Positions 1 through 64,000 of a DNA stretch of 64,000 bases are shown here, one piece after another. The position numbers were made by a program, and so were the translations under genes. This DNA is from Anaerolineales bacterium (GTDB lineage: Bacteria; Chloroflexota; Anaerolineae; Anaerolineales; Villigracilaceae). The notes beneath the pieces were generated by a model. That model searched no databases and was not told the origin of the DNA. It saw only the letters and a list, made by a program, of their open reading frames with translations. The stretch is from positions 774 through 64,773 of the forward strand of contig JASEHI010000004.1 of NCBI GenBank assembly GCA_030018695.1, written 5' to 3'. Position 1 is the first letter of the stretch. Each line of letters begins with the position of its first letter.

Positions 1-92
1 GCATTGGGCCCAATCAAAATGTTGAATGGTCTCAGGGCAATATCCGCACGTTTCAAGCATTTGTAACGCGACACTTCGATTTTACTGAACAT
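1..92 (-). CDS. 5' end of a P-loop ATPase gene (AAA_15/21, OLD/RecF-like N-terminus); partial, continues past the left edge
   Basis: Not in the ORF track because it is open-ended. My translation from the ATG at 92-90 is MFSKIEVSRYKCLKRADIALRPFNILIGPNA. AGGAGG lies 3 nt upstream. It starts 48 nt after the SNF2 stop on the same strand. The FNILIGPN run normally precedes the Walker A motif in this ATPase class. Confidence 0.45.
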   Translation of the reverse strand, partial: MFSKIEVSRYKCLKRADIALRPFNILIGPN

Positions 93-140
93 GGGCCTCC
101 TTCGCGGAATCCTATCCTCTATTGTAATGGCAAACGCCGT

Positions 141-3100
141 CTATTTTGCCTGCCCCTTTGAAAGGATTTCACGGAACGAAACGATATACCGGACTTCGAC
201 CTGCTCTTCTGGTTTCAAGATACTCGCCGGATTCTGGATCATGTACAGAGTCGGACTGGAGGCGGTATTCAGGACGGCGTACAGGAAATACTCTTCGCCA
301 AAACGCTGTGCTTTGAACCATTCGTTCTGCGTCAGTGCCACGGAGCTGGAACCTGCCCTCCCTTTCACTTCGATATACCGCCGTTGGCCGTCTTTCCCGC
401 TCGAGCGCACGTCGAAGCCCAGATTCTCCTTCGAGACGTCCTCCGGGAGGCGACCTTGCGCTCGCTCATGATCCATCGTCACCTGCATGGCGATCGCCTC
501 AACCTGCGGGTCGGTGACCATCTCGTCCGCCCCCGCGGCCGGGACGACGCGCACCGCTCCCAGGAAACGCGGCGTGGAGAGGGTCAGGTTGCGCTCGCGT
601 TCCAGGTTGCGTTTCAGGTCCGACTTGGAATTCTGGTAACGTTGCATTTGCTCTTCTTTATTCCGGATGACCAGATCTACATTCTCCCCATTTTCGTGCC
701 TGATTTTCAAATTGATCAAGTCACCATCCAATTTCACGATCAACTGGTCCAGCGACTTCAACCCGTACTTCTCCTTGACCGCCGCCTGGCGCTGGCGCTC
801 CCTGAGCAGGTCCAGGCGGTAGGACTCCAGTTCGGGCAGCAGGATGCCCAGGGCCTTGCTCTGAACCGAATCCAGGGATGACTGCTCCCCTCTCCTTCCA
901 GGAGCCCCACAGGGGTGCTTCGCGAAGGGGCCGGGGGAAGCCCCCAGAATGGGGGTGAGGTCGCCCTCCTGCAAGTCCCATAAAATGGCCGGGTTGACCG
1001 GGGTGACCGCGCCGCTGCGCCCGTCGGCAAAAAGCGCAAACAGGCGCGTTCCGGCGATCTCGTTCTGCCCGTCGCGGATCTCGCCCTGGTAGAAGAGCAG
1101 CGTGCCGTCCATCAGCCCGTCCGGGTCAGTGAAGAGCGCCCCTTCCTTCATGGCGACGTCCAGGTTGCGCTCCACCCAGGTCAGCAGGGCTTCGAACAGC
1201 GGGGCCCCAAAGGTGACCAGTTCCGCCTGGGAGACGCGCATCGAGGCGTCCTTGTCGAAGGTCGCCAAGGGATAGCGCCGCAGGAGCGGGGCGAACTGCT
1301 TCTTGAAAGTCTCTTCCTCGCCGACCTGCCGCAGGGCGGACGGGACGCTCTCCACGCTCAAGAAGGCGCCCTCGGGGTACTCGGCGACTGTCTTCGGCTG
1401 CCACTTGCCGCCCAGCATCTCCATCGCCCGCTTGAAGAAAGCCGCAGTGTATTCCGGGATCAGGCGGTGCTCGCGCGCCTGGTCGGCCATCTCGCGGATG
1501 CGGGTGTAGTCAATGAAGCGGGTGGCCAGGCTCTCGCCCAGTTCCTCGCGCACCCGGGCGATGTACTCCGGGTCCACCTTGACCTCGATCTCGCGCAAGA
1601 TCTCGTCCATGCTGCGCGCCCCGCAGGCCGCTTCCACCAGCAGTTGCGAGAGATCCTGGCCCTGGATGATGTCGCCCAACACATCAAAGACCTTGTCACT
1701 GCCGAGCGCCTCGCGGATTTCTTCCAGTTTCTTGAACAAAGCGGTCAACACCTGCCCCTCGCGCGTATCCGTAGCCACCAGATTGAAGATAAAGACTTCG
1801 CGCGTCTGCCCGTAACGGTGAATGCGCCCCATACGCTGTTCCAACCGGTTCGGGTTCCACGGGATGTCGTAGTTAACCATCAGATTGCAAAATTGAAGGT
1901 TGATGCCTTCGCCGGCCGCCTCGGTCGCCACCAGCACTTGGGCCTCGTTCTTGAAGACCGACTCGGCCCGGATGCGTTCCTCCAGCCCCATCCCGCCGTG
2001 GATGGTGCAGACGCTGTAGTTCCAGCGGCGCAGGTTCTTTTCCAGATAATCCAGCGTGTCGCGCGACTCGGTAAAGATGAGAACTTTGGAACCGGGATTC
2101 TGGCGATTCAGGTCTTCGAGCGCTGTCTTGAGATGGCGTAACTTGGCCTCGGCCGGCGGAGCGGAGTTGGCGATGACCCTGGCCTGGTCAATCAGCCCGT
2201 CCAGCGTGTGCAGTTCTTCTACGAGTTCTTCGCGGTTCTCGGCGACGCTGAGCGTTTCCCATACCTCTTCCTGCTTCCAGCGCTCCTCCTCGCTCAGATC
2301 CTCGACTTCTTCGAAGTCGTACCCTGACTCGTTGCGATTCTTCTGCTCTGCGCCATGCAGCAGGTCCTCCAGTCGTTTCTTGCGCCGTTCGAGTGAGCGG
2401 AGCAGAGCGAAGGTGCTGGAGGCCAGCCTCCGCTGCAGGATGACCAGGGCAAAGGCCACGTTGCGGCGTTTGTCCTTGCTGAGGGCTTTGCCGTACTGCT
2501 CGTTGACGTAGCGCGACAGGGCATTGTAGAGTTCCTTCTCGGGGTAACTTTCCACGCCCAGGTTGAACGGCTTCGTAATTACATAGCGAGGCAAGAAAAT
2601 ATCACGACCCTCGAAGTCTTTCATGTCTTCCTTGAGCCTGCGGATGAAGAGCGGATTCTCCTGCTGGCGGATGGATTCAGCCACCATGTCTGTCGTTGCG
2701 AAGAAGCCCGGCTCCAGCAAATCCAGGAACAGGCGGAAGTTCTCCGGGTCGCCGCGATGCGGGGTGGCGGTCAGGAAGAGCAGGTGCGTGCAGATCTCCG
2801 AGAGCCTCTCCCCCAGCCGGTAGCGGATGGTCTTGTCCAGTTTTTCGCCGTAGCGGAAGGCGGACATTTTGTGCGCCTCGTCCACGACGATCAGGTCGAA
2901 TTGTACCGAGGCCAGGCCAGCCAGGATGTCGTCCTGTTTGGCGAAGTCAATCGAGGTAATTAATTGTTGCTCGCGTGCCCAAACATTCTGCCCGTAGAAA
3001 GCACCCATAATGCCGCGGTCTACGACCGTGAAAGTCTCCTCGAAGCGGTCCTTCATCTCCCGCCGCCACTGGTCCTTGAGATGCCCTGGCGATACGATCA

Positions 3101-3548
3101 GGATGCGCTTTGCCAGGTGGCGCAGTTTCAGTTCCTTGATAACCAGGCCGGCCATGATGGTCTTGCCGGCGCCGGGGTCGTCGGCGATCAGGAAGCGGAT
3201 GCGCGGCAACTTTAGCACGTGTCCATACACTGCTTCGATCTGGTGCGGCAGCGGGTCAACTTTGGAAGTGTTCATCGCCAGCAGCGGATCATATAACGAT
3301 GCAAAGCGATAGCGATGGGCTTCAAGAGCCAGGAACACGTGGCGTGGGTTGGCGGTAAACTGCGCCTTGATCTCCCCGCCCTTCACCTGTTCCAGTTCGG
3401 ACTTGGGCAGCATCTGGTCAATGTGGGTGCGCGAGTTCACCGTCGCGCCCACGATGCGAATATATTCACCGAGGTCTTCGATGAGATCAACTTTGATCGG
3501 TTCGGGCCAGCGTGGGCCCTGGATGATACTGCCGGGAGTAATGTTCAT
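141..3548 (-). CDS. SNF2-family DEAH helicase with a C-terminal DUF3883 / restriction-endonuclease-like domain
   Basis: Helicase motifs ADDPGAGKT (I), VVDEAHKM (II), LTATPHRG (III) and QRMGRIHRYGQ (VI). The C-terminus reads RRYIEVKGR...LTQNEW...EEYFLYAVLN. I chose the start at MNITPGS (3548) because the duplicated fragment at 4643-4773 begins at the same ATG. Confidence 0.85.
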   Translation of the reverse strand: MNITPGSIIQGPRWPEPIKVDLIEDLGEYIRIVGATVNSRTHIDQMLPKSELEQVKGGEIKAQFTANPRHVFLALEAHRYRFASLYDPLLAMNTSKVDPLPHQIEAVYGHVLKLPRIRFLIADDPGAGKTIMAGLVIKELKLRHLAKRILIVSPGHLKDQWRREMKDRFEETFTVVDRGIMGAFYGQNVWAREQQLITSIDFAKQDDILAGLASVQFDLIVVDEAHKMSAFRYGEKLDKTIRYRLGERLSEICTHLLFLTATPHRGDPENFRLFLDLLEPGFFATTDMVAESIRQQENPLFIRRLKEDMKDFEGRDIFLPRYVITKPFNLGVESYPEKELYNALSRYVNEQYGKALSKDKRRNVAFALVILQRRLASSTFALLRSLERRKKRLEDLLHGAEQKNRNESGYDFEEVEDLSEEERWKQEEVWETLSVAENREELVEELHTLDGLIDQARVIANSAPPAEAKLRHLKTALEDLNRQNPGSKVLIFTESRDTLDYLEKNLRRWNYSVCTIHGGMGLEERIRAESVFKNEAQVLVATEAAGEGINLQFCNLMVNYDIPWNPNRLEQRMGRIHRYGQTREVFIFNLVATDTREGQVLTALFKKLEEIREALGSDKVFDVLGDIIQGQDLSQLLVEAACGARSMDEILREIEVKVDPEYIARVREELGESLATRFIDYTRIREMADQAREHRLIPEYTAAFFKRAMEMLGGKWQPKTVAEYPEGAFLSVESVPSALRQVGEEETFKKQFAPLLRRYPLATFDKDASMRVSQAELVTFGAPLFEALLTWVERNLDVAMKEGALFTDPDGLMDGTLLFYQGEIRDGQNEIAGTRLFALFADGRSGAVTPVNPAILWDLQEGDLTPILGASPGPFAKHPCGAPGRRGEQSSLDSVQSKALGILLPELESYRLDLLRERQRQAAVKEKYGLKSLDQLIVKLDGDLINLKIRHENGENVDLVIRNKEEQMQRYQNSKSDLKRNLERERNLTLSTPRFLGAVRVVPAAGADEMVTDPQVEAIAMQVTMDHERAQGRLPEDVSKENLGFDVRSSGKDGQRRYIEVKGRAGSSSVALTQNEWFKAQRFGEEYFLYAVLNTASSPTLYMIQNPASILKPEEQVEVRYIVSFREILSKGQAK

Positions 3549-3630
3549 GATCAAATGCCCACTTGCCTGTATACGGGTAGGTTGCCAAGTAATCGCCAAC
3601 TAACCGCCGGTTATTTGCCAGGCAGGGCTG

Positions 3631-3692
3631 TGGCGTGTTTGGCGTGTTTCTGGCGTCTTAATGGCGTGTTTGGCGTGTTTCTGACGCCTTTA
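3631..3692. repeat. Tandem duplication, 2 x 31 bp (TGGCGTGTTTGGCGTGTTTCTGRCGYCTTWA); each unit contains GGCGTGTTT twice
   Basis: Direct reading gives 3631-3661 versus 3662-3692 with 3 mismatches. It spans the stop codon of the AlbA_2 gene and lies just upstream of the SNF2 start. Confidence 0.8.
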
Positions 3693-4572
3693 GTCGATAA
3701 AAGGTGCCTTTTCCGGTCAAACCAACTTGTTCAAGGATACCTTTCTGCACCAAGTCTGCAAGCTCTCGGCTTGCTGTGCGCGTGGATACCTGGCCGAGTT
3801 CCTGATATTCACTATTTGTGATGGAACCTTTTTCTTCAATCAACATTACTGCCCTGACCTGTCGCTCGCTCAATCTCAATGAGCGGAGTTGCCCCTCAAC
3901 CAAAATGTCATGGCGGAAAGCAACCCATAAAGCCCCCTGTTTTTCTTCAAACATAGGTTCAGGCAGTTTCGCCGCGGCGCATTCATCCAAAATCTTCTGG
4001 ATACCGCTGCCCCAGCGTTCGATCCAGCCGATATTGAAGAAGATTTCGGCGATCAGGCGACGCCCTTTCAAATTGCACAGCTTGCGGAATCGGCGTAGTT
4101 GTTTGGGGTCGAGGTCAGTAAGTTTGGCGCGCGGTTCGACAACCTGATCCCAGGTCATACCGACTTTTTCCAGGACGGCGCGAGTCAAGTCATCGTCGCT
4201 CATCTGGCGGTTGCTCTTGCCGACGCGCTTGAAATAACGCCCCCGACACGGAACCGGCTTGATAGCACTTTCGGCAACCTGGATGGCAACGACGGTTTTA
4301 CCTTCACGGGAAAAATGCTCTATCTGGTGTGGGTGTACGTGCGTGGCTTGGGCGATACGGTTGGTCCAATCTCGCAGAGTTTCCTTGCCCAGGGGTAGAC
4401 CTTTGACCGTGCCGTCATCTGCAACACCGACCAGCAGCACCCCGCCGTTGGCGTTGGCAAATGCGGAAATGGTCTCAACGGCCTCTTCGTCAAAACTTTC
4501 CTTGAACTCTATCGTTTCCGATTCTCCCTCAGCCAGCAGGCGGTTGAGATGAAAGACGCTTTCTTTGGTCAT
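3658..4572 (-). CDS. AlbA_2 (Schlafen-type) DNA-binding domain protein with C-terminal winged HTH; RecG-like putative transcriptional regulator family, with the central ATPase-like part apparently shortened
   Basis: N-terminus ESETIEFKESF...ISAFANANGGVLLVGVADDGTVKG. Central IGWIERWGSGIQKI. C-terminal HTH ITNSEYQELGQVSTRTASRELADLVQKGIL. Confidence 0.7.
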   Translation of the reverse strand: MTKESVFHLNRLLAEGESETIEFKESFDEEAVETISAFANANGGVLLVGVADDGTVKGLPLGKETLRDWTNRIAQATHVHPHQIEHFSREGKTVVAIQVAESAIKPVPCRGRYFKRVGKSNRQMSDDDLTRAVLEKVGMTWDQVVEPRAKLTDLDPKQLRRFRKLCNLKGRRLIAEIFFNIGWIERWGSGIQKILDECAAAKLPEPMFEEKQGALWVAFRHDILVEGQLRSLRLSERQVRAVMLIEEKGSITNSEYQELGQVSTRTASRELADLVQKGILEQVGLTGKGTFYRLKASETRQTRH

Positions 4573-4642
4573 TGCACTCCTTCAGATTTCATTGGCTTTT
4601 CGTTCCAGGTTTGAACTGATAAAAAGTAAGCCGCCTGCGGCT

Positions 4643-4773
4643 GTGCGCGAGTTCATCGTCGCGCCCACGATGCGGACATATTCACCAAGGTCTTCGACAA
4701 GGTCAACCTTGATCGGTTCGGGTCAGCGTGGGCCCTGGATGATACTGCCGGGAGTGATGTTCATGACATCAAG
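4643..4773 (-). pseudogene. Duplicated 5' fragment of the SNF2 helicase gene (about 42 codons with an in-frame TGA)
   Basis: About 92% identical to 3427-3554. It reads MNITPGSIIQGPR*PEPIKVDLVEDLGEYVRIVGATMNSRT, and homology then ends. Confidence 0.8.
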
Positions 4774-4799
4774 AACCCTTCGTGATTTAACTGTATCAC

Positions 4800-5063
4800 A
4801 TGATATTGAAAATTGGGAGACGCGCGGATGTGAAAGCCAATCCGCACAAATTTCGACACACATTTGCGATCAATTTTCTCCGTAATGGGGGGAACATCTT
4901 CGCTTTACAGGCCATCCTGGGACACACATCTCTGGAAATGGTAAAGCGATACCTCGCAATTGCGCAAGCAGATATCGAAGTCGTTCACCGGAAAGCATCA
5001 GTTGTTAATTGCTGGAACCTGGGGACAATCGGCATCGAATTGGCGCCCTCAATTCTCAACTAG
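4800..5063 (+). pseudogene. C-terminal fragment of a tyrosine recombinase / phage-type integrase
   Basis: NPHKFRHTFAINFL...LQAILGHTSLEMVKRYL carries the HxxR, LGH and catalytic Tyr boxes. The whole N-terminal two thirds of the protein is absent. Confidence 0.7.
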
Positions 5064-5089
5064 AACATATGAAAGCCAACTGAATAGTC

Positions 5090-5171
5090 TCCTCGCCGGG
5101 GATGGTTTAGCATTCCGGCGTATGAAAGGCTGTTAACCGCTAGGTTCGAGGTTCAAGTCCTCGGCGAGGAG
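5090..5171 (+). tRNA. tRNA-like element (probable pseudo-tRNA or att remnant); the anticodon arm cannot be folded
   Basis: 7-bp acceptor TCCTCGC/GCGAGGA. T arm CGAGG-TTCAAGT-CCTCG. Possible D arm GGGA/TTCC. Variable-arm-like hairpin AACC-GCTA-GGTT. Positions 5118-5134 form no 5-bp stem with a 7-nt loop. No CCA is encoded. Confidence 0.3.
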
Positions 5172-5176
5172 CCTTC

Positions 5177-5200
5177 AAGCCCGAAAGGGCTTTTTTTTTT
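5177..5200 (+). terminator. Rho-independent terminator
   Basis: AAGCCC-GAAA-GGGCTT followed by a run of 10 T. Confidence 0.7.
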
Positions 5201-5203
5201 ACT

Positions 5204-6742
5204 TCATACTTTATACAACAGGTCCGCGAATCGTCTGAGCATTTCGCTGACCACGCCGCGCAGGGGCATTGTGGCAGCCATGCCATAGATGGGCGCGCTT
5301 TCCCCTTTCTCTTCCGGATTAGCCCGGACATGCTTCACGGCTGTCCGCAGATCGGCGATGAATTTCTCGGCAACGCCGGGTTGAGTATGGCGCAGCGTTA
5401 CAGCAAGGTGAACTGACGGGGGTTTTTGGAGTGGATTTAGATTCCACTTGCGGACAGCCATGTAATCCATGACCTTATAAATATCCACTGCCTCGGAGGC
5501 GAAGGAAATGATCCACAGCGGATCGCCGAGCACGCGCAAGTCAGGGATGGACTCGATGCCTCGCTTTATACTATCCGCCGTCTGCAGAATTTTTCCGCTT
5601 GCCTCGAGATAGCCTTTTTCGCCCAGCGAAACCATCGCCGCCCAGCAGACCGCGCTCAAGCCGCCGGGACGGCTGCCGCTCATGTTGGGCGAGAAATACA
5701 GCCCACCCGGCCAATCGGCCGCGGTGAAATACTGATAACGCCGCAATTCCTGACCGCGATAGAGGACCACGGATGTGCCTTTGGCGGCATAGCCGTATTT
5801 GTGCGTATCGGCGGAAATGGAGGTCACGCCGGGCAGTCGGAAATCAAAGGGTGGGACGGGGTAGCCCAGTTTCTCGGCCCAGGGGAGGATGAAACCTCCC
5901 AGGCAGGCGTCGGTGTGGAAGCCGATCCCCCTTTCTCGCGCCATTGCGGACATTTCAGCGATCGGGTCAATCACGCCGTGCGGGAAGGTCGGCGCGGAGC
6001 CGATGATGGCGATGGTGTTGCGGTTGAGCGCCTTTTTAATGGCTTTCAGGTCGGCGCGGAAATCGGGGCCGAGCGGCGTGCGAACGATTTTGATCCCGAA
6101 ATACTGCGCGGCTTTGTCGAAGGCGGGATGCGCCGTCTCGGGAGCGACGATCTCGGGCCGGGGGATGCCTTTGCGCTCGCGCGCCTGGTCGCGGTAGGTC
6201 TTCATGGCAAGCAGGATGCTCTCGCTGCCGCCGGAGGTGACCGTACCGCAGAATTCGTTCGCTGTTTCCCCCGCGCCGAGCATCTGCGCGGTCATCGAGA
6301 CGATTTCCGCCTCGAACTTGGAGACGCTCGGCCAGAGGTCGGTGTGCAGCGGGTTGGCCTGTGAATGGATGGCGTAGACGCGGTTGAGGAAATCAATATA
6401 AGCCGGGTCGCCGTGATAGACTGCCCCGGAGACGAAGCCATCTTTCCAGCGCGCGGCCTCTCGATCACGCAATGTTTCCATCCCAGCGATGATCTCCTGG
6501 CGGTCGCGGCCAGTTTCAGGCAGGCGGGAAAAGGTCGGGAAATCGCCCCGGTATGGCTTGAGCGCAGGCTCCAACCGCTCCATGATTTCCCGGTATTCTT
6601 TCTCGATCATGGCCTGCACCGAGGGGATGCGCCGCAGGGTTTTTTCCAGCCTTGTCAGCAGGCGCGGGTTTATCCGCCCCAGATGAGTGTGCAGGAGTTT
6701 AATTTTGTCCATCATCCATCCATGTTCGGTGTTTACCCACAA
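5204..6742 (-). CDS. PLP-dependent group II decarboxylase, sphingosine-1-phosphate-lyase-like
   Basis: [17 protein letters not shown] and [20 protein letters not shown] (PLP lysine in the HKYG context). Confidence 0.8.
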
Positions 6743-6776
6743 GTCAAAACTTAATAGACATTATCGGTAATAGCTT

Positions 6777-6844
6777 TTTTTGCATCGAATTACACGAATT
6801 GGGCGAATTTTCTTCGGGAAATTCGTGAAAATTCGATGCAAAAG
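6777..6844. repeat. Intergenic imperfect palindrome built from CGAATT/AATTCG motifs
   Basis: TTTTGCATCGAATTacaCGAATTgggCGAATT...AAATTCGtgaAAATTCGATGCAAAA. It lies between the FGGY kinase stop and the decarboxylase start. Confidence 0.6.
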
Positions 6845-6902
6845 AGGATCAGGATTTATTGCCGATAAGGATAAATCTTTTTCGGCTCGTCCGAGTTAGT
6901 CG

Positions 6903-8477
6903 TTAAGAATTCAGCCGCGCGCAAATCGGCCGGTTAGCCTGATAGAGGTTTACAAATTCCTTGAATAATTGGTCGTGGATTCTTCGGTTAGCCGGGTTGG
7001 CTTGAAAAGTATTGGTGATCTGCAGGCGCGCCGCGATTTCGTCGAATGTCGTCAGGCCGAGCGCGACGGTGGCCAGGAATGCCGCGCCGCGCAAACCGGC
7101 GCGGATCGGGTCTTTGACCTGCCGTATCGTGCGCTTCAGCACGTCGGCATGGATCTGGCACCAGATATCCGATTGCGCCCCGCCGCCGATCATGTTGATT
7201 GGCTCCATCCGCCGCCCGGCGAACCGTTCGACGCATTCGAGCAGCCAGCGGGCGTTATAGGCCACGCCCTCGAACACGGCGCGGACGAGCACGCGGCGGT
7301 CAGTCTTGAGGGACAGGTTGAAGAACCCGCCCCGAATCAACGCGTCTTCGACCGGCGTCCGCTCCCCGACCAGCCAGGGAGTGAAGATCACGCCTTCGCT
7401 CCCGGCCGGGGCCTGTTCGGCCATGCGGTCAAAGACTTCATAAATGTTGCCCGGAGGCGCGCCGGTCCGAAGTTCGTCTTCGGCGTAGAGCAGGTTGTCC
7501 CGCAGGAAATTCAGGCAGGCGCCGGCGCACTCCTGTTCATTGGCGATGTAGTATTTGCCGGGTATCGCCGAAGGCAGGGAGGCCATGCTGTGGAGCAGAT
7601 CAGTCTTTTTGAAGGGGACGTGGCAGGAAATCCACGACGAGGTGCCGAGGTAAAGATGTGCTTCGTAATCTCTCACCGCGCCGGAGCCGACGGCGGCCGA
7701 TTGCGCGTCGGTGGCGCCGGCGACGACCAGGGTCTTCTCTGACAGGCCAAGTTCCCGGGCGGCCTCCGCTCGGAGCGGGCCGAGGACGTCTAACGTGCGC
7801 CTGAGTTCGGGCAGTTTTTCCCGCTCGACGCCAGCCATCCCCAGTAGACGGTTATCCCAGAGGATGTTGTAGATATCGCGGTTGTCGGTGAGCCAGTGCA
7901 GATTGACGGAGTCGTAAGTCGCGGCGACCTGGCCGGTCAGGCGCATGTTGATGTAATCTTTAGGCTCGAGGAATTTGTAAGTTTGCCGGTAAATTTCGGG
8001 CAGTTCGTGTTTGACGAACAGGATGTGGGCGAGGGAATCTTTGCCCGAAGGTGTTGGCACGCCGCCGGTCAGGCGCAGCCAGGTCAGCAGTTTCCCGATC
8101 CCATAGCCCTGAATCTTGAAGATGCCATTCGTTGCTTTCTGGGCATACCGCGCGCCGCGCGTGTCCATCCAGAAGATGGCATTCATCAACGGGCGTCCGT
8201 CTCTGCCAACGGCGAGGGTGGTGGAGTACAGGCTGGCGCAGTTGACGGCGAGGATGTCTTCGGCCGGAACCGGGTTTTGCCTGATCACCCGCTGCGCCGC
8301 CCGCAGGATGGCCTGCCACCAGTCGTCCGGACGTTGCTCGATCCCGCCGTTGGGCAGGAAGAGGGTCTCGACCTTCTCGAATTCGCTGGCCAGGATTTCC
8401 CCGCGCGTCGAAACCAGCCCCACTTTTGGGCCGGAAGAGCCCAGGTCTATTGCCAGTGTGTATTTCTCGTTGGGCAT
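6903..8477 (-). CDS. FGGY-family carbohydrate kinase (xylulokinase-like)
   Basis: N-terminal YTLAIDLGSSGPKVGLV, and FGGY C-terminal domain IGGGAQSDIWCQIHADVL. Confidence 0.85.
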   Translation of the reverse strand: MPNEKYTLAIDLGSSGPKVGLVSTRGEILASEFEKVETLFLPNGGIEQRPDDWWQAILRAAQRVIRQNPVPAEDILAVNCASLYSTTLAVGRDGRPLMNAIFWMDTRGARYAQKATNGIFKIQGYGIGKLLTWLRLTGGVPTPSGKDSLAHILFVKHELPEIYRQTYKFLEPKDYINMRLTGQVAATYDSVNLHWLTDNRDIYNILWDNRLLGMAGVEREKLPELRRTLDVLGPLRAEAARELGLSEKTLVVAGATDAQSAAVGSGAVRDYEAHLYLGTSSWISCHVPFKKTDLLHSMASLPSAIPGKYYIANEQECAGACLNFLRDNLLYAEDELRTGAPPGNIYEVFDRMAEQAPAGSEGVIFTPWLVGERTPVEDALIRGGFFNLSLKTDRRVLVRAVFEGVAYNARWLLECVERFAGRRMEPINMIGGGAQSDIWCQIHADVLKRTIRQVKDPIRAGLRGAAFLATVALGLTTFDEIAARLQITNTFQANPANRRIHDQLFKEFVNLYQANRPICARLNS

Positions 8478-9043
8478 TTCGATCTCCTCGATAGATATAG
8501 CAACCCGACACTTTCATAAGTATGGTGGTCGAGTAGCCCCGAACGTCGTACTGAGCCTGTCGAAGTATGCTCTTTGAGGGGCGTATCGAGACCACACTTC
8601 AAGTCAAGATCATGCTGTTGGAATACTACCCGGCGATGTTATCAATTATACATGAGGCCACTTTTTCAGTGCGCTCACAGGGGATTATTAGGCTGTCTTG
8701 GAAATAGCCGGCATTTTCATGCTTTGTGGTGTCAAGCAGACATGATGTCTCATTGGGATTTGCCGTGTTTCGGCGGCAAATGTGGGACAAATTGCCAATT
8801 TGCCCTACGCCTTACCAGCATATGTGCTGGTTCCCGGTGATTCCCAGAGAGCCTTTTTTCTTGTATAATCTCTTATCGTGAACCGGAGCCCCGACTTTCT
8901 CTCTTTGATTTTGATGCCTGTGGACATGGGTGGCGCATTTATGATCTTGGGATTTATGCCAATGACGATTGAGCGAAAACCGCCCAGCAGGACTTGGACC
9001 GGGATCGTGACCCCTCCAAAAATTTCTGTGCTGTATGCGTCTA

Positions 9044-9904
9044 GTTGCAGTCGGTGGGGTGGTCTCCCACCCCACCGCTGCTACAGAACCGTGCATGAGA
9101 CTTTCGACCTCACACGGCTCCTGAGCATACGGGCCGTTGTCATCGGTACCATAACAACGAACCTTACCATTGTTGTGGCTTGACACCTGAACTGGTTGGA
9201 TGGCAGAGATTTGGTTATCCTCTGCGGTCTTCAGTACGTCAAAGACGCCTGCCATAAGACCCTTCACCTTCCAGTGCCTGTGTCTTCCCGTATACCCGCC
9301 CCACGTCAGCCTATCTCTGGCATTACCCAGAGCCTTAGCTTGTTTCGACAGGCTCAACACAAGTCTTGGGGCATCCCACCTGCCTATGGCTTACGGTTGG
9401 TTACCTGCTCCGCCAAAAGTGCAGGCGAAGAGCCACAGGAGGTTACTCCGTTCCGAGTGTCCATTGTTTCGTGACTTTAGGATGGCACTTCGCTTTGCGT
9501 GCCTTCGGCAACGCCGGTATCCTTTCGAGTGGTTACCATGCACCGATGTACTGCATGGCCTGGATACAGTCCCTTTTGGGTCTTGCCTGTCAGCCAAGTT
9601 TGGCAAGTTCTGCACACTTGCACCTGCGGCAAGTGCAGGTGTGACGACGCTTCAACCACACCTTCACTCATCGTTATCCATAGCCACTTGCTTGGGGCGA
9701 TGGCGACTTTTGGCTAGTCGCTTATCCCCTTTCCTTCCCGCTTCTGACCCGCGTTTACCAGGCGCACGCCAGGGGAGGGTGCTTTCACTCCACCACTTGG
9801 AGGGTAAGAGTTTCACTTACATGAACACTCAGTTGTCAAGGTTCGATGACCTTGCCGCTCAGCCCTCGTACCTTACGGTACAATTTCGAGCGAACGGGTC
9901 GCAC
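9044..9904 (-). mobile_element. Group II intron RNA, ORF-less (no maturase/RT), inserted in an attC-like site
   Basis: The 5' end is GTGCGACCC. Domain V at 9120-9086 reads GAGCCGTGTGAGGTCGAAAGTCTCATGCACGGTTC, with the AGC triad, a 2-nt bulge and a GAAA-type loop. Domain VI at 9081-9047 has a bulged A 7 nt from the 3' end (...CTGCAAC). No RT motifs appear in any frame. Confidence 0.8.
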
Positions 9905-10028
9905 ACAAGCGCGTGCAGCCGACGTTGCTACCGCGCCGCCCCAGCGAAGGCTCTGGTTATTCGGGCGAGTCTTGCCCGCGTAGGTGTCTCTAACACCCGC
10001 AACGCGGCTGACGCGCAGGTCGTTAGGC
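9905..10028 (+). other. attC-like recombination site 0. Its first 5 nt (GTCTA, 9039-9043) are separated from the rest by the intron.
   Basis: Reconstituted R'' is GTCTA|AC and R' is GTTAGGC (10022-10028). The stem GCGCGT(G)CAGCCG / CGGCTGACGCGC is 12 bp with one extrahelical G. Total length is 129 nt. Confidence 0.55.
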
Positions 10029-10049
10029 AGCAAGAGAAGGAGCAATCAT

Positions 10050-10739
10050 ATGGTGGAAGAAGATCCTATATTTCGCAAGCACGATCGATACAAGGCGAGT
10101 AGCTACAGCAGCTACAACTTCAAGATGCCGTCGCGTTACGACACCTGCTTCTGGCTTTGGTTCTGCCAGGCCGCGCTCTGGGATCGGACGCTAGTCGATG
10201 AGTTGCGGCCGACCATCAGCTCGCTTCGCATCCTCGACGTCGGTTGCGCCACAGGCCGGCTCCTGGAAGCACTCGCCGAAGCTGGAGCGTCTGAACTCTT
10301 TGGTACTGACCTAGCGCCCCGGATTCTTGAGGTAGCGCGGGAGAAGCTCTCCGAGACCGAGGCCAAGGTAGAACTCCAGACCGCCGATGCCGAGGATTCT
10401 CTGCCTTGGCCCTCGGAGTTCTTCGATGCCGTCACCCTCACGGGAGTGCTCCACCACTTCTTCCGCCCGCGAGACGCTCTCTCGGAAATCCGCCGGGTAC
10501 TGCGTCCAAGTGGCCGACTCCTCATCACCGATCCCTGCTTCTTCCCTCCGATCCGTCAAGTGCTCAACCTGGCTCTTCGCGTCGCGCCGCACGACGGTGA
10601 TTATCGGTTCTATTCACAGAGAGGTGCCGTTGAGCTCTTGGAGCGCACAAATTTTCATTGTTTGGGAGCCAGACGCGTAGGCTTGTGGGGATACCTCATC
10701 ACAGCCGCAAAGCCAGACGCGTCCAGGGACACTGCCTAA
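10050..10739 (+). CDS. Class I SAM-dependent methyltransferase (Methyltransf_11/25 type), cassette-borne
   Basis: ILDVGCATGRLLEALAE (motif I) and VLRPSGRLLITD. AAGGAG lies 7 nt before the ATG at 10050. The ORF-track start at 9984 would read through the R' box. The TAA stop lies inside GCCTAAC. Confidence 0.8.
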   Translation: MVEEDPIFRKHDRYKASSYSSYNFKMPSRYDTCFWLWFCQAALWDRTLVDELRPTISSLRILDVGCATGRLLEALAEAGASELFGTDLAPRILEVAREKLSETEAKVELQTADAEDSLPWPSEFFDAVTLTGVLHHFFRPRDALSEIRRVLRPSGRLLITDPCFFPPIRQVLNLALRVAPHDGDYRFYSQRGAVELLERTNFHCLGARRVGLWGYLITAAKPDASRDTA

Positions 10740-10860
10740 CAACTCGCTGCACCTGACGGGGCTACAGCTGCGCGATTCAAGCATTCTGAGGCAGCATAGG
10801 TGGCTTCGGCGGCCGCGAGTCTTGCCAGCGCCGCCCCGCAGCTTAGCCGGAGCGTTAGGC
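10734..10860 (+). other. attC-like recombination site 1
   Basis: R'' GCCTAAC (10734-10740) and R' GTTAGGC (10854-10860), 127 nt in total. Inner pairing CGGGGC/GCCCCG and GGCGGC/GCCGCC. It shares GAGTCTTGCC with site 0. Confidence 0.55.
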
Positions 10861-10885
10861 ACCTGGTCTAGGAAAACCATACATT

Positions 10886-11749
10886 ATGAAAGCGTATGAA
10901 TACATCACAGCAAAGCAAATACAATGGGCGTTAAATCGTGGTATTCCGCTTGTCGGTAGTAAAGGTGATAAAGGTCGCCCCGCATATACTCCTGAACTCA
11001 ATCAAAATCTATTTGAACCTTTGAGTTTAGATACCCGCAAAAGTTTTGAACAAGGTGACGGGGGCGAAATCAGTGGAAATCCAGCCAAAATGCAGGCGGT
11101 ACATTCATCATCCGCTTTAGGCGTCAATGTTTTTCAATATTGGCAAAATATTGGGCAAGTGTCCGCTATTGCGTCTGCTTGTGGTTTTTGTCGAAAAGGA
11201 AATATTGTCTCCGAAAAAATTGTGTTTGAAGATAAATATCCAGTGGACGACAATTTAGATAAATTTCCTAAAGCCCCGAACATTGATGTTGTTTTCCACA
11301 ACACCGACTCGGCTCAATTCAAAAGATTTGCCGTCGAGTGTAAATTTTCAGAAGCATACGGCTTGCAAAAACATACCGGCTTGAAGCCCGCATATCTTGA
11401 GTTAATTCATTTGTGGTCAGACATTCCAAGTTTGTATGAATTCGCAAAAACTATCTGCCCAAATGAGAACTTTACCTATTTTCATTCTGCTCAATTAATC
11501 AAACACATTCTTGGTCTTAAGAGAAGTTTTGGCAGGAGTGGTTTTAGGCTTCTCTATCTTTGGTATGATGTTTTAGGCAAAGAAGGGGCTATTCACCAAG
11601 ACGAGGTTAATGAGTTTTCTGGTGTTGCAAAGGCTGATGGAATTCACTTTAACGCCATGTCATATCAAAAGTTAATTCTTGTGGCATCCAGAGAGTACAG
11701 GCAAGAACACACTACATACATCAAGTATTTGAGCGAGCGATATTTGTAA
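10886..11749 (+). CDS. Uncharacterised PD-(D/E)xK-type nuclease-fold protein, AT-rich cassette gene
   Basis: PNIDVVFHN...KRFAVECKFSE matches a D...ExK core. The segment is visibly more AT-rich than all its flanks. The ATG lies 25 nt after the R' box. Confidence 0.55.
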   Translation: MKAYEYITAKQIQWALNRGIPLVGSKGDKGRPAYTPELNQNLFEPLSLDTRKSFEQGDGGEISGNPAKMQAVHSSSALGVNVFQYWQNIGQVSAIASACGFCRKGNIVSEKIVFEDKYPVDDNLDKFPKAPNIDVVFHNTDSAQFKRFAVECKFSEAYGLQKHTGLKPAYLELIHLWSDIPSLYEFAKTICPNENFTYFHSAQLIKHILGLKRSFGRSGFRLLYLWYDVLGKEGAIHQDEVNEFSGVAKADGIHFNAMSYQKLILVASREYRQEHTTYIKYLSERYL

Positions 11750-12017
11750 TTCACAAGGTTGTTGTAAAATTGGGCAAGGCACTTTTAATAGCCAGCGAGT
11801 CTTCAAGTTCTGCCGTGCCTAACACAGCGTGGGTGTGTCCTGAAAGTCATCGTCTGCTTGCTGGCCGCGAAGCGAGTCCAGTCCTGATTTCGACAGGCTC
11901 AATCCAAGGGTAACGGTCAGGCGGCCAGGTTTCGACAAGGTCTCGACAAGCTCGACCCGGCGGCTCAACCTACCAGGTAGCAGGCCCTTCGGCAATGCAG
12001 CCGGGTGACTGGGTTTC

Positions 12018-12066
12018 GACACCGTTCGTGCCGCGAACAACGGCGGCACGCCGGTGCGAGACGGCA
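12018..12066. repeat. REP-like hairpin repeat (family A), copy a
   Basis: GACACCGTTCGTGCCGCGAACAACGGCGGCACGCCGGTGCGAGACGGCA, with the stem CACCG..CGTGCCGC / GCGGCACG.CGGTG. Confidence 0.8.
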
Positions 12067-12181
12067 AGCTCAACCTGCCAGCTATGTCGAAGCGTTGCCG
12101 AAGGTCCCTGAGAAAGGGAAGCAAAGCAGCAGCCCGTAACACACAGTGCTGTGCATAAAGTGAACCCTTCGACAGGGTTTC

Positions 12182-12251
12182 GACACCGTTCGTCCACAGG
12201 ATCGCTTCACTGATGCCGCGAACAACGGCGGCACGCCGGTGCGAGACGGCA
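12182..12251. repeat. REP-like hairpin repeat (family A), copy b, carrying a 21-bp internal insertion
   Basis: Same core as copy a, interrupted at 12194-12214. Confidence 0.75.
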
Positions 12252-12373
12252 GGCTCAACCCGGCGGCTCAGGGCAAGTCTTGCAGCACCGACATGTTAGC
12301 CCCTTAAGGGGAGCAAGAGAGAGCCGAGCCTGCGACGGTTTTTTTTATTTTCCGGGGTGTTTTTTCTTTTTTA

Positions 12374-12604
12374 GTGGAAGAATTGCGGGCAACAATAAAA
12401 GCCTCCGCTCCTGACGCAGAAGAAATAATTAGTTATCAAATGCCTACTTTCGCTCTGAAAGGTAATATAGTCCATTTTGCTGCCTGGAAAAAGCATATTG
12501 GGTTTTATCCAACGTCAAGCCAAGCAATAGATTCGGCAAGTTGGGAAGAGCTTTGTGTGCTAAAATCCGGTTATGAAAGTTCGCGCCGTTATCAAACTCA
12601 TTGA
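12374..12604 (+). pseudogene. DUF1801 (YdhG-like) domain fragment
   Basis: EELRATIKASAPDAEEIISYQMPTFALKGNIVHFAAWKKHIGFYP. The N-terminal part is missing and the C-terminus diverges where hicA begins. Confidence 0.5.
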
Positions 12605-12668
12605 AGTAGATGGCTGGTATCTGGTTGTGACAAAAGGTAGCCATGTATCGCTTTCTTATCGTTATTGA
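12573..12668 (+). pseudogene. hicA: Truncated hicA toxin (31 codons)
   Basis: My translation is MKVRAVIKLIEVDGWYLVVTKGSHVSLSYRY*. Homology stops right after the conserved GSH, at the point where the hicB ATG (12643) begins. Confidence 0.6.
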
Positions 12669-12858
12669 AAAAGCAAATGGCAATTACTCGGCATATTGCC
12701 CTGACTTACCTGGCTGTGTTGCCACCGGCAAGACACGCGAAGAAACAGAGCGCAATATGCACGAAGCCGTAGAAATGCACGTACAAGGCATGATTGAAGA
12801 TAAAATGCCCATCCCCGAAAGCGTCACGCTTGCGGAATATATCGCCGTAGCAGTGTAA
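12643..12858 (+). CDS. hicB: HicB-family antitoxin
   Basis: YRFLIVIEKANGNYSAYCPDLPGCVATGKTREETERNMHEAVEMHV. Confidence 0.8.
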   Translation: MYRFLIVIEKANGNYSAYCPDLPGCVATGKTREETERNMHEAVEMHVQGMIEDKMPIPESVTLAEYIAVAV

Positions 12859-13132
12859 TCAACCAGTCTGAGTGTCTGGTCAGATATAAGCAGGTTAACA
12901 AAGCGTCTACCAGGCGGAGCTAATTCCCCGCGAAAACTGGCGTTGAGCGACAAAAATTTGGGGTTTAAAGAGCCACTTTTTGCGCCATTCAAGCAGATTT
13001 AGTCCAAAATTGTCTGGATGTCCAATACGTTTTTCGACCTGTCTCATGCAAAACTGTGCAAAGCGCCCCTTTTACGGCCCGAAAAAGCCGTTGGACGCAA
13101 ACCCCTTCGGGAAGGTAGCGGAAAATAAGTGA

Positions 13133-15466
13133 TTACTTGATCGCTGGCACAGGCGCCTTTGAACGCCGGATCGCCCAGGTGACGCCGACGAGTAAAATGA
13201 TAGCGATTAAGAAGGCTCCGACACTGACGCCTCCGCTGGTCGCGCTGTACTTGACGATGATCGGGGCAGCCAGCAGGCTGACCAGGTTGACAACCTTGAT
13301 CATCGGATTCAAAGCTGGCCCAGCGGTATCCTTCAGCGGGTCGCCAACTGTATCGCCAACCACGCCCGCCTTATGCCTTTCGGAACCCTTGCCGGTATTC
13401 TTTTCCAGATCGCGGGGTTCGTCCTCGATGGATTTCTTGGCGTTATCCCAGGCGCCGCCCGCATTTGACATGAAGACCGCCAGCATTTGGCCGCTGAGAA
13501 TGACACCCGCCAGGAAGCCGCCCAGGGCTTCGACCTGCAGGATCAACCCAACCGCGATCGGCATTAGCACCGAGATGGTTGCCAGGGGGATCAATTCCTT
13601 TTGCGCCGAGGCGGTGGAAATGTCAACCACGCGCGCATAATCAGGTTTAACTTTACCTTCCATCAAGCCAGGGATCTTGAACTGGCGGCGCACTTCTTCC
13701 ACAACCTTGCTGGCCGCACGGCTTACGGCGCGGATTGCCAGCGAACTGAACAGCCAGGGTAATGCCCCGCCCAGTAAGAAGCCGACGAAAACCCTGGTGT
13801 CAGAAATGCGAATATCCTTGATCAACTGGACCCCCTGCTGTCCCGCGTCGATCAATTGCTGCTGGACAATGCCGATATCGGTAATATAGGAGGCGAAAAG
13901 GCTGACCGCGGCAATGACTGCCGAGGCAATCGCGATGCCCTTGGTGATGGCCTTCGTTGTGTTGCCCACTGCATCCAGATCAGCCATAATCTGCCGCGCC
14001 TTCATTGTCTCTTCGTCCTTCATACCCTGCCAGGCCATCTCGCCAATACCGTTGGCATTGTCCGATATCGGCCCGTAGGAGTCCATGGCTACATTGTTGC
14101 CGGTGTGGCTCAACATGCCGATGCCGATCATGGCGACGGCGTACAAGACGTAAGTTGAATGGGTCTCACCGCCATAGAGCAGCAAGGCAGCGATGAAGCT
14201 GATCACGATCACCACCAAAGCCCACACGCTTGACTCCATGCCGACGGAAAGACCCGAAAGGATCGTCGTCGCCGGACCGGTTTTGGTCGCCTCCACGATT
14301 TCCTTGACTGGCGCTTTTTTCGTGGATGTAAAATAGGATGTCAGCGGGTTGAACGCCACCGCCAAACCAACGCCGATCGCAGTCAACATCGCCAGCCGCC
14401 AGTCTTGGGCATAGAAAATAGCCAGCAGGAAGGACCACAGCACGGTGTTGATGCTGGAAACTTCGTAAGAACGGAACATGGCTTCTTCAGCATCGTGGGC
14501 GCGCAAGAACTTGATCGGGAATTTCACCCACATCGGGACGGTGAAAGTACCGATGATGGAAGAAATCACGCCAATGGCGCGGATGATGAGCGGAAAGACG
14601 ATCCACTTCAGGCTGTGGGTCGGGTCAATTGCCATGAGCGCCAGGCCGAGCAGCAAGCTGGAAACAATGGTGACCTCGTAGCTCTCGAAGATGTCAGCCG
14701 CCATGCCGGCGCAGTCACCCACGTTGTCGCCGACCAGGTCGGCAATGACAGCCGCATTGCGCGGGTCATCTTCGGGGATGTCTTTCTCGACCTTGCCCAC
14801 CAGGTCCGCGCCGACATCCGCGGCCTTGGTGAAAATACCACCTCCCACGCGCATGAACAATGCCAGGAGCGTGCCACCGAAACCGAAGCCGAGCAGAGCG
14901 TCGGGAGAGGCCTTGCCGAAAACGATGAAAATAAGCGTGCCGCCAAAGAGTCCCAGGCCGTCTACCAACATTCCGGTGACCGTTCCGGAGTAATACGCAA
15001 TGGAGAGTGATTCGTTGAAACTGCGCCGGGCTGCAGAAGCCGCGCGGACATTGGCCTGGATCGCCATGCGCATGCCCAACTGACCCACGAGCAGTGAAAA
15101 TAGCGCCCCCATGATAAAGGCTATCGTCCGCCCGATGGCGACGATAATCTGGGCATTCTTGCCGAATTCTTCTGCGGCTTCGCGGGTTGGGGGTACGATG
15201 TAAACGCTCAGGAAAAGCACCACTGTCAGCGCGCCGATGACCGGCAGGATGGTGCGCAATTGGCGGTTCAGATAACTATCTGCACCGATGCGGATCGCAT
15301 TCCACACCTCTTGCATTTTTTGGGTGCCTTTGTCCTTTTTAAGGACAATACCGCGTAATAACCAGGCATAAAGCAAGCTGGCAAACGCAGTCAGCACCAC
15401 TCCCACAATTGCTATCTGCTCGAACGAATTTAAACCATGTCGGCTGCCAAGCCAAAGCAAGTCCAT
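13133..15466 (-). CDS. hppA: Membrane-bound proton-translocating pyrophosphatase
   Basis: GGIFTKAADVGADLVGKVE, DNVGDCAGMAADIFESY and GDTVGDPLKDTAGPALN. The start at MDLLWL is preceded by AGGAGG. Confidence 0.9.
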   Translation of the reverse strand: MDLLWLGSRHGLNSFEQIAIVGVVLTAFASLLYAWLLRGIVLKKDKGTQKMQEVWNAIRIGADSYLNRQLRTILPVIGALTVVLFLSVYIVPPTREAAEEFGKNAQIIVAIGRTIAFIMGALFSLLVGQLGMRMAIQANVRAASAARRSFNESLSIAYYSGTVTGMLVDGLGLFGGTLIFIVFGKASPDALLGFGFGGTLLALFMRVGGGIFTKAADVGADLVGKVEKDIPEDDPRNAAVIADLVGDNVGDCAGMAADIFESYEVTIVSSLLLGLALMAIDPTHSLKWIVFPLIIRAIGVISSIIGTFTVPMWVKFPIKFLRAHDAEEAMFRSYEVSSINTVLWSFLLAIFYAQDWRLAMLTAIGVGLAVAFNPLTSYFTSTKKAPVKEIVEATKTGPATTILSGLSVGMESSVWALVVIVISFIAALLLYGGETHSTYVLYAVAMIGIGMLSHTGNNVAMDSYGPISDNANGIGEMAWQGMKDEETMKARQIMADLDAVGNTTKAITKGIAIASAVIAAVSLFASYITDIGIVQQQLIDAGQQGVQLIKDIRISDTRVFVGFLLGGALPWLFSSLAIRAVSRAASKVVEEVRRQFKIPGLMEGKVKPDYARVVDISTASAQKELIPLATISVLMPIAVGLILQVEALGGFLAGVILSGQMLAVFMSNAGGAWDNAKKSIEDEPRDLEKNTGKGSERHKAGVVGDTVGDPLKDTAGPALNPMIKVVNLVSLLAAPIIVKYSATSGGVSVGAFLIAIILLVGVTWAIRRSKAPVPAIK

Positions 15467-15740
15467 AAATCCTCCTGTGTAATATGGTTTTTTATTAACA
15501 AAACGACCCATACGCCAAGGCATGTGGGTCGCCTCGCTGTAATTTTACCTAACACAAGATGAAAAGTCAAACATGGTTTTCTGGGAAAGATTAGGATTCG
15601 ATTAGAATCTTACAAACCGCTTGACTTTCACTCTCGAACTATTGTATAGTTTTAGGCAGTTGGATATTGTCCTTACCCGGCACCGCTGCCTCAGGCTGCT
15701 GTGCCGTTTCTTTCGTCATACCATCCTTGAAGGAGATCGA

Positions 15741-16736
15741 ATGATACGTGCTGATGGACTCACCAAAGACTATGGCGCGCGGCGGGCTATCGAAAACCTG
15801 ACCTTCGAAGCCCGCCAGGGCGAGGTGGTCGGATTCCTTGGCCCGAACGGAGCCGGCAAAACCACCACGATGCGCATCCTGACCGGTTACTTGCCTCCCA
15901 CCTACGGGGCGGCGAAAGTAGCCGGCTTTGACATTATCTCTGAATCGCTGGAAGTTCGCCGTCGCGTGGGTTATTTGCCCGAAACGGTGCCGCTCTATCC
16001 CGACATGGTCGTCTTCGACTATTTAAAATTCATGGCTGACCTGCGCCACCTGCCAAATGCCGAAGATATGGTTTTCGAAGCCCTCGAAATGGTCGGCATG
16101 GAGGAGCGCGCCGAAGGTTACATCAGCGCCCTCTCGAAAGGCATGCGCCAGCGGATCGGCCTGGCCCAGGCGCTGCTGCACAAGCCCGAAGTGCTGATCC
16201 TGGACGAACCCACCATCGGCCTGGACCCGGCCCAAGTGGTGGAAGTGCGTAATCTCATCCGCGATATTGGAAAAGAACGCACAGTTTTGCTATCCACACA
16301 TATTCTTTCTGAAGCGCAATCGCTTTGCGACCGCGTCCTTATCATCAACAAAGGACATATTGTGGCCGAGGATTCGCCTGAGAATTTGCAGGCCCGGCTG
16401 GTCGGCGCGGAGCGTTCCATTCTGCGCGTCAAGGGGGATGCGGACGAACTCGCGCCCAAGATCGCCGCGATTGCCGGCGTACAGAACGTCAAAACACAAG
16501 TGGATGGCGCGCTGGAATTTCAATTCGCTCCGGGCGTGGATATCCGCCCCGAGGTCGCAAGAATTACCGTCAATGCAGGTTACGATCTTCTCGAACTGCG
16601 TCCGGTGGGGATGAGTCTGGAAGAAATATTCCTCGAACTGACCCGCGACACCGTGACACCGTTCGTGCCGCGAACACCGGCGGCACGCCGGTGCGAGACG
16701 GCAACGAATGCTTCGCGCCCTAAGAAAGAAAGGTAG
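15741..16736 (+). CDS. ABC transporter ATP-binding protein (ABC-2 / GldA-like); the 3' end runs into a REP-like repeat
   Basis: GPNGAGKTTT, LSKGMRQR and VLILDEPT. The start at MIRADGL follows GAAGGAG. The last roughly 28 codons are encoded by repeat copy c. Confidence 0.85.
   Translation: MIRADGLTKDYGARRAIENLTFEARQGEVVGFLGPNGAGKTTTMRILTGYLPPTYGAAKVAGFDIISESLEVRRRVGYLPETVPLYPDMVVFDYLKFMADLRHLPNAEDMVFEALEMVGMEERAEGYISALSKGMRQRIGLAQALLHKPEVLILDEPTIGLDPAQVVEVRNLIRDIGKERTVLLSTHILSEAQSLCDRVLIINKGHIVAEDSPENLQARLVGAERSILRVKGDADELAPKIAAIAGVQNVKTQVDGALEFQFAPGVDIRPEVARITVNAGYDLLELRPVGMSLEEIFLELTRDTVTPFVPRTPAARRCETATNASRPKKER
16655..16703. repeat. REP-like hairpin repeat (family A), copy c, inside the 3' end of the ABC ATPase ORF
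   Basis: GACACCGTTCGTGCCGCGAACACCGGCGGCACGCCGGTGCGAGACGGCA. Confidence 0.8.
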
Positions 16737-16742
16737 GCCAAG

Positions 16743-17489
16743 ATGCGCAACGTCTGGACAATTGCACAACGAGAGTACAAACATTACTTTATCAGCCCGA
16801 TAGCATACATCGTCGCGCTGATGATTTTCCTGACAGTCGGCATCCTTTTCGTCCTCAACTTCTCGCAGGCTGCCTACCAGTCTATGTTCTACGGTTCCCC
16901 TCCGCCGGATACCCGCATCATCGTCGGGCCGATGACCTTTTTATTCCTGTTGGCCTCGCCGGCCTTGACCATGCGTTTATTAGCCGACGAACAACGGATG
17001 GGTACATTAGAGTTGCTGCTCACCGCGCCGGTGCAGGATTGGGAACTGGTGGTCGGCAAGTGGTTGGGCGCTTTTCTCTTTCTGCTCAGCGTGATCGCCC
17101 TAACCTTGATTTTCCCTATCCTTTTGAACAGGTTCGTCAACCCAGGCATTGATCAAGGGATGATGATCGCCGGTTATTTGGGCGTGATCCTGGTGGCTGC
17201 AACCTTCCTGTCTATTGGTACGGCCATCTCGTCATTCTTTAGCAACCAGTTTGCGGCTTTCTTTGCCACACTGGTTGTTTACGTTATGCTGTGGTGGATG
17301 ATCGGCTGGCCGGCGCAGGTCTTGCCGATTGGCGGGGATGTCTTCCGCTATCTGGATATGAGCGCCCATTTCTACGACACCCTGACCAACGGCATCGTTG
17401 CCTTGGCGGATATCGTCTATTATCTCAGTTTGACCGCCCTGGGCTTGTTCCTGGGTACGGTCGCCGTTGAAATGCGAAGGTGGCAATAA
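16743..17489 (+). CDS. ABC-2 family permease (GldF-like)
   Basis: 248 aa with 6 hydrophobic segments, immediately downstream of the ATPase. Confidence 0.75.
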   Translation: MRNVWTIAQREYKHYFISPIAYIVALMIFLTVGILFVLNFSQAAYQSMFYGSPPPDTRIIVGPMTFLFLLASPALTMRLLADEQRMGTLELLLTAPVQDWELVVGKWLGAFLFLLSVIALTLIFPILLNRFVNPGIDQGMMIAGYLGVILVAATFLSIGTAISSFFSNQFAAFFATLVVYVMLWWMIGWPAQVLPIGGDVFRYLDMSAHFYDTLTNGIVALADIVYYLSLTALGLFLGTVAVEMRRWQ

Positions 17490-19159
17490 TGAAGAAATCT
17501 GACCGAGTTTCTCCTGCGCGCCGAGTAGGCGCTGCCCTGAGTTCATCGAAGGGCGCTGCGCAGAAACAATCAAAAAAACGAATTGATCTGCGCCAATATG
17601 CCCCCCTGGGTTTGTGGCTGTCGCTGGCCGCCATCCTCTCCAGCGGGATTCTCCTGCTGATCAAGTTATTGGCCAAGATGGGATTATATACACCGCCAAG
17701 CTTCGAAAGGCTCAACCTGGCACTTTGGATCAGCTTGGGACTGGTTGTTATCGGCCCGGCGCTCTATTCCCTCCTTGAGCCCCAGCGCGTGCGTGATTTC
17801 CTGACCGGCCGCCAGGCGCGTTACGGAAGCAATGCCTTGATTATGCTGGTCGCCTTCCTCGGCATCCTGGTCGTGGTAAACGTCATTACCTTCCAAAATC
17901 CCCACCGATGGGACCTGACCGAGGACAAGCAAAATTCGCTCGCCCCCGAGACTCTGGATACCTTGAAGTCGCTCCCCCAACCGGTCACAGCGACCGCTTT
18001 TTACACCGCGCGCACGCCTTCCACCTCTGCGCAGGAGCTGCTGGATAGGTACAAGGCTCACAGCGCGGGTAAATTTGATTACACCCTGGTTGACCCGGAC
18101 CAAAAGCCACTGGCCGCACAACAGGCCGGCATCAGCGGAGATGGGAAGATTTACCTTCAGATGGGCGAGCAACACGAGATCGTCGCTTATGCTTCCGAGC
18201 AGGAGATTACCGCTTCGTTGATCCGCTTGATGAATCCGGGTGAGCGCAGCGTTTATTTCCTCACCGGGCATGGCGAACGCGACATCATGAAAGCCGGGGA
18301 TACGGCTTTTACCCAGGTCCGCGCCGCGCTGGAGGCCAAGAACTACCAAGTCCAGACCCTGAACCTGATCGCCCAAAACCAGATTCCCCAGGATGCCCTG
18401 GCGATCATTATCGCCGGCCCCCAACAACCATTATCCACGCAGGAAGTGAAGCTGATCGAGTCTTTCGTAGCCGGGGGCGGCGCGCTCATCGCCATGCAAG
18501 AACCTTTACCTTTGACCAATTTCGGCGCATCCCCAGACCCGCTGGCGGTTTATTTGTCGAATACCTGGGGCATAACATACAATAATGACATCGTCATTGA
18601 TCCCAACTCGAACCAACCGATTGTCGCCGTCGCCAATAGTTACAGCCCTCATCTCATCACCGAGAAATTGCAAAGACTGGTCTCATTTTATCCGACCGCG
18701 CGCAGTCTGGCAGTTTCGACAACCAGTTCCGGCGTGTATGCTACCCCCTTGGTAATCACAATTGATCGCGCCTGGGGCGAGACAGATTTCGATGCCCTCC
18801 AGAGTAACCAAGTCAGCTATGATCCGAGCTTGGATTTCGCCGGCCCGCTCACGCTGGGCGTGGCGGCCGAAAATCCGAACCAGAATAGTCGCCTGGTCGT
18901 CTTCGGCGATGCTGATTTTGCGTCAGACGGCTTTTATGGCCAATACGCCAATGGCGATATGCTCATCAACGCCATTGACTGGGCTGCACAACAGGAGAAC
19001 CTGATCCAGCTTACGGCCAAAGAACCGATCACTCGTACAATGAATATGCCAAGTAATACGGTTCAGTTGCTGATCGGTTTTATGCTGATCTGCGCCATCC
19101 CAGGCTTGATCGTCGCCGCAGGAATTGCCGCCTGGCTGAAACGCCGCGTGCGAGGCTAA
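17480..19159 (+). CDS. GldG-like ABC-system auxiliary protein
   Basis: N- and C-terminal TM anchors around a large extracytoplasmic domain, in the usual position after the ABC-2 permease. Codons 13-30 come from a 52-bp interspersed repeat. Confidence 0.65.
   Translation: MAIMKKSDRVSPARRVGAALSSSKGAAQKQSKKRIDLRQYAPLGLWLSLAAILSSGILLLIKLLAKMGLYTPPSFERLNLALWISLGLVVIGPALYSLLEPQRVRDFLTGRQARYGSNALIMLVAFLGILVVVNVITFQNPHRWDLTEDKQNSLAPETLDTLKSLPQPVTATAFYTARTPSTSAQELLDRYKAHSAGKFDYTLVDPDQKPLAAQQAGISGDGKIYLQMGEQHEIVAYASEQEITASLIRLMNPGERSVYFLTGHGERDIMKAGDTAFTQVRAALEAKNYQVQTLNLIAQNQIPQDALAIIIAGPQQPLSTQEVKLIESFVAGGGALIAMQEPLPLTNFGASPDPLAVYLSNTWGITYNNDIVIDPNSNQPIVAVANSYSPHLITEKLQRLVSFYPTARSLAVSTTSSGVYATPLVITIDRAWGETDFDALQSNQVSYDPSLDFAGPLTLGVAAENPNQNSRLVVFGDADFASDGFYGQYANGDMLINAIDWAAQQENLIQLTAKEPITRTMNMPSNTVQLLIGFMLICAIPGLIVAAGIAAWLKRRVRG
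17516..17567. repeat. 52-bp interspersed element (GCGCGCCGAGTAGGCGCTGCCCTGAG....TCGAAGGGYGCTGCGCA), copy 1, in frame
   Basis: Near-identical to 42232-42283. Both translate as ARRVGAALS.SKGAA.KQ. Confidence 0.8.
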
Positions 19160-19161
19160 AG

Positions 19162-19746
19162 ATGGTCAAACGCCCCACCCTGATCTTGTTAATTGTGCTG
19201 GCGCTGGTCATCGCTGCTTTTTTCTATCTGGATGAACGCCCGCTCAAGGCGACCGCACCGACGCCCACGGCTATTAAGTCCAGTTTTTTAATACCCAAAG
19301 ATTATGGCGCATTGACCAGGATTCATATTTTGGATGCGCAGGGAAACCGCCTTCGAATGGGACGCGATGCGTCAGGAAATTGGGCGCTCTCGCAGCCCGA
19401 ACTGGCCGCAGCCAATCAATCCCAGGCCGAGGCGGCTGAGACCCAGTTCTTCGCGCTCAGTGTGCTGACAACGCTGGAGACCTCCCCCGCATTGGATGTC
19501 ATCGGCTTGAACCCGCCAGCCTACACCATTACGCTCGGGTTTCTCGATGACACGCAAAAGGTCCTCGAAGTTGGCGGCCTGACGCCCACCGGCAGCGGAT
19601 ATTATGTCAGTTTCGAAGGCAAGATTTACGTCATCAGTCAATCATCAATCAACGCAGTGCTGGGGCTGCTGAGGAATCCGCCTTACGCAGAGACGCCAAC
19701 TATTCCGGTGACAGAAACATCCATCCCCGCCACACCCACGCCCTAG
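19162..19746 (+). CDS. DUF4340-like protein with an N-terminal TM anchor
   Basis: Signal-anchor KRPTLILLIVLALVIAAFFYL, and the typical position after a GldG-like gene. Confidence 0.5.
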   Translation: MVKRPTLILLIVLALVIAAFFYLDERPLKATAPTPTAIKSSFLIPKDYGALTRIHILDAQGNRLRMGRDASGNWALSQPELAAANQSQAEAAETQFFALSVLTTLETSPALDVIGLNPPAYTITLGFLDDTQKVLEVGGLTPTGSGYYVSFEGKIYVISQSSINAVLGLLRNPPYAETPTIPVTETSIPATPTP

Positions 19747-19936
19747 CAGGCTGTCGGAGAACCCCTTGTAGGGTAGGTTTCCATACCTGCCGACAGGGGT
19801 GGCGGCTTGTTTAGGGTGTTGCTTTTTTTCTCAAAAAAGAGTATTCTATTTACAAGAACGCTTGAGATTTATGGTAGCCAGTAGGCTACCATGCGCAGCA
19901 CCTACTCGGTAAAAGAAAATTTGGTAGTTTAGGAAC

Positions 19937-21133
<1,197 letters not shown>

Positions 21134-21174
21134 GTGCAGTGAACAATTAAATTAATTGATTCCATTTAGATAAA

Positions 21175-21720
21175 ATGCGAGCCGGAGACCATTTCATTCA
21201 GGCCTGGAGAATGCACGCTGCGGCGCGTTGGATACCTGAGGACAGCCGCGTGCTGGATATTGGCTGTCACCAGGGAGAATTATTCAAGTGGCTCGGAGAC
21301 AGAATCACCCCCAGCGTGGGGATAGATCCGTTATACAAGGAAACAACTCCCCCGGATCGTCACCAATTTTTCCCCTGGACATTTCATGGGAGGCTGCCTT
21401 TTCCTGAAAGTTCATTCGATGTCATTGCCCTGCTGGCAACCATTGAACACATGCCGGATAAGTCGGCAGTCGCCAAAGAATCCTGGCGGTTGCTGCGGCC
21501 GGGCGGACGTGTTGTGATCACATTCCCATCTCTACTCGTAGATCGAATTATTTCTGTCCTGGCATCTCTCCACATCGTTGACGGCATGTCACTGGAGGAA
21601 CATCATGGTTTCTCCCCGAACGAATTGCCAGACATCTTCGAGCGAGAAGGGTTTGGTCTCAAGAAGTGGGGAAAATTCCAGCTCGGGCTGAACAATCTCT
21701 TTGTCTTCGAACGCGTGTAG
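21175..21720 (+). CDS. Class I SAM-dependent methyltransferase
   Basis: VLDIGCHQGE and LLRPGGRVVITFP. Confidence 0.7.
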   Translation: MRAGDHFIQAWRMHAAARWIPEDSRVLDIGCHQGELFKWLGDRITPSVGIDPLYKETTPPDRHQFFPWTFHGRLPFPESSFDVIALLATIEHMPDKSAVAKESWRLLRPGGRVVITFPSLLVDRIISVLASLHIVDGMSLEEHHGFSPNELPDIFEREGFGLKKWGKFQLGLNNLFVFERV

Positions 21721-21750
21721 TCTCGTCGGTGATCAAAACGTTCATACTTT

Positions 21751-22905
21751 ATGGAAAAGCCAATCCTCTTATCAATTGTGATGCCCTGTCTGAATGAATT
21801 AGAGACACTTGCCGTCTGCATTGACAAAGCCCGGAGATTTCTAACCACGCAGGGCATCCCCGGCGAAGTCATCGTCGCCGATAATGGAAGCACAGACGGA
21901 TCGCCGGAATTGGCTGCCCAGGCGGGCGCTCGCGTTGTACACGTCCCACAGAAAGGCTATGGCAGCGCGCTCCTCGGCGGGATCGAAGCGGCCAACGGCA
22001 AATACATCATCATGGGGGACGCAGACGACAGCTACGACTTCTCCGATCTAAAAGCGTTTGTCGACGCCCTGGATGCCGGATACGATTTAGTGATGGGCAA
22101 CCGTTTCAAAGGCGGGATCAGACCCGGAGCCATGCCGTTCATCCATCGCTATTTGGGCAACCCGCTGCTGAGCTGGCTGGGAAGATTATTTTTTAGAAGC
22201 CAGGTCGGCGATTTCCATTGCGGCCTGCGCGGTTTTCGCCGGGACGCTATTCTCGCTTTGGACTTGCAAACAACCGGCATGGAATTCGCCAGCGAAATGG
22301 TCGTAAAAGCATCTCTGATCGGATTAAAGGTCACAGAGGTGCCAACGATCCTGTCCCCCAATGGGCGCACCCGCCCGCCACACCTGCGCACCTGGTCGGA
22401 TGGCTGGCGCCATTTGCGTTTTCTGTTGCTGTACAGCCCGCTCTGGTTGTTCTTTTATCCGGGACTCTTTCTGATCATTACCGGGCTTCTCGTTTCTGCG
22501 TGGCTGCTTCCCGGTCCCAGAAAAATAGGTAGCATCACGCTGGACATTAACACGTTGATGTATGCCTCATTCCTGATTATCTCGGGGCTTCAAGCGGTCT
22601 TGTTTTTTCTTTATGCCAAAGTATTTGGTATCGTCAGTGGACTTATGCCAAAGGATGACAAAACCCAAAAATGGCTTAATATGTTGAGCCTTGAAAAAGG
22701 ATTGCTGCTCGGCGCTGGCATGATCGCCTTGGGGCTTTTCAGTTCAATCGGCGCCCTGATATATTGGAGCAGCAGGCACTTCGGGCCAATCGATCCAATG
22801 ATTTCCATGCGGCTGGTGATTCCGGGAACAGTGCTATTCTCATTCGGAATACAAATTCTGTTTTCGAGTTTCTTTCTGAGCATCTTGATGACCAAGCGAA
22901 AATAA
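21751..22905 (+). CDS. GT2 glycosyltransferase (polyprenol-phosphate sugar synthase-like) with a C-terminal TM domain
   Basis: LSIVMPCLNE, VIVADNGSTDGS and IIMGDADDSYD (DxD). The C-terminal part has 4 hydrophobic segments. Confidence 0.8.
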   Translation: MEKPILLSIVMPCLNELETLAVCIDKARRFLTTQGIPGEVIVADNGSTDGSPELAAQAGARVVHVPQKGYGSALLGGIEAANGKYIIMGDADDSYDFSDLKAFVDALDAGYDLVMGNRFKGGIRPGAMPFIHRYLGNPLLSWLGRLFFRSQVGDFHCGLRGFRRDAILALDLQTTGMEFASEMVVKASLIGLKVTEVPTILSPNGRTRPPHLRTWSDGWRHLRFLLLYSPLWLFFYPGLFLIITGLLVSAWLLPGPRKIGSITLDINTLMYASFLIISGLQAVLFFLYAKVFGIVSGLMPKDDKTQKWLNMLSLEKGLLLGAGMIALGLFSSIGALIYWSSRHFGPIDPMISMRLVIPGTVLFSFGIQILFSSFFLSILMTKRK

Positions 22906-22914
22906 AGGCGTTAA

Positions 22915-24384
22915 GTGAAAACAAAAATTTCCGCATCGATCCTGCCGCGCTTGCAAGATGTCCTTTTTCTTTCGATCTTCCTGGCCGTCCTTGCCCTGGG
23001 ACAGCGCATGATCAATATGGACGGTGACTTACCGCGACACCTTTTGACCGGAAAGTTGATTTTGCAAACCGGAACAATTCCCACAACCGAGCTATTCGTC
23101 TATCCATACGAAGGAAGAGTATACGTATCGCACGAATGGCTGGCGGATATTGTCTTTTACCTTATTTACAACTACGTTGGGCTGGCGGGGATAGTCATCT
23201 TGTCTGCGATCCTGCTGGCGTCAACTTTCAGCCTGCTCTACGCCTCACTTGCTTCCCGGCTCGATATTCGGATTCCAGTTCTCTTTCTTGTCGCGTGGGG
23301 AGCCGCGACTACATCACTGCACTGGATCACCCGCCCTCATTTGTTCTCTATGCTTCTTCTCGCAGTATGGCTCGTTTTGACAGATCGTCTGGCGCGCGGT
23401 GAAAAAATCCCACTCTGGTATTTCCCAGTCATCATGGTCATTTGGAGCAATTTTCACGGAGAATTCATCGCTGGCATTCTTGTAACGGCTGCATACGCCG
23501 CTGGCTGGACCTGGGATTATCTATTCGATCGCGAGAAAATTAAGTTAGAAACTGGCCGGCGTATCTGGTTCGGACTATTGTTTTCAGCGCTGGCTAGTCT
23601 CATCAATCCCGCTGGTTTCCGCCCATGGATTGCGATGTTCAGCTTTGTCAAAAGCATTTATCTAATGTCGCGGATGTACGAAGCAAATTCGCCGGATTTC
23701 CATCAGCCACAATTCCTCGTCTTGCTTGGATTGCTAGCCTTTTCGATTGTCCTGCTTTCAGTCAAAGCGGATAAACTATCCAAAGGGCAGGCTTTTCTTC
23801 TGGCGGGTTTCAGCGCAATGAGTCTGATGGCGGCGCGCAACATTCATCTCTACGGAGTAGTCGCCCCCTTCGTTTTGTCGGAGACGACCGGTGCAATTGC
23901 GGGATCCGGACTTATCGAACCGCTCGAGAATATCCTGAGGCGCATCGAAAATCGGCTGAAAGGCGTTGTCTGGCCGGTGATCACGGTTCTCGCCATTGGC
24001 GCAATCCTGATCGGCGGCAAAGCCGGACCAACTTACAGTTTCAGCCCATCGTTTTTTCCAGTGGACGCAGTGCGCTGGTTGGAAAGCCACCCACAGGAAG
24101 GCCGGATGTTCAACAATCTCGATTGGGGCGGCTACATCGCTTTTTACCTTTGGCCGCAGCAAACCATATTTGCCGATAGCATGGCCGACGTCACAGGTGA
24201 ACTCACGCAGAAATTTGAAACCGTCGTCACCCTGGCAGACGGCTGGGAAGAGATCCTGGGCAAGTACCAGGTCCAGTTGGTTATCATGCCCGAGGACTCA
24301 GAATTAGTCAGGCAACTAGAAAGCCAGGCAGACTGGCAAGTGATTTACGCAGACAGCACAACCGTCATCCTGCAGAGAAGATGA
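22915..24384 (+). CDS. Polytopic membrane protein, putative GT-C-type glycosyltransferase
   Basis: 489 aa with many hydrophobic segments. The stop overlaps the next start (ATGA). Confidence 0.5.
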   Translation: MKTKISASILPRLQDVLFLSIFLAVLALGQRMINMDGDLPRHLLTGKLILQTGTIPTTELFVYPYEGRVYVSHEWLADIVFYLIYNYVGLAGIVILSAILLASTFSLLYASLASRLDIRIPVLFLVAWGAATTSLHWITRPHLFSMLLLAVWLVLTDRLARGEKIPLWYFPVIMVIWSNFHGEFIAGILVTAAYAAGWTWDYLFDREKIKLETGRRIWFGLLFSALASLINPAGFRPWIAMFSFVKSIYLMSRMYEANSPDFHQPQFLVLLGLLAFSIVLLSVKADKLSKGQAFLLAGFSAMSLMAARNIHLYGVVAPFVLSETTGAIAGSGLIEPLENILRRIENRLKGVVWPVITVLAIGAILIGGKAGPTYSFSPSFFPVDAVRWLESHPQEGRMFNNLDWGGYIAFYLWPQQTIFADSMADVTGELTQKFETVVTLADGWEEILGKYQVQLVIMPEDSELVRQLESQADWQVIYADSTTVILQRR

Positions 24385-25862
24385 AAACCGGCCAAACTAC
24401 TCTATTGGTTTTAATCATTGCTGTTGCATTGGCTATACGCGCGCTGGGGATCGAAGCTCGCCCGATTTGGTACGATGAAGCCTTTTCTCTCCTCATCTCG
24501 CAACATAATCCAACTGTGATTTTGGCAGGCACTTTAAGCGCAGATACAGATTCTTCGGCCGCGGAGGAACATCCGCCCGCGTATTATTTCATGCTGTGGG
24601 GTTGGATGCAAGTCTTCGGCAATTCGTTGATTTCAGCGCGTGCGCTCTCCATCCTTGCCGGGCTTGGGATTGTCCTGCTAATTTATCTTATCGCGCAACA
24701 TTTCTTCGACCAGTTCGCAGCACTGACTGCGAGCTTGTTTGCGGCGATCCTGCCGTTTCAAGTGCATTACGCGCAGGAAGTCCGCATGTATGTCTTTCTT
24801 GCGCTTTGGCTATGTCTCGCAACGTTCGCCTTTTTACGCAAGCGATGGATTTTATTCGCCATGTCCGCCGCTCTAGCACAGTACACACATAACCTGGCCG
24901 CGATTTACTTGATCCCGCTTGCCCTCACGCCGATTTTTCAAAAAGACTGGAAAACGCTGCGCGCGTTGACTTTGGCCGGAATCGCCGCGATTATCCTTTA
25001 CTCCCCGTGGCTGATCCACCTACCGGCGCAACTCTCTAAAATCCAAAATAGCTTTTGGATCGAAAAGCCCGGCGCAGAACGGCTCTTCACGCTTTTGCTT
25101 TATTACGTCCCCAACCTGCCTCTTCCAAATGACTGGCTTTTACCCGGCCTGTTCCTCGCCGCGTTGACGGTCACGCTAGCCGCTTATCAAACCTGTCGAA
25201 CATTGAAACATAAGTTACCAGATGCAAATCACGGTCTTTGGCTTGCTTATCTTTCCTTCGCGCCGCCGCTTCTATTATGGTTGATCTCGCAAATCCAGCC
25301 GATTTATGTCGAGCGCGCGCTTCTGCCTTCGCACGCTATGTTTTGTCTCTGGCTGGCCTGGGCATTGACCAAAACTCATCTGCCGCGCCCAATCCAATTG
25401 ACCGCGTTTGCGTTAGTGATTGCTTCGGCCGCTATGGGACTGTATCAACACGTCACATACAACGGCTTTCCTTATGGGCCTTATGCCATATTGGACAAAT
25501 CTTTGAGCAAAAGATTCCATACAGGCGATGTCATCGTCCATTCGAGTAAACTATCCTATCTGCCCTCCATCTATTTTAACCGCGATCTTTCCCAGCAGTT
25601 TATCGCGGACCCTGCCGGGGGCGCGACAGATACCCTTTCACCGGCGACCATGCAAATCCTGAGTCTGAACGTTGCCGAAGATGTGGAGTCTGCCACAGAG
25701 GGCGCGTCGCGCGTTTGGTTTGTCATCTTCACCCGCGCCATTGACGAGTACCAGGCAGCCGGCCAGCCCATGCATCCGCATTTGGTCTGGCTCGATGAGC
25801 ATTATCACCTCGAAGAAGTCAAGACCTGGGGAGACGTGCAGGTTTATCTATTCACGCGTTGA
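24381..25862 (+). CDS. ArnT/PMT-like (GT39/GT83) membrane glycosyltransferase
   Basis: RPIWYDEAFSLLI sits in the first loop (the DE motif of GT-C enzymes), and the protein is polytopic. Confidence 0.65.
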   Translation: MKTGQTTLLVLIIAVALAIRALGIEARPIWYDEAFSLLISQHNPTVILAGTLSADTDSSAAEEHPPAYYFMLWGWMQVFGNSLISARALSILAGLGIVLLIYLIAQHFFDQFAALTASLFAAILPFQVHYAQEVRMYVFLALWLCLATFAFLRKRWILFAMSAALAQYTHNLAAIYLIPLALTPIFQKDWKTLRALTLAGIAAIILYSPWLIHLPAQLSKIQNSFWIEKPGAERLFTLLLYYVPNLPLPNDWLLPGLFLAALTVTLAAYQTCRTLKHKLPDANHGLWLAYLSFAPPLLLWLISQIQPIYVERALLPSHAMFCLWLAWALTKTHLPRPIQLTAFALVIASAAMGLYQHVTYNGFPYGPYAILDKSLSKRFHTGDVIVHSSKLSYLPSIYFNRDLSQQFIADPAGGATDTLSPATMQILSLNVAEDVESATEGASRVWFVIFTRAIDEYQAAGQPMHPHLVWLDEHYHLEEVKTWGDVQVYLFTR

Positions 25863-27490
25863 GGCGCATTCAGTCCATGAAACGCTTTTTCTTTCGCCAT
25901 GTTTTCGAGCCGCCGCTGGAAAAGGTCAGAGAATGGGCCTGGGTGTTGCTCGCTCCCTTCTCGATCCTGGTAATCAGTTCAATACCCATCTGGGTTGGTT
26001 ATCTGACCCAACCCCCCGGCCGTGTATTCATCGGCACGTTTTACGACCAGCAGGATTACGCTGTCCATCTTACCATGATGCAGGCCGGGATGCAGGGCGA
26101 TTGGGCTTACTCCCTGCACTTCACCGCCGAACCTCACCGGGCGGTCTACATTCGATTGTTCTATATCGCCCTGGGGCACCTGACCCGTCTCCTCCATCTC
26201 GAACCTGAAATGGCTTTTCAACTGGCGCGTTGGGTTTTTGGCCTGCTGGCTCTGGCCGCGGTCTATCAACTTGCCAGTCGGATTTTTCCCGAAGTCAAGT
26301 GGCGGCGGACAGCCTTCCTGCTCGCCACGACCGGAGCCGGCTTTGGCTGGCTGCAAATGTCTCTCGGCTGGATTCCCGACCCGCACATCTCGCCAGTGGA
26401 TTTCTGGCTGATAGACGGCTATATCTTTTTCAGCCTGATGCTCTTCCCGCATTTTTCTGCCGTCACCGCGTTGCTGGCCACCGTATTAACAACCTTCCTG
26501 GATTATCTTCGAGGCAAATCCCGATTCGCCGTTGCTTTCATTGCCCTGGCCGCCATTCTCACTCAACTCATTAACCCCATCGCCTTCGTCTTGGCCAATG
26601 CAGCCATGCTCGGCGCGCTGCTATTCACCTGCTGCGCCGAAAAGCGCGTCCAATGGCGAAAAATCGCCGGGTTGGCCTTCATCGCTGCGGCCCAAATTCC
26701 TTTACTTATTTACACATCGAACATTCTCATCCACGACCCGCTCTGGAGTCAGTTCGCCGCCCAAAACTTGACACTCTCTCCGCCGCCCGTTTACTACCTA
26801 TGGGGATTTGGACTGTTCTGGCCGCTGGCAGTGATTGGCACGCTCCAGTCGGTACGTTCGCGGGACCCGAAGCCGGCTATGGCCATCTTGTGGGTGATCG
26901 CCGCCCTGACGCTGGCCTACCTGCCGATGGCCATCCAACGCCGATTCCTGCATGCCTTTACGCTACCGTTGGCCATTCTCGCCACCCTGGGCCTGAAGAC
27001 CATTTTCGGGCGGCGTTCGTTGGTCTCACGGCAGGCCTTTTACACAGCACTTTTCATTTCTCTGACGGCTCTCACCTCCCTTATCTTAAGCCTGCGCTCG
27101 ACACTGGACATTCTCCACTACCCCATGAATTTTTCTTACCCGCAGACACTGAAGGAGGCTGTTCACTGGCTGGGTGACAATGCTTCTTCAGATGACGTGG
27201 TGCTGGCCTCCGAATCCACCAGCCAGATTGTCGCCGCACACACCGGACTGCGAGTCTATTTCGGGCATTCAATGGAAACAATCGACTACAACATGAAAGC
27301 CCATCAGGCTTGGCTGTATTTCAACGGGAAATCTGACGCTGGCTGGCTGGACTCAACGAGTGTGCAATGGGTCATCTATGGGCCATATGAGAAGAATCTT
27401 TCGGCCGTTGGTGCGGCCTTTCAGCCTGCTCCATCCCTGAAACCAGTTTACCAGGACGAAACCATCATCATCTACAGGGTGAAAAAATGA
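25859..27490 (+). CDS. Polytopic membrane protein, putative GT-C-type glycosyltransferase
   Basis: 543 aa and polytopic. The start may instead be MKRFFF at 25877. Confidence 0.45.
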   Translation: MRRIQSMKRFFFRHVFEPPLEKVREWAWVLLAPFSILVISSIPIWVGYLTQPPGRVFIGTFYDQQDYAVHLTMMQAGMQGDWAYSLHFTAEPHRAVYIRLFYIALGHLTRLLHLEPEMAFQLARWVFGLLALAAVYQLASRIFPEVKWRRTAFLLATTGAGFGWLQMSLGWIPDPHISPVDFWLIDGYIFFSLMLFPHFSAVTALLATVLTTFLDYLRGKSRFAVAFIALAAILTQLINPIAFVLANAAMLGALLFTCCAEKRVQWRKIAGLAFIAAAQIPLLIYTSNILIHDPLWSQFAAQNLTLSPPPVYYLWGFGLFWPLAVIGTLQSVRSRDPKPAMAILWVIAALTLAYLPMAIQRRFLHAFTLPLAILATLGLKTIFGRRSLVSRQAFYTALFISLTALTSLILSLRSTLDILHYPMNFSYPQTLKEAVHWLGDNASSDDVVLASESTSQIVAAHTGLRVYFGHSMETIDYNMKAHQAWLYFNGKSDAGWLDSTSVQWVIYGPYEKNLSAVGAAFQPAPSLKPVYQDETIIIYRVKK

Positions 27491-29496
27491 GACAGTCGCT
27501 AAAAAACTATCGCTCCCTTGTGTATGGATTGATCGGAGTTCTCTGGCTGTTAGCAGTCTTCATCGGCTACGCCTACATGCATAAGCCATTTACCCTGAAT
27601 GAACTGCTTCCAATCTCAAAAGCAATCTGGCAGATTGTTATCGTTGGCGTCATTGTCTCCCTTGCGGGCGGATTGGGCTATCGCCTTCTGCGTGGCTGCA
27701 CAGGCCAACTCCTCCAGCAGACGGTCATCCAATCCGCGCTGGGTCTGGCTATCCTCGGCGTCGCAACGTTGGTCATAGGCGCTTCGCTCGGATTACTGTG
27801 GTGGCTCTTTGCCTCGTCCTTGCTGGCGGCTGGCATTTTACTTCGAAAGGATATTCTATCTTGGTGGCAAGCCTGGGCAGAGATCGATACTTACTGGCGC
27901 AACGCCGGTCACTTTGGAAAGGCCGTTTTACTGGCTGCGTTCATTCTTCTTGGTTGTACCTTTTTCATCGCCTTGGCTCCCCCGTTGGCATTCGATGCCC
28001 TGACCTACCATCTTGCCATCCCGCGCGCTTACCTGCTCACCGGCCGAGTTACCTATTTACCATATACCATGTTCTGGGGTATGCCCGAACAGTCTGAGGT
28101 GCTCTACACACTGGTAATGATGTTTAGCGGATTGGAATCCGCTCCGCTGCTTAGCTGGGCCATGGGATTCCTGACTCTGATTGCTCTTTTTGACTATGCA
28201 AAGGATAAACTGGGCGCGAAGGCCGGATACGCGGCTATCGCAGCGGTACTCGCCGGAGAAACCTTGATGGCATCGCTTGCCTCTGGCTATGTCGAATGGC
28301 CTGCCATGCTCTATGGGATGGCCACACTGATCGCATTGGATGACTGGATGACCAGCAAAGCGCATAAAAGCATTGCCCTGGCAGGTCTCTTCGCTGGATT
28401 AACCCTGGCAATCAAATATACAGCTGGAATTATTCTTCTTGGCGGTTTGGTAGTCATCCTGCTGAAAACCAGAGAGAACGGCGTTCGAAAAACGCTATCT
28501 GCGCTCATCCGTTTCTCTCTTTGTGCCTTCCTGGCGATGACTCCCTGGCTGGTGAAGAATGCTTTTGCCACCGGCAATCCTTTCTATCCATTACTTTATC
28601 CGTCAGGTGCGATGGATGAATTCCGCCTGCATTTCTATCAGGACAATCCGATCTATAAAGACTGGCGCGAGATGCTCATCCTGCCCTGGCAGGCGACCGT
28701 CTGGGGCATCGAAGGGAAGACGGGTTATTCCGCTTCCATCGGGCCTTTGTTGCTCGGATTGAGCCTGCTGGCCTGGATGGGATGGCGCACACGCAGCAAG
28801 TCTGAGCAAGACACAATCAAAGTCGCAGCGGCAGTCACCGTCACTGGACTGCTCGCCTGGGCCATCGCCAGCCGCCTCTCCGGTCTTCTCATTCAGACGC
28901 GGCTCTACTTCGCCATGTTCCCGGCCTGGGCTGTGCTGAGCGCAGCCGGTTACGATGCTCTGTGCCGCCAGCAGGCGCAAGGCATTCGTTTTGGCCGCCT
29001 CGCCGGATCGCTGCTCCTGCTTGCCCTGGGGTCCACCACCTTCCAGACAGCCGCCGATTGGCTTATCAAAAATCCGATCCTGATTCTACCTGGTTACCAG
29101 ACAGATACCGAATACTTGGCTAATAACCTGGGCGATTATTTCGCGGCAATGCAGGCGGTCAACGCCTTGCCGTCGGATGCAAGGACCCTGATGCTGTGGG
29201 AGACACGCGAACTTTACTGTCTGCCGCGTTGCGACGGCGACGAGGTCATTGACCGCTGGTTCCATGATAGCCGCCTGTACAGCAGCGTGCAGGCCATTCT
29301 GGAATCTTGGCGGTTGGAGGGATACACACATCTGCTTTATCATCGAGCGGGAGCAAAGTTCATTCGTCAGGAAGGTTCGCACTTTTTTATCGAAGAAGAC
29401 TGGGCGAAACTGGAGAATTTATTCAACACCCTTCCGTCGCCGATAGAAATTGGCGGAAGCTACCGGTTATATCCCCTGCCCAAGGACAATCCATGA
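27487..29496 (+). CDS. Polytopic membrane protein, putative GT-C-type (PMT_2-like) glycosyltransferase with a C-terminal soluble domain
   Basis: 669 aa. PPLAFDALTYHLAIPRAY sits after the first TM segments. ATGA overlaps at both ends. Confidence 0.5.
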   Translation: MRQSLKNYRSLVYGLIGVLWLLAVFIGYAYMHKPFTLNELLPISKAIWQIVIVGVIVSLAGGLGYRLLRGCTGQLLQQTVIQSALGLAILGVATLVIGASLGLLWWLFASSLLAAGILLRKDILSWWQAWAEIDTYWRNAGHFGKAVLLAAFILLGCTFFIALAPPLAFDALTYHLAIPRAYLLTGRVTYLPYTMFWGMPEQSEVLYTLVMMFSGLESAPLLSWAMGFLTLIALFDYAKDKLGAKAGYAAIAAVLAGETLMASLASGYVEWPAMLYGMATLIALDDWMTSKAHKSIALAGLFAGLTLAIKYTAGIILLGGLVVILLKTRENGVRKTLSALIRFSLCAFLAMTPWLVKNAFATGNPFYPLLYPSGAMDEFRLHFYQDNPIYKDWREMLILPWQATVWGIEGKTGYSASIGPLLLGLSLLAWMGWRTRSKSEQDTIKVAAAVTVTGLLAWAIASRLSGLLIQTRLYFAMFPAWAVLSAAGYDALCRQQAQGIRFGRLAGSLLLLALGSTTFQTAADWLIKNPILILPGYQTDTEYLANNLGDYFAAMQAVNALPSDARTLMLWETRELYCLPRCDGDEVIDRWFHDSRLYSSVQAILESWRLEGYTHLLYHRAGAKFIRQEGSHFFIEEDWAKLENLFNTLPSPIEIGGSYRLYPLPKDNP

Positions 29497-30338
29497 CTCG
29501 CCGCTTTGATTTTTCCAACCCAATCCTGCGCGCAGTCATCATTGCCGTTGGCCTGATGGTGCTGATTGCGGCGATGAGTTACACCCTGCCTCCAGCGATT
29601 GACTGGCACAACACTTTTCGTCCCGCAGCCCACGAGGTGCTGGCCGGGCGATCTCCTTTCAACATAGATGGTTTTCTCAATGCGCCTTGGGCAATTCTAC
29701 CCCTGCTCCCGTTGGCGCTTTTACCGGAAAATGTGGGGAGGGCTCTCTTACTGATAATGAGCCTGCTTGCATTGGCCTACACCGCCCACCGGCTCAAGGC
29801 TCAGCCTCTAGCCCTGGGAGTGTTCCTCGTCTCGCCTCCCGTTCTCCATGGTTTACTCAACGGTAACATTGACTGGCTGGCTGCGTTTGGTTTCATTCTT
29901 CCGCCGCAGATCGGCCTATTTTTCATCGTCATCAAGCCACAAGTTGGCGCGGCAGTCGGACTGTTTTGGTTAGTTGAAGCCTGGCGCAAAGGAAAGTTTT
30001 TGGAGATTGTCCGCGTGTTTGGCCCGGCGACCTTGACGACCCTGCTCTCGTTGGTAATTTTTGGTCTCTGGCCCCTCCGCTATCTCAGGCAGCTGGGCGA
30101 ATGGTGGAACGCCAGTCTGTGGCCGATGTCCATTCCGGTGGGCCTGGCGCTGCTCATCGCCTCCATCCGCAAGCGCAAGATCGAATATGCTATGGGCGCA
30201 TCGCCTTGCCTCTCGCCTTATGTTCTCTTTCATTCCTGGGTTGGCGCGTTGCTCGCAATTGTCTCTTCCCTGCCGGAGACTCTTGCCGCAGTGGTTGGTC
30301 TATGGATCCTGGTTTTCATCCGGTTCTTACAAGGATAA
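29493..30338 (+). CDS. Polytopic membrane protein (GT87/DUF2029-like?)
   Basis: The start MTRRFDF overlaps the upstream stop (ATGA). About 8 hydrophobic segments. Confidence 0.45.
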   Translation: MTRRFDFSNPILRAVIIAVGLMVLIAAMSYTLPPAIDWHNTFRPAAHEVLAGRSPFNIDGFLNAPWAILPLLPLALLPENVGRALLLIMSLLALAYTAHRLKAQPLALGVFLVSPPVLHGLLNGNIDWLAAFGFILPPQIGLFFIVIKPQVGAAVGLFWLVEAWRKGKFLEIVRVFGPATLTTLLSLVIFGLWPLRYLRQLGEWWNASLWPMSIPVGLALLIASIRKRKIEYAMGASPCLSPYVLFHSWVGALLAIVSSLPETLAAVVGLWILVFIRFLQG

Positions 30339-30348
30339 ACGTAACTGC

Positions 30349-30613
30349 TCAGCCACAGATGACCACGGGCACTTGCATCAGCCGCGGCTCCCGGCGCAGA
30401 TAAGCCAGTACCTCGAACCCGGAGACCCCAGGCATATTTATATCCAGAAAAATCATCTGGGGAATATTTTCCTGCAGGATAGTTATCCCGGCGCTCGGGG
30501 AAAGCGCCATACGCGCCTGGATATTCCACCGAGTAGGCCTTCGGCAGACCGGGCATCTGAACCAATGTTTCGGCTGTCTGGCGGTTATCGTCAATCACGA
30601 GTGCACGACACAT
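30349..30613 (-). pseudogene. Response-regulator receiver domain, frameshifted and C-terminally truncated
   Basis: Frame 1 reads MCRALVIDDNRQTAETLVQM...YSVEY. Frame 2 continues ARMALSPSAGITILQENIPQMIFLDINMPGVSGFEVLAYLRREPRLMQVPVVICG*. The alpha4-beta5 part is missing. Confidence 0.6.
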
Positions 30614-30614
30614 C

Positions 30615-32627
30615 TTACAGCTCCGCAACAAGTTTACCCATTTCACTCACATTATACCCAGGCATAGCAGATACGGCGCGCTGAAAAGTTTCGCTTTCAA
30701 TCACATCGAACAATGGCGCAAGTAACGTGCTCTCACTGAATCGCTTGGGGACAACCAATTGATAGGTTTCCTGGAAAAGGGGGACGAAGTCCAAATCCAG
30801 CGACTGGGCTGCGGCGGGTATCCCCAAGCCACAATCGGCGCGTCCCGAAGCGATGGCCGCGGCGACGCCAAGGTGTGTGTATTCCTCTTGATTGTAGCCT
30901 TGAATTGACCCTTTGGATATGCCGAGGCGATTCAAATGATAATCCAGCAGGACGCGCGTCCCGGCCCCGCGTTGACGATTCACGTAATGGGACTCGGGCC
31001 GGGTCAGGTCTCCCAGGTTTTTAATACCCTTCGGGTTTCCCTTGCGCACGATCAAGCCTTGCTCACGACCGACGAATCCATACACCCGCACTGACACGCC
31101 GGGCAAATATTGGCGGATATACGAAAGGTTGTAATCACCCGTCTGCGGGTCGAGCAGGTGTGAACCGGCCAGATGCGATTCGCCGCGCTGCAGGGCGATC
31201 AGCCCGCCCAGGCTGCCCACGTTAGCTGAAGCCAGGCGCCGGTCGTACTCCGCCAGGAACTGGGCGAGCAGATCAAGACTCATATCGTGCGAGCCGATGC
31301 AGAAGATCGTCCGCTCGAGGTCAGCTCTCGAGCGGTAAAGCTGTACCTCCACTTGCTCACCTGCTTCCGCTCCTTGAACGCCGCGCGGCAAGACGACCAG
31401 CCCGTCGGCGCGGACGAGCGAGGTGATGATGCCTGCCCCGCGCGCCAGCGGCGCAGCCAGTATCCTTTCGCCCACCTTCCCGACCGCCACGCGCATATAG
31501 TCATCGTCCCCGCCCGGCGAGGTGACTTTGCGGGTCAGTGTGGCGGATACAGTCGGCAGTTCGTTCGGTCGCCTCCCCAGCCATTTCGCCAGCATGGGTT
31601 CGACAAAGATTTCAGCCGTCAATGCGGCGGAGACGGGGTAGCCGGGAACGCCAATGATGGGGATAAGTGACGAGAAATGAGTGCTGAGTGACTTCTTACT
31701 CATTACTCGTTTCTCGTTTCTGATGACACCTAAAATCACCGGATGTCCCGGTCTAACCGCCACACCATGCACCAGCAGCGTGCCGAGTTTCTCGACCACT
31801 TTGGCCGAGAAATCCTGCGCCCCAGCCGAGGAACCGGCGTTGAGCAGGATCAGGTCGAAGTCGCGCGCGGCGGCCTGCACACTTTCCACGATAGCCTCGA
31901 AGTTATCCGGTGTGATCGGAAAGCGCAGCGCCTCCCCACCCCAGGTGTTGACTTGCGCAGCAAGCACCACTGAGTTGTATTCCAGGATGTCGCCCGCCTT
32001 GAGCTGGCTGCCGATAGGGACAAGCTCTGTGCCGGTTGGCAGGATGGCGACGCGCGGCTTGCGAGCGACTTTGACTGCCTCATGACCGGCTGCGGCGATT
32101 GCGCCCAAATCCACCGGCCGCAGCATCTGACCGGCGGCCAGCACCAACTGCGTGGCGACGATATCCTCGCCCAGCGCGCGGACGTGCGACCAGGGCGTGA
32201 CCGCCGCACGGATTCGGACCGAGGACGGTTGACGGAGGACGGAGGTAAGATTCCCATCGAGGTCAAGCGATTCGACGTTCTCGATCGGGATGACCGCGTT
32301 GAAACCGTCCGGCAGCGGGTCGCCGGTGTCAACGTACGCCGCCTGGACTGATGATTGATCACTGGTCACTGATAACTGAATCGGCGTGGAGGGCTGCGCG
32401 CCGGAAGTATCTTCCGCCCGGACGGCAAAACCGTCCATGGCGGAGGCGTGGTAGTGAGGGGAAGAAATCTTCGCCCAGACCGGTTCAGCCAGCACGCGGC
32501 CGAGGGCGTTTTCATCGAGCGGGATGGTTTCCGCGCCGAGCACGCGCCAGAGATTGGCCTGTTCCAACGCAGATTGGAGGCAGGCTTTGGCTTCGGGGAG
32601 GGGGATGTCGTGGAGGTAGATGGACAT
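30615..32627 (-). CDS. MoeA-type molybdopterin molybdotransferase fused to a C-terminal periplasmic-binding-protein-like domain
   Basis: HYHASAMDGFAV and LLNAGSSAGAQDF (MoeA). The C-terminal 250 aa read IFCIGSHDMSLDLL...LIALQRGESHLAGSHLLD (PBP-like). Confidence 0.8.
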   Translation of the reverse strand: MSIYLHDIPLPEAKACLQSALEQANLWRVLGAETIPLDENALGRVLAEPVWAKISSPHYHASAMDGFAVRAEDTSGAQPSTPIQLSVTSDQSSVQAAYVDTGDPLPDGFNAVIPIENVESLDLDGNLTSVLRQPSSVRIRAAVTPWSHVRALGEDIVATQLVLAAGQMLRPVDLGAIAAAGHEAVKVARKPRVAILPTGTELVPIGSQLKAGDILEYNSVVLAAQVNTWGGEALRFPITPDNFEAIVESVQAAARDFDLILLNAGSSAGAQDFSAKVVEKLGTLLVHGVAVRPGHPVILGVIRNEKRVMSKKSLSTHFSSLIPIIGVPGYPVSAALTAEIFVEPMLAKWLGRRPNELPTVSATLTRKVTSPGGDDDYMRVAVGKVGERILAAPLARGAGIITSLVRADGLVVLPRGVQGAEAGEQVEVQLYRSRADLERTIFCIGSHDMSLDLLAQFLAEYDRRLASANVGSLGGLIALQRGESHLAGSHLLDPQTGDYNLSYIRQYLPGVSVRVYGFVGREQGLIVRKGNPKGIKNLGDLTRPESHYVNRQRGAGTRVLLDYHLNRLGISKGSIQGYNQEEYTHLGVAAAIASGRADCGLGIPAAAQSLDLDFVPLFQETYQLVVPKRFSESTLLAPLFDVIESETFQRAVSAMPGYNVSEMGKLVAEL
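32347..32383. repeat. Heptamer (STRR-like) tract ACTGATG ATTGATC ACTGGTC ACTGATA ACTGAAT inside the moeA-PBP ORF
   Basis: Direct reading. It encodes QLSVTSDQSSVQ on the minus strand. Confidence 0.7.
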
Positions 32628-32638
32628 GGGGTATTCTG

Positions 32639-33034
32639 TTACCAGACAGTTACTTTCAGGTTTTCAATTTCATTGAAGTGGGTATCGCGTGAGACAAGCG
32701 TCAAATCGTGCTGAATGGCAATCGCGGCAATCCAGATGTCATTTTCAGGCAAGGGACGACCTTTGATGCGCAAGACGTTCTTGATTTCACCATACGCGCG
32801 GGCGGTCTCGATATCGCATCCCAATACGACACTGCTGGCGGCGAAATCGTCAATGCGAGCCAGGTTTTCCTTTGCCCGCGCGGATTTATGCGCGCCATAG
32901 CACAGTTCGCCAATCACAACGCTGGGGACAAAGACTTCATCGGTCTTTGCGAGATTGTCTTTGACTGCCGCTTCGTCTGCAAATAACGCAATAACAATAT
33001 TGGTGTCCAGCAGACATTTACCACTCATTGACAT
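32639..33034 (-). CDS. vapC: PIN-domain toxin VapC
   Basis: CLLDTNIVIALF and NDIWIAAIAIQHDLTLVSRDTHF. Confidence 0.85.
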   Translation of the reverse strand: MSMSGKCLLDTNIVIALFADEAAVKDNLAKTDEVFVPSVVIGELCYGAHKSARAKENLARIDDFAASSVVLGCDIETARAYGEIKNVLRIKGRPLPENDIWIAAIAIQHDLTLVSRDTHFNEIENLKVTVW

Positions 33035-33245
33035 CCACCTGCTCGCATCCTTGTTCGATTGATTCGCGCATTATTTTGACATCATCCAGCGGAATGGCCC
33101 CAGCGAAACGGAGCAATTGCACGCCAGCAACTCCATGTGGGGTAGAGACTGCCAGCGCACGCGTAAACTCCAAGACTCGCCACTGCAACTCTTGTGGCAG
33201 AGGCTTCAATTGTTCAACTACTTTTTCAACAATAGAAATGTCCAT
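33018..33245 (-). CDS. VapB-type antitoxin (DUF2281-like)
   Basis: 75 aa. It overlaps vapC by 17 nt and has GGAGGCCGAAATG at its start. Confidence 0.65.
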   Translation of the reverse strand: MDISIVEKVVEQLKPLPQELQWRVLEFTRALAVSTPHGVAGVQLLRFAGAIPLDDVKIMRESIEQGCEQVDVNEW

Positions 33246-33303
33246 TTCGGCCTCCTATCAGTTACGCGAATGGCTTTTGGTACCATTTATCCACACATCT
33301 ACC

Positions 33304-33361
33304 TCAACACCACTTCCACTACCTCCCCTGCGCTGAGACCGGTCACATCCGGCGGGATGCG
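33304..33361 (-). pseudogene. Duplicated 3' end of moeA (last roughly 19 codons)
   Basis: About 88% identical to 34238-34295. It reads IRIPPDVTGLSAGEVVEVVLR*, against LRIPPDATGLSAGEVVEVVLM* for the intact gene. Confidence 0.75.
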
Positions 33362-33371
33362 GATGATGACG

Positions 33372-33647
33372 TCAAGGTTGAGCCATTTTTCGCTTGAGAG
33401 TCTCAAAATACTGTTGAAATTCTTTCGGGTCAATGTCAGAACTCGCCGCACGCGGCAAAATATTTTGGAAATACGTTTCCAGCGTTTTCCAGTCAATAAA
33501 CTTGCGATTCAGCAGGAATTCCACATCTTCCAAATCCGACTCAAAACCACGTGCAATCTTGCTCAAGGCGATGCCGTACAGATCGAAGATGTAAACCTCC
33601 AAGTTCCCATAGCGACCCACGAAACGATAGCGCTGTTCCGCTTTCAA
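33372..33647 (-). CDS. Small protein, possibly the C-terminal half of a DUF6036/nucleotidyltransferase-associated family protein
   Basis: 91 aa. The pattern LEVYIFDLYGIALSKIARGFESDLEDVEFLL was recognised from memory only. Confidence 0.3.
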   Translation of the reverse strand: MKAEQRYRFVGRYGNLEVYIFDLYGIALSKIARGFESDLEDVEFLLNRKFIDWKTLETYFQNILPRAASSDIDPKEFQQYFETLKRKMAQP

Positions 33648-33671
33648 AAAACATCTTCAGGGCCGCTGATG

Positions 33672-34196
33672 TTACTGTTTCCATGTCCGCTCCATTTCCC
33701 AGCGCCGCAGCAAATGGCGCGCCGCGTTTTCGTACGTTCCCGCCCAATTAAGAAATTCTCCGGTCTTTTGGGCATGCAAGCGCGCCAGCGCTTTCATGCG
33801 CGTTGCAGGCGTATCCCCGCTTACCCCCAATTCCTTCGAGTACAGGTCGGGTAATTGCCGCCACTTTTCGCCGAGAAATAATTTCAAGGCATCCGCATAT
33901 TGTCCTTGCAAATAAACTGCTGCAGTGTAAAAGAATTTCAATGTCTGTGCTTCCGGGGCTGTCAACTGCTGGAGCGCAGCCGGAATGTACGATGCAAAAT
34001 CCGGGCGCGCCAGCAGGAGCGCGATCACCGCAGAGCGCACCCGGCTGGAAGGTTGCCGCACCAGCGCCGCCAGAAAATCCTGCGGAGCGCGGGGAAACAC
34101 CGTCCCTGGGCTGCTCTGACGCGAGAGGTAGCGCACGCCAAACTGCGCCAATTCAGCCACCACTTGCTCTTCCATTTGCGGGAAAACTGTCGCCAT
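33672..34196 (-). CDS. Hypothetical protein (174 aa)
   Basis: Clean ORF with host-like composition. I recognised no motif. Confidence 0.45.
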   Translation of the reverse strand: MATVFPQMEEQVVAELAQFGVRYLSRQSSPGTVFPRAPQDFLAALVRQPSSRVRSAVIALLLARPDFASYIPAALQQLTAPEAQTLKFFYTAAVYLQGQYADALKLFLGEKWRQLPDLYSKELGVSGDTPATRMKALARLHAQKTGEFLNWAGTYENAARHLLRRWEMERTWKQ

Positions 34197-34232
34197 GAAA
34201 CAATTGTAGCAGAAAAACAGTCCAGCGAGGGT

Positions 34233-35555
34233 TTACATTAACACCACTTCCACTACCTCCCCCGCGCTAAGGCCGGTGGCATCCGGCGGGATGCGCAGCA
34301 GACCATCCGCGGCGGCCAGGGAGAAGATGAGGTTGCTCTTCGCGAAGACCGGCTCGGCCAGCCACCCTGTGATTTCGCTGCCGCTTTGCTCAAGGCGTGG
34401 CGTTAATTTCACTGCCACCCAGTCTTCGCGGCCAGCCTGGGAGGGGATGTTGATGGTCAGTTTCGCCATCAGAGTCGTGCGTGGGCGGTCAATGGGCAGG
34501 CCAAGCAATCGCTCGATCAGCGGTACGACGAACAGCCAGGCGACCACCAGCGCACTGACCGGGTTACCCGGCAGCCCGATCAGCGCCTTGCCGTCGCAGA
34601 CCGCCAGAATGGTCGGCTTGCCGGGGCGGATGTTGACGCCATGCACCAGCACACCCGGGCTACCCAACGAGCTTATCGCCTCGGCGGTCATATCGCGGGC
34701 ACTGGCCGAAGACCCGGCGGTGATCACCACCAAGTCACATTCGGTCAACGCACGCGCCGCGAGGGTCTTGAGCGCAGCCAGTTTATCCGCAACAATGCCA
34801 TATAAAACCGGCGCGCCGCCGGCGCGTGTCACCAACGCGGCCAGCGTATAAGAGTTGATATCGCGCACCTGACCGGGACGCGGATCACTTTCTGGATGGA
34901 CAATTTCATCTCCGCTTGAAATGATGCCAACTTTTGGCTTCGTGGCTACGCGCAGATGGGTGATTCCGAGTGCCATCAGGCCGCCAATTTCCGCCGGGCG
35001 AATGCGCGCCCCGGCGGGGATGACAATCTGACCTTCGGTTACGTCCTCGCCAACGCGGAGGGTGTTTTCACCATCGGCCACAGCCCGCAAAACCTCGATT
35101 TCCAACGCACACCTGCCCCGGACGCAGGAGCCGGGGGAGTTATTATTCTCTCCGCGTTCTTTTCGCTCTTCACGCTGAACATGTTGCGTATTTTCTAGCA
35201 TGACGACCGCGTTGGCCCCCTCCGGCAACATCCCGCCGGTGTGGATGATGGCGGCCTCGCCGGGCGCGAGCGTAAACTGCGCTTCGTCGCCCATCGGTAC
35301 TTCGCCAATAACCTTCAAATAGGCTGGTAAACTGTCGCTTGCGCCAAAGGTGTCCCCGGCGTGGACCGCGTAGCCATCCACCGTGCTGCGCGGGAATTCG
35401 GGCAGCGGGTGCGGCGAGCGCACAGGCGCAGCAGTGACGCGCTCGAGCGCCAGATGGGTTTCCAGTTTTTCCGCGGCCGACTGAAGGTCCGGCAAGTGGC
35501 GGAAGAGCAGGGAACGGGCTTCGTCGGGAGAGAGGAGGGTGAGGAATTCGGGCAT
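34233..35555 (-). CDS. moeA: Molybdopterin molybdotransferase MoeA
   Basis: FPRSTVDGYAV, IITAGSSASARD and MoeA C-terminal domain. It carries a roughly 25-aa low-complexity insert (REERKERGENNNSPGSCVRGRCAL). Confidence 0.85.
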   Translation of the reverse strand: MPEFLTLLSPDEARSLLFRHLPDLQSAAEKLETHLALERVTAAPVRSPHPLPEFPRSTVDGYAVHAGDTFGASDSLPAYLKVIGEVPMGDEAQFTLAPGEAAIIHTGGMLPEGANAVVMLENTQHVQREERKERGENNNSPGSCVRGRCALEIEVLRAVADGENTLRVGEDVTEGQIVIPAGARIRPAEIGGLMALGITHLRVATKPKVGIISSGDEIVHPESDPRPGQVRDINSYTLAALVTRAGGAPVLYGIVADKLAALKTLAARALTECDLVVITAGSSASARDMTAEAISSLGSPGVLVHGVNIRPGKPTILAVCDGKALIGLPGNPVSALVVAWLFVVPLIERLLGLPIDRPRTTLMAKLTINIPSQAGREDWVAVKLTPRLEQSGSEITGWLAEPVFAKSNLIFSLAAADGLLRIPPDATGLSAGEVVEVVLM

Positions 35556-35563
35556 GGGGAGAT

Positions 35564-35598
35564 ATGAAAGATGAAAGATGAAGGATGAAAGATGAAAG
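35564..35598. repeat. Tandem heptamer ATGAAAG x5 (one ATGAAGG variant)
   Basis: Direct reading. It fills the whole spacer between the upstream stop (35599) and the moeA start (35555). Confidence 0.85.
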
Positions 35599-36474
35599 TC
35601 AGCGGATCCAGAAGGTGAGGGTGAGTAAATAGACGGTCAGGCCGAAGGTGGCGGAGGCGGTGGCAGTCAGGATGGTCCAGAGGGGCTTCACGCCCAGGCC
35701 AATGTTGCGCAGCATGAAGATCTGGTAGGCGGCCAACGGGAGGGTCAGGAAGACCGGCCAGAGCAGCCGCCAGGGAAAGCCGAACAATGGCGCGGCGACA
35801 AATAGCGTGTAAGCGGCGAGCAATAGCATGTGATGGAGCGGGATGGCGCGCGGCCAGGTCAGGCGGATGAGGAGGGAACTTCGGCCATATTTCTGGTCGG
35901 AGGCAAAAGAAGGAAAATCCAAAATCAGAAAATAGGCCAGGGCGAGCAGCGTCAATGGAAAGTTGACCAGCGGCAGGAGACGATGAAACTCATCCGCCTG
36001 GAGCAGGAAAGCCAGGGCCGGGATGAAATCGGCGAATAGGATCGCGAGCGCAAATTCACCGAAGCCGGCGTTGACCAGTCGCAATGGCGGCACAGCGAAA
36101 GCGATGAGCAACAGAAAAATCAACGCCAGGAAAATGGCGGAGGTGGGGGTGATGAAGCGGCTGCGGAGCATCACAACCGTCAACGCGGCGACCAGTGTCA
36201 GGGCAGCCGCGGAGATTTGCAGGAGGAGTGTGCGCAAGCGCAGTCGTTGGGCAGGGGTATCCGCTTCGCTCACCGGTTCGAACGGGCGGCGGAAGTATTC
36301 GGCGAGCAGATAGGCCGCAATCTGGATCAGCATGACCCAGACGAGGCCCAACCAGAAAGCGCCGCCGTTGAGGTGGATGCCAAGATAACGGGCGACACCC
36401 GCGCCGAGCAGGTAGGTCAGCGCGGCGAGGAGCAGGTGAAGGGGACGGGAGAGACGAAGGAGGCTACGGGCCAT
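35599..36474 (-). CDS. Polytopic membrane protein, UbiA-prenyltransferase-like
   Basis: 291 aa with 8-9 TM segments. The N-terminus RLSRPLHLLLAALTYLLG is typical of UbiA-fold proteins. No clear Asp-rich motif. Confidence 0.4.
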   Translation of the reverse strand: MARSLLRLSRPLHLLLAALTYLLGAGVARYLGIHLNGGAFWLGLVWVMLIQIAAYLLAEYFRRPFEPVSEADTPAQRLRLRTLLLQISAAALTLVAALTVVMLRSRFITPTSAIFLALIFLLLIAFAVPPLRLVNAGFGEFALAILFADFIPALAFLLQADEFHRLLPLVNFPLTLLALAYFLILDFPSFASDQKYGRSSLLIRLTWPRAIPLHHMLLLAAYTLFVAAPLFGFPWRLLWPVFLTLPLAAYQIFMLRNIGLGVKPLWTILTATASATFGLTVYLLTLTFWIR

Positions 36475-36477
36475 TTT

Positions 36478-36690
36478 TCAGTACGCGGCGCAAATCACGG
36501 GAGTGCATTTGATTATGAATGACTTTTCCGCCGAAATGAAATGCGCCAGGACATCCCGCACGCGCCATTCAGTGTTTTCGGTATAGACCCTCGCCTGCCA
36601 CTGGTCAGTGTTCAGCGCGGCGAAGAAGGCGGCGGTTTTTTCGCCTTCGGCGCGCAGTCGTTCGGCAAGAAATGTTGAGGATTCTGGCAT
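36478..36690 (-). pseudogene. DinB-family N-terminal fragment
   Basis: LRAEGEKTAAFFAALNTDQWQARVY...WRVRDVLAHFISAEK. It ends after about 70 aa, whereas the family is about 160 aa. Confidence 0.45.
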
Positions 36691-36730
36691 CGTCTTCTCC
36701 TAAAACTTGATTCTACCGCATATCTTTATA

Positions 36731-36810
36731 ACGCGAATACCGCGAATGGGCAAATGACGCGAATAAAACCCAGAAAACATTCGCGAAATTCGCTTATTCG
36801 CGTCATTCGC
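36731..36810. repeat. Cluster of CGCGAAT (x3) and inverted ATTCGCG (x4) motifs, including the 14-bp inverted repeat AATGACGCGAATAA/TTATTCGCGTCATT
   Basis: Direct reading. Its architecture resembles 6777-6844. Confidence 0.6.
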
Positions 36811-36868
36811 GCCGAAGGCCTACTCGGTTGAAACTTGCCCGCTCAAACGAAAATGTACGGTAGCGAAA

Positions 36869-37591
36869 TTACAATAACGAATAACCACCATCCACAACGA
36901 TGGTCTGCCCGGTAATATACTCGTTTTTGAGCAGAAATTCGAGGGCGGAGGCGATTTCATTCAGCGAGGCGGGACGTTTCAAAGGCAAACGCTCCACCAG
37001 CCGCTGCCATTCCTCCTCTGAAACCAGGTCGGAAGGCAAGACCAAACCCGGGGCGATGGCATTGACGCGGATCTTGGGCGCCAGCGAACGCGCCTGGAGG
37101 CGGGTCAGCGCCTCGAGCGCCGCTTTACTGACCGTATAGGCGGGAAACCCGCTCCAGGTCTTCTGCGCGCCGACATCGCTCACGTTGACGATCAATCCGC
37201 CAGCCGGCATTCGTTTGGCGGCCTCTTGGGCACAAAGGAACGGGGCGCGCAAGTTCAGGGCGAGGGCCGAGTCGAAATCAGCCGCGGAGAGAGTGCGAAC
37301 ATCGCCGCGCGGCATGAGCGCGGCCGAGTTGACCAGTACTTTCAGCGGATGGGGAAGTTTATCGAGAGTGGAGAACAGAGAGTAGAGATCAGTGGTATTG
37401 GTCAGGTCGGCTTGGACGAGATAGGCAGGCACGCCGAGGGACTGGATTTCAGAAGCGGCCTCGTTTGCATCCTCGACAGACAAGTGATAGTGCAGCAGGA
37501 TGGCATATCCCTGACGAGCCAGCGCGAGCGCAAAGGCACGTCCGAGACGCTGCGCCGCGCCGGTCACCAGGGCAAGCGGAAATTCGAGCAT
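36869..37591 (-). CDS. Short-chain dehydrogenase/reductase (pteridine-reductase-like)
   Basis: ALVTGAAQRLGRAFALALARQGY and YTVSKAAL (YxxxK). Confidence 0.8.
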   Translation of the reverse strand: MLEFPLALVTGAAQRLGRAFALALARQGYAILLHYHLSVEDANEAASEIQSLGVPAYLVQADLTNTTDLYSLFSTLDKLPHPLKVLVNSAALMPRGDVRTLSAADFDSALALNLRAPFLCAQEAAKRMPAGGLIVNVSDVGAQKTWSGFPAYTVSKAALEALTRLQARSLAPKIRVNAIAPGLVLPSDLVSEEEWQRLVERLPLKRPASLNEIASALEFLLKNEYITGQTIVVDGGYSLL

Positions 37592-37599
37592 ATTTATTT

Positions 37600-38559
37600 T
37601 TATTTGCGGAAGAAATTGGATATGAAGAACCAGACATTCGCCGGCCGCTCAGCCAGGCGGCGCATGAAATAAGGATACCAATGCGTTCCATAGGGAACGT
37701 AAATCCGCAGCGGGTAACCCTCCTGTGCGCATTGCTCCTGCAAATCGCGGCGGATGCCAAATAACATTTGGATTTCCAGGGCATTCTTGGGTAACCCGAT
37801 CTTCCCGGCATATTTCTTGGCAAACTGGATGCGTTTGGCGTCATGCGTACCCAGCGCCGGGATGGGTGGGATGCGCCCGTCCGCGCTTATGGTGGGGGAA
37901 CCGGCGGCCAGCGCGGCATCAATCGTGATCTTGGTCAGCAAATCAAAGTTGGCATCCACATCCGCTTTCTTGGGATAGGCGAGTTCAGGCGGCTCCTTGT
38001 ATGCTCCTTTGACCAGGCGAAAGCGCGTATCCTCGGCCAGCAGGGCGCGGGTATCGGCCTCGGTGCGGTAAAGATACGACTGTACGACCATGCCGACGTT
38101 ATTATAGCCTTTCTGACGCATCTGCCGGTAGAGGCGGATGGTCTTGTCCGTATAGGGCGTGTCCTCCATGTCAATGCGGACATAGTTGCTATTCTGCCTG
38201 GCGGCTTCGAGGATACGCTCCAGGTTTTCCGCACACAGTCTCTCGTCCAATGCCAGGCCGATCTGTGTCAGTTTGATGGAGACATTCGAGCGTACTTCAC
38301 AACAACTTATTTGGTTAATGACCTCCAGAATATCCTCTGTTGCTTGTTTTGCCTCTTCGGGCGTCGAGGTATGCTCCCCGAGATGGTCGAGCGTGGCATT
38401 GATCCCCCGGGCGTTGAGTTCGCGCACGACGCGGATCGCGTCCTCGATCTTTTCGCCGGCCACAAAGCGGGAAGCGGCCTTCCAGGCAAACTTCCAGCGG
38501 GTCATTAATTTCTGCGCCCAGTCAGCTTTTGAAAGGTAAATCAGAAAAGAACGAAGCAT
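37600..38559 (-). CDS. Proline dehydrogenase
   Basis: ATLDHLGE, VSIKLTQIGL, VRIDMEDTPYTD, RLVKGAYKEP and VPYGTHWYPYFMRRLAERPANV. The start MLRSFL is preceded by GAGG. Confidence 0.85.
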   Translation of the reverse strand: MLRSFLIYLSKADWAQKLMTRWKFAWKAASRFVAGEKIEDAIRVVRELNARGINATLDHLGEHTSTPEEAKQATEDILEVINQISCCEVRSNVSIKLTQIGLALDERLCAENLERILEAARQNSNYVRIDMEDTPYTDKTIRLYRQMRQKGYNNVGMVVQSYLYRTEADTRALLAEDTRFRLVKGAYKEPPELAYPKKADVDANFDLLTKITIDAALAAGSPTISADGRIPPIPALGTHDAKRIQFAKKYAGKIGLPKNALEIQMLFGIRRDLQEQCAQEGYPLRIYVPYGTHWYPYFMRRLAERPANVWFFISNFFRK

Positions 38560-38690
38560 AGTTGTAACCTCGTTATAGAGAAATTTGGTCGCACAGCTTG
38601 TGTAAGCCTTCACCGATTGTAGCACAATTGCTTTTATATGAGTGTGTTATACTACCGCCTTAGCAACAACCTCGTTCCGCTGGAGGCAAT

Positions 38691-40178
38691 GTGAGAAACC
38701 GCGGCTCTTCCATTTACCTACGCATAGTAACTTTATTCTTCAGCTCGATTGCCATTATCTTGACGGTCATCACGCTTGTACAGTACAGCCGTCTAAGAAG
38801 TAATTATTCGCCTCAAATGGTCATCGCCGGCGTGCCTGTTGGCGGGTTGGACCCGCAAGCGGCCGCCCAACGACTGTTGCAGGTCTATTCCTTACCGGTG
38901 GAAATACATTATGGGGAAGCAATCATCCAACTTGAATCCAATCTGGTCGGTTTTCACCTTGAACTTGAAAGTATGCTCGCCGCGGCTGACATTCAGCGCA
39001 CCGGGGCATCCTTTTGGGTCGGCTTCTGGGACTACTTGTGGAATAGAAAGACAGCGACGTCTGATGTGCCACTGCTCGCCACATATTCGGAAGAACGCCT
39101 GCGCGCCTATTTAAAGGGCGAAATAGCGGCGCGTTACGACCAGCCGCCTATTCCGGCGCAACCCATCCCAGGCAGCACTGAATTCCTGCCCGGCCAGCCA
39201 GGCCAGACAATAGACATTGGCCGCGCGGTAATCCTGATCGAGGGCGCCATGCGTTCTCCCAGTCAGCGCGTCGTTATGCTTGCGCCGGTGCGCACCGCGC
39301 CAGGCCGCCCATCCTTACAAAACCTGCAATTGCTCCTCCAGGGGATCATCGCCCAGAACGGTTTCGACGGGATTGTCGGCATGTACCTGCGCGACCTGCA
39401 AAGCGCGGAAGAGCTGCACTTTGCCTACATGGCCGGCGAGAACCTGCCAGTCAACCCGGATATAGCCTTCACCGCTTCCAGCACGATCAAAATTCCCATC
39501 ATGGTTGCGGCCTTCCGGCGTTTCGATGGCCGATTGGACGAGCAGACTGCCAACCTGATGCTGGACATGATCAAGAAGTCCGAGAACCCTCCTTCGGATG
39601 CACTGATGAGAGTGATAGACGAGGCGCGCGGGCCGTTGGTCGTCTCGGAGACGATGAAGGCCTTGGGGCTGGAAAACACTTTTTTGGCGGGTTATTTCTA
39701 CGAAGGCGCACCGGTTCTGCAAGTCTTCCGCACACCTGCCAATCAGCGCACCGACATAAGCACCGATCCCGATTTTTACAGCCAAACCACTACCTCCGAC
39801 ATCGGAGCGCTTCTGGAAGATATCTATCAATGCGCCCAAACCGGCGGCGGGACACTGTTGGCCGCTTTCCCCGCTCAAATTGACCAGATCTCATGCCAGC
39901 AAATGGTCGAATATCTGAAAGAGGATAAAATCGGGGTCTTGATCCAGGCTGGCGTTCCCGAAGGGACTGCTGTCGCCCACAAACACGGTTGGGTGACCGA
40001 TCCAGGCGGCGTCATCCATAATGTCTCCGACGCGGCCATCGTCTACACCCCCAGTGGAAACTACATCCTGGCCATTTATGTTTACCATCCAACCCAGATC
40101 GTTTGGGATCAGGTCTCCAAAATGTATGCCGATCTTTCCAGGGCAATTTACAATTATTTCAACCTGCCCGCGCGATAA
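38691..40178 (+). CDS. Membrane-anchored class-A beta-lactamase-related serine hydrolase
   Basis: N-terminal TM segment, SxxK box ASSTIKIPIM, and a late HKHGW (KTG-like position). Confidence 0.6.
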   Translation: MRNRGSSIYLRIVTLFFSSIAIILTVITLVQYSRLRSNYSPQMVIAGVPVGGLDPQAAAQRLLQVYSLPVEIHYGEAIIQLESNLVGFHLELESMLAAADIQRTGASFWVGFWDYLWNRKTATSDVPLLATYSEERLRAYLKGEIAARYDQPPIPAQPIPGSTEFLPGQPGQTIDIGRAVILIEGAMRSPSQRVVMLAPVRTAPGRPSLQNLQLLLQGIIAQNGFDGIVGMYLRDLQSAEELHFAYMAGENLPVNPDIAFTASSTIKIPIMVAAFRRFDGRLDEQTANLMLDMIKKSENPPSDALMRVIDEARGPLVVSETMKALGLENTFLAGYFYEGAPVLQVFRTPANQRTDISTDPDFYSQTTTSDIGALLEDIYQCAQTGGGTLLAAFPAQIDQISCQQMVEYLKEDKIGVLIQAGVPEGTAVAHKHGWVTDPGGVIHNVSDAAIVYTPSGNYILAIYVYHPTQIVWDQVSKMYADLSRAIYNYFNLPAR

Positions 40179-40195
40179 GACAATATAATCAAGAC

Positions 40196-40897
40196 ATGAA
40201 CCAAACCTTGAGCCTCTACCGTCTTCAACAGACCGACAGCCAGACTACCCGGGCGCTGACCCGCCTGCAGGCCATCCAGGAAATATTGGAGAACGATGAG
40301 GCCCTTCGAGTGGCGCGCGAGCAGGCCGAGGCCGCAGAAAAGAACCGCTTGTCCGCCGAACGGAGTCTCCGTCAAGCCGAGGCGGCAGTCCGCGGCCAGC
40401 AGATAAAAATCGAGCAGACAGAAGCCAGCCTGTACGGCGGCCAGATCCACAACCCCAAAGAACTCCAGGAACTGCAAAACGAAGCGGCGGCGCTCAAGCG
40501 CTATCTAGCCACACTCGAAGATCGCCAACTGGAAGCCATGCTTGCCGACGAGGAGGCCGAGGCTGCTCACCTCGCGGCGCAGGCAACCCTTCAGGGCACC
40601 CAGTCCGGCTTGAACGAACGAAACCGAAGCCTCAGCCAGGAACAGGCCAGCCTGCAGAGAGAGATCGAAAAATTTGATGCGGAAAGGCAGGCGATCGCCA
40701 ACGCCATCCCCGCCGAATACATCGAGACCTACAACCGACTCCGCCAACAGCGCGGGGGCGTGGCTGTCGCGGGGATTTCGGATAGCACCTGCGCGGCTTG
40801 CGGATCAGGCCTGACGCCCGCGCAGCAGCAAGCGGCTCGTTCTGCCGCCCAAATTGCGCATTGCCCCTCCTGTGGGCGCATACTATACGGCAGCTAG
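40196..40897 (+). CDS. Coiled-coil zinc-ribbon protein (COG1579-like)
   Basis: Long heptad-rich region followed by CAACGSG...HCPSCGRILY. The start is MNQTLSLYRLQ. Confidence 0.65.
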   Translation: MNQTLSLYRLQQTDSQTTRALTRLQAIQEILENDEALRVAREQAEAAEKNRLSAERSLRQAEAAVRGQQIKIEQTEASLYGGQIHNPKELQELQNEAAALKRYLATLEDRQLEAMLADEEAEAAHLAAQATLQGTQSGLNERNRSLSQEQASLQREIEKFDAERQAIANAIPAEYIETYNRLRQQRGGVAVAGISDSTCAACGSGLTPAQQQAARSAAQIAHCPSCGRILYGS

Positions 40898-40905
40898 AGT
40901 ATCTT

Positions 40906-43554
40906 ATGCAGTTCCGCTTTCCCGATATTGATCGCATCTCTTTTTGGATCGGCGTTCTCAGCGCGACTGTTTTTTGGTGGATCTTCGCCGCGATCCGGCC
41001 TTTATTCGCGCAAGCTCTTCAGAATCTGAAGGTCAAACGGAAAGAGAAGAAAGAAAAATCACGCCGCGCCAACCCCATCGAGGAGCGCTACCGGCAAATG
41101 ATCCTACAACAGGCGCAGGGACTTCACCTGGCTGCAGCGCTCTGCTCGTTGGATGAAATCCTGATTCCGCCGGCCCTGCTCATTCCGCCGGCGCGCCTCG
41201 CAAGCGGCGCATCCGCATCCACGGAAGACATCCTCCATCTCGCCGTACCTTATCTGCCGGGCTGGCCGGAGTTGGCAGCTATTTATCACGCGCCGACAAT
41301 GCCTCTCTCCCAAGCGCTGTCGGGAGGCTCAGACCTGGTTTTGGTGGGGCACCCAGGCTGCGGGAAGACCGTCGCCCTGGCGCAGCTTGCCTCCCAGGTC
41401 GCGCGCCGGGAGCCGTCTTCCGGCCTGCCGGTTGATTGCCTGCCCTTCCTCCTCCACGTTGCCGACCTGGATCTGCCTTTGAAAAACCCGGTTGCATTGC
41501 TCAACCCAATAATCGAGATGCTTGAGGAGCGCGCGTCACTCATTGACCTGCCGCGACTGGCGAATTTCATTCGACAGGCCTTTCGTGAAGGGCGCGCCCT
41601 TCTCCTCCTGGATGGGCTGGATGAACTTCCACCAGAAGAAATAAAAGCCGCGGCCGATTACCTTAATCAGCTCAAACAGGCTTATCCCGCGACGCGCCTC
41701 GTCACGACTGCCTGTCCAGAATGCCTGCCGAGTAGGTGCTGCGCAGACGGGCTGCTGGACTTGAATTTCATCCCCTTCAGCGTGGCAGCCTGGAATTCCA
41801 ACCAGCGCGCCGAATTCCTGGATAAATGGAGCGAACTCTGGTCGCGCTACGTGGCCGGCGAAGGCTGGGCGCAGCCAGTGGAGCCGCTGCTGCTCAACTC
41901 ATGGCTGAATGCGGACAAGGTCAGCCTGACGCCGCTCGAGTTGACTCTCCAGGCCTGGGCAGCTTACGCCGGCGACGTGCGCGGGCCGCGTCCGCTGGAC
42001 GGTATCCAGGCCCACATCCGCCGCTTGACCCCTGCGGACACACCCGCGGCAGCGCTGGAATTGCTCGCCCTGCAAATCAACCTGGCTCAAAAACCAGTCT
42101 TCGATCCCCGCCAGGCGCGCGAGTGGATAAAGTCGTATGATGCCCCGTTGGGGTATGATGCCCCGTTGGGGTATGAACCGGCCGAAAGCGATACGAGCGA
42201 TGAAAGCAGTGAGCCCGGAAAGAGTCGCCAGGCGCGCCGAGTAGGCGCTGCCCTGAGCCTGTCGAAGGGTGCTGCGCATAAACAGGAGAAAGCCGCCTCC
42301 AAGCCAGGCGTCCTTGAGAAGATGGCCGCCAGCGGGATGCTCAGCCAACACCGCAAGGATCAGATGCGCTTCACGCATCCGCTCTTCGCCGGCTTCCTGG
42401 GCGGAAAAGCGCTGGTCAATTACCGCACTGAGATGATCCTGGAACAACCAAACTGGAGCGGCAAGCAGCTCGCTTTACTATACCTGGCCGCCCACCGCGA
42501 TGTGACCGCGCTGGCCGAATGCCTGACCGCGACCCCTGAACGCCCTCTGGAGGGCAAATTGCTGGCAGTTGCGCGTTGGCTGCGCCAGTCTCCCAGCCAA
42601 TTTCCCTCCCGCAAGGACACACCTGCACTTGCAGCAGGTGCAAGTGTCGGGACGATGTGGCGTGGGCAAGTCATGGCAAAGCTGGCCGGTCTCCTGCAAG
42701 AAAACGACCTGCCCCTCGCTCTGCGCGGTCAGGCTCTGGCTGCGCTTGTTCAAAGCCAGGACCCAGGTACAGCCGCCCTTTTCCGCCAGCTCCTCAAGGC
42801 GGCCGCGCCTGAAGTCATCCAATTGGCTGCGCTCGGAAGCGGGGCGATCCAGGATAACAAGGCTGTCGAAGATCTGGCCGATCTACTCAACGATCCCAGC
42901 CCCAATGTCCAACGGGCTGCCTGCCTGGGATTGACAGCCATCGGTACGACGCCGGCGATTGATTGCGTCGGCTCGGCCCTGCTGCACGGAAACGAAAACT
43001 TGCGCCGCTACGCCGCCGAAGCTTTGGCAAATCATCCCCAGGACGGTCAAGCCATGCTCAAAGAAGGCGCGACAGTCAATGATCTGCTCGTCCGTCATGC
43101 GGTGGTCTATGGGTTGGGGCGTGTCGGCCAGCCCTGGACCGACGAATTGTTAGCCATAATGCAGGTGGAAGACAAAGAATGGATTGTGCGCGCCTCTGCC
43201 ACTGAAGTATTGGAAAACCGGCAACTTGCGCGCGCCTATCTCCCTTCACCGTTGCCGCCGCCTTCCGAATCTCCCTGGCTGATCGCTTTTGCTGGCAAGC
43301 AAGGTATGGGCATATCGCCTGGCAAACCCGCCACCGATCTCTTGCTTATGGCTTTGAAAAATGGCCGCGAAGAAGAACAAATCTCATCTCTGGCTTACCT
43401 GCGCCAGCGCCCAAACGAAGAAGTGCTAAGCGCGCTATATCAAGGTATGTACGGCGGCGATGCCACGCTGCGGGAAGCCATTTTCCATGTTCTGTGGGAA
43501 CTGGAAGCCAGCGGCGTGCCTCTGCCGGATCCTCGTCAATTTGGAGTAGGATAA
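40906..43554 (+). CDS. NACHT-type P-loop NTPase with C-terminal HEAT repeats
   Basis: LVGHPGCGKTVALAQL (Walker A) and ALLLLDGLDEL (Walker B). The C-terminal HEAT/PBS-lyase-like repeats include NVQRAACLGLTAIG and NLRRYAAEALANH. It contains three in-frame repeat insertions. Confidence 0.75.
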   Translation: MQFRFPDIDRISFWIGVLSATVFWWIFAAIRPLFAQALQNLKVKRKEKKEKSRRANPIEERYRQMILQQAQGLHLAAALCSLDEILIPPALLIPPARLASGASASTEDILHLAVPYLPGWPELAAIYHAPTMPLSQALSGGSDLVLVGHPGCGKTVALAQLASQVARREPSSGLPVDCLPFLLHVADLDLPLKNPVALLNPIIEMLEERASLIDLPRLANFIRQAFREGRALLLLDGLDELPPEEIKAAADYLNQLKQAYPATRLVTTACPECLPSRCCADGLLDLNFIPFSVAAWNSNQRAEFLDKWSELWSRYVAGEGWAQPVEPLLLNSWLNADKVSLTPLELTLQAWAAYAGDVRGPRPLDGIQAHIRRLTPADTPAAALELLALQINLAQKPVFDPRQAREWIKSYDAPLGYDAPLGYEPAESDTSDESSEPGKSRQARRVGAALSLSKGAAHKQEKAASKPGVLEKMAASGMLSQHRKDQMRFTHPLFAGFLGGKALVNYRTEMILEQPNWSGKQLALLYLAAHRDVTALAECLTATPERPLEGKLLAVARWLRQSPSQFPSRKDTPALAAGASVGTMWRGQVMAKLAGLLQENDLPLALRGQALAALVQSQDPGTAALFRQLLKAAAPEVIQLAALGSGAIQDNKAVEDLADLLNDPSPNVQRAACLGLTAIGTTPAIDCVGSALLHGNENLRRYAAEALANHPQDGQAMLKEGATVNDLLVRHAVVYGLGRVGQPWTDELLAIMQVEDKEWIVRASATEVLENRQLARAYLPSPLPPPSESPWLIAFAGKQGMGISPGKPATDLLLMALKNGREEEQISSLAYLRQRPNEEVLSALYQGMYGGDATLREAIFHVLWELEASGVPLPDPRQFGVG
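42232..42283. repeat. 52-bp interspersed element, copy 2, in frame in the NACHT-HEAT ORF
   Basis: See 17516-17567. Confidence 0.8.
42618..42647. repeat. 30-bp element CACACCTGCACTTGCNGCAGGTGCAAGTGT (interleaved complementary arms), in frame
   Basis: It is the reverse complement of 9613-9643, which lies inside the group II intron. Confidence 0.8.
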
Positions 43555-44991
43555 ATGCTTATCACCAACGCCACGCTGATTACCTGGGAAAAAGAGAACC
43601 GCATCCTGCCCGGCCACGCGCTGTACATCGAAGATGGCCTCATCGCTGACAGCGGCCCCAACTCGTTACTCGTTACCCGTTACCCGGATGCTGAACACCT
43701 CGACGCTGGCGGCCAACTGGTAATGCCCGGCAACATCTGTGCGCACACCCACTTCTACGGGGCATTTGCGCGCGGCATGGCCATCCCAGGCGAAGCCCCG
43801 GCTGACTTCAAAGAAATCCTGCAAAAACTATGGTGGCCACTGGATAAATCCCTTACCTCAGAAGATGTGCGCTATTCGGCCCTGGTCTGCCTGATTGATG
43901 CGCTAAAACACGGCGTCACCACGCTGTTTGATCACCACGCCTCCCCAAACGCCATAGACGGCTCATTGGACGTGATCGCCGAAGCCGTAGAGCAGGCTGG
44001 AGTCCGCGCGGTGCTGTGCTACGAAGTCACCGACCGGGATGGGCCGGAGAAGGCGAGGGCGGGAATCGAAGAAAACGTACGCTTTATCGAGAAGTGTTCA
44101 GTGAGCAGTGATCAGTTTTCAGTGAGCAGTAAGCAGGAGGCAGGAGGCAGGAGGCAGGCGCTGGTCGCCGCGATGTTCGGCCTCCACGCTCCGCTGACGC
44201 TCTCGAATAAAACACTCGAGGCCTGTCGCGCCGCAGTTCCCGAGGAAGTCGGATTTCACATTCACGTCGCCGAATCCAGCGATGATGGCTACGCCATGTT
44301 CGAGAACGATACCGGCATAGCCTTTCCGGTGGACTGGCTGAACAAACATGGCATCCTCGGCCCCAAAAGCATCGTCGCCCACGCCATCCACGTGGACGAA
44401 TACGAAATGGATCAACTCGCCGAAACCGAAACGTGGGTCACGCACCAGCCGCGCTCGAATATGAACAACGCCGTTGGCGTGGCGGATGTGGAACAAATGC
44501 TGGAGAAAGGCATCCGCGTCTGCCTGGGCAATGACGGCTTTTCCAATGCCATGTGGGAGGAGTGGAAAGCGGCCTACCTGCTGCATAAATCGCATCACGG
44601 CGATCCGCGCCGCATGAACGGCAGCACCGTTGTCGAGATGGCGGTCTATAACAACGCCGCGCTGGCAAGCCTGTATTTTCCCGCAGCCCCGCTCGGCGTC
44701 ATCGCGCCGGGGGCAGCCGCTGACCTCATTTTCGTGGATTACCACTCCCCTACTCCCTTATCCCCTGAGAATTTGCCCTGGCACATCCTTTTCGGCTTCC
44801 GGGATGGCATGGTGACGACCACCATCGTCAACGGTCAAATCCTGATGGAGGACCGCCAATTGCTGACGTTGGACGAGGCCGAGATCGCCGCGCGGGCGCG
44901 GGAACTCGCGCCGGGGGTGTGGGAGCGCTACGACCAGCAACGTTCAAACTGGAGAAAATATGGATGTCATTCTGAAATTCATTCAGGATAA
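43555..44991 (+). CDS. SsnA-like amidohydrolase (aminohydrolase/chlorohydrolase family)
   Basis: CAHTHFYGAFARGMAIPGEAPADFKEILQKLWWPLD, and HVAES. It carries an in-frame heptamer insert at 44097-44158. Confidence 0.75.
   Translation: MLITNATLITWEKENRILPGHALYIEDGLIADSGPNSLLVTRYPDAEHLDAGGQLVMPGNICAHTHFYGAFARGMAIPGEAPADFKEILQKLWWPLDKSLTSEDVRYSALVCLIDALKHGVTTLFDHHASPNAIDGSLDVIAEAVEQAGVRAVLCYEVTDRDGPEKARAGIEENVRFIEKCSVSSDQFSVSSKQEAGGRRQALVAAMFGLHAPLTLSNKTLEACRAAVPEEVGFHIHVAESSDDGYAMFENDTGIAFPVDWLNKHGILGPKSIVAHAIHVDEYEMDQLAETETWVTHQPRSNMNNAVGVADVEQMLEKGIRVCLGNDGFSNAMWEEWKAAYLLHKSHHGDPRRMNGSTVVEMAVYNNAALASLYFPAAPLGVIAPGAAADLIFVDYHSPTPLSPENLPWHILFGFRDGMVTTTIVNGQILMEDRQLLTLDEAEIAARARELAPGVWERYDQQRSNWRKYGCHSEIHSG
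44097..44158. repeat. Heptamer tract (TCAGTGA GCAGTGA TCAGTTT TCAGTGA GCAGTAA GCAGGAG GCAGGAG GCAGGAG...) inside the ssnA-like ORF
   Basis: Direct reading. It encodes SVSSDQFSVSSKQEAGGRRQ. Confidence 0.75.
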
Positions 44992-47107
44992 CAAAGACAC
45001 CCTGGGCTTCCTCTTTGGGTCGGGCGTCCTGCTGGCGCTGCTTGGCCTGCTGGCGCGCGGCATCGTCTGGTTCGTTCGTGGGCAACGGGCGCGGCATGTG
45101 CGCGCAGACACCTTCCCCTTCGACATTATCCCGCCCAACAGTGACGTGCCCCGCGCCCTCCTCGGCGGCGAGGACAAAGACCCGCTCGCCGACCGCAATA
45201 TCCCGTACCAGAGCCGCCTCAGCCGGCGCAACATCCGCCGCGAACTGGAAGACGCGCTCGAAGAACACCGCTGGGCGCTGATCCTGAGCCGCAGCGGCCT
45301 GGGCAAGACGCGCGAGGCGGTTCACGTCCTGCAGAGCCTGAACAACGAAGGCTGGACAATTTTATACTTCAACAAAGAACGCGCGTACTGGCTGGACGCC
45401 CCCGCACATCTTCCGCCGCAAATTGCCAGATTGCGCAAAGTTCTCTTTTTCTTCGATGACCTCAACCGGTTGACCTATGCAGGACGCCTGGAACAATCCC
45501 CGCGTGCTGGCGATCCGCTCCAATCGCTCACCGTACCGTTTCAAGAACGTCTTCGCCGCGCCATGGAAACCTACGAAACCCTGTGCGGCGGCAAAGGCTA
45601 TGTGCGGCTCCTTGCCACCGCGCGGGATGAAAAGACGCCCGATGCGCCCGCCGAACCCAGCCCGTGGGAAAAACTGGCTTGGGAGAAATACCCTTCCCTG
45701 TGGAAAAACTTTACCGTTTACCACTTACCCGAACCCGAAGATGACGCCCTGCAGCGCACCCTCGCTGAAAACGCAGAAAAAGCGGGGATTTCAGTCAACC
45801 CCGACGACCTGCCGCGCCTGGTCCGCCGCAGTGAATGCACTTTTGTCAACATCATCGAAAACTTGCGCACGGCGCGGCGCGAGAATCGAGCGTTAAACGT
45901 AGAAACCTTCAAAGACACGATGAAAGGCAACTGGGAAAGCCGCTATCGGAGAGCGGTGGAGCGCCATCCCGCCGCCGCGCCGCTGATCTACGACGCCGTG
46001 AATCTGCTCCGTTCCGCGAACATCGCCCTCACCCCGCTGACCGTCTGGCTGACGGTCTGGATCCTGGCAAAAGGCAACTGGCTGAACAAGACCTGGCGCT
46101 GGGCACGCAGCCGCGCCGCGCTGGACGATCTGATTCGCAGCGAAGACCACCTCCTGCACCCGCGCGATGGACAAATCGAAGCCAAAGGCACGTCGCTGGA
46201 CTGGCCACCCTATGCCGCTTCCCTGACGCGCCTGATTCTGCTCCTCACCCGAGTGCGCCGCGGCGCGATGCTGGGCTCGCTCTACACTTTCGGCGCGACG
46301 CTCTACGACGCCAGGGAATATAAACTATTAGCCGTGTTGATGAAACGCGGCACCGAGATCGCGCTAGCGGAGGCAGGCCTTTGGAACAATCTCGGGGTAG
46401 TCTATTCTGCTCTCGGCCGCAGCGACGAGGCCATCGCCGAATTCCAAAAAGCCATCCAACTCGACCCCAAACTCGCCCATCCCCACAACGGCCTGGGCAA
46501 TGTGTATCCCGACCTCGGCCGCAGCGACGACGCCATCGCCGAATTCCAAAAAGCCATCCAACTCGACCCGCAAGACGCCGCGCCTTACTACGGCCTGGGC
46601 AATGTGTACTACGACCTGAAACGCTACGATGACGCCCTCGCCGCCAACCAGCGCGCCATCCAACTCGACCCGAACAATCCTTACGCACACAACAACCTTG
46701 CTGGCGAATACGTGAAGCAGCGCCGCTTTGACGATGCTCGCCATGAATTGAACGAGCGCATCCGCCTGAAGCCCGATAACGCCCTTGCGCCGTTGGTCAC
46801 GCTGGGCATTCTCGCCCGCCATCAGGGTCTCGCCGAGAGCGACGACCATTTCCGCCGCGCCCTGGCGCAGTGGGACGCCGCCTGGCGCGAGAAGCTGCAA
46901 ACGCCCGCAGGCTTGCTGGAAAACAAAGCCGAAGCTCTGCTCTGCCTGGGGCGCAAAGAGGAAGCGTTGCAAACACTGCAAGAGGCTATCGCGCAGATGT
47001 TGCCAGGCGATACAATTGAGTTCGATGAGTATGAATTGTTGCGCACCGCGCCCGACCCGCCCGAAGGGATTGACGAAATAATCGCGCTGCTGAAATCGGC
47101 AACGTAA
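44960..47107 (+). CDS. Membrane-anchored P-loop-like NTPase with C-terminal TPR repeats
   Basis: N-terminal TM segment LGFLFGSGVLLALLGLLARGIVWF. SRSGLGKTREA (Walker-A-like) and VLFFFDDLN (Walker-B-like). At least 5 TPR units, two of them nearly identical at the DNA level. Confidence 0.65.
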   Translation: MDVILKFIQDNKDTLGFLFGSGVLLALLGLLARGIVWFVRGQRARHVRADTFPFDIIPPNSDVPRALLGGEDKDPLADRNIPYQSRLSRRNIRRELEDALEEHRWALILSRSGLGKTREAVHVLQSLNNEGWTILYFNKERAYWLDAPAHLPPQIARLRKVLFFFDDLNRLTYAGRLEQSPRAGDPLQSLTVPFQERLRRAMETYETLCGGKGYVRLLATARDEKTPDAPAEPSPWEKLAWEKYPSLWKNFTVYHLPEPEDDALQRTLAENAEKAGISVNPDDLPRLVRRSECTFVNIIENLRTARRENRALNVETFKDTMKGNWESRYRRAVERHPAAAPLIYDAVNLLRSANIALTPLTVWLTVWILAKGNWLNKTWRWARSRAALDDLIRSEDHLLHPRDGQIEAKGTSLDWPPYAASLTRLILLLTRVRRGAMLGSLYTFGATLYDAREYKLLAVLMKRGTEIALAEAGLWNNLGVVYSALGRSDEAIAEFQKAIQLDPKLAHPHNGLGNVYPDLGRSDDAIAEFQKAIQLDPQDAAPYYGLGNVYYDLKRYDDALAANQRAIQLDPNNPYAHNNLAGEYVKQRRFDDARHELNERIRLKPDNALAPLVTLGILARHQGLAESDDHFRRALAQWDAAWREKLQTPAGLLENKAEALLCLGRKEEALQTLQEAIAQMLPGDTIEFDEYELLRTAPDPPEGIDEIIALLKSAT

Positions 47108-47132
47108 GTCGGACTGACAGCGGAGACTTAAA

Positions 47133-47810
47133 ATGCCCGACACCCCCCTGCTCCTCACCCTCGCCATCCTTGGCGGCACCGGCAAAGAAGGCAAAGGCCT
47201 CGCTTATCGCTGGGCTAAAGCCGGCTACCGCGTCGTCATCGGCTCGCGCACGCTCGAAAAGGCGCAGGCCGCCGCGCAGGAACTGAGCGATATGCTTGGC
47301 GGGGACGCGATCATCGAGGGCATAAGCAACCTCGAAGCCGCGCAACAGGCCGACATCGTCGCGCTGACCGTCCCATACGCCGCCCACCGTGAGACGCTCG
47401 AAGCCGTGAAAGACGCCCTGCAAGGAAAAATCCTGATTGATGTGACCGTTCCCCTTGTCCCGCCAAAAGTGACCAAAGTCCAGATGCCGCCGGCCGGCAG
47501 CGCAGCCCAGGAAGCCAGAGAGATTCTCGGCGCAGGCGTGGAAGTGGTCGCTGCCTTCCAGAATATCTCGCACGAGCATCTCCTCCACGATGAGCCAATC
47601 GAATGTGATGTGCTGGTGACCGGCACGAGCAAAGAAGCCCGCGCCGAAGTACTGAAACTTGTCGCCGCGGCCGGTCTGAGCGGCTGGGATGCCGGGCCGC
47701 TCGAGAATTCGGTGGTGGTCGAGGGATTGACCAGTGTGCTAATCGGCATCAACAAGCAATATGGCAGCACGCACGCAGGGATTAGAATTACAGGCGTTGA
47801 AAACAATTAA
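47133..47810 (+). CDS. npdG: NADPH-dependent F420 reductase
   Basis: LAILGGTGKEGKGLAYRWAKAGYRVVIGSR. Confidence 0.8.
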   Translation: MPDTPLLLTLAILGGTGKEGKGLAYRWAKAGYRVVIGSRTLEKAQAAAQELSDMLGGDAIIEGISNLEAAQQADIVALTVPYAAHRETLEAVKDALQGKILIDVTVPLVPPKVTKVQMPPAGSAAQEAREILGAGVEVVAAFQNISHEHLLHDEPIECDVLVTGTSKEARAEVLKLVAAAGLSGWDAGPLENSVVVEGLTSVLIGINKQYGSTHAGIRITGVENN

Positions 47811-48627
47811 TCCACTCACCCTCACCCCCCTCCCCGGCATCCCCCTCATCCGCGCCGGCGACGACCTGGCGGATATTATTCTTGGCGGGTTATCCAAATC
47901 CCAGATAAAGCTTAAGGATGGAGACATCCTGGTCCTGGCGCAAAAGATCGTCTCGAAATCTGAAGGCCGCTGGATCAATTTACTGACCGTTTTTCCCTCC
48001 ACGCAAGCTATCGAGGCGGCTACACGCAGCGAGAAAGATCCTCGCCTGGTTGAACTCATCCTTCAAGAGAGCCGTGAAATCCTGCGCGTCCGCCCCGGAA
48101 CAATCGTTGTCGAGCATAAGTTGGGCTTCGTCTGCGCCAATGCCGGGATTGACCATTCCAACGTGGCTGCTCCTGAGACATCCGAGGTCTTCGCGAAGCA
48201 CCCCCGAAGGGGGCAAGACTTCGGAAGTCTCCCGGCTGAAGACTGGGTATTACTCCTCCCCGAAAACCCCGACCGCTCCGCGGTCGAAATACGCCATAAA
48301 CTCGAAGCCGCCACCGGTTTAAAAATCGGTGTGCTGATCGTCGACTCGCACGGGCGCGCCTGGCGGCTGGGGACAGTCGGCATGGCCATCGGATTGAGCG
48401 GTCTTCCAGGCCTCGTGGACGAACGCGGCTGGAAAGACCTGTTCGGTTACACACTCCAGATCACTGTCGTCGGCGTTGCAGACGAACTGGCCGCCGCCGC
48501 TTCCCTCGTCATGGGCCAGGCCGCCGAAGGGACGCCGGTCGTCCACGTGCGCGGTTTCCCCTATCCGCTGTGCGAGGGATCGCTCGGCGAACTCTTGCGA
48601 AACAGGGAACAAGATTTGTTTCGTTGA
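47761..48627 (+). CDS. cofE: Coenzyme F420-0:L-glutamate ligase (start uncertain)
   Basis: PLPGIPLIRAGDDLADII, KIVSKSEGR and CANAGIDHSNV. It carries a roughly 25-aa palindromic insert at 48181-48235. Confidence 0.8.
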   Translation: MAARTQGLELQALKTINPLTLTPLPGIPLIRAGDDLADIILGGLSKSQIKLKDGDILVLAQKIVSKSEGRWINLLTVFPSTQAIEAATRSEKDPRLVELILQESREILRVRPGTIVVEHKLGFVCANAGIDHSNVAAPETSEVFAKHPRRGQDFGSLPAEDWVLLLPENPDRSAVEIRHKLEAATGLKIGVLIVDSHGRAWRLGTVGMAIGLSGLPGLVDERGWKDLFGYTLQITVVGVADELAAAASLVMGQAAEGTPVVHVRGFPYPLCEGSLGELLRNREQDLFR

Positions 48628-48639
48628 CCACTTCATGAA

Positions 48640-48749
48640 GGGTGTGTTTCAAATGAGTTGAAGTAAGAACGTCCCGAAGGTTTTGATGAGAAAATTTGAT
48701 CGTTTTTTGCCAACCTTCGGGACGGTTTCGACTGAAATGAAACACACCC
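48640..48749. mobile_element. MITE copy 1 (110 bp, foldback, TIR GGGTGTGTTTCA)
   Basis: It is the reverse complement of 60850-60958 with a few mismatches and one 1-nt indel. It lies 12 nt after the cofE stop. Confidence 0.8.
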
Positions 48750-48858
48750 AAATCAAACTACTTCTCGGCTGTTCGGAAGAAGAAACTCAAATTGCACTGG
48801 CTTGCTCTAACAACGACAAGATGCGCGCACTGCTTATCCCCCGACCAAAGGAGAAAAC

Positions 48859-49260
48859 TTGAAATCCATACCCGAATCCCACCACGATTTGCTGAAAGAC
48901 GAGACGAAAGCCTTTGTCTACCTCGCCACCCTCATGCCGGACGGCTCCCCTCAGGTCACACCGGTCTGGTTCAACACAGATGGGGAGCACATCCTCATAA
49001 ACTCAGCCGAGGGGCGCATCAAAGACCGCAACATGCGTGCCCGCCCCACCGTCGCATTGTGCATCGCCGACCCCGCCAACCCGTACCGGTATCTTCAAAT
49101 TCACGGCAAGGTGATCGAGTTCACCACCGCAGGCGCCGACGCTCACATTGACGCGTTGGCCTTCAAATATCAAGGCGTCCCCAAATACCCGTATCGCCAG
49201 TCAGGCGAAATACGCGTTAAATACAAAATCCAGGCCGAAAAAGTGGACGCTCACGGATGA
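48859..49260 (+). CDS. PPOX-class (probable F420-dependent) oxidoreductase
   Basis: FVYLATLMPDGSPQVTPVWFNTDGEHILINS...RARPTVALCI. Confidence 0.75.
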   Translation: MKSIPESHHDLLKDETKAFVYLATLMPDGSPQVTPVWFNTDGEHILINSAEGRIKDRNMRARPTVALCIADPANPYRYLQIHGKVIEFTTAGADAHIDALAFKYQGVPKYPYRQSGEIRVKYKIQAEKVDAHG

Positions 49261-49880
49261 TGGTCGGCAGACAGTTGACGGCTGACCTTCACGATTTCCT
49301 GCGCACGCGCCGCTCCATCCGCCGCTTCACACCGGACCCCGTACCGGCCGCCGTTATCGAGCGCATCCTCGAGACCGCCACCTACGCCCCCTCCGCGCAT
49401 AACAAGCAGCCCTGGCGATTTGCGGTGGTGACGGATTTATCCGCAAAAGCGCGCCTGGCTGAGGCCATCTGCGCCCGCTTCCGCGCCGACATGACTGCCG
49501 ACGCCGCGCCGGAAGAGGAGATTGCCAACCGCATCGCCCGCACCATCCGCCGCACGACCGAAGCGCCGCTTGTCATCGTCCTGTGCCGCGAGGTGACCCA
49601 GGTCAGACCGCAGCCGGACATTGTCCGCCAGCAGGCCGAATCCACGATGGGCATGCAATCCGTTGCCATGGCCGGACTGCAACTGCTGCTGTCCGCGCAC
49701 GCCGAGGGTCTCGGCGGGACGTGGATCTGCTGGCCGCTCTTTGCCCCACAAGAGACCCGCGCCGCCCTCGACCTGCCCGCTGAATGGGAGCCGCAGGGCA
49801 TGGTGTTCATCGGGTATTCAGCAGAAGAACCGCCGATCCCCGGACGTAAACCGTTATCAGAAATCACGCTCTTCCGCTAA
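49257..49880 (+). CDS. Nitroreductase-family protein (FbiB C-terminal-domain-like)
   Basis: RRSIRRFTPDPVP and YAPSAHNKQPWRFAVV. Confidence 0.7.
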   Translation: MMVGRQLTADLHDFLRTRRSIRRFTPDPVPAAVIERILETATYAPSAHNKQPWRFAVVTDLSAKARLAEAICARFRADMTADAAPEEEIANRIARTIRRTTEAPLVIVLCREVTQVRPQPDIVRQQAESTMGMQSVAMAGLQLLLSAHAEGLGGTWICWPLFAPQETRAALDLPAEWEPQGMVFIGYSAEEPPIPGRKPLSEITLFR

Positions 49881-49888
49881 CTGTTCCA

Positions 49889-49952
49889 TTGTTTACTTGT
49901 CTACTTGTCTACTTGTCTACTTGTCTACTTGTTTACTTGTCTACTTGTCTAC
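49889..49952. repeat. Tandem octamer TTGTCTAC x8 (two TTGTTTAC variants)
   Basis: Direct reading. It lies between the nitroreductase stop and the cofD ATG (49968). Confidence 0.9.
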
Positions 49953-49967
49953 TGCTCCCTGATCACT

Positions 49968-50903
49968 ATGAAACTAGTCGCTCTCGCCGGCGGCGTCGGC
50001 GGCGCAAAACTAGCCAACGGCCTCGCCCAAATTCTCCCACCCAAAGATTTGACAATCGTCGTCAACACCGGCGACGACTTCGAGCATCTCGGCCTGTACA
50101 TCTGCCCGGATTTGGATACGGTTTGCTATACACTGGCGGCATTGGCAAACCCAGAGACCGGCTGGGGGCGTGCAGAAGAAACCCATCATGCGCTGGAAAA
50201 TATCGAAAAACTTGGCGGCGAAAATTGGTTCCGGCTGGGCGATAAAGATCTTGCCACCCACATCGAACGCAGCCGCCGCCTGCGTGAGGGCCAGAGTCTC
50301 AGCCGGATCACGCGCGATTTATGCCGCGCCTGGGGCGTGAGACCGGTCATCCTGCCGATGAGCGATGACCCCGTCCGCACCATTGTGGACACGCTCGAAT
50401 ACGGCGAATTGCCCTTCCAGGAATATTTCGTCCAGCGTAAGTGCGAGCCGAAAGTCACAGGATTCCGCTTCGCGGGCATCGAAGAGGCCAAACCGGCCCC
50501 GGGCGTGATAGAGGCGATTTCAGCCGCAGACGCAATCGTCATTTGCCCCTCCAATCCCTGGGTGAGCATTAATCCCATCCTTGCCGTCCTCCAACTTCGC
50601 TCCACCGTCCACCGTCCACCGTCCATCGTTGCCATCTCCCCTATCATCGGTGGCCAAACGGTCAAGGGTCCGGCGGCGAAGATGTTCGCCGAACTGGGCA
50701 TCCCGCCCTCAGCGCTGGCCGTCGCAGAGCACTATAAAAACCTATTGACCGGATTTATCCTGGATCATGTAGATGCCACGCTCGCGCCTAACGTGGAACA
50801 TTTAAACGTGCAAACGTGTGTCACAAGTACTCTGATGAAAACAGTCTCTGACCAACGCCAATTGGCCGAAGATGTGCTAAACTTCATCCAGAGATTGATA
50901 TGA
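49968..50903 (+). CDS. cofD: 2-phospho-L-lactate transferase
   Basis: MKLVALAGGVGGAKLANGL and NTGDDFEHLGLYICPDLDTVCYTLA. The ORF-track extension is only the translated octamer repeat. Confidence 0.85.
   Translation: MKLVALAGGVGGAKLANGLAQILPPKDLTIVVNTGDDFEHLGLYICPDLDTVCYTLAALANPETGWGRAEETHHALENIEKLGGENWFRLGDKDLATHIERSRRLREGQSLSRITRDLCRAWGVRPVILPMSDDPVRTIVDTLEYGELPFQEYFVQRKCEPKVTGFRFAGIEEAKPAPGVIEAISAADAIVICPSNPWVSINPILAVLQLRSTVHRPPSIVAISPIIGGQTVKGPAAKMFAELGIPPSALAVAEHYKNLLTGFILDHVDATLAPNVEHLNVQTCVTSTLMKTVSDQRQLAEDVLNFIQRLI
50601..50628. repeat. Heptamer tract TCCACCG x3 plus TCCATCG inside cofD
   Basis: Direct reading. It encodes STVHRPPSI. Confidence 0.7.
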
Positions 50904-51514
50904 CCATTTGGGCAATTGTCCCGGTTAAACCACTGCGGCGCGGCAAATCCCGGCTGGCAGGCGCGTTGAGCGACGACGAACGCGCCCAGCTCAACCGTCG
51001 TTTGCTGGAACATATCCTCCAAACGTTGGGAGAATTACCGGAGATCGAACATACTCTGGTCGTCAGCCGCGACCCGGCAACGCTGGCAATCGCCCGCGAG
51101 CGGGGCGCCCGCACCGTGTTGGAAAATGGCGCTCCGCACCTGAACATGGCGCTGAAACGGGCGACCATCGTGGCGCAAGCCCACAGCGCGCATGGGGTGC
51201 TCATCTTGCCCGCGGATCTGCCCCTGATCGCGGCTTCTGATATTTACGCCATGCTCGAGCGGGGCAATGACCCGCCGGTGGTCGTCGTCGCTCCCGACCG
51301 CTGCAAGGAGGGGACGAACGGGTTGTACATTAATCCGGCCGGCCTGATCGAATACGCCTTTGGACCCGGGTCCTACCCGCGGCACTGCCAAAGCGTCCGC
51401 CAGGCCGGGGCGCGGCTGGAAATCGTCACCCTGCCATCTTTGGAATTGGATTTGGATATACCCGAAGACCTGGCCTTGCTGGATGGACTAGAAGGATTTA
51501 AGGCACATTCGTAA
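50900..51514 (+). CDS. cofC: 2-phospho-L-lactate (or PEP) guanylyltransferase
   Basis: IWAIVPVKPLRRGKSRL and APDRCKEGTNGL. Its start overlaps the cofD stop (ATGA). Confidence 0.8.
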   Translation: MTIWAIVPVKPLRRGKSRLAGALSDDERAQLNRRLLEHILQTLGELPEIEHTLVVSRDPATLAIARERGARTVLENGAPHLNMALKRATIVAQAHSAHGVLILPADLPLIAASDIYAMLERGNDPPVVVVAPDRCKEGTNGLYINPAGLIEYAFGPGSYPRHCQSVRQAGARLEIVTLPSLELDLDIPEDLALLDGLEGFKAHS

Positions 51515-51584
51515 TGGGTGCTATAATGCAACAGGTTGGACCCAACAAAAACCCGATTCTACAAATAAATTTAGGAGGTACCCC

Positions 51585-54086
51585 ATGGAGAAGAGAAGCG
51601 TTGATTCACTCATAATAACCAAACATCAGCTTCAGGCAGAACTGATAAGGTGCGAGTATTGCGAGGAGAAACCATGTAAGGCAGCCTGTCCTGCCAATTG
51701 CTCACCATTTGATTTCATCATGGCAGCGCGCGTGGGGAATCCCTCGGATTTTAGGCGTTCCGCCAGTGAGGTGATGAGAAATAACCCTCTGGGCGGCGTC
51801 TGCGGGTTGGTTTGTCCAGACAGATTTTGCATGGCAGCATGTACGCATAAAAAATTCGATGGGGCAATCAACATCCCTCTGATCCAAGCGACGGTGGTTG
51901 AAATGGCAAAGCGCCTGGGAGGAATCCCGGAACTTACGACACCAGCCTCGAATGGGATGAAAGTTGCGGTCTTGGGCGGCGGGCCGGCTGGACTCGGGGC
52001 TGCTGCCGCCCTGGCACAGATGGGATACGCCATTGACATTTTCGAGAGCCGCGACCGGCTCGGCGGCATGATGAACCTTATCCCAGACCAGCACCTCGAT
52101 AAAAAGGTGATGGAGACAGATATTGATTTCCTCCTTTCGCTGGGCGAAATCAGGGCAAAGACCGGATCGAAGGTCGAGGACCCCAAGAGTCTGCTCGCAC
52201 AGGACTACAACGCCGTATGTGTCGCGGCCGGTCTCTGGAAACCGATCGAGCTGGGCATCGAGAACGAAGACCTGGCAATTAAGATGGTTGATCTGCTCTC
52301 CATGCCAGACGCTTACAGCTTCGATGGACGCGTAGCAGTGATTGGGGGCGGCGCAACTGCCATTGATTGTGCCATCACCGCCAAAGAACGAGGCGCCAGG
52401 CACGTTGAACTCTTCATGCTCGAGAAGCTTTCCGAGATGCCGCTCGCTGCCAAAGAACGGCAGGAATTGGTTGATTATGATATCGAGGTGAATGGGCGGA
52501 TTCGCGTGAGCCGGATCACGAAAAACAACCGGGGTATATCGGGGATCGAGACCATGAAGGTCCAACTCCTGGAGGATTTACCTTTCAGCCCTGCCAATGT
52601 TCGCGATGTTCGCGGGACTGAAGGCATGAGAACCGGTTTTAACGCGGTGGTCATTGCGATCGGAATGCGTTCCACTCTTTCGCGCGAACAAGTCGAGGGT
52701 ATCTTCTACGCTGGTGATATGTTAACCGGCCCGACAACAGTGGTTGAAGCAGTTGCATCCGGTAAGAATACGGCCCTGCAAATTGACGCCTATCTGAAAC
52801 ACCAGAAACAACCCTTGATCGAAAAGGCGACCAAGTCAACCTACGCCCTGCCCGGCTATAACCCGGTGCCTGTATCCCTCGCAGCCGATTTTTTCGGGCG
52901 CCCGATCCGCTCGCCTTACCTGCTCTCGGCCTCGCCGGTTACGGATGGATTGGAACAGATGACGAAGGCCTACCAGGCCGGCTGGGCTGGCGGCGTAATG
53001 AAGACTGCTTTCGATAACGTTCCCATTCACATTCCTTCCGAGTACATGTTCACATTTAACCCTTACACCTACGGCAACTCGGATAATGTGTCGGGACACC
53101 CGCTCGACCGTGTCTGCCGGGAGGTGGAACAGTTGGTCAAACAGTGGCCCGATCGGTTGACGATGGCGTCCACTGGCGGCCCGGTGACCGGTCACGATGA
53201 AGCTGATTCGGCTGTGTGGCAATCAAACACCAGAAAACTCGAAGCCGCTGGCGCCATGGGCATCGAGTACTCGTTGTCCTGTCCTCAAGGTGGCGATGGG
53301 ACTGAGGGCGACATCGTCTCCCAGAATGCGGCGCTCACTGCCAAAATCATCGGATGGATCATGGAGGTCGGATCCCCCGATATCCCTAAACTTTTCAAAT
53401 TGACAGCCGCCGTGACTTCCATCATACCGATTCTGCGGGCGATACGACATGTACTCGCAAAGTATCCTGGCAAGAAGGCCGGGGTTACGCTGGCAAACTC
53501 TTTCCCCACCCTCGCCTTTCGGCCAGCCGCTGATAAGCGTAAATGGGACGAAGGTGTCATCGTGGGCATGAGCGGCGAGGGTGTCACGCCTATCTCGTTC
53601 TTAACACTGGCGCAGGCTGTACCGGAAGGCGTGGAAATCTCCGGAAACGGCGGCCCGATGAACTATAAAGCCGCAATGGATTTCCTGGCCCTGGGTGTCA
53701 AGACCGTTCAGTTCTGCACGATTGCCATGAAACATGGTATTGGGATCATAGAGGAACTCGAGTCCGGTACTGCCTTTCTGATGCAGGAACGCGGCATCAA
53801 GTCGGTTCGAGAATTGATTGGAATTGCTCAACCGCATCCGGTCACCGACTTCATGGCTCTCTCGCCGGTCAAGAAGGTTTCAGACGCCAGCCACGCTTTG
53901 TGCGTCTCGTGCGGAAACTGCGCCCGCTGCCCTTATCTGGCTATCGAACTCGACGAGGAGCGCCTGCCTCGGACAGACCCGGCCAAGTGTATTGGCTGCT
54001 CGATCTGTGCGCAGAAATGCTTCGTCGGTGCAATCGCCATGCGTACGCGCAGCGTCGAGGAACTCGAAATGTTGAAAGAGCATTGA
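51585..54086 (+). CDS. Dihydropyrimidine-dehydrogenase-like fusion: GltD/PreT-like FeS-flavoprotein, DHOD/DHPD TIM barrel and 2x[4Fe-4S]
   Basis: CEYCEEKPCKAACPANC, KVAVLGGGPAGLGAAAALAQMGYAIDIFE, and C-terminal CVSCGNCARCP...CIGCSICAQKC. Confidence 0.75.
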   Translation: MEKRSVDSLIITKHQLQAELIRCEYCEEKPCKAACPANCSPFDFIMAARVGNPSDFRRSASEVMRNNPLGGVCGLVCPDRFCMAACTHKKFDGAINIPLIQATVVEMAKRLGGIPELTTPASNGMKVAVLGGGPAGLGAAAALAQMGYAIDIFESRDRLGGMMNLIPDQHLDKKVMETDIDFLLSLGEIRAKTGSKVEDPKSLLAQDYNAVCVAAGLWKPIELGIENEDLAIKMVDLLSMPDAYSFDGRVAVIGGGATAIDCAITAKERGARHVELFMLEKLSEMPLAAKERQELVDYDIEVNGRIRVSRITKNNRGISGIETMKVQLLEDLPFSPANVRDVRGTEGMRTGFNAVVIAIGMRSTLSREQVEGIFYAGDMLTGPTTVVEAVASGKNTALQIDAYLKHQKQPLIEKATKSTYALPGYNPVPVSLAADFFGRPIRSPYLLSASPVTDGLEQMTKAYQAGWAGGVMKTAFDNVPIHIPSEYMFTFNPYTYGNSDNVSGHPLDRVCREVEQLVKQWPDRLTMASTGGPVTGHDEADSAVWQSNTRKLEAAGAMGIEYSLSCPQGGDGTEGDIVSQNAALTAKIIGWIMEVGSPDIPKLFKLTAAVTSIIPILRAIRHVLAKYPGKKAGVTLANSFPTLAFRPAADKRKWDEGVIVGMSGEGVTPISFLTLAQAVPEGVEISGNGGPMNYKAAMDFLALGVKTVQFCTIAMKHGIGIIEELESGTAFLMQERGIKSVRELIGIAQPHPVTDFMALSPVKKVSDASHALCVSCGNCARCPYLAIELDEERLPRTDPAKCIGCSICAQKCFVGAIAMRTRSVEELEMLKEH

Positions 54087-54140
54087 TCCAGGCCTGCAAA
54101 GCGCCTGGCTGGTAGAAGAACTAACACGAAAGGATAGAAT

Positions 54141-55460
54141 ATGACAATTCGATTTGAGAATGGCATCGTGGCGACCTTGGGCCAGAATAACCGGGTTCTG
54201 TGGAACGGGTCAGTCGTCACCGATGGAGAACAAATTACGGCGGTTGGTGATTCCGCCAAAATGAAGGAACGTTTTCCCGATGCGGAAATGGTGGATTGTA
54301 CAGGCAAACTCATTCTGCCTGGTTTTATCTGCACCCACCACCACTTTTATTCCAGCATGGCGCGCGGCATGGCCATTCCGGGAGAACCAGCTTCCAACTT
54401 CGTTGAAATCCTCGAGCGACTTTGGTGGAAACTTGACAAAGCGCTCTCTGCGGAAGATATTACCCTTTCTGCCCAGGTTCCTCTCATTGAGTGTATCCGT
54501 AACGGCACGACCACGGTCATTGACCATCACGCCTCGCCATCCATGCGCGATGGCTCCCTGGATTTGATCGAAGAGGCTGTCCGCCAGGCTGGCATCCGGG
54601 CTTCGCTCTGCTACGAGGTGTCGGATCGCAATGTACCAGGCGGCGGGATTGCCGAGAACGAGCGCTTCATCAAGAAAGTCGGCAAGGGCGATGGACAGAT
54701 CGCGGCCATGATGGGGCTGCACGCTTCCTTCACCGTGTCCGATGAGACGGTCGAAACATGTGTGGGGATTGCTAAGGATGCTGGCGTGGGATGCCACGTC
54801 CATGTGGCCGAGGATGCGGCAGATAGAAAAGATTCACTGGCAAAGTACGGCGTGCCCACGGTGGAACGGCTGCACAAGCTGAATGTTACCGGCGAAAAGT
54901 CAATCTTTGTTCACTGCGTTCACATTGATGATTCCGAGATGCAGATTCTCGCCGATACAGGCACCAGCGTCGTCCACAACCCCGAATCGAACATGAACAA
55001 CGCCGTGGGTGTCACCAAGCTGCTTGAATTACTGAGAAAGGGCGTGCTGGTCGGCCTGGGCACCGACGGAATGTCCTCGGACATGCTCGCCCAGATGCGT
55101 TGCGCCTATTTGTTGCATCGGCTTGACAACCGGGATCCGCGTGTGGCTTTCGTTGAGGCGCCGCGCTTGTTATTGCAGAACAATGCCGCCATTTGCGAGC
55201 GGCAGTTTAGCCTGCGCCTGGGCGAGATAGCTCAAGGCCGTCCTGCCGATCTCGCCATCATTGACTATCGGCCTCCTACGCCGCTCAGTGAAGCCAACTT
55301 CCTCGGGCACCTCATCTTCGGGTTGGTAGATGCAACGGTGGATACCACAGTCTGCAAGGGTAAAATCCTGATGAAGAACAAGAAGGTGCTTTCTCTTGAC
55401 GAAGAGCGCATCGCGGCCCGCTCGCGGGAACTCGCAGCGCGGATGTGGCAGCGGCTGTAA
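54141..55460 (+). CDS. SsnA-like amidohydrolase, second paralog
   Basis: CTHHHFYSSMARGMAIPGEPASNFVEILERLWWKLD and HVAED. Colinear with 43555-44991. Confidence 0.75.
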   Translation: MTIRFENGIVATLGQNNRVLWNGSVVTDGEQITAVGDSAKMKERFPDAEMVDCTGKLILPGFICTHHHFYSSMARGMAIPGEPASNFVEILERLWWKLDKALSAEDITLSAQVPLIECIRNGTTTVIDHHASPSMRDGSLDLIEEAVRQAGIRASLCYEVSDRNVPGGGIAENERFIKKVGKGDGQIAAMMGLHASFTVSDETVETCVGIAKDAGVGCHVHVAEDAADRKDSLAKYGVPTVERLHKLNVTGEKSIFVHCVHIDDSEMQILADTGTSVVHNPESNMNNAVGVTKLLELLRKGVLVGLGTDGMSSDMLAQMRCAYLLHRLDNRDPRVAFVEAPRLLLQNNAAICERQFSLRLGEIAQGRPADLAIIDYRPPTPLSEANFLGHLIFGLVDATVDTTVCKGKILMKNKKVLSLDEERIAARSRELAARMWQRL

Positions 55461-55485
55461 TATTTGGTTGAATTCGTAATATAAT

Positions 55486-55520
55486 AGCCCTCGCCTCTCG
55501 CCCAGCGAGGGCTTTCTATT
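55486..55520 (+). terminator. Rho-independent terminator
   Basis: AGCCCTCGC-(10 nt)-GCGAGGGCT followed by TTCTATT. Confidence 0.65.
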
Positions 55521-55532
55521 GCGAGTAAAACC

Positions 55533-57476
55533 ATGCTTCCTGAAGAAGATAACAGCCACCCAATAATCCATCGCGCCACCGACTACGTCCCGCCGCGCAA
55601 CTGGCGTCACTGGCTGATTGGCCGCCCTCTGCCCACCGCGGATGCACCGCACCAGACGATCGGCAAATTCACCGGCCTGGCGGTCTTCGCCTCGGACGCG
55701 CTATCTTCAACAGCCTATGCCACGCAGGAAATCCTCTTCATCCTGGCTGCCGCCGGGACGATGGCTTTCAGTTATGTATTTCCGATATCAATAGCCATCG
55801 TCGTCTTGTTGGCGATTGTGGCGCTCTCGTATGAGCAGACCATCCATGCTTATCCGGATGGCGGCGGTTCGTATATTGTCTCGCGCGACAACCTGGGCAA
55901 ATCGCCAGCGCTTATCGCCGGGGCTTCGCTGCTGACCGATTACATACTGACTGTATCCGTTTCGGTATCCGCGGGCGTGGCTCAGATCGTTTCGGCATAT
56001 CCCGAATTGCTTGAATATCGCGTGCCGATTTCGGTCGGCTTTGTGTTTTTCGTCATGCTGATCAACCTGCGCGGGGTCAAAGAATCCGGCGCGGCGTTTG
56101 CTTTCCCGACATATTTTTTCATCCTGCTGATGTACCTGACGGTCGGTGTCGGCTTGTTTCGTTATTTCACCGGCTCGCTTGGATTTGTGGATAATCCGCC
56201 CGAGATGGATATTACCCACACTCTGGCTGGCATAACGCCGTTCCTGATCCTGCACGCCTTTTCCAGCGGCACAGCCGCGCTGACCGGTATAGAGGCTATT
56301 TCCAATGGGATTACCGCCTTCAAAGAGCCGCGCAGCCGAAATGCTGGTATCACTCTCGTCTGGATGGCATTCATTCTCGGTTCCCTCTTTCTGGGTATCT
56401 CGTACCTGACCGGTCACATCGGCGCGGTGCCTTCCGAGACCGAAACAGTGATTTCGCAAATGGCGCGCACAATACACGATGGACGTGGCGTTCTATATCA
56501 CATGGTCATCTGGGCGACAACCGTCATTCTGATTCTGGCAGCCAATACAGCCTATGCCGATTTTCCTCGTTTGAGTGCAATTGTTGCCAAAGACGGCTAC
56601 CTGCCACGCCAAATGTCTTTTCGTGGCAGCCGGTTGGTATTTTCCTATGGCATCGTCACACTTGCGCTGATAGCTTCATTGCTAATAGTCGTTCTCCAAG
56701 CCAGTGTGAACCGGTTGATCCCGTTGTATGCCATCGGCGTGTTCCTCTCGTTCACGCTCTCACAGGCCGGCATGGCGCGTCGCTGGCGGAAAATTGGACG
56801 CCTGCAACCCGGTCAGGAAATCGCTGAACGCGGCTCGACTCTGCGTTACAACCGCAACTGGCAGCTCAAGATGGTCATCAATGGCTTCGGTGCAGTCTGC
56901 ACGGCGGTGGTTGTGGCGGTTTTTTCGGTGACCAAATTCAGCGATGGCGCCTGGATGGTGCTGATTCTGCTTCCTCTGCTGATTTTGATGTTTTCCCTGA
57001 TCCACCGCCATTACAGTACACTGGCGAAACGGCTTTCACTCGAGGTTTTTGCTGGCGCAGCGCCACGCGCCACGCGGCACCGCGTCATCCTGCCGCTGAG
57101 CGGCGTGCATCAGGGTTCGCTCGAAGCCCTGCGCTACGCCCGGCGGCTTTCAGATGACATCACCGCTGTCCATGTTTCGATTGACCCGGATGAGGCGGTA
57201 AAACTGCGCCAGAAATGGGAAAACTGGGGTGAGGGTGTGCGGCTGGTCATTCTGGATTCTCCCTACCGACTGTTCATCGAGCCATTGTTGAAATACGTCG
57301 AGGAAATCTTGACCCACCGCCAGCCCGATGAAACGATTACAATTGTGGTACCGCAATTTATACCTTCGAAAGCATGGCATAATTTACTGCATACCAATAC
57401 GGCCACCCTGCTGCGCAATGAATTATTATCCCGGCCCGGAATTATCATCACAGATGTGCCATACCAGGTGCCATGA
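55533..57476 (+). CDS. APC-superfamily permease with a C-terminal cytoplasmic domain
   Basis: 647 aa. FASDALSSTAYATQEIL, about 12 TM segments and a roughly 170-aa soluble tail. It lies upstream of two trkA genes. Confidence 0.7.
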   Translation: MLPEEDNSHPIIHRATDYVPPRNWRHWLIGRPLPTADAPHQTIGKFTGLAVFASDALSSTAYATQEILFILAAAGTMAFSYVFPISIAIVVLLAIVALSYEQTIHAYPDGGGSYIVSRDNLGKSPALIAGASLLTDYILTVSVSVSAGVAQIVSAYPELLEYRVPISVGFVFFVMLINLRGVKESGAAFAFPTYFFILLMYLTVGVGLFRYFTGSLGFVDNPPEMDITHTLAGITPFLILHAFSSGTAALTGIEAISNGITAFKEPRSRNAGITLVWMAFILGSLFLGISYLTGHIGAVPSETETVISQMARTIHDGRGVLYHMVIWATTVILILAANTAYADFPRLSAIVAKDGYLPRQMSFRGSRLVFSYGIVTLALIASLLIVVLQASVNRLIPLYAIGVFLSFTLSQAGMARRWRKIGRLQPGQEIAERGSTLRYNRNWQLKMVINGFGAVCTAVVVAVFSVTKFSDGAWMVLILLPLLILMFSLIHRHYSTLAKRLSLEVFAGAAPRATRHRVILPLSGVHQGSLEALRYARRLSDDITAVHVSIDPDEAVKLRQKWENWGEGVRLVILDSPYRLFIEPLLKYVEEILTHRQPDETITIVVPQFIPSKAWHNLLHTNTATLLRNELLSRPGIIITDVPYQVP

Positions 57477-57502
57477 CCGGGGATTTTCAAGGAGAAAGTA
57501 TT

Positions 57503-58174
57503 ATGAACGTGATTGTCGTTGGATGCGGACGCATCGGCGCTGAATTAGCCCTCCGCCTGTGTCAGCAAGGTCAACATGTGACCATTGTGGATAACATCCC
57601 CCAGGCCTTTGAGCGCCTCGATCCGGACTTCCGCGGCCGGACGGTGGAAGGCGAGGCGCTGGCGAAAGAGGTCCTGGAGCGCGCCGGCATTAACCAGGCT
57701 GACAGCCTGGCTGCCGTGACCAATTCGGATACGCTCAATGCCGTGGTCGCCCACATTGCGCGGACAGTATATAAAGTCCCGAACGTAGTGGTGCGCAACT
57801 ATGATCCGAAATTGCGCAGCGTGCTGGAGGCGTTTGGTTTTCAAATCGTAAGTTCCACCGCCTGGGGTGTGCAGCGTATCGAAGAACTGCTCGGCGACGC
57901 TTCCCTGCGAACAGTCTTCTCGGCCGGCAACGGCGAAGTGGAAGTCTACGAAATGGTTATTCCTGAAAACTGGAGCGGTCGCAAAATGAGCGAACTGCTG
58001 GGGGATCTTGACGCCTGTCTGCCGGTGGCGCTGACCTGCGCCGGACATTCATCGCTGCCCACGCCGGAAACCGTGCTGGAGAGCGGGGATCTGCTGAATG
58101 TCAGCACAACTGCAAAGGGCATCCTCGCTTTACGCACCCGCCTGATCGGAAAGGAGGCGCAACCATGTTCGTGA
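57503..58174 (+). CDS. trkA: TrkA-type K+ transport regulatory protein (RCK N and C domains)
   Basis: MNVIVVGCGRIGAELA, with AAGGAG upstream. Confidence 0.8.
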   Translation: MNVIVVGCGRIGAELALRLCQQGQHVTIVDNIPQAFERLDPDFRGRTVEGEALAKEVLERAGINQADSLAAVTNSDTLNAVVAHIARTVYKVPNVVVRNYDPKLRSVLEAFGFQIVSSTAWGVQRIEELLGDASLRTVFSAGNGEVEVYEMVIPENWSGRKMSELLGDLDACLPVALTCAGHSSLPTPETVLESGDLLNVSTTAKGILALRTRLIGKEAQPCS

Positions 58175-58836
58175 TTATTGCTGGCGGCGGACGAACCGGG
58201 GCGCAACTGGCTACAATCCTGTTGGCTGAGAAATACCAGGTGCGCGTGATAGAGTACCGCCGCGAACTGCTGAGCCGCTTGCACCGCGAACTCCCCACCG
58301 AGGTCATCTACGAAGGCTCGCCGATTGACCCAGCCGTGCTGGAGCACGCCGGGATCCGCGAGGCGCAGGTGCTGGCAGCGACAATGGACACGGATGCCAA
58401 TAATCTCGTCTTGAGCTTTATCGCCCACAAGATGTTCGAGGTGCCACGCATTATTGCGCGTGTCAACAATCCGCGCAACGCCTGGCTTTTCAACGAAAAC
58501 TTTCACGTGGACGTGGCCCTCAATCAGGCCAACGTGTTGGCGCATCTGATCCAGGAAGAGATGTCATTGGGCGACATGATGACGCTGCTCAAATTACGCC
58601 GCGGGCGCTATTCGCTGGTGGAAGAGAAAATCCCCAACGGGGCAAAGGCGCTGGGCATTGCCATCAAGGATTTGGGACTTCCCGATCAGTGCGTCATTGC
58701 AGCCATCATTCGCGGCGGGAAAGTCATCGTGCCAAGCGGCGGAACGGTATTTAAACCGGAAGATGAGGTTCTGGCGGTTACAAACCAGGATGGCGCCCGT
58801 CGCCTGTCTGAACTATTTGCCCCGCCGGGGAGATAA
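58165..58836 (+). CDS. trkA: TrkA-type K+ transport regulatory protein, second copy
   Basis: MFVIIAGGGRTGAQLA, with an RCK_C-like C-terminus. Confidence 0.8.
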   Translation: MFVIIAGGGRTGAQLATILLAEKYQVRVIEYRRELLSRLHRELPTEVIYEGSPIDPAVLEHAGIREAQVLAATMDTDANNLVLSFIAHKMFEVPRIIARVNNPRNAWLFNENFHVDVALNQANVLAHLIQEEMSLGDMMTLLKLRRGRYSLVEEKIPNGAKALGIAIKDLGLPDQCVIAAIIRGGKVIVPSGGTVFKPEDEVLAVTNQDGARRLSELFAPPGR

Positions 58837-59008
58837 TAAAACACACATCCGGTCGGTTAGTGCTTGCTAAGATAATGTCGTCTCGGCCTCCAAGGCGACA
58901 ATGAGCAGGGAGGCAAACCCCGCCAAAGCCGCGATGCCGTAAGTAAAGACCAGGCGGCTGCCGCGAACTGTCCACCCTGCTTGGCCCGAAGGAGCCCATC
59001 ATTCGCAC

Positions 59009-59470
59009 ATGAACAAACAACCCAACTCGCGTCAATGTTTCGCCTGCGGCATCGAAAATCCCATCGGCCTGCATTTGAAGTTCTATGAAAGCGGCCGCGG
59101 AGAGGTGACGGCAGACTATACCGCTCCCGAGCACTTTCAAGGCTACCCCGGTGTCTTGCACGGCGGCATCGTCGCCACCCTCCTGGACGAGACGGCCGGC
59201 CGCGCCCTGATGGGCGATCCGTCAACGCCGCGCTTCATGTTCACCGCCAAGCTGGAAGTACGCTACCGCAAAAATGTACCCGTCGGCCAAGCGCTGAAGA
59301 TCGTCGGCCGGGTTGGCAAGGATAAGGGACGCATCGCCGAAGCCACCTCTGCCATCTACAGCCAGGATGGGACTCTGCTGGCCGAAGCCAACGCTCTCCT
59401 GATGAACTTGCCCTCATCGCCTGATCCAACCATCCTGGAAAAGCTGGGCTGGAAGGTGTATCCAGATTAG
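59009..59470 (+). CDS. PaaI-family hotdog thioesterase
   Basis: CFACGIENPIGLHLKF and VLHGGIVATLLDE. Confidence 0.75.
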   Translation: MNKQPNSRQCFACGIENPIGLHLKFYESGRGEVTADYTAPEHFQGYPGVLHGGIVATLLDETAGRALMGDPSTPRFMFTAKLEVRYRKNVPVGQALKIVGRVGKDKGRIAEATSAIYSQDGTLLAEANALLMNLPSSPDPTILEKLGWKVYPD

Positions 59471-59799
59471 TTCAGGCTTTTTTTAAGTCCACTTTCATGT
59501 CATGCTGAGGGCGTCCCTTCGAAAAGCACTCAAGGCATGCCTTTGCCCGAAGCATCTCCCAGATAGGCCGGGAGACCCTTCGGTCGCAAAGACCGCTCCC
59601 TCCCTGGCCTGGCCCGCCAGGGCAGGCAGGGTGACACGTAACGGTGGGCTTGTACCAAGTTGTTGACTTTAAGAAAGTCCTGTCAGATAAGTTCGCCAAT
59701 GGTACGTTATGACCGGGGTCTTGTTATAATAACGGCATTGCGCCTATTGTACACTTCGAGAATTGACCAAATAAGCCTATTCAGACCAATGAGGCAAAT

Positions 59800-60576
59800 A
59801 TGATAACCGCATACCATCGCCCTCGAACCCTGAAAGAAGCCTTGAGCCTGCTTGCCAGGCCCAACACTTATCCGCTTGGCGGCGGAACGCTGCTCAACCG
59901 TCCCTCGCTTGAGCAATTCGCCGTCGTGGACTTGCAGGCGCTGGGGCTGAACAAAATCCACAAGAACGGCAACAACCTGGAAATCGGCGCGACAGCCACC
60001 TTGCAAGCCCTGCTCGATTCGCAGCATATCCCGCCTGCGCTGCAAGAAACCATCCGCTTGGAAACAACTTACAACCTGCGCCAGGTCGCTACCGTCGCCG
60101 GGACGCTGGTCAGCGCGGACGGGCGTTCGCCGTTTGTCACCGCAATGCTGGCATTGGACGCGAGCTGCACAGTGTTCAGTAATCAGTATTCAGTGATCAT
60201 TCTCGGTGACTTGCTACCGTATCGAACAGAGACCCTCCACGGCAAACTGATCACCAAAATCGAAATCTCGCTGAACGTGAACCTATCTTACGAATCCGTC
60301 GCCCGCACGCCCGCGGACCGGCCGATCGTCTGCGCCGCGCTGGCGCAATGGCCTGCGGGGCGGACGCGGCTGGTCATTGGCGGGTGGGGCAAATCCCCGA
60401 CGCTGGCGCTGGATGGCAACGAAGCCTCCGGCGTCGAGGCGGCCGCCCGCAACGCCGCTCAGGATGCTGCCGACGAGTGGGGTTCGGCAGAGTACCGCAG
60501 CGAGGTGGCGGGGGTGCTGGCAAAGAGATGCCAGGATAGGTTGAATGAAAATAAAACATCATACCTTATCCGGTGA
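59800..60576 (+). CDS. FAD-binding subunit of a molybdopterin (xanthine/CO dehydrogenase family) enzyme
   Basis: YHRPRTLKEALSLLARPNTYPLGGGTLL, and C-terminal SAEYRSEVAGVLAKR. It carries a heptamer insert at 60173-60201. Confidence 0.7.
   Translation: MITAYHRPRTLKEALSLLARPNTYPLGGGTLLNRPSLEQFAVVDLQALGLNKIHKNGNNLEIGATATLQALLDSQHIPPALQETIRLETTYNLRQVATVAGTLVSADGRSPFVTAMLALDASCTVFSNQYSVIILGDLLPYRTETLHGKLITKIEISLNVNLSYESVARTPADRPIVCAALAQWPAGRTRLVIGGWGKSPTLALDGNEASGVEAAARNAAQDAADEWGSAEYRSEVAGVLAKRCQDRLNENKTSYLIR
60173..60201. repeat. Heptamer tract GTTCAGT AATCAGT ATTCAGT GATCATT inside the FAD-subunit ORF
   Basis: Direct reading. It encodes FSNQYSVII. Confidence 0.7.
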
Positions 60577-60625
60577 AGATGAGACGGGATAAAGAGGAGA
60601 TATAATTACGCCGGGAACTTGAATC

Positions 60626-61097
60626 ATGGACAATCGCCTTCACCTCGAATCGCTCACCAGGAATTTGACCCGCGAAACCTTGGTCACTTTCCTGCGCGCG
60701 GCCAGCGGAAAGTTTCGCCCTGAAAAAGAAGATTTGAGTTGGCAGGTCGAGAACGCGCCTTCTGTCAGTAACTTGTCCAAACTTGGCGCGATCGAATTTG
60801 CCGACAGCCGCCGGATGGTGATCCTGGCTGGGCAGGTGGAAAAAGAATTGGGTGTGTTTCATTTCAGTTGAAACCGTCCCGAAGGTTGGCAAAAACGATC
60901 AAATTTTCTCAGCAAAACCTTCGGGACGTTCTTACTTCAACTCATTTGAAACACACCCAAAAGAATTTGTGAAACTGGTGGATAAGATTTTGGGCGATTA
61001 CGAAAAACACGGCTATCCCCTGCCTGAAAAGTCCGCTGAAAAAGTGTGCGAGTGGGAAGGTCAATTGGATGAGATGGTGTCGAGGTTGTATGAGTAA
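60626..61097 (+). pseudogene. Remnant of a large DNA methyltransferase/type IIG-like gene (N-terminal about 74 codons fused to C-terminal about 43 codons), split by a MITE
   Basis: N-terminal part LTRETLVTFLRAASGKFRPEKEDLS...KLGAIEFADSRRMVILAGQVE. Tail QLDEMVSRLYE*. Both patterns were recognised from memory as ends of Eco57I-type methylases. Confidence 0.45.
60850..60958. mobile_element. MITE copy 2 (109 bp) with 9-bp target-site duplication AAAAGAATT
   Basis: TIR GGGTGTGTTTCA / TGAAACACACCC and inner arms CGTCCCGAAGGTT / AACCTTCGGGACG. The TSD sits at 60841-60849 and 60959-60967. Confidence 0.85.
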
Positions 61098-61099
61098 GC

Positions 61100-61125
61100 G
61101 TAAGTCGAAATTAATTTCGACCTAC
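61100..61125. repeat. REP hairpin GTAAGTCGAAATTAATTTCGACCTAC, copy 1
   Basis: It contains the perfect 18-bp palindrome GTCGAAATTAATTTCGAC. Confidence 0.85.
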
Positions 61126-61221
61126 AAGGCGGCGCGGGAGGAGACGATGTCCGTGACGGAGGAGATTGGGAAAGTAGAAGGCGAGATTGATGCGCGGGTG
61201 AAAAGTTTGTATGGGGTATAA
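61113..61221 (+). repeat. 109-bp direct repeat unit (REP half plus methylase-type 3' gene end ...EIDARVKSLYGV*), copy 1
   Basis: The first 51 nt are identical to 62071-62121, and the unit is about 80% identical overall. Confidence 0.75.
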
Positions 61222-61239
61222 TGAAATTTGGAGGCTGAA

Positions 61240-61476
61240 ATGGATCAATTTGACCGGATCACATTTGACATCAACATCATGGGCGGGCGCGCCTGCATTC
61301 GCGGCTTGCGCGTCACCGTTGCGCTCATTCTCAACCTCTTCTCCAATGGCATGACCGCCGCAGAAATCGTCAAAGAATATCCCTATCTTGAGGCGGAAGA
61401 TGTGCGCCAGTCCCTGCAATACGCCGCCTGGCTGGCGGATGAATCCGTGCAGGTGTTGGGGATGTCCGCCGCATGA
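61240..61476 (+). CDS. DUF433 antitoxin-like protein
   Basis: ITFDINIMGGRACIRGLRVTVALILNLFSNGMTAAEIVKEYPYLEAEDVRQSLQYA. GGAGGCTGAAATG at the start. Confidence 0.8.
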   Translation: MDQFDRITFDINIMGGRACIRGLRVTVALILNLFSNGMTAAEIVKEYPYLEAEDVRQSLQYAAWLADESVQVLGMSAA

Positions 61477-61835
61477 AATTCCTGGCCGATATGGGCATTT
61501 CGCCGCGTGTCGTGGATGAATTGCGACAGAAAGGCTATGACGCGGTTCATTTACAAGAGCAGGGATTGGGCAGAATGCGTGACCCCGGAATCCTGCGCAA
61601 AGCGCGGGACGAAGGCCGCATCCTGCTCACGCACGATCTGGATTTTGGCGAACTGCTTGCCGCCAGCGGGGGAGACCTGCCGAGCGTCATCATCTTTCGG
61701 CTAAAGGACATGCGCGCCCCAAACGTCAGCCTGTACCTGTTCAACCTTCTCACTCAACAATCCGAAGCCCTGGAAAAGGGTGCGATATGTAGTCTAACCG
61801 AACACAAAGTTCGAATTCGCGCCTTGCCGATCTAA
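61473..61835 (+). CDS. DUF5615 (Mut7-C/PIN-like) toxin-like protein
   Basis: MKFLADMGISPRVVDELRQKGYDAVHL...ILLTHDLDFGEL. It overlaps the DUF433 stop by 4 nt. Confidence 0.8.
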   Translation: MKFLADMGISPRVVDELRQKGYDAVHLQEQGLGRMRDPGILRKARDEGRILLTHDLDFGELLAASGGDLPSVIIFRLKDMRAPNVSLYLFNLLTQQSEALEKGAICSLTEHKVRIRALPI

Positions 61836-61852
61836 TATCTGTGCGGGGCTGT

Positions 61853-61909
61853 ATGCCTGCCAACGTCTTCATCGCCAACTCTCCATCGCGCACGCTCATA
61901 AAGCGGCGG
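61853..61909 (+). pseudogene. Orphan 5' fragment of an HKD-helicase gene (paralog of the gene starting at 63761)
   Basis: MPANVFIANSPSRTLIKRR compared with MPANAFITNSQAHTLKKRL. Homology is lost after about 19 codons. Confidence 0.6.
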
Positions 61910-62039
61910 GCACCCCTCGAGCAATTTCTGCGCATAATTGGCATTGATCCCACCCCGTCCACCAACCGCAATCCGCTCGAACAACCGCCTGCCCTGAGCA
62001 AAGTCGAAGGGTGGTCACTCACAGTGGAGGAGTTCACGC

Positions 62040-62083
62040 GTAGGTCGAAATTAATTTCGACGAACAAAATAATTTCGACCTAC
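62040..62083. repeat. REP hairpin, copy 2, plus an extra half-site
   Basis: GTAGGTCGAAATTAATTTCGAC followed by AATTTCGACCTAC. Confidence 0.8.
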
Positions 62084-62179
62084 AAGGCGGCGCGGGAGGA
62101 GACGATGTCCGTGACGGAGGATATTGTCCGCGTGGAGAGAGAAATTGACGAGAGGGTGAAAAGTTTGTACGGGTTGTAA
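62071..62179 (+). repeat. 109-bp direct repeat unit, copy 2 (...EIDERVKSLYGL*)
   Basis: See 61113-61221. Confidence 0.75.
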
Positions 62180-62236
62180 CGTTCCGCGAAATTCATTTCG
62201 CCAAACATGGACAAAATAAATTTTGTCTAACACAAT

Positions 62237-62887
62237 ATGAGCGACTTTTACCGACGTAAACTCCCGCACTGGCATCCCGAAGGACAGATGTTTTTCATCA
62301 CCTTTCGGCTGGCAAACTCCCTGCCTGCTCATATCATTCAGGAACTAGAAGAGGAACGCGAGCGTGAACGGCAAGCCATCCGAGCCGAATTCAGCGGCGC
62401 ACAACAACGGGATGAACTTTACAAACTGGATAAAAAATATTTTGGTCGCTTTGACGCATGGCTTGACCGTTGCATTGAGGAAAGTCCACGCTGGCTGGCA
62501 GATGAGAACATTGCGCGCATCGTCGCTGAACAAATCCACGCGCTGGATGGCGAACGGTATCGTCTGGTCGCATACTGCATCATGTCCAATCATGCCCACG
62601 TACTTACTGATACTGCTGAGCAGGGCTTTAAGCCAACCCACAATGGAGTCACGGCTCCTTATCCACTGGCAGATACACTCAAACTGCTAAAAGGGCGCAC
62701 AGCTCGTTACTGCAATCAGGCATTGAAACGAAGCGGCAACTTTTGGCATCACGAAAGTTATGATCATGTGGTTCGAGACCAGAAGGAATATGAACGAATT
62801 GTCTGGTACATCCTGAATAATCCAGTGAAAGCGGGGCTGGTCGAAAAATGGGAAGAGTGGAAGTTTGCGTTCGTAAGTCGAAATTAA
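62237..62887 (+). CDS. REP-associated tyrosine transposase (RAYT; IS200/IS605 Y1 HUH family)
   Basis: YRRKLPHWHPEG, HUH box YCIMSNHAHVL and catalytic Tyr ESYDHVV. It is flanked by REP copies 2 and 3, and its last 5 codons lie inside REP 3. Confidence 0.85.
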   Translation: MSDFYRRKLPHWHPEGQMFFITFRLANSLPAHIIQELEEERERERQAIRAEFSGAQQRDELYKLDKKYFGRFDAWLDRCIEESPRWLADENIARIVAEQIHALDGERYRLVAYCIMSNHAHVLTDTAEQGFKPTHNGVTAPYPLADTLKLLKGRTARYCNQALKRSGNFWHHESYDHVVRDQKEYERIVWYILNNPVKAGLVEKWEEWKFAFVSRN

Positions 62888-62898
62888 TTTCGACTTAC
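62873..62898. repeat. REP hairpin, copy 3 (perfect 26-bp palindrome GTAAGTCGAAATTAATTTCGACTTAC)
   Basis: Direct reading. Confidence 0.9.
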
Positions 62899-62927
62899 GG
62901 GACGTTATAATCAACGTGGAGGCAGAA

Positions 62928-63332
62928 ATGACCATTCATTTAGACGTAACTTCCGAACTGGAGCGCCAATTAAGGAAAGTGGCGAGTCAAATGGGGCTGA
63001 CGCCCGATACCTACATCATGCGCCTGTTACAAAAGGATTTGCAAACCCACGCCGCGCCCGCGCGCCTATCCCCCGAGGAAAGCAAATTACTGCAACAGAT
63101 CAACGCCAGCCTCTCCGCCATTGATTGGGACCATTACCAGATCCTGCTGGCAAAACGGGATGCGGAATCGCTCAACACGCAGGAACAGGCGGAACTGGTC
63201 GCCCTCTCCGATCAAATCGAAGAAGCCAATGCCCGCCGCATGAAAGCGGTGGCTGAACTGGCGCGCCTGCGCAAGACCACCGTTCCCGCCCTGGTGGAAA
63301 CCCTGGGATTATCCTCCTCCGCTCATGCCTGA
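62928..63332 (+). CDS. RHH/CopG-like small protein, putative antitoxin or partner of the HNH protein
   Basis: TIHLDVTSELERQLRKVASQMGLTPDTYIMRLL. GGAGGCAGAAATG at the start. It overlaps the HNH gene by 8 nt. Confidence 0.55.
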   Translation: MTIHLDVTSELERQLRKVASQMGLTPDTYIMRLLQKDLQTHAAPARLSPEESKLLQQINASLSAIDWDHYQILLAKRDAESLNTQEQAELVALSDQIEEANARRMKAVAELARLRKTTVPALVETLGLSSSAHA

Positions 63333-63753
63333 GCCGCGCCTTTCATCAAGCGAGCGCGCCCGTATTGTGGAACGCGCAGAAGGCTGTTGCGAATATTGCC
63401 AATCGCAGGAGCAATATTCCCCCGATCCCTTTTCGGTTGAACATATCATTCCGCTTTCCAAAGGCGGCACAAACGCTTTGGATAATCTCGCCTTTGCCTG
63501 CCAGGGGTGCAACAACCGTAAATACACCAGCATCGAAGCGTTTGACCCTGTCAGCCAGTCCGCCGTTCTCCTCTTTCACCCGCGGCAACATTCATGGGTG
63601 GAGCATTTCGCCTGGAGCGATGACAGCACACTTATCCTGGGATTAACCCCGATCGGGCGAGCTGCTATCGAAAAACTTCAATTGAATCGTTCAGGGCTTG
63701 TCAACCTGCGCCGTATTTTATTTGAAGCGGGCGAACATCCGCCTGTCTTATAA
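63325..63753 (+). CDS. HNH endonuclease
   Basis: CEYCQS...FSVEHIIPLSKGGTNALDNLAFACQGCNNRK. Confidence 0.85.
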   Translation: MPEPRLSSSERARIVERAEGCCEYCQSQEQYSPDPFSVEHIIPLSKGGTNALDNLAFACQGCNNRKYTSIEAFDPVSQSAVLLFHPRQHSWVEHFAWSDDSTLILGLTPIGRAAIEKLQLNRSGLVNLRRILFEAGEHPPVL

Positions 63754-63760
63754 AAAAACC

Positions 63761-64000
63761 ATGCCCGCCAACGCCTTCATCACCAACTCCCAAGCGCACA
63801 CGCTGAAGAAGCGGCTGGATGAACTCATCCAGCACAGCCAGGAACTCAAATTCCTGGTGGGCTTTTTCTATTTCTCCGGCTGGCGCGAACTGTACGAAAG
63901 CCTGAAAAGCCAAAACGACCTGACCATCAAGTTACTGGTCGGGCTGGATGTGGATAAATCGCTCGACCGCGTGCTCGAAGTTGCCAAAGAAGGCGATTCG
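63761..64000 (+). CDS. 5' end of an HKD(PLD-like)-nuclease/helicase fusion gene; partial, continues past the right edge
   Basis: My translation is MPANAFITNSQAHTLKKRLDELIQHSQELKFLVGFFYFSGWRELYESLKSQNDLTIKLLVGLDVD. This pattern is typical of the N-terminal NgoFVII/PLD-like domain of SNF2-type defence helicases. Confidence 0.55.
   Translation, partial: MPANAFITNSQAHTLKKRLDELIQHSQELKFLVGFFYFSGWRELYESLKSQNDLTIKLLVGLDVDKSLDRVLEVAKEGDS

Follow-up and report, generated by a model that had tools for sequence, protein, structure and literature searches.

The first 5,200 nucleotides of the window (the whole stretch of DNA analysed here, 64,000 nucleotides long) raise the question of whether a helicase-nuclease gene, lying next to the start of an ATPase gene and close to the remains of an integrase, belongs to a defence system already described or to an unnamed one. 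The initial annotation had listed three minus-strand genes, an integrase fragment, a tRNA-like element and a terminator, and all of them were recovered at or near the positions it gave. With a probability of about 0.88, the block represents the attR-proximal part of an island that is lodged in the 3' end of a tRNA-Asn(GTT) gene and has as its cargo a decayed Hma system with only hmaA intact. Directly observed are the identity of the genes, their truncation, the att repeat and the empty site. The features, in window coordinates, are as follows:

1..91, minus strand: 5' end of an embedded ABC (AAA_21) ATPase gene of HEC-01A/Mad3 type, 76 native codons left
141..3548, minus strand: hmaA, intact SNF2-type helicase with a C-terminal NOV_C/DUF3883 PD-(D/E)xK nuclease, 1135 aa, ATG start (MNITPGS)
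881..953, minus strand: REP-like palindromic repeat inside hmaA, an in-frame insertion of ~20 residues (…GASPGPFAKHPCGAPGRRGEQ…) in a variable linker
3427..3550, minus strand: first copy of a direct repeat, the live hmaA 5' end (start codon plus 41 codons)
3551..3690, minus strand: Schlafen–hmaA spacer; its short motifs, arranged in tandem, are AACACGCCA-type repeats (3631-3690) and the 11-mer GTTGGCGATTA, present three times in degenerate form around 3583-3612
3658..4572, minus strand: prokaryotic Schlafen gene (AlbA_2 nuclease domain, HATPase_c_4 remnant, wHTH), 304 aa, with an in-frame internal deletion of ~160 aa
4629..4642, minus strand: terminator-like hairpin (AGCCGCAGGCGGCT then TACTTTTTAT, terminator scan), left edge of the inserted cassette
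4643..4766, minus strand: dead stub that duplicates the hmaA 5' end (the ATG and 41 codons), with TGG turned into TGA at codon 14
4800..5063, plus strand: last 87 aa of a tyrosine recombinase, with HxxR and the region of the catalytic Tyr (Phage_integrase)
5087..5172, plus strand: pseudo-tRNA, the attR (relaxed ARAGORN)
5177..5202, plus strand: intrinsic terminator of the original tRNA-Asn gene (hairpin 5177-5192 then T10, terminator scan)
5204..6742, minus strand: chromosomal flank outside the island, a PLP-dependent decarboxylase gene (Pfam and NCBIfam matches)

The attR repeat proper (5128-5172) is 45 nt long and 100% identical to C161:843-887, the 3' part of the only tRNA-Asn(GTT) of the genome, which is called as a genuine tRNA at C161:843-916. 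The 5' part of the pseudo-tRNA keeps the acceptor 7-mer TCCTCGC and has a foreign D arm and an anticodon stem disrupted by 8 nt; the element at 5087-5172 is seen neither by default ARAGORN nor by Rfam. The same terminator hairpin is located directly 3' of tRNA-Asn in the genomes G001 and G002 and, judging from this sequence comparison, the window terminator has been shifted to the island's attR side. The decarboxylase gene is contiguous with glpX-tRNA-Asn in G002, and an HTH_17 excisionase-type gene adjoins attL. When the island boundaries are compared with related genomes, an empty site is found in the sister genome G002 (86% identity over the joined flanks) and also in G001. Because the tRNA-Asn repeats form attL and attR and the sister genome has an empty site, the earlier proposal of an integrated island with defence genes is borne out.

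The integrase fragment matches positions 115-169 of the 172 of the Pfam Phage_integrase profile (2e-12), and its NCBIfam XerA/XerC/XerD matches are C-terminal only. It lacks the N-terminal ~220-260 aa (related frames of the genus have 306-354 aa) and there is an in-frame TAA at 4788. Like other tRNA-targeting integrative islands, that of the window has a 45-nt repeat of the 3' end of the tRNA at its borders and an integrase beside one end; it differs from them in that (i) the integrase is dead; and (ii) the attR copy keeps a tRNA-like 5' half.

As to the cargo, the 1135-aa SNF2 helicase with a C-terminal DUF3883 domain proposed at the outset was confirmed with Pfam and PADLOC and corresponds to HmaA, whose profile is matched at 5.2e-201 (residues 6-1109 against profile positions 10-1148 of 1176). 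Its Pfam domains are Helicase_C, ResIII and SNF2-rel_dom, followed by NOV_C (= DUF3883) at residues 1016-1104. Every motif invariant in eight homologues is kept, both in the helicase (DDPGAGKT 123-130, DEAH 223-226 and QRMGRIHRYGQ 571-581) and in the nuclease (D1046, E1060-V-K1062 and E1076). The residues derived from the REP-like insertion are missing in all eight of the aligned HmaA homologues; the inserted DNA occurs at least eight more times in the genome and forms a hairpin (-37 kcal/mol). This in-frame insertion was counted against the best explanation.

Hma is a system composed of HmaA, HmaB and HmaC (Payne et al. 2021, PMC8565338), later renamed type-1 DUF499-centred BREX-related (BR) system (PMC12839542), whose definition and behaviour are also covered in bioRxiv 10.1101/2024.01.29.577857. 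In these systems, HmaA is an SNF2 translocase fused to a PD-(D/E)xK nickase, and the Halomonas meridiana protein, tested by Liu et al. 2024, was reported to protect E. coli from T4 on its own (PMC11232893). The window HmaA has the same architecture over a full-length profile match, and its D...ExK...E tetrad is the counterpart of the residues that were mutated in the Halomonas protein. Furthermore, extra defence genes are nested beside hmaA, an integrase is near, and the context is mobile and patchily distributed: hmaA is present in 7 of 41 related genomes (two of seven within the genus) and its contexts are variable and island-like, in support of the initial annotation. The window locus differs from published Hma systems in (i) the lack of hmaB and hmaC; (ii) the first embedded gene, cut by an IS; and (iii) the REP-like insertion in hmaA. 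Intact relatives have the order hmaA, optional embedded defence modules, hmaB (a DUF1156 DNA methyltransferase) and hmaC (a DUF499 ATPase); 12 of 18 related loci run on from hmaA into hmaB, with 0-7 genes between them, and six of the 18 reach hmaC.

The ATPase gene starts at window position 91 (minus strand), 49 nt past the helicase stop and with a GGAGG site ahead, and reads MFSKIEVSRYKCLKRADIALRPFNILIGPNA... Its 82-aa open reading frame has PADLOC HEC-01A as best match (2.3e-20), an AAA_21 embedded module and not a housekeeping recF or recN, nor HmaC. HEC-01, or Hma-embedded candidate 01, consists of an ABC ATPase and a TOPRIM protein (Payne et al. 2024 preprint), and PADLOC also labels such genes as a Mad3/Mad4 pair. 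The likeness lies in the N-terminal 76 residues (Walker A, FNILIGPNASGKS), which match HEC-01A best, and in the slot right after hmaA, as in the related loci L032 and L035, where the order is hmaA, a 417- or 419-aa AAA_21 ATPase, a DUF4276 gene and hmaB. In contrast, the window keeps only 18% of the ATPase and has no DUF4276 partner. The gene after hmaA is the first of an embedded two-gene module of HEC-01 or Mad3-Mad4 type, made up of an AAA_21 ABC ATPase and a DUF4276/TOPRIM-like partner.

Over its N-terminus, the 417-aa ATPase of L032 shares 79% identity with the stub, and the similarity ends at ...DPDKG. The frame does cross the window edge, as first described, but ATPase coding ends after codon 76, where an IS4-family element starts 136 nt to the left of the window (contig C137:637; transposase fragment NF033591, IS4 family, 5.8e-12). 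The contig itself ends inside this element, and the same IS end is common to three other contig ends. The system is therefore cut not merely by the window edge, as had been supposed, but by the IS and the contig end, and the IS4-family insertion has severed the embedded ATPase after codon 76.

Since the contig ends inside an IS, the failure to find hmaB and hmaC beside hmaA may reflect either deletion or unassembled or unbinned DNA. An alternative, unlikely but deserving some weight, is that Hma is essentially complete and working, the IS being a simple insertion or a minority variant with DUF4276, hmaB and hmaC on unassembled or unbinned DNA beyond it. Several observations agree with this: no k-mer link leads on from the multi-copy IS in which the contig halts, the MAG has a completeness of 94%, hmaA is intact with all its catalytic motifs, and contig C152 starts with a 132-nt hmaC start, 96% identical to hmaC of the sister genome G004 and the only hmaC piece in the assembly, so that part of an Hma system may lie elsewhere in the genome. 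Nevertheless, a tblastn search of the assembly, with queries from close relatives, found no orthologue of the HEC-01A remainder, the DUF4276 partner or HmaB; the neighbours of the C152 fragment are chromosomal and repeat DNA and not hmaB; and the rest of the block is decayed, as seen in the internal deletion of the Schlafen gene, the stop codon of the hmaA stub and the integrase fragment. In the preferred reading, the Hma system inside the island would be reduced to intact hmaA alone.

The gene upstream of hmaA, initially taken as an AlbA_2 regulator, is better read from its motif, its homologues and the literature as an internally deleted Schlafen-type effector. Its product matches SLFN_AlbA_2 (3e-21), HATPase_c_4 (only profile positions 42-89 of 89) and MarR/DIP2311 wHTH profiles, and keeps the catalytic Ex4ExK motif (E17...E22-F-K24). 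Homologues have 452-489 aa and the window copy shows a gap between ...CNLKGR and RLIAEIFF; as placed by alignment, the deletion takes out the linker together with the N-terminal half of the HisKinase-like sensor domain. Among prokaryotic Schlafen architectures, HisKinase-HTH ranks second in frequency (Taboada et al. 2025 preprint), such Schlafen-HisKinase-wHTH proteins have been reported next to BREX/BR loci in at least 1017 taxa, and the class is listed as a back-up RNase effector for these systems (PMC12839542). The window protein resembles this class, a candidate defence effector, in its AlbA_2 domain with Ex4ExK, HATPase_c_4 remnant, C-terminal wHTH and position directly beside a BR core gene, and differs in the ~160 residues deleted in frame.

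That the protein regulates hmaA transcription, by binding the tandem 9-11-nt motifs between its own stop and the hmaA start, is improbable. It does have a MarR/DIP2311-like wHTH, the spacer is full of short tandem repeats, the GTTGGCGATTA array stands directly 3' of the stop codon of its homologues at nine distinct loci, and the neighbour genes of these homologues are almost all co-oriented with them. But none of the 18 other hmaA loci has the gene upstream of hmaA, the homologues adjoin unrelated genes (ADH, polysaccharide synthesis, pglX, hsdM/S), the nuclease motif is conserved, the architecture is read in the literature as an RNase effector fused to sensor domains, and the window copy is deleted.

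Two further explanations retain hardly any probability. The helicase could be DrmD of DISARM or a BREX helicase (BrxHI/II), given its strong secondary matches (PADLOC DrmD 3.6e-146 and BrxHI 2.2e-115; NCBIfam DrmD 393 bits), but these reach no further than the helicase core (residues 6-685), the NCBIfam match falls short of the 610-bit cut-off, the NOV_C nuclease and full-length alignment are HmaA-specific, and there are no DrmA/B/C or BREX core genes near hmaA. Likewise, the helicase-nuclease and the ABC ATPase, adjacent and co-oriented here and paired also in L032 and L035, might form a new two-gene system, a notion already contradicted by the gene order of those two loci (after the ATPase come its own partner, a DUF4276 gene, next hmaB and, in L035, hmaC), by the rarity of the ATPase cluster (3 of 19 hmaA loci, the window included) and by the cataloguing of this family as HEC-01, an embedded system that is independent and has a defence activity of its own. 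The pairing left unnamed in the initial annotation consists of HmaA of the published Hma (type-1 BR) system and a separate embedded module.

Within this decayed Hma island, the Schlafen gene lies between the dead 124-nt hmaA stub and live hmaA. The repeat copies (3427-3550 and 4643-4766) are 92% identical, and the hairpin at 4629-4642 sits exactly where the alignment of stub and hmaA ends. Since it shares 87.7% identity with hmaA of the sister genome G004, the stub derives from a different allele and did not arise as a recent copy in situ. The layout of stub, Schlafen gene and full gene is seen again at the hmaC gene of a sister genome, and unrelated loci have it too; this recurrence suggests, with modest statistical support, homology-anchored cassette insertion; we infer that the Schlafen cassette would have entered by recombination anchored in hmaA homology. 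In integration of the phage 21/e14 type, the incoming element brings a replacement gene end and the displaced end is left as a repeat. The Schlafen cassette shows this pattern in miniature: it brings a new 5' end for hmaA and the old one is left as a stub, although the cassette has no recombinase gene.

In general terms, a published system already covers the block, which is a worn copy of Hma, ordinary save for one scar. By analogy with characterized Hma systems, protection, if the locus still gives any, would come from hmaA alone, through ATP-driven translocation and nicking of phage DNA. The sole fresh point is the arrangement of stub, Schlafen gene and full gene, a scar that hints at the route by which extra defence genes enter such systems.

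At the left end of the window lies a defence system that is already known, in a context of a known type, and it is decayed: of the Hma proteins, HmaA alone is intact at this locus. The genome (G000) is an Anaerolineales MAG of 2.86 Mb in 192 contigs, 94% complete. The three minus-strand genes, the integrase fragment and the terminator described in the initial annotation are each confirmed by the ORF list and the sequence, and are listed here together with the repeats.

Features of the left end of the window (positions in the window)
from 91, minus strand: 5' end of an ATPase gene, with a GGAGG site in front, reading MFSKIEVSRYKCLKRADIALRPFNILIGPNA
141-3548, minus strand: helicase gene (hmaA), 1135 aa (ORF list and sequence)
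about 881-953, in hmaA: REP-like palindrome with core GGAGCCCCACAGGGGTGCTTCGCGAAGGGGCCGGGGG, in frame, in a variable linker
3427-3550 and 4643-4766: direct repeat of 124 nt, 92% identical, covering the hmaA start codon and 41 codons
3658-4572, minus strand: AlbA_2/wHTH gene of the Schlafen type, 304 aa
4800-5063, plus strand: integrase fragment, 87 aa, last third of Phage_integrase (Pfam)
5177-5192, then T10: terminator, the best in the region; the displaced native tRNA-Asn terminator, on the attR side

The helicase had been reported to end in a DUF3883 domain, and Pfam bears this out: Helicase_C, ResIII and SNF2-rel_dom are followed by a C-terminal match to NOV_C, of the DUF3883 family (1.6e-23). 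The protein joins a SNF2-family helicase to a PD-(D/E)xK nuclease of the NOV_C (DUF3883) family at its C-terminus, which is the architecture of HmaA. The PADLOC search that had been proposed names it as such, the HmaA profile spanning it from end to end (5.2e-201; residues 6-1109 against profile positions 10-1148 of 1176), and all the motifs that are invariant in eight homologues are retained (DDPGAGKT, DEAH, QRMGRIHRYGQ, D1046, E1060-V-K1062 and E1076). DrmD of DISARM was rejected (393 bits against an NCBIfam cut-off of 610 bits, with no DrmA, DrmB or DrmC neighbours), and the PADLOC models for DrmD and BrxH align to the helicase core only. The pairing of helicase and ATPase, which the initial annotation could not assign to a named system, is resolved into the HmaA of the named Hma system and an embedded ATPase of the HEC-01A type (HEC-01 being an Hma-embedded candidate module).

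Hma was defined as a helicase (HmaA), a methyltransferase (HmaB) and an ATPase (HmaC) occurring in 26 phyla (Payne et al., 2021; PMC8565338), and has since been renamed the type-1 DUF499-centred BREX-related system (PMC12839542). Embedded defence genes lie between the hma genes in about 63-66% of the published Hma loci. HmaA from Halomonas was reported to be sufficient by itself for T4 resistance in E. coli, and its protection depended on the NOV_C nickase residues D/E/K/E (PMC11232893). In a restriction-modification-like scheme drawn from knowledge of the family, (i) HmaB would mark self DNA; (ii) HmaC would serve as sensor or loader; and (iii) HmaA would translocate along DNA and nick it. 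At the present locus, any remaining protection would come from HmaA alone, as in E. coli. The REP-like element, of which G000 carries at least eight further copies, adds to HmaA about 20 residues that none of the homologues has; this insertion can be seen as another mark of neglect, yet it may be tolerated. Among related genomes, hmaA is present in 7 of 41, and in 2 of 7 within the genus.

Regarding the ATPase, the initial annotation had it leaving the window. It does start at position 91, although its frame is broken after codon 76, at C137:637, by an IS4-family element. The contig (C137) continues for only 773 nt to the left of the window, and there the frame, of 82 codons in all, reaches a stop; next comes a transposase-like ORF, which passes the contig end. 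From C137:637 the sequence is that of an element terminus which also closes contigs C157, C83 and C84, each with different flanks, and the transposase fragment at the end of C137 matches the IS4 family. The 82 residues match best the HEC-01A profile (2.3e-20, residues 1-76) and then the PDC-M25A, NsnB, AriA and Mad3 models. A housekeeping ATPase, named at the outset as one finding that would undo the defence reading, was dismissed (RecF, RecN or SMC), all the top matches being defence ATPases and none housekeeping. Its relatives of full length belong to AAA_21 and have a DUF4276 protein as partner within Hma loci. The proposed survey of gene neighbourhoods, carried out on 18 hmaA loci, recovered this pairing with hmaA, ahead of hmaB, in two of them (L032, whose hmaA is 75% identical, and L035), in the order hmaA, AAA_21 ATPase of 417/419 aa, DUF4276 (Mad4-like) gene and hmaB. 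The ATPase stub is 79% identical to the ATPase of L032 up to ...DPDKG at codon 76, beyond which IS sequence stands in place of the rest of HEC-01A. No TOPRIM/DUF4276 partner was found in the assembly by tblastn with the partners from L032 and L035. At least four distinct insertion flanks of the IS4-family element occur in G000 (C137:1-637, the ends of C157 and C83, and the start of C84), and the copy on C157 adjoins a methyltransferase-like gene of 746 aa at its start. As for orientation, hmaA shares the minus strand with both the ATPase stub and the Schlafen gene, and the nested layout is also found in relatives.

The rest of the system was likewise not found at the locus. No hmaB (DUF1156 methyltransferase) lies on C137 before the contig ends in the IS, an absence for which an assembly gap could account. 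In 18 related hmaA loci, hmaB lies downstream of hmaA in 12, with 0-7 genes between them, and hmaC is reached in 6. Profile searches and tblastn with the relatives' proteins found in the whole assembly neither the remainder of the ATPase nor a DUF4276 gene nor an orthologous hmaB, and a shared-55-mer walk of the assembly graph gave no 55-mer links from the starts of C137, C161 and C152; the missing parts may have been deleted or may merely have escaped assembly. What G000 retains of hmaC is 132 nt (44 codons) at the start of C152 (1-133, minus strand; L162), unlinked to the window locus and 96% nucleotide-identical to hmaC of the sister genome G004. Upstream of its start lies chromosomal and repeat DNA, not hmaB; the fragment is a stub, or else the border of an Hma remnant that was not assembled. 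The only strong HmaB-like gene in G000, 27-31% identical to the HmaB of relatives, sits in a separate PLD-helicase system on C113, and a weaker match to the HmaB profile occurs on C157. The C113 system is complete and paralogous, lies on the minus strand (C113:7694-20736; L160:694-13736), and has the following genes:

Genes of the second system, on C113
HmaC-like DUF499 ATPase (1.9e-107)
four embedded genes: ASCH-DUF7680, two unknowns and an Asp-protease-like ORF
HmaB-like DUF1156 methyltransferase (4.5e-81)
helicase with an N-terminal PLD domain (PLD_Helicase, 1.7e-79)

The order of these genes fits the published type-2 BR (BREX-related) layout.

The locus had also been recognised as an integrated island, a view now upheld by a pair of 45-nt tRNA-Asn repeats and by an empty site in two related genomes (G002 and G001). 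Neither ARAGORN with default settings nor Rfam (E<=1) reports a tRNA in the window element, the sole Rfam match (Atu_C8, 20 bits) being noise; it is BLAST against the genome's own tRNA-Asn that explains the tRNA-like element. The only tRNA-Asn(GTT) of G000 lies at C161:843-916, with an HTH_17 excisionase-type gene between it and the end of the contig, and its last 45 nt (C161:843-887) are 100% identical to window 5128-5172. When the C161 flank (glpX and the tRNA) was joined to the window from 5173 onward, this query matched contig C11 of G002 from end to end at 86%, and contig C5 of G001 with only a small AbrB/PIN pair extra after the terminator and before a decarboxylase gene. Since the joined flanks match G002 and G001, the island lies between tRNA-Asn (attL) and 5128-5172 (attR). 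The pair in G001 (L050:700-1500; G001:C5:~1395-2195), an AbrB/SpoVT-type antitoxin with a PIN toxin, sits at the very junction that the G000 island uses.

The element-side arm, too, has the acceptor 7-mer TCCTCGC, together with a D-arm-like hairpin, and this gives the element its tRNA-like shape; 8 nt interrupt the anticodon stem of this pseudo-tRNA. In another related genome (G006), attR-like tRNA-Asn ends have left arms that differ from that of the window, and hence the 5' half of the pseudo-tRNA is specific to the window element. Two such extra 3' ends, of 37-39 nt (L163 and L164; G006:C58:~22890 and G006:C139:~8000), share another left arm, and they show that a second element family in the genus makes use of the same tRNA-Asn site. 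The integrase itself is reduced to its last 87 codons, related open frames having 306-354 aa.

The protein of 304 aa encoded by the Schlafen gene matches, by Pfam, SLFN_AlbA_2 (3e-21), a partial HATPase_c_4 and a wHTH (DIP2311-like_C and MarR matches at residues 234-295). It keeps the Schlafen Ex4(E/D)xK motif (E17, E22 and K24 in GESETIEFKES), and of HATPase_c_4 only profile positions 42-89 of 89 are matched. Its homologues have 452-489 aa, and those aligned are about 70% identical; the window protein aligns at both ends, and about 160 residues, corresponding to the linker and the first half of HATPase_c_4, are missing in frame between ...CNLKGR and RLIAEIFF. PADLOC, which has no model for the AlbA_2-HisKinase-wHTH architecture, gives only partial pAgo and Aga matches. 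HisKinase-HTH is the second commonest architecture among prokaryotic Schlafens (Taboada et al., 2025, preprint), and defence by tRNA cleavage has been shown for other Schlafen fusions. Among 84 neighbours of the homologues (42 loci) there are at least 10 type I RM methyltransferases and about 7 specificity subunits, and in one case 46 nt separate the homologue from a full HmaA homologue that precedes it. The initial annotation saw in this gene a regulator; given that these neighbourhoods (RM, BREX and HmaA) agree with the published picture of Schlafens, and with the Ex4ExK motif intact, that role is less likely, and a back-up effector with an internal deletion is the more likely one.

Two observations concern the surroundings of such genes. 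In a BREX type 1 operon (L065:3993-9368), a Schlafen gene lies between ORFs matching positions 14-648 and 657-1195 of the PglX profile, pglX being cut cleanly in two around it, without duplication. Furthermore, the 11-mer GTTGGCGATTA occurs in tandem, in 2-4 copies one helical turn apart, at window ~3583-3612 and at L063:3445-3485, L064:7452-7481, L069:6374-6392, L086:2045-2074, L087:6341-6390 and L141:3315-3344. The array starts at or just past the stop codon of the Schlafen-HisKinase-wHTH genes, whose identity to one another is only 45-75%, and it could serve as a recombination site or as a conserved operator.

The Schlafen gene stands between the two copies of the 124-nt repeat. The upstream copy is a dead hmaA 5' end, with TGG changed to TGA at codon 14, and it is directly followed by a terminator-like hairpin and then by the Schlafen gene. 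By sequence comparison, this stub derives from a different hmaA allele and is no fresh in-situ duplicate; the stub and the live 5' end are both about 86-88% identical to hmaA of G004, which does not tell which of them is native. In G004, the layout is the same: after hmaB come a PDDEXK_3 gene between copies of an 88-nt repeat, a stub, an AlbA_2-HATPase_c_4 gene and an intact hmaC, and the stub consists of 61 nt of the hmaC 5' end (92%). The Hma system of G004 (L173, G004:C338, 8413-13588; and L174, G004:C178), whose hmaA is 91.6% nucleotide-identical to that of the window, occupies a different chromosomal site, empty in G000 (C148:~43071-43090). Elsewhere, a 52-nt stub (90%) of an unrelated downstream 84-aa ORF lies ahead of the Schlafen gene in L066, and in L058 and L064 the Schlafen gene is bracketed by incomplete copies of neighbouring genes, an ADH gene and a polysaccharide-synthesis gene. 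A search of the 18 other hmaA loci for similar stubs gave tandem intergenic repeats only. In some related Hma loci, a tandem family of ~110-nt repeats fills the hmaA-hmaB and hmaB-hmaC gaps (L036:6580-7424 and 10390-10843; L035:19076-19391), with one family in both gaps of L036; these repeats may mark insertion hot spots.

A tentative reading, to which we would give a chance of roughly three in ten, is that genes of the Schlafen type (AlbA_2-HisKinase with or without wHTH) spread among defence loci as small, recombinase-less, homology-anchored cassettes that leave dead stubs. In such a process, (i) each cassette would bring a replacement copy of the end of its target gene; (ii) integration would take place by recombination anchored in the homology to that gene; and (iii) the old gene end would stay behind as a dead stub. 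The conserved 11-nt tandem array at the 3' end of the cassette may act in cis. Of 56 homologue loci, 12 have flanking direct repeats, versus 3 of 300 random positions in G000; the counts are only 8 of 30 versus 5 of 62 when pseudo-genes of the same loci are taken for comparison (p = 0.025); no strong enrichment is claimed from these counts, because the neighbourhoods themselves are repeat-rich, and the association is a lead rather than a result.

As a defence system, the locus brings little that is new: Hma already has a name, is widespread and has been characterised in part, and the copy in the window is broken. Its value is that of a well-resolved example of decay, with mapped att sites and an empty-site control, in which an embedded module has been cut by an IS, a Schlafen gene is left without its sensor domain, and the HmaA effector alone is intact. 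The scar made of stub, cassette and gene, which recurs at hmaC in G004, is the single lead worth following. If the cassette reading were true, it would explain by a concrete mechanism how defence genes come to be 'embedded' in Hma, BREX and type I RM loci, a point that the cited papers on Hma, BREX and Schlafens leave unexplained, and the scar could show how accessory defence genes enter conserved defence operons while leaving them unbroken.

Follow-up and report, generated by a model that had tools for sequence, protein, structure and literature searches.

An ORF-less IIB/chloroplast-like group II intron in an attC site of a Chloroflexota cassette cluster, with relatives that probably home to attC bottom strands

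An ORF-less group II intron splits a site between cassettes

The window, a 64-kb stretch of DNA from an Anaerolineales MAG, carries two cassette ORFs on its plus strand and two attC sites 0.7 kb apart, the first of which (attC1) is split by an 861-nt intron lying antisense to the cassette ORFs (Table 1). A sequence-only reading had proposed this arrangement, an ORF-less group II intron inserted antisense in the R'' box of an attC site in a host that did not look proteobacterial, and the boundaries, the Rfam match, the ORF scan and the taxonomy of the MAG all agree with it.

Table 1. Coordinates of the intron, its parts, its target site and the neighbouring cassettes in the window
Feature	Position	Strand	Basis or remark
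attC1 R'' left half, GTCTA	9039..9043	+	9043 = first 3'-exon base on the intron strand (T, IBS3 position)
ORF-less group II intron, 861 nt (5' GUGCG ... CUGCAAC 3')	9044..9904	-	sequence, RF00029, fold
Domain VI	9047..9081	-	bulged branch-point A at 9051, 7 nt from the 3' end
Domain V, AGC triad, GAAA loop plus one extra C	9086..9120	-	RF00029 alignment; compensatory pairs in the family
Domain IV stub, ~175 nt, intron 608-782	9123..9297	-	alignment with IEP-bearing L221 and L112
22-nt mini-hairpin insert, intron 541-562	9343..9364	-	loop motif TTCGACAGGCTCA on the + strand; common to sibling L142
Private 19-nt insert UGCCGAAGGCACGCAAAGCG, intron 395-413	9492..9510	-	comparison with the family
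EBS1 hairpin, intron 346-370; loop ACAUCGG at 9545-9551	9535..9559	-	family covariation
Candidate EBS2, UGUGCAG, intron 289-295	9610..9616	-	pairing with exon -14..-8; sequence changes by target class elsewhere in the family
27-nt palindromic insert in the EBS2 loop, intron ~262-288	9617..9643	-	second copy at window 42618-42647
5' exon contacts: nominal IBS1 9905-9911 (9905-9907 alone pair), IBS2 9912-9918	9905..9918	-	exon sequence
attC1 remainder: AC of R'', L'', loop, L', R' (GTTAGGC at 10022-10028)	9905..10028	+	covariance model
Cassette ORF, class I SAM-dependent methyltransferase	10050..10739	+	Pfam Methyltransf_11/25/31
attC2, unoccupied, GCCTAAC ... GTTAGGC, between both cassette ORFs	10734..10860	+	boxes and covariance model
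Cassette ORF, REase-ARP-type restriction endonuclease	10886..11749	+	Pfam PF22558, E 2.7e-14

Read on the minus strand from 9904 to 9044, the insert starts with GTGCGACCC and ends with CTGCAAC, satisfying the group II boundary rule of 5' GUGYG and 3' AY (GUGCG ... AAC). Rfam model RF00029 is matched in its entirety at 9122-9044(-), with 57.6 bits and E 1e-8 against a gathering score of 40, and this is the sole Rfam match in the 64 kb. The RF00029 alignment places domain V (DV), which reads G-AGC-CGUGUG..., where the sequence-only reading had put it, and sequence and model also agree with the proposed domain VI (DVI), GCAGCGGTGGGGTGG-GAGA-CCACCCCACCG(A)CTGC, including its bulged A. The fold energy of the 861 nt lies well beyond that of shuffled sequences (z = -7.1), and the catalytic motifs are all present: GUGCG, the AGC triad, the GAAA loop, a UAUGG/CCUAAAG receptor-like motif and the bulged A. 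The ribozyme part spans ~780 nt and carries the EBS1 and candidate EBS2 loops. These results establish the element as a group II intron, with its boundaries and its fold.

The longest sense ORF in the 861-nt intron is at most 74 aa, and tblastn with the IEP of the family found no IEP gene within the 64-kb window, in line with the earlier claim that this copy lacks one. The ligated-exon junction on the minus strand is predicted to read ...GCGCUUGU-UAGAC..., and a scan of the intron strand returned no sigma-70-like promoter facing into the intron.

The split site is an attC of a cluster without integrase

Excising the 861 nt regenerates GTCTA/AC, the R'' box of attC1 (the slash marks the insertion point), and on the intron strand the junction reads GCGCTTGT/TAGAC, which is TTGT/T on the attC bottom strand; both had been recognised in the sequence-only reading. 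The restored attC1 runs GTCTAAC...GTTAGGC, with RYYYAAC/GTTRRRY boxes bracketing an imperfect inverted repeat, and the attC sites as a group consist of such boxes around 120-130-nt imperfect inverted repeats placed exactly between single same-strand ORFs. When reconstructed, attC1 folds with its R boxes paired (z = -3.1). Folding energy does not set attC2 apart from shuffled sequences (z = -0.2), and this site is identified by its boxes and by the covariance model.

That covariance model (R1) was trained on the sites of other loci, with the window left out. It matched attC1 at 9906-10027(-) (66.8 bits, E 3e-12) and attC2 at 10740-10859(-) (46.3 bits, E 5e-8), and no further match in the window fell below E 0.5. 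The model contains a bulged (extrahelical) column, and 9 of its 12 pairs are compensatory. A possible third attC, with an R''-like GCCTAAC at 11817 and GTTAGCC near 12296, received no support from R1.

No integron integrase was found in the 64-kb window, where an 87-aa C-terminal remnant of a Tyr-recombinase (4800-5063) was the only trace of this kind. The window thus holds a small cassette cluster without integrase (CALIN) in an Anaerolineales (Chloroflexota) genome, and boxes, repeat and covariance model identify the target of the intron as an attC site. With its R'' box split, attC1 should be disabled for IntI recombination. The orthologous locus of a 90 %-identical relative (L005) keeps the kinase and the decarboxylase, and its homology ends at window 8496, so that it offers no empty-site allele. 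Exact-sequence look-ups of the window methyltransferase, H+-PPase and FGGY kinase P0001 returned no record. The 861-nt antisense insert would also separate a possible promoter at 8841-8869 from the methyltransferase cassette.

Relatives place the intron in the IIB/chloroplast-like group

Full-length relatives of the intron encode a 547-aa IEP with RVT_N, RVT_1, GIIM and HNH domains (tested on L112 and L221). The best solved relative of this IEP is 6me0_C, the T.el4h IIB RT (E 2e-102, residues 9-544), whereas IIC RTs reached 1e-31 to 1e-39 and aligned with the RT part only; against TIGR04416 the IEP scored 342.7 bits. At the DNA level the intron is collinear with IEP-bearing, En+ cyanobacterial introns and unlike enterobacterial IIC-attC introns. 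A blastn search against plasmids returned short matches to cyanobacterial introns and no siblings, and these matches served both the class call and the location of the missing ORF. The DV triad of IIC introns is CGC (PMC7923331), and class C IEPs are ~420-470 aa long and have no En domain (PMC4424553).

Judged from the AGC triad, the IEP of its relatives and the EBS1 loop, the family appears to be of IIB/chloroplast-like (CL) type. The Rfam D1-D4 models (group-II-D1D4-1..7) gave no match in the window at E <= 10 and none in eight family members that included full-length ones, so this assignment draws on IEP and RNA features instead of a curated RNA class model. The covariance-model search proposed in the sequence-only reading thus succeeded with RF00029 and failed with the class-specific D1-D4 models. 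Its comparison with IIC-attC introns was right about position and orientation and wrong about class, given the AGC triad, the HNH-bearing IEP and the T.el4h-like RT.

Domain IV had been described as only a short hairpin. Alignment with L221 and L112 reveals instead a structured stub that keeps the DIVa-like start region of the IEP (an ATG at window 9256-9254 and ~10 codons) as well as the final bases around the former stop codon, and from which ~1.56 kb of ORF interior is absent. Every ORF-less sibling has kept the stub, which shows covariation among them. Two host repeats previously noted inside the intron are real and correspond to the 27-nt palindrome, which L143 carries at the identical intron position, and to the 22-nt mini-hairpin, while the 19-nt insert had been missed. 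All three insertions of the window copy lie in unpaired loops, one of them adjoining EBS2.

Copies in metagenomes mostly occupy attC-related sites

Sibling copies came to light through 24 spurious antisense 'proteins'. More than 120 metagenome loci among the matches listed carry the 5' end GTGCGACCCGTTCGCYCGAAA, which was the 21-nt probe, a sample biased by the use of one 5' motif and by short contigs, which favour short elements. Most of the complete copies recovered among these matches are ORF-less and have one deletion stub in common. A six-domain fold can be built for them: the 228-pair consensus of eight ORF-less members is 95.4 % canonical, with 102 compensatory pairs compared to 10-17 in slid controls, the structure having been derived from the same alignment that was used to score covariation. 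The fold of the ORF-less copies is under selection. The window copy retains 222 of the 228 consensus pairs, equal to the best siblings, and is structurally intact.

Among the metagenome matches listed, 84 of 116 unique flanks (at least 72 %) fall into three attC-related classes. The inverted-repeat score exceeds the 95th percentile of the controls in 50 of 108 flanks, and in 41 an AAC box stands at the foot of the stem. Reconstructed sites of other loci fold as RYYYAAC...GTTRRRY hairpins with the insertion point consistently at the hairpin foot, and 31 of 43 family copies are antisense to the cassettes. Model R1 detects same-strand attC arrays in other loci, for instance six sites in L151. The copy in L161 adjoins an integron integrase (TIGR02249, 482.7 bits) that is divergent from the array; this gene was first found by tblastn with an approximate IntI1 query and then confirmed with NCBIfam. 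Toxin-antitoxin genes, methyltransferases and restriction enzymes make up the cassette content at the sites. Sublineages with other EBS1 loops occupy non-attC sites.

Several ORF-less copies in different sites, with differing flanks, are nearly identical (99 % for L177/L211, 97 % for L161/L202 and 96 % for L125/L199). Copies that are 96-99 % identical in different attC sites indicate that the ORF-less form has moved from one attC to another, presumably mobilised in trans. The sequence-only reading had left the choice between a fossil and a trans-mobilised element. Taken as a family, the ORF-less copies look more like a lineage mobilised in trans. The closest copy recovered shares ~93 % identity with the window copy over aligned columns (79 % by BLAST with gaps counted), and no near-identical sibling of the window copy occurs among the recovered copies. 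A degenerate DV pattern run over genome contigs returned 94 mostly cyanobacterial introns, none window-like outside DV/DVI.

Observed and proposed pairing between EBS loops and the attC arm

The EBS1 loop, which in IIB/CL introns lies in domain I and pairs with ~6 nt of the 5' exon, covaries with IBS1 across the family, as the mean run of pairing between EBS1 and its own exon is 4.64 compared to 3.38 +/- 0.27 for permuted exons, and 0 of 1000 permutations were as high. The pairing is perfect over 6-8 bp in 13 copies. It amounts to 5 bp or fewer in 17 of 22 copies, with 3-4 bases in many of the attC-resident ones. The insertion register (G/TT or GT/T) tracks the EBS1 sequence (CAA.. or ACA.., respectively), and attC-type copies mostly have T as the opening base of the 3' exon. 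The sequence at the EBS2 position changes with target class, giving the combinations GUUAG/CUAAC, GCACU/AGUGC and GUAGA/UCUAC. At the copy level, a permutation test of EBS2-IBS2 pairing was not significant, and a contingency of EBS2 variants against attC-arm variants, based on few cases, gave 7 of 12 complementary with 6.1 expected.

In the window copy, EBS1 forms just the ACA/UGU pairs (3 contiguous nt) and one G-C at position -7, and is mismatched to the exon at positions -4 to -6. Its loop ACAUCGG suits an exon ending ...CCGAUGU/, and the actual exon ends ...CGCUUGU/. This mismatch most likely means that the copy entered a non-cognate attC by relaxed pairing, like several other copies, or that its EBS1 has drifted since. 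The candidate EBS2, UGUGCAG, can form 7 bp, one of them G-U, with exon CUGCACG at positions -14 to -8.

Origin and state of the window copy

We consider it probable, at roughly 0.8, that the window element is derived from a CL (IIB-type) intron, is itself ORF-less and non-autonomous, and belongs to a family that homes to attC bottom strands, here attC1 of a CALIN, and whose autonomous members encode an En-containing IEP. Insertion would proceed by reverse splicing guided by base pairing, in which EBS2 UGUGCAG would pair with the conserved L'' arm CUGCACG and the first EBS1 bases, ACA, with the UGU whose end falls in the R'' G-T-T. Together these two pairings would place the intron at GT/T. Reverse transcription would fall to the IEP of a full-length relative, acting in trans.

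The identical insertion point, TTGT/T in R'' on the bottom strand, in antisense orientation, has been published for group IIC-attC introns (PMC7923331, PMC3001079), and the 3-bp pairing of the window EBS1 resembles the short IBS1 of IIC introns. An ORF-less derivative of such an S.ma.I2-type intron, recognising the attC hairpin and a 4-nt IBS1, is nevertheless very improbable, because the DV triad is AGC and not CGC, the ~780-nt ribozyme has an EBS2-type loop, the DNA resembles En+ cyanobacterial introns, and the 547-aa HNH-bearing IEP of the relatives is nearest to T.el4h, with IIC RTs far weaker and limited to the RT part. We give just as little credence to a target other than attC, such as a REP-like element, a terminator or another palindromic repeat. 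The window lacks an integron integrase, attC2 folds no better than shuffles and the 90 % relative lacks the region, all as this alternative would have it. Yet the RYYYAAC/GTTRRRY boxes surround 120-130-nt repeats between same-strand ORFs, in the covariance model 9 of 12 pairs are compensatory and one base is extrahelical, arrays of up to six same-strand sites occur elsewhere, a TIGR02249 integrase diverges from the L161 array, and the cassettes carry typical toxin-antitoxin, methyltransferase and restriction genes.

A related question is how a IIB-type family would find its site. In the manner of IIC introns, which are not known to have an EBS2, it may recognise the attC hairpin in its folded state, with a 3-4 bp IBS1 sufficing and further pairing incidental, which would account for the 17 of 22 copies with at most 5 EBS1 pairs, the lack of copy-level EBS2 covariation, the insertion always at the hairpin foot and the striking positional convergence with IIC-attC introns. 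We regard hairpin recognition as unlikely, since EBS1 covaries with its own exon and reaches 6-8 bp in 13 copies, the register tracks EBS1 sequence, EBS2 switches with target class, non-attC sites are used by sublineages whose EBS1 loops differ, and an En domain on the IEP is typical of dsDNA homing. More plausible, though still doubtful, is that the window copy is a dead fossil, an immobile and possibly non-splicing relic that interrupts attC1. No IEP lies within 64 kb, no promoter is recognisable, EBS1 mismatches the exon at -4 to -6, three private or semi-private insertions have accumulated, no near-identical sibling was recovered, and the cluster has lost its integrase and kept the Tyr-recombinase remnant. 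What speaks against a relic is that 222 of 228 consensus pairs are kept, the insertions are confined to unpaired loops, the catalytic motifs are complete and EBS2 pairs with the exon over 7 bp.

Implications and comparison with known systems

A broader proposal, which we hold with somewhat less assurance than the identity of the window element but still think the better bet, is that these copies represent an undescribed, environmentally widespread, En-encoding IIB (CL) lineage independently specialised on attC bottom strands. It would reach the same R'' G-T-T as the unrelated IIC-attC introns, in its case via EBS/IBS pairing to the L'' arm. Its ORF-less derivatives would be more numerous than the autonomous copies and would move in trans from one attC to another, forming a LINE/SINE-like pair inside integrons, and sublineages would have shifted to one base before R'' or to the top strand ~9 nt after R''. 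A different intron class would then arrive at the same attC nucleotide, apparently by base pairing, and mostly as ORF-less copies. If confirmed, this would mean that introns and integrons have become associated a second time, by convergence, and that bacteria harbour a natural system of non-autonomous retroelements; it would possibly open a programmable route to attC sites as well. It would also add a new factor to cassette dynamics: with R'' split, a cassette should be frozen in place, and its transcription may be blocked or redirected by the insert. RT-based intron surveys miss ORF-less elements of this kind, and translated spurious ORFs offer a practical means of finding them.

According to PMC4424553, class C introns alone target attC, all other lineages homing to ordinary sequence sites, and bacterial ORF-less introns are scarce and would hardly have escaped notice. 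The one report known to tie IIB introns to integrons or CALINs concerns hypersaline samples and describes UHB.I2 and H.ha.F1/F2, single copies or fragments that lack site specificity (Sonbol & Siam 2021, PMC7923331). Like the window family they are non-IIC (IIB1/CL1 or class E) and tied to cassette arrays; attC-specific homing, an ORF-less lineage or a family is not reported for the IIB introns of PMC7923331. UHB.I2 is a single IEP-bearing copy in cassette orientation, located just past an attC, with atypical ends (UUGCG..GU) and no conserved target, and H.ha.F1 and F2 are 5'-truncated fragments.

ORF-less introns of Thermosynechococcus elongatus were reportedly found by Mohr et al. in 2010 to be served in trans by related IEPs. 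The same species is the source of the nearest solved RT (6me0_C) for the family IEP. The window family shares with these introns a IIB/CL ribozyme, a deleted DIV ORF, coexisting IEP-bearing relatives and non-autonomous proliferation. The T. elongatus introns belong to one cyanobacterial genome and ordinary sequence sites, whereas the window family occurs in attC sites across many metagenomes and a Chloroflexota MAG, and, unlike them, the window copy has no IEP partner within the 64-kb window. The T. elongatus introns are described as ORF-less and chloroplast-like, with related IEPs acting in trans both in their splicing and in their mobility (PMC4424553).

The closest parallel in site choice is the IIC-attC introns of the S.ma.I2 lineage (Quiroga 2008, Leon & Roy 2009/2010), which are described as inserting antisense into the attC bottom strand at TTGT/T in R'' (PMC3001079, PMC7923331). 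The window family uses the same strand, orientation and TTGT/T position, is likewise present in CALINs and likewise splits the recombination site. It differs from IIC-attC introns in its AGC instead of CGC triad, its ~780-nt ribozyme and EBS2-type loop, and in relatives whose IEPs carry HNH En and RVT_N domains and are T.el4h-like, not class C. It differs as well in the 6-8 bp of EBS1 pairing in cognate sites and in that most recovered copies are ORF-less.

Identity and class of the intron

The minus strand of the window from 9904 to 9044 reads GTGCGACCC...CTGCAAC, and the Rfam group II model RF00029, the sole Rfam family detected across the 64 kb, covers 9122-9044 (-) end to end with 57.6 bits (gathering score 40). 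The domain V (DV) helix and GAAA loop proposed in an earlier sequence-only reading were confirmed, the loop carrying one extra C, as was domain VI (DVI) with its bulged A, which lies 7 nt before the 3' end. At -362.6 kcal/mol (z = -7.1), the fold of the whole intron RNA is far more stable than those of shuffled sequences. The element is indeed ORF-less, sense ORFs in its 861 nt reaching 74 aa at most, and tblastn of the intron-encoded protein (IEP) of its family against the entire window gave no match. A promoter scan found no sigma-70-like promoter pointing into the intron; a candidate on the + strand at 8841-8869 would carry cassette transcription across the antisense insert.

A DV-pattern scan of representative genomes recovered 94 introns, mostly cyanobacterial, none with similarity to the window intron outside DV/DVI. 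In three loci (L051, L022 and L087; Desulfamplus sp. contig CAXXLW010000007.1), DV motifs lie just 650-830 nt apart on one strand. Translation of a spurious 300-aa antisense ORF, 9200-10102 (+), found 24 'proteins' in a public catalogue, whose contigs carry sibling introns amid short same-strand genes typical of cassettes. The 5' end GTGCGACCCGTTCGCYCGAAA is common to all siblings, and scanning JGI metagenomes for it gave at least 120 matches. Among the matches listed, the closest relative is the copy at locus L142 (93 % over aligned columns, 79 % by BLAST with gaps). Three insertions separate the window copy from its siblings, every one in unpaired regions.

The sequence-only reading had placed the intron in the IIC-attC class (S.ma.I2 type). 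Insertion position and orientation match the published IIC-attC introns, which likewise lie antisense to the cassettes, at TTGT/T of the bottom-strand R'' (PMC7923331, PMC3001079), but the RNA class does not, as the DV triad is AGC rather than the CGC of IIC introns (PMC7923331). The intron's DNA is similar to IEP-bearing introns of the cyanobacteria Acaryochloris, Nostoc and Tolypothrix, with collinear matches that put the missing ORF near intron position ~650-747. Full-length family members encode a 547-aa IEP with RVT_N, RVT_1, GIIM and HNH endonuclease domains. Among solved structures this IEP is closest to the RT of Thermosynechococcus T.el4h (6me0_C, E 2e-102, residues 9-544); IIC RTs (6ar1, 7uim, 5hhl) reach just 1e-31 to 1e-39, over the RT part. 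T.el4h is a IIB/chloroplast-like (CL) intron. Class C IEPs have no endonuclease (En) domain (PMC4424553). The family is therefore IIB/CL-like and not IIC, an assignment based on IEP and RNA features, the class-specific Rfam D1-D4 models suggested in the earlier reading having matched neither the window intron nor the eight relatives tested. The AGC triad, a ~780-nt non-ORF part, the cyanobacterial similarity and the En+ IEP of full-length relatives together make the IIC-attC class very unlikely.

Features of the window (domain layout from the minimum-energy fold)
Feature	Position	Strand	Remark
DI	intron 6-460		minimum-energy fold
DII	intron 462-527		minimum-energy fold
DIII	intron 533-607		minimum-energy fold
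DIV	intron 608-782		minimum-energy fold
DV	intron 784-820		minimum-energy fold
DVI	intron 824-858		minimum-energy fold
19-nt insert	intron 395-413		window copy
EBS1, ACAUCGG	9545-9551	-	predicted
Candidate EBS2, UGUGCAG	9610-9616	-	7 bp with CUGCACG, exon positions -14..-8
Mini-hairpin in intron	9343-9364 (intron 541-562)	+ coordinates	22 nt; also in L142
Other mini-hairpins	11889, 8552, 42254	+ coordinates
Methyltransferase ORF	10050-10739	+	cassette
attC2, GCCTAAC...GTTAGGC	10734-10860		between methyltransferase and REase-ARP ORFs
REase-ARP ORF	10886-11749	+	cassette
FGGY kinase	6903-8477	-	one boundary of cassette cluster
H+-pyrophosphatase	13133-15523	-	other boundary of cassette cluster
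SNF2/ResIII helicase with NOV_C domain	141-3599	-	island-like region
Schlafen AlbA_2 protein	3658-4572	-	island-like region

The intron splits an attC site in a CALIN-type cluster

On the + strand the intron is flanked as GTCTA|AC AAGCGCGTGCAGCCGACG...CGCGGCTGACGCGCAGGTC GTTAGGC. In the occupied site, attC1, an imperfect inverted repeat of 120 nt lies between the split RYYYAAC box and a GTTRRRY box (10022-10028); a ribosome-binding site and the methyltransferase ORF come directly after this site. Reconstructed without the intron, its bottom strand folds with the R boxes paired and beats 200/200 shuffles (z = -3.1); the unoccupied attC2 also pairs its boxes, with an energy no different from shuffles. 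A covariance model built from 20 sites of other loci, with the window left out, gave exactly two significant matches in the window, both full length on the minus strand: attC1 (9906-10027, 66.8 bits, E 3e-12) and attC2 (10740-10859, 46.3 bits, E 5e-8), the third-best match having E 0.5.

No integron integrase occurs in the 64-kb window, where the sole related feature is an 87-aa tyrosine-recombinase C-terminal remnant, 4800-5063 (+), and the cluster is therefore of the CALIN type (attC sites without integrase). The host is a MAG of Anaerolineales (Chloroflexota), as the non-proteobacterial look of the sequence had indicated. In a 90 %-identical relative the kinase and decarboxylase are present and the cassette cluster is absent, homology stopping at 8496. 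Left of the decarboxylase, 141-5063 looks island-like and takes in the tyrosine-recombinase remnant besides the helicase and Schlafen genes; the same relative has an FBPase gene in its place.

Downstream of the REase-ARP cassette, a GCCTAAC box and a GTTAGCC box (11817-12302) enclose ~480 nt, in which a 70-nt sequence is directly repeated (12029, 12214) and TTCGAC-type motifs occur several times. The attC model did not recognize this region, which could represent a third attC that has decayed or been invaded. Past it, two short ORFs on the + strand (12374-12858) resemble, on visual inspection, a toxin-antitoxin pair of the HicA/HicB type, a typical cassette cargo.

The family targets attC sites

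The intron family targets attC sites. Among the matches listed, the 5' flank in the majority of copies is ...GTCGGCTGCAnnnnnTTGT| or a near variant, and the L''-arm motif occurs in 64 of 116 unique 30-nt flanks; six flanks of the ...GCCGCAnnAATCCTTAAT| class place the insertion one base before GTTGGGC, and 14 belong to a ...YYAAC-N6-12| class. An inverted repeat above the control 95th percentile was found in 50 of 108 unique 135-nt flanks listed (~5 expected), 41 of these with an AAC box exactly at the stem foot, 47-122 nt upstream. When empty sites are reconstructed, they fold into hairpins of the form RYYYAAC-stem-G(T)|T(T)RRRY. The alignment of the 20 modelled sites shows a 9-bp arm with a single bulged column, located on the 3' arm, and compensatory changes in 9/12 pairs. 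The model also finds same-strand arrays of six sites in L151 and five each in L132 and L112, and the nearest long ORF lies opposite to the intron strand in 31 of the 43 attC-type copies listed.

A sublineage with ...GCCTAAC-N9| flanks occupies not the attC bottom strand but its complement, ~9 nt beyond the AAC box, and is therefore sense to the cassettes. Its L161 copy, 3288-4131 (-), sits in a complete integron, with attC-model matches at 41-161 and 2604-2724 (+) and, divergent from the array, an integrase gene at 5091-6179 (+) (TIGR02249, 482.7 bits, cut-off 265). Four copies (L116, L133, L163, L208) share a non-attC 5' flank, (C)TATACTTG(Y)TCT..., which points to a sublineage that has switched to a different conserved site. 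At L102 one attC holds two introns (intron region 7857-9076, IEP at 9787-11064). The first is ORF-less, IIB-type and antisense within R''; the second, on the other strand ~25 nt past R' and right after a terminator-like hairpin (GCCAAGCAAAGCTTGGC), matches RF02005 (group-II-D1D4-6) at 100 bits, has a 425-aa En-less IEP and behaves in an IIC-like manner.

Proposed target choice by EBS1 and a candidate EBS2

A conserved hairpin, GGCCA-stem/(A/G)GU-N7-U/stem followed by AACCACUCGA, presents a 7-nt loop that forms 6-8 contiguous bp with its own 5' exon in 13 of 32 scored copies among the matches listed (ATTAAGG/CCTTAAT, GACCATG/(T)ATGGTC, ACATTGG/CCAATGT). Mean own-exon pairing was 4.64, against 3.38 +/- 0.27 for permuted exons, and exceeded 1000/1000 permutations, identifying the loop as EBS1. 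The insertion register goes with the loop sequence, ACA.. loops having ..TGT|T and CAA.. loops ..TTG|TT. An EBS2-type segment ~65 nt upstream, usually (C)AUGCAG, complements the attC L''-arm CUGCAU and switches with target class (GUUAG/CUAAC, GCACU/AGUGC, GUAGA/UCUAC, AUGAAG/CUUCAU); copy-level statistics for EBS2-IBS2 pairing were not significant.

Many attC-resident copies pair just 3-4 bases through EBS1. The window EBS1 would suit ...CCGAUGU|; the real exon is ...CGCUUGU|, leaving ACA/UGU and one G-C at position -7 only. Thus relaxed pairing may be enough where attC sites resemble one another, or else recognition of the hairpin contributes beside EBS pairing, an alternative that we retain. 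L125 and L199 have identical EBS1 and different exons, so that some attC-resident copies evidently represent, judged by their loops, one intron copied into non-cognate sites.

An ORF-less lineage

Among the 27 listed copies with both ends, 4 are IEP-bearing (2323-2347 nt), 2 intermediate (1354 and 1756 nt) and 21 short (434-1035 nt), a ratio skewed by short contigs. The DIV stub of the window copy is the same in close siblings. It keeps the IEP start, GTCTTATGGCAG...ACGTACTGAAGAC aligning to the ATG and first ~11 codons of the IEP-bearing members L221 and L112, and bases around the former stop codon; the ~1.56 kb ORF interior is missing. Eight ORF-less members, 64-92 % identical, share a consensus of 228 pairs. 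Its cells are 95.4 % canonical, and 102 pairs, stub helices included, show compensatory double changes. Controls with partners slid by 1-3 columns gave ~40 % canonical and 10-17 compensatory pairs, a large margin for a structure scored on the alignment from which it was derived. The window copy retains 222/228 pairs.

Near-identical ORF-less copies occupy different sites (L177/L211 99 %, L161/L202 97 %, L125/L199 96 %), so the element moved as such, and the ORF-less form appears to be a lineage, not an accident. Since a group II intron moving without its ORF implies an IEP acting in trans, such a protein presumably mobilised these copies. Between the fossil and the trans-mobilised element earlier proposed, movement of the family's ORF-less form is thus supported, the trans-acting IEP being inferred.

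Small hairpin inserts

The window intron carries a 27-30-nt palindrome, CACACCTGCACTTGC(A/C)GCAGGTGCAAGTGT, in its EBS2 loop directly 5' of EBS2 (~9614-9643). A second copy lies 33 kb off at 42618-42647 (+), within the long ORF 40798-43554, and the more distant sibling L143 has one at the identical intron position. It could represent another kind of small mobile hairpin, beside a 22-24-nt mini-hairpin in which the loop TTCGACARGCTCA is conserved and the stem of 3-4 bp covaries (CCC/GGG, CAC/GTG, TGC/GCA). The mini-hairpin is found in L142, L115, L114, L223 and further loci, at varying positions and in both orientations, inside and outside intron copies. Family loci totalling 515 kb have 30 matches and the window has 4; a set of mostly cyanobacterial loci, 611 kb in all, has none.

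Comparison with known systems

Introns in attC sites and ORF-less trans-mobilised introns are already known. A review confines attC and terminator targeting to class C and calls ORF-less bacterial introns rare (PMC4424553). IIB introns near integrons have been described as a single sense-oriented copy after attC, plus fragments, without site specificity or ORF-less forms (PMC7923331), whereas the window intron is antisense and inside R''. The literature searched, with incomplete coverage and an earlier description possible, contained no attC-homing En+ IIB-type family or ORF-less derivatives. The element's identity and location thus stand as first read, its class being revised: the window copy belongs to an apparently undescribed IIB-type family that is large, targets attC sites and is made up mostly of non-autonomous copies.

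Follow-up and report, generated by a model that had tools for sequence, protein, structure and literature searches.

Positions 8678 to 12948 of the 64-kb window (the whole stretch of DNA analysed, 64,000 nucleotides) hold what we read, with a probability of roughly 85%, as a short CALIN-type cluster: integron gene cassettes with no integron integrase. It is part of an Anaerolineales (Chloroflexota) chromosome in a metagenome-assembled genome, with an FGGY sugar kinase gene on one side and an H+-pyrophosphatase gene on the other. Elements of this kind are already known and the present one shows a few unusual details; the sole feature that a specialist might not expect is a group II intron, ORF-less and with a non-IIC domain V, that occupies the canonical IIC-attC position. 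The initial annotation had proposed a cassette array bounded by attC sites, with the integrase out of view, and this is supported by covariance-model matches, by cassettes that recur singly elsewhere and by the lack of a conserved operon.

The features of the cluster up to the end of its second cassette gene and the untranslated segment behind it are as follows, R1 and R2 being two covariance models of this attC family.

8678 to 9038, no strand assigned: left junction segment, body of a would-be 'cassette 0'; synteny stops at 8677, no match to R1 or R2
9039 to 9043, plus strand: start of R'' of attC site 0 (GTCTA, 5 nt), cut off from the remainder of the site by the intron
9044 to 9904, minus strand: ORF-less group II intron, 861 nt; Rfam Intron_gpII (RF00029), 57.6 bits, E=1e-8, gathering score 40
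9905 to 10028, plus strand: remainder of attC site 0 (L'', variable region, L' and R' GTTAGGC at 10022-10028); R1 23.6 bits, E=1.4e-4; R2 23.9 bits
10050 to 10739, plus strand: cassette 1 gene, class I SAM-dependent methyltransferase, 229 aa; Pfam Methyltransf_11, 3e-25; stop codon within R'' of site 1
10734 to 10860, plus strand: attC site 1, 127 nt, GCCTAAC...GTTAGGC; R1 32.1 bits, E=9e-7; R2 31.2 bits
10886 to 11749, plus strand: cassette 2 gene (ORF2), REase-ARP-like (PD-(D/E)xK-type), 287 aa; Pfam PF22558, 2.7e-14
11750 to 11816, plus strand: 3' untranslated segment of the ORF2 cassette, from stop codon to R''; kept in loci L081, L083, L092, L094, L095, L097, L100 and L101

Direct reading located all of the boxes that had been reported: GTTAGGC at 10022-10028 and 10854-10860, GTTAGCC at 12295-12301, and GCCTAAC at 10734-10740, enclosing the methyltransferase TAA (10737-10739), with a second GCCTAAC at 11817-11823. 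The lengths given for sites 0 and 1, 129 nt (9039-9043 plus 9905-10028) and 127 nt, were recovered too, together with the internal sequence common to both, GAGTCTTGCC at 9967 and 10817. The next ATG codons had been placed 22-25 nt past the R' boxes; the close spacing stands, with measured distances of 21 and 25 nt. As a tally, GCCTAAC/GTTAGGC boxes are unremarkable in the window (5 found vs 4.5 expected). The unusual part is that four of the five are packed into 1.8 kb, properly ordered and oriented.

Model R1 was trained on 9 attC sites, all from other metagenomic arrays and none from the window. It comprises 19 pairs with 91.8% of cells paired, a figure that drops to about 30-40% once the partners are slid, and 7 of the pairs carry compensatory changes. 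On both strands of the 64-kb window, R1 gave significant matches only at 10734-10860 and 9901-10028 (next best, E=0.16), and R2, built from 37 sites, agreed on these two. R1 and R2 are family-specific models made here, not IntegronFinder's attC model, and their E-values are rough; they match the two sites proposed at 9905-10028 and 10734-10860. The R boxes, GTCTAAC/GTTAGGC in site 0 and GCCTAAC/GTTAGGC in site 1, follow RYYYAAC/GTTRRRY and are paired in the minimum-energy folds. Both full sites are members of an attC family, 125-130 nt in length, found widely in environmental arrays. A strict regular expression (RYYYAAC plus GTTRRRY, at least 6 of 7 positions complementary) returned site 1 only in the window and zero sites in related arrays; it is too stringent because many family members have imperfect R boxes.

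Joining GTCTA to the AC at 9905-9906 restores the GTCTAAC box of site 0, and removal of the intron in silico raises the family HMM score of the site from 9.7 to 14.6 bits, the match then being full-length. The initial annotation had taken the intron out implicitly; its presence is in itself a major argument for the integron reading. The recombinogenic strand of site 0 is the minus strand. Once reconstituted, its bottom strand has a fold of -37.5 kcal/mol (z=-4.1), in which the R box is paired and an extrahelical C and T lie 6 bp apart. Site 1 matches the family over its full length but has 3 mismatched pairs in its L box, and its fold is no more stable than those of shuffled sequences (z=0.07). 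The 'single extrahelical G' first described for site 0 lies on the top strand, the unpaired bases of the bottom strand being the C and T just named.

In the published description of attC sites (PMC5027507), the R box carries AAC/GTT, there is an unpaired spacer, and length ranges from 57 to 141. On the bottom strand, the arm opposite AAC carries the extrahelical bases; a 6-bp stem separates the first from the last, with a T at the distal and usually a G at the proximal position. Both of our sites fit this description in the position and spacing of the extrahelical bases, in the distal T and in their length of 127-129 nt, but the proximal base is C, not G. The same L''-proximal C is present in 29 of the 37 family members. 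On a more speculative reading, the integrases serving a Chloroflexota-wide attC family with C in place of G as the key L'' extrahelical base would have a binding pocket tuned in another way.

The two intact cassettes are promoter-less and bounded at G|TTRRRY, and their genes turn up as single cassettes in many unrelated contexts. The cassette 1 methyltransferase has 405 homologues at E<=1e-20; in two of these loci, L175 and L176, similarity begins at a GTTGGGC or GTGGGGC box and the DNA upstream is unrelated. ORF2, with a GC content of about 39% vs a background of about 58%, had been called an orphan, a label contradicted by its Pfam REase-ARP match and by 1697 homologues. These homologues share sequence only from GTTRRRY on, as seen on comparing the window with L081, L084, L094, L095, L097, L100, L101, L110, L120 and L121. 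One of them (L094) sits in a dense array of 6 attC sites in 4.7 kb, and in L132, L138 and L139 the ORF2 homologue is the first cassette beside a verified IntI, the integrases of L132 and L138 scoring 430 and 450 bits on TIGR02249 (cut-off 265). The REase-ARP-like gene is a very widespread environmental cassette, with some 1700 homologues, sometimes first beside intI. Unrelated attC sites joined to ORF2 homologues at R'' would have supported an intron-mediated genesis of cassettes; in a larger sample, most close homologues carry the same attC family, and we rejected this idea. PADLOC returned nothing specific for the cassette proteins, exact-protein look-ups for the proteins of the window gave no record, and a scan for promoters and terminators found no excess over chance.

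Beyond ORF2 the cluster is decayed, and its features there are these:

11817 to 11831, plus strand: attC site 2 remnant, R'' and start of L'' (GCCTAACACAGCGTG); 4th-best nhmmer match in the window, E=4.9
11832 to 12294, no strand assigned: GC-rich filler in place of the site 2 interior, with two REP-like hairpin units at about 12007-12075 and 12171-12260
12295 to 12301, plus strand: GTTAGCC box, possible surviving R' of site 2, unsupported by the models
12374 to 12604, plus strand: DUF1801 gene fragment, a decayed cassette; Pfam PF08818, profile positions 5-45 of 85 only
12573 to 12668, plus strand: hicA toxin stump, 31 aa; Pfam HicA_toxin, profile positions 2-25 of 58, score under cut-off
12643 to 12858, plus strand: hicB-like antitoxin gene, apparently intact, 71 aa; Pfam HicB_lk_antitox, 2.4e-13
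12896 to 12948, plus strand: attC remnant, an R''-L'' arm (GGTTAACAAAGCGT...) followed by GTTGAGC; 3rd-best nhmmer match (12896-12938), E=2.5

The 'site 2' (11817-12301, 485 nt) and 'site 3' (ending at 12948) of the initial annotation are not recognised as attC by R1 or R2, and family resemblance is confined to their R''-L'' arms at 11817-11831 and 12896-12938 (nhmmer E=4.9 and 2.5). The site 2 remnant agrees with the family consensus GCCTAACA(A/C)AGCGTGCAC over 15 nt and diverges beyond. AGTCTTGC precedes the GTTAGCC box as in the 3' arms of the family, but about 20 nt are missing. The remnant at 12896-12948 shows no attC-like fold (z=0.39) and no covariance-model match. As for the toxin-antitoxin module noted as cargo, hicB is intact and the module as a whole is degenerate, hicA being reduced to a 31-aa stump. 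A match to group-II-D1D4-4 within site 2 is weak (E=2) and was taken as chance.

Of the four attC sites proposed, two are full and significant, sites 0 and 1, which lie on the same strand within 4 kb of each other; this is the minimum for a CALIN. No integron integrase was detected in the 64-kb window by tblastn with IntI1 and two verified IntI proteins, in line with the earlier statement that neither intI nor attI is in view. The window likewise lacks a complete integron (intI divergent from the cassettes, with attI and Pc) of the kind present in the related loci L132, L138 and L139, and no recognisable intI pseudogene adjoins the array. Two candidates were discarded: an 87-aa recombinase C-terminal fragment at 4800-5063 is of the Xer and not the IntI type, with two syntenic core genes standing between it and the array, and an IntI-probe match at 63510-63770 (E=2e-4) is spurious, being antisense to another gene and devoid of recombinase motifs.

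Mechanistically, IntI would have brought the cassettes in by recombining folded bottom-strand attC hairpins, the AAC/GTT triplet of R' being the place of crossover. The integrase would since have been lost, or may be encoded elsewhere. The array appears to be undergoing fossilisation: site 0 is split by the intron, site 1 has gathered L-box mismatches, and sites 2 and 3 are broken. Because the intron parts R'' from the remainder of site 0, the hairpin should be unable to form and cassette 1 should no longer be excisable. With no integrase, an intron-hit attC, a mismatched attC and half-sites, the locus is a clean example of cassette fixation in a chromosome outside Proteobacteria.

How such a cluster came to lie here admits other accounts. 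It is possible, and we put it no higher, that it was once the distal end of a sedentary chromosomal integron and was cut off by a rearrangement, with integrase, attI and the remaining array on another contig of the same genome. It would then be neither an independent insertion nor the product of integrase loss in place. The long attC sites (127-129 nt) of a single family, as in sedentary integrons, would suit such an origin, as would the coincidence of the left edge of the array with a synteny break and the finding that about half of CALINs occur in IntI-encoding genomes (Cury et al., PMC4889954). Against it, the array is tiny and decayed, and neither the 8.6 kb of housekeeping genes on its left nor the 51 kb on its right hold a further attC site or an integrase.

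We consider it unlikely that an integrase acting in trans placed the cassettes straight into a non-att genomic site (the attG route, Loot et al.), with no integron platform ever at the locus. Small CALINs, with about two cassettes, are common, and such an origin has been proposed for them (bioRxiv 10.1101/2022.09.11.507474), and the position of the array between unrelated core genes, with no adjacent intI pseudogene, is as such a route would leave it. However, the remnants of at least four cassettes exceed what a single insertion would be expected to leave, and the left junction shows no clean G|TT: an imperfect R'-like box, ATTAGGC at 8687-8693 (A-TTAGGC), lies about 10 nt inside the synteny break.

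This break was placed by comparison with the nearest genome, L001 (94.9% nucleotide identity; kinase 97% identical in amino acids), whose synteny with the window stops at 8677. The segment that follows, up to 9038, contains no convincing gene and no attC. No synteny partner was found on the right-hand side, which leaves the insertion without exact limits. Syntenic relatives, examined for a conserved operon, showed none, the closest genome being out of synteny from 8677.

An assembly or binning chimera, with a foreign cassette array joined to an Anaerolineales backbone near 8678, might be suspected from the source (a MAG contig), from the fall in GC to 39% and from the loss of synteny with the nearest genome after 8677, on a contig whose right side is non-syntenic as well. 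We find it very improbable: the REP-like units of the array (12007-12260) have a third copy in the backbone at 16666-16735 in a repeat search of the window, and a palindrome inside the intron recurs at 42618, both pointing to the same genome, while heterogeneous GC is normal for cassettes. Least credible of all are ordinary intergenic palindromes (REP elements or terminators) with coincidental boxes, an idea fed by several REP-like families in the genome, some within the array region, and by the chance-level GCCTAAC total in the window, but opposed by the same repeat family bordering unrelated single genes in arrays of many other organisms, by ORF2 homologues adjoining verified integron integrases, by an attC architecture kept by compensatory changes and by an intron at the canonical attC position.

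The intron itself has the ends of a group II element (5' GUGCG, 3' ...AC), with domains V and VI at 9044-9122 and a bulged A 7 nt from its 3' end. Read on the minus strand, its junctions are ...GCGCTTGT|GTGCGACCC and ...CTGCAAC|TAGACGC, which places it at TTGT/T in R'' of the site 0 bottom strand, in the orientation opposite to the cassettes. Neither reading frames nor Pfam revealed a reverse-transcriptase/maturase ORF or a relic of one, and an intron without its own enzyme would have had to move in trans via a related intron-encoded protein. Domain V reads GAGCCGU..., giving an AGC rather than a CGC triad, about 780 nt lie upstream of it, and the closest D5 model is plastid (IIB-type). Domains I-IV match no Rfam D1-D4 family even at E<=10, and the models do not classify the intron. 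A candidate EBS1 (6 nt, ACAAGC) at intron position 562 and a candidate EBS2 at 136 suggest an IIB-like mode of exon recognition. No further copies occur across 2 Mb of compared loci, and blastn against plasmids gave domain V matches only, to cyanobacterial and other introns; the Klebsiella match is to an ordinary intron of the ltrA kind that lies in no integron.

Group IIC-attC introns (S.ma.I2 and relatives; PMC3001079, PMC7923331) insert at TTGT/T in the bottom-strand R'', opposite to cassettes, and the intron described here shares this site and its antisense orientation to the cassette genes, and it too parts a cassette from its attC. It differs in encoding no protein, in its AGC triad and in the stretch before domain V, which is far above class IIC. 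The class IIC ribozyme is marked by a CGC triad in domain V and a small domain I without EBS2 (PMC7923331), and the intron does not conform to this class. Because the IIC-attC clade is defined on a protein tree, a protein-less intron cannot be assigned to it. We offer only tentatively the interpretation of a non-class-C (IIB-like), ORF-less lineage that may have converged on the IIC-attC target (TTGT/T, bottom-strand R'') and been mobilised in trans. If it were true, attC invasion would no longer be peculiar to one intron clade; should such an intron turn up again, it would be informative about the recognition of attC hairpins by introns and about the part that introns have been proposed to play in the making of cassettes. 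Among the non-IIC group II introns of cassette arrays and CALINs, UHB.I2 is alike in its IIB-type domain V with AGC. It differs in being cassette-sense, just downstream of attC and in encoding a CL1 protein, whereas the present intron is antisense, inside R'' and ORF-less.

Compared with sedentary chromosomal integrons (for example, the Vibrio cholerae repeats of 120-130 nt), the array is alike in its long attC sites of one family (127-129 nt) with a large variable terminal structure, in its toxin-antitoxin cassettes and in its diverse accessory genes. It differs in having no integrase, attI or Pc, in holding a handful of cassettes and in an L''-proximal C where G is usual. With respect to CALINs as defined in 2016 (PMC4889954), it differs in being of minimum size (two intact sites plus remnants), with one site disrupted by an intron, and in having been found with a family-specific model, not IntegronFinder. 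It resembles them in having two or more attC sites in one orientation, spaced by less than 4 kb, with no nearby integrase and no adjacent intI pseudogene, and in its promoter-less cassettes of accessory or unknown function, in a phylum, Chloroflexi, already known for integrons.

The array at 8678-12948, lying between an FGGY sugar kinase gene and an H+-pyrophosphatase gene, is a CALIN-type remnant in the definition of Cury et al. (PMC4889954). Its elements are the following:

9039-9043 and 9905-10028: site 0, an attC site of 129 nt split by an intron
9044-9904, minus strand: group II intron
10050-10739, plus strand: ORF1, the methyltransferase gene of cassette 1
10734-10860: site 1, an attC site of 127 nt
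10886-11749, plus strand: ORF2, the REase-ARP-like gene of cassette 2
11817-12301: "site 2", as initially proposed
ending at 12948: "site 3", as initially proposed

Re-reading the sequence returned the R' boxes (GTTAGGC at 10022 and 10854, GTTAGCC at 12295) and the R'' boxes (GCCTAAC at 10734 and 11817) of the initial annotation, with the methyltransferase stop codon inside the 10734 copy, and direct reading showed the internal GAGTCTTGCC to be common to sites 0 and 1. The ATGs do stand close behind the R' boxes, at a measured 21 and 25 nt rather than the claimed 22-25 nt. The heptamer GCCTAAC/GTTAGGC is without overall excess (5 copies in the window vs 4.5 expected); four of the five copies, however, crowd into 1.8 kb, ordered and oriented as attC sites would be.

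As a source of independent attC sites, we fetched flanked homologues of the 10886-11749 gene, many of which are followed by a repeat of 124-130 nt that starts with GCCTAACA(A/C)AGCGTGCAC and ends with aaccGTTRGGC. A bottom-strand alignment (A2) was made of nine of these sites, all lying outside the window, under an imposed canonical architecture of 7-bp R box, unpaired spacer, 4 bp, bulge, 6 bp, bulge and 2 bp. Under this architecture 91.8% of cells were paired and 7 of the 19 pairs showed compensatory changes, while sliding the partners by 1-3 columns as a control left 29-42% paired. The family-specific covariance model built from A2 (R1), run with filters off on both strands of all 64 kb, matched 10734-10860 at 32.1 bits (E=9e-7) and 9901-10028 at 23.6 bits (E=1.4e-4), with no third significant match (next best E=0.16). 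A second model from 37 sites (R2) reproduced this outcome on the window, and both intervals first put forward as attC sites, 9905-10028 and 10734-10860, were in this way recognised.

With the intron removed, the bottom strand of site 0 reaches a folding energy of -37.5 kcal/mol (z=-4.1; 0 of 200 shuffles as good); its R box is paired, and the 3' arm of its long stem is GCAACG-T-CGGCTG-C-ACGCGC. Two extrahelical bases lie on the arm opposite the AAC triplet with a 6-bp stem between them, which is the arrangement of Nivina et al. (PMC5027507); both have the conserved T distally, whereas the proximal base is C here and usually G there. The "extrahelical G" noted initially is the top-strand complement of this bottom-strand C. 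Across 37 attC sites from loci L081-L147 (alignment A3), the proximal (L'') base is C in 29 and G in 4, 35 sites carry a distal T, and the 6-bp spacing is canonical. Site 1 shares this layout (GCCCCG-T-CAGGTG-C-AGC...) but contains three mismatched pairs, and its fold is no more stable than those of shuffled sequences (z=0.07). Judged by its sequence, site 1 is a member of this attC family; it may be losing function.

Turning to the cargo, ORF1 matches Pfam Methyltransf_11 (3e-25) and has 405 homologues at E<=1e-20; similarity starts at GTTGGGC in locus L175 and at GTGGGGC in L176, with unrelated DNA upstream. The 287-aa product of ORF2, whose GC content is 39% vs a background of ~58%, matches Pfam REase-ARP (2.7e-14); a search at E<=1e-5 gave 1697 homologues, so the gene is not the orphan it was taken for. 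Its similarity to other loci starts exactly at the R' box, the left-hand DNA being unrelated in each:

ORF2 cassette start, window: ggagcGTTAGGCACCTGGTCTAGGAAAACCA
ORF2 cassette start, L081: actatGTTGGGTGCTTGGTCTAGGAAAACCA
ORF2 cassette start, L084: attattGTTAGGCACTTGGTTTAGGAAACCA

The same start is seen in L094, L095, L097, L100, L101, L110, L120 and L121. Because similarity begins at the R' box and the upstream DNA is unrelated, both intact genes are mobile integron cassettes. The loci that share this ORF2 start are dense arrays, with six attC sites in 4.7 kb of L094 and three to five each in L100, L120, L121 and L126. In L132, L138 and L139 a ~60% identical homologue is the first gene beside a divergent tyrosine recombinase, which scores 430 (L132) and 450 bits (L138) with the integron integrase model TIGR02249 (cut-off 265); the L132 homologue is bounded by GTTCGGA and an attC starting TCCGAAC.

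Some further features of these loci were recorded. The ~70 nt from the ORF2 stop codon to R'' (11750-11816, ggcaaggcacttttaatagccagcgagtcttcaagttctgccgt) are kept across many homologous cassettes, including L081 (1059-1124), L083 (10865-10935), L094, L095, L097, L100 and L101, and could be a regulatory or structural element travelling with the cassette. In L115 an IntI-like protein, represented by just its C-terminal ~80 residues (2521-2748, minus strand), lies directly upstream of and divergent from the ORF2 homologue (2901-3764), possibly an integron with a truncated integrase; partial IntI-like matches also occur in L172, L165 and L130. On Mb-scale contigs, ORF2 homologues in L092 (954-12971) and L083 (1-20864) sit in long co-oriented runs of unrelated small genes (APH, SnoaL, ABM, PIN, methyltransferases, beta-lactamase-fold, MFS), with degenerate attC-like boxes only and no integrase within 10 kb; these may be similar arrays that are older and further eroded.

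The source contig, from an Anaerolineales MAG, measures 65,961 nt, almost all of which is the window. A tblastn search with IntI1 (used as probe only) and the two verified integrases of L132 and L138 found no integron integrase in the window, which bears out the initial reading. The sole recombinase match, an 87-aa C-terminal fragment at 4800-5063 (plus strand), was rejected as intI: Xer models score better than TIGR02249, and two conserved core genes intervene before the array. Its best models are XerA/XerC-like; it adjoins a Schlafen/AlbA_2-HATPase_c_4 gene (3658-4572, minus strand) and a T-arm-like ggttcgaggttcaagtcctc at ~5143-5165, where ARAGORN calls no tRNA, and it seems to be what is left of an integrated element.

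The alternative of a conserved operon was checked against the nearest genome (L001), which is 94.9% identical in DNA and has a kinase 97% identical in protein. L001 is collinear with window 5202-8677 and then has a MalT-like gene in place of the array; therefore the content is variable, not that of a conserved operon. A REP-like intergenic repeat (cgagtaggcg...cctgagcctgtcgaaggg) occurs at 8530-8600, between the kinase gene and the array, and at 17517-17566, 42233-42282 and L001 11647-11696; its core TGAGCCTGTCGAA recurs in the intron (9343-9356, as complement) and at 11888-11902. Three origins can be envisaged: loss of the integrase in situ, detachment of the array from a larger sedentary integron, or insertion straight into a genomic site (Loot et al.).

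Within the CALIN-type remnant, the distal half reads to us as a decaying tail of former cassettes. Neither R1 nor R2 recognised 11817-12301 or 12885-12948, and "sites" 2 and 3 do not stand as full attC sites. A profile HMM ranked 12896-12938 third (E=2.5) and 11817-11831 fourth (E=4.9) in the window, 5' arms on the correct strand and in the correct places. Of the genes that follow "site 2", only hicB is intact; DUF1801 is present as a fragment and hicA as a stump of 31 aa. The 463-nt interior of "site 2" is GC-rich and contains a REP-like hairpin unit in two copies. The unit (ccgttcgtgccgcgaacaNcggcggcacgccggtgcgagacgg) lies at 12007-12075 and 12171-12260, both in the broken site, and at 16666-16735, where it forms the C-terminal tail of an ABC-ATPase reading frame (15621-16736).

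The array feature begins at 9039 because site 0 is split by the intron. Rfam assigns minus-strand 9044-9122 to domains V and VI of a group II intron (57.6 bits), and the minus-strand junctions read ...GCGCTTGT / GTGCGACCC... at 9905/9904 and ...CTGCAAC / TAGACGC at 9044/9043. Deleting 9044-9904 in silico joins GTCTA and AC into GTCTAAC, a perfect RYYYAAC. Site 0 then scores 14.6 bits with the profile HMM instead of 9.7 and the match becomes full-length, and the intron boundaries are therefore fixed to the nucleotide. In the intron (861 nt, 5' GUGCG, 3' AC) domain V is canonical and domain VI bears a bulged A 7 nt before the intron end; no reverse-transcriptase frame or relic was found. It would have been mobilised in trans, and would block hairpin formation by site 0, thereby immobilising cassette 1. 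A 30-nt near-perfect palindrome cacacctgcacttgcNgcaggtgcaagtgt inside it (9614-9643) recurs 33 kb away at 42618-42647, which links the intron with the present genome and is a hint that domain I may hold a small inserted element.

Group IIC-attC introns lie on the bottom strand, inside R'', at TTGT/T and antisense to the cassettes (PMC7923331, PMC3001079), and the present intron matches them on all four points. By position it thus behaves like them, yet in its testable characters it departs from the class: its domain V triad is AGC, as against the CGC reported for class IIC, and unlike class C it has ~780 nt upstream of domain V. Two more features sit badly with class C: among D5 models a plastid (IIB-type) family scores best after the general one, and the intron has hexamers with complementarity to the final 12 bases of the exon, at intron positions 562 (ACAAGC, in a plausible hairpin loop) and 136 (GCGTGC). 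None of the Rfam D1-D4 models matches it, and searches of plasmids and of 2 Mb of fetched loci turned up no relative. Of modest interest are this apparently non-IIC intron, the extrahelical C that runs through the attC family, and the REase-ARP-like cassette, which is very widely spread in the environment; integrons in Chloroflexi were already reported by Cury et al. (PMC4889954).
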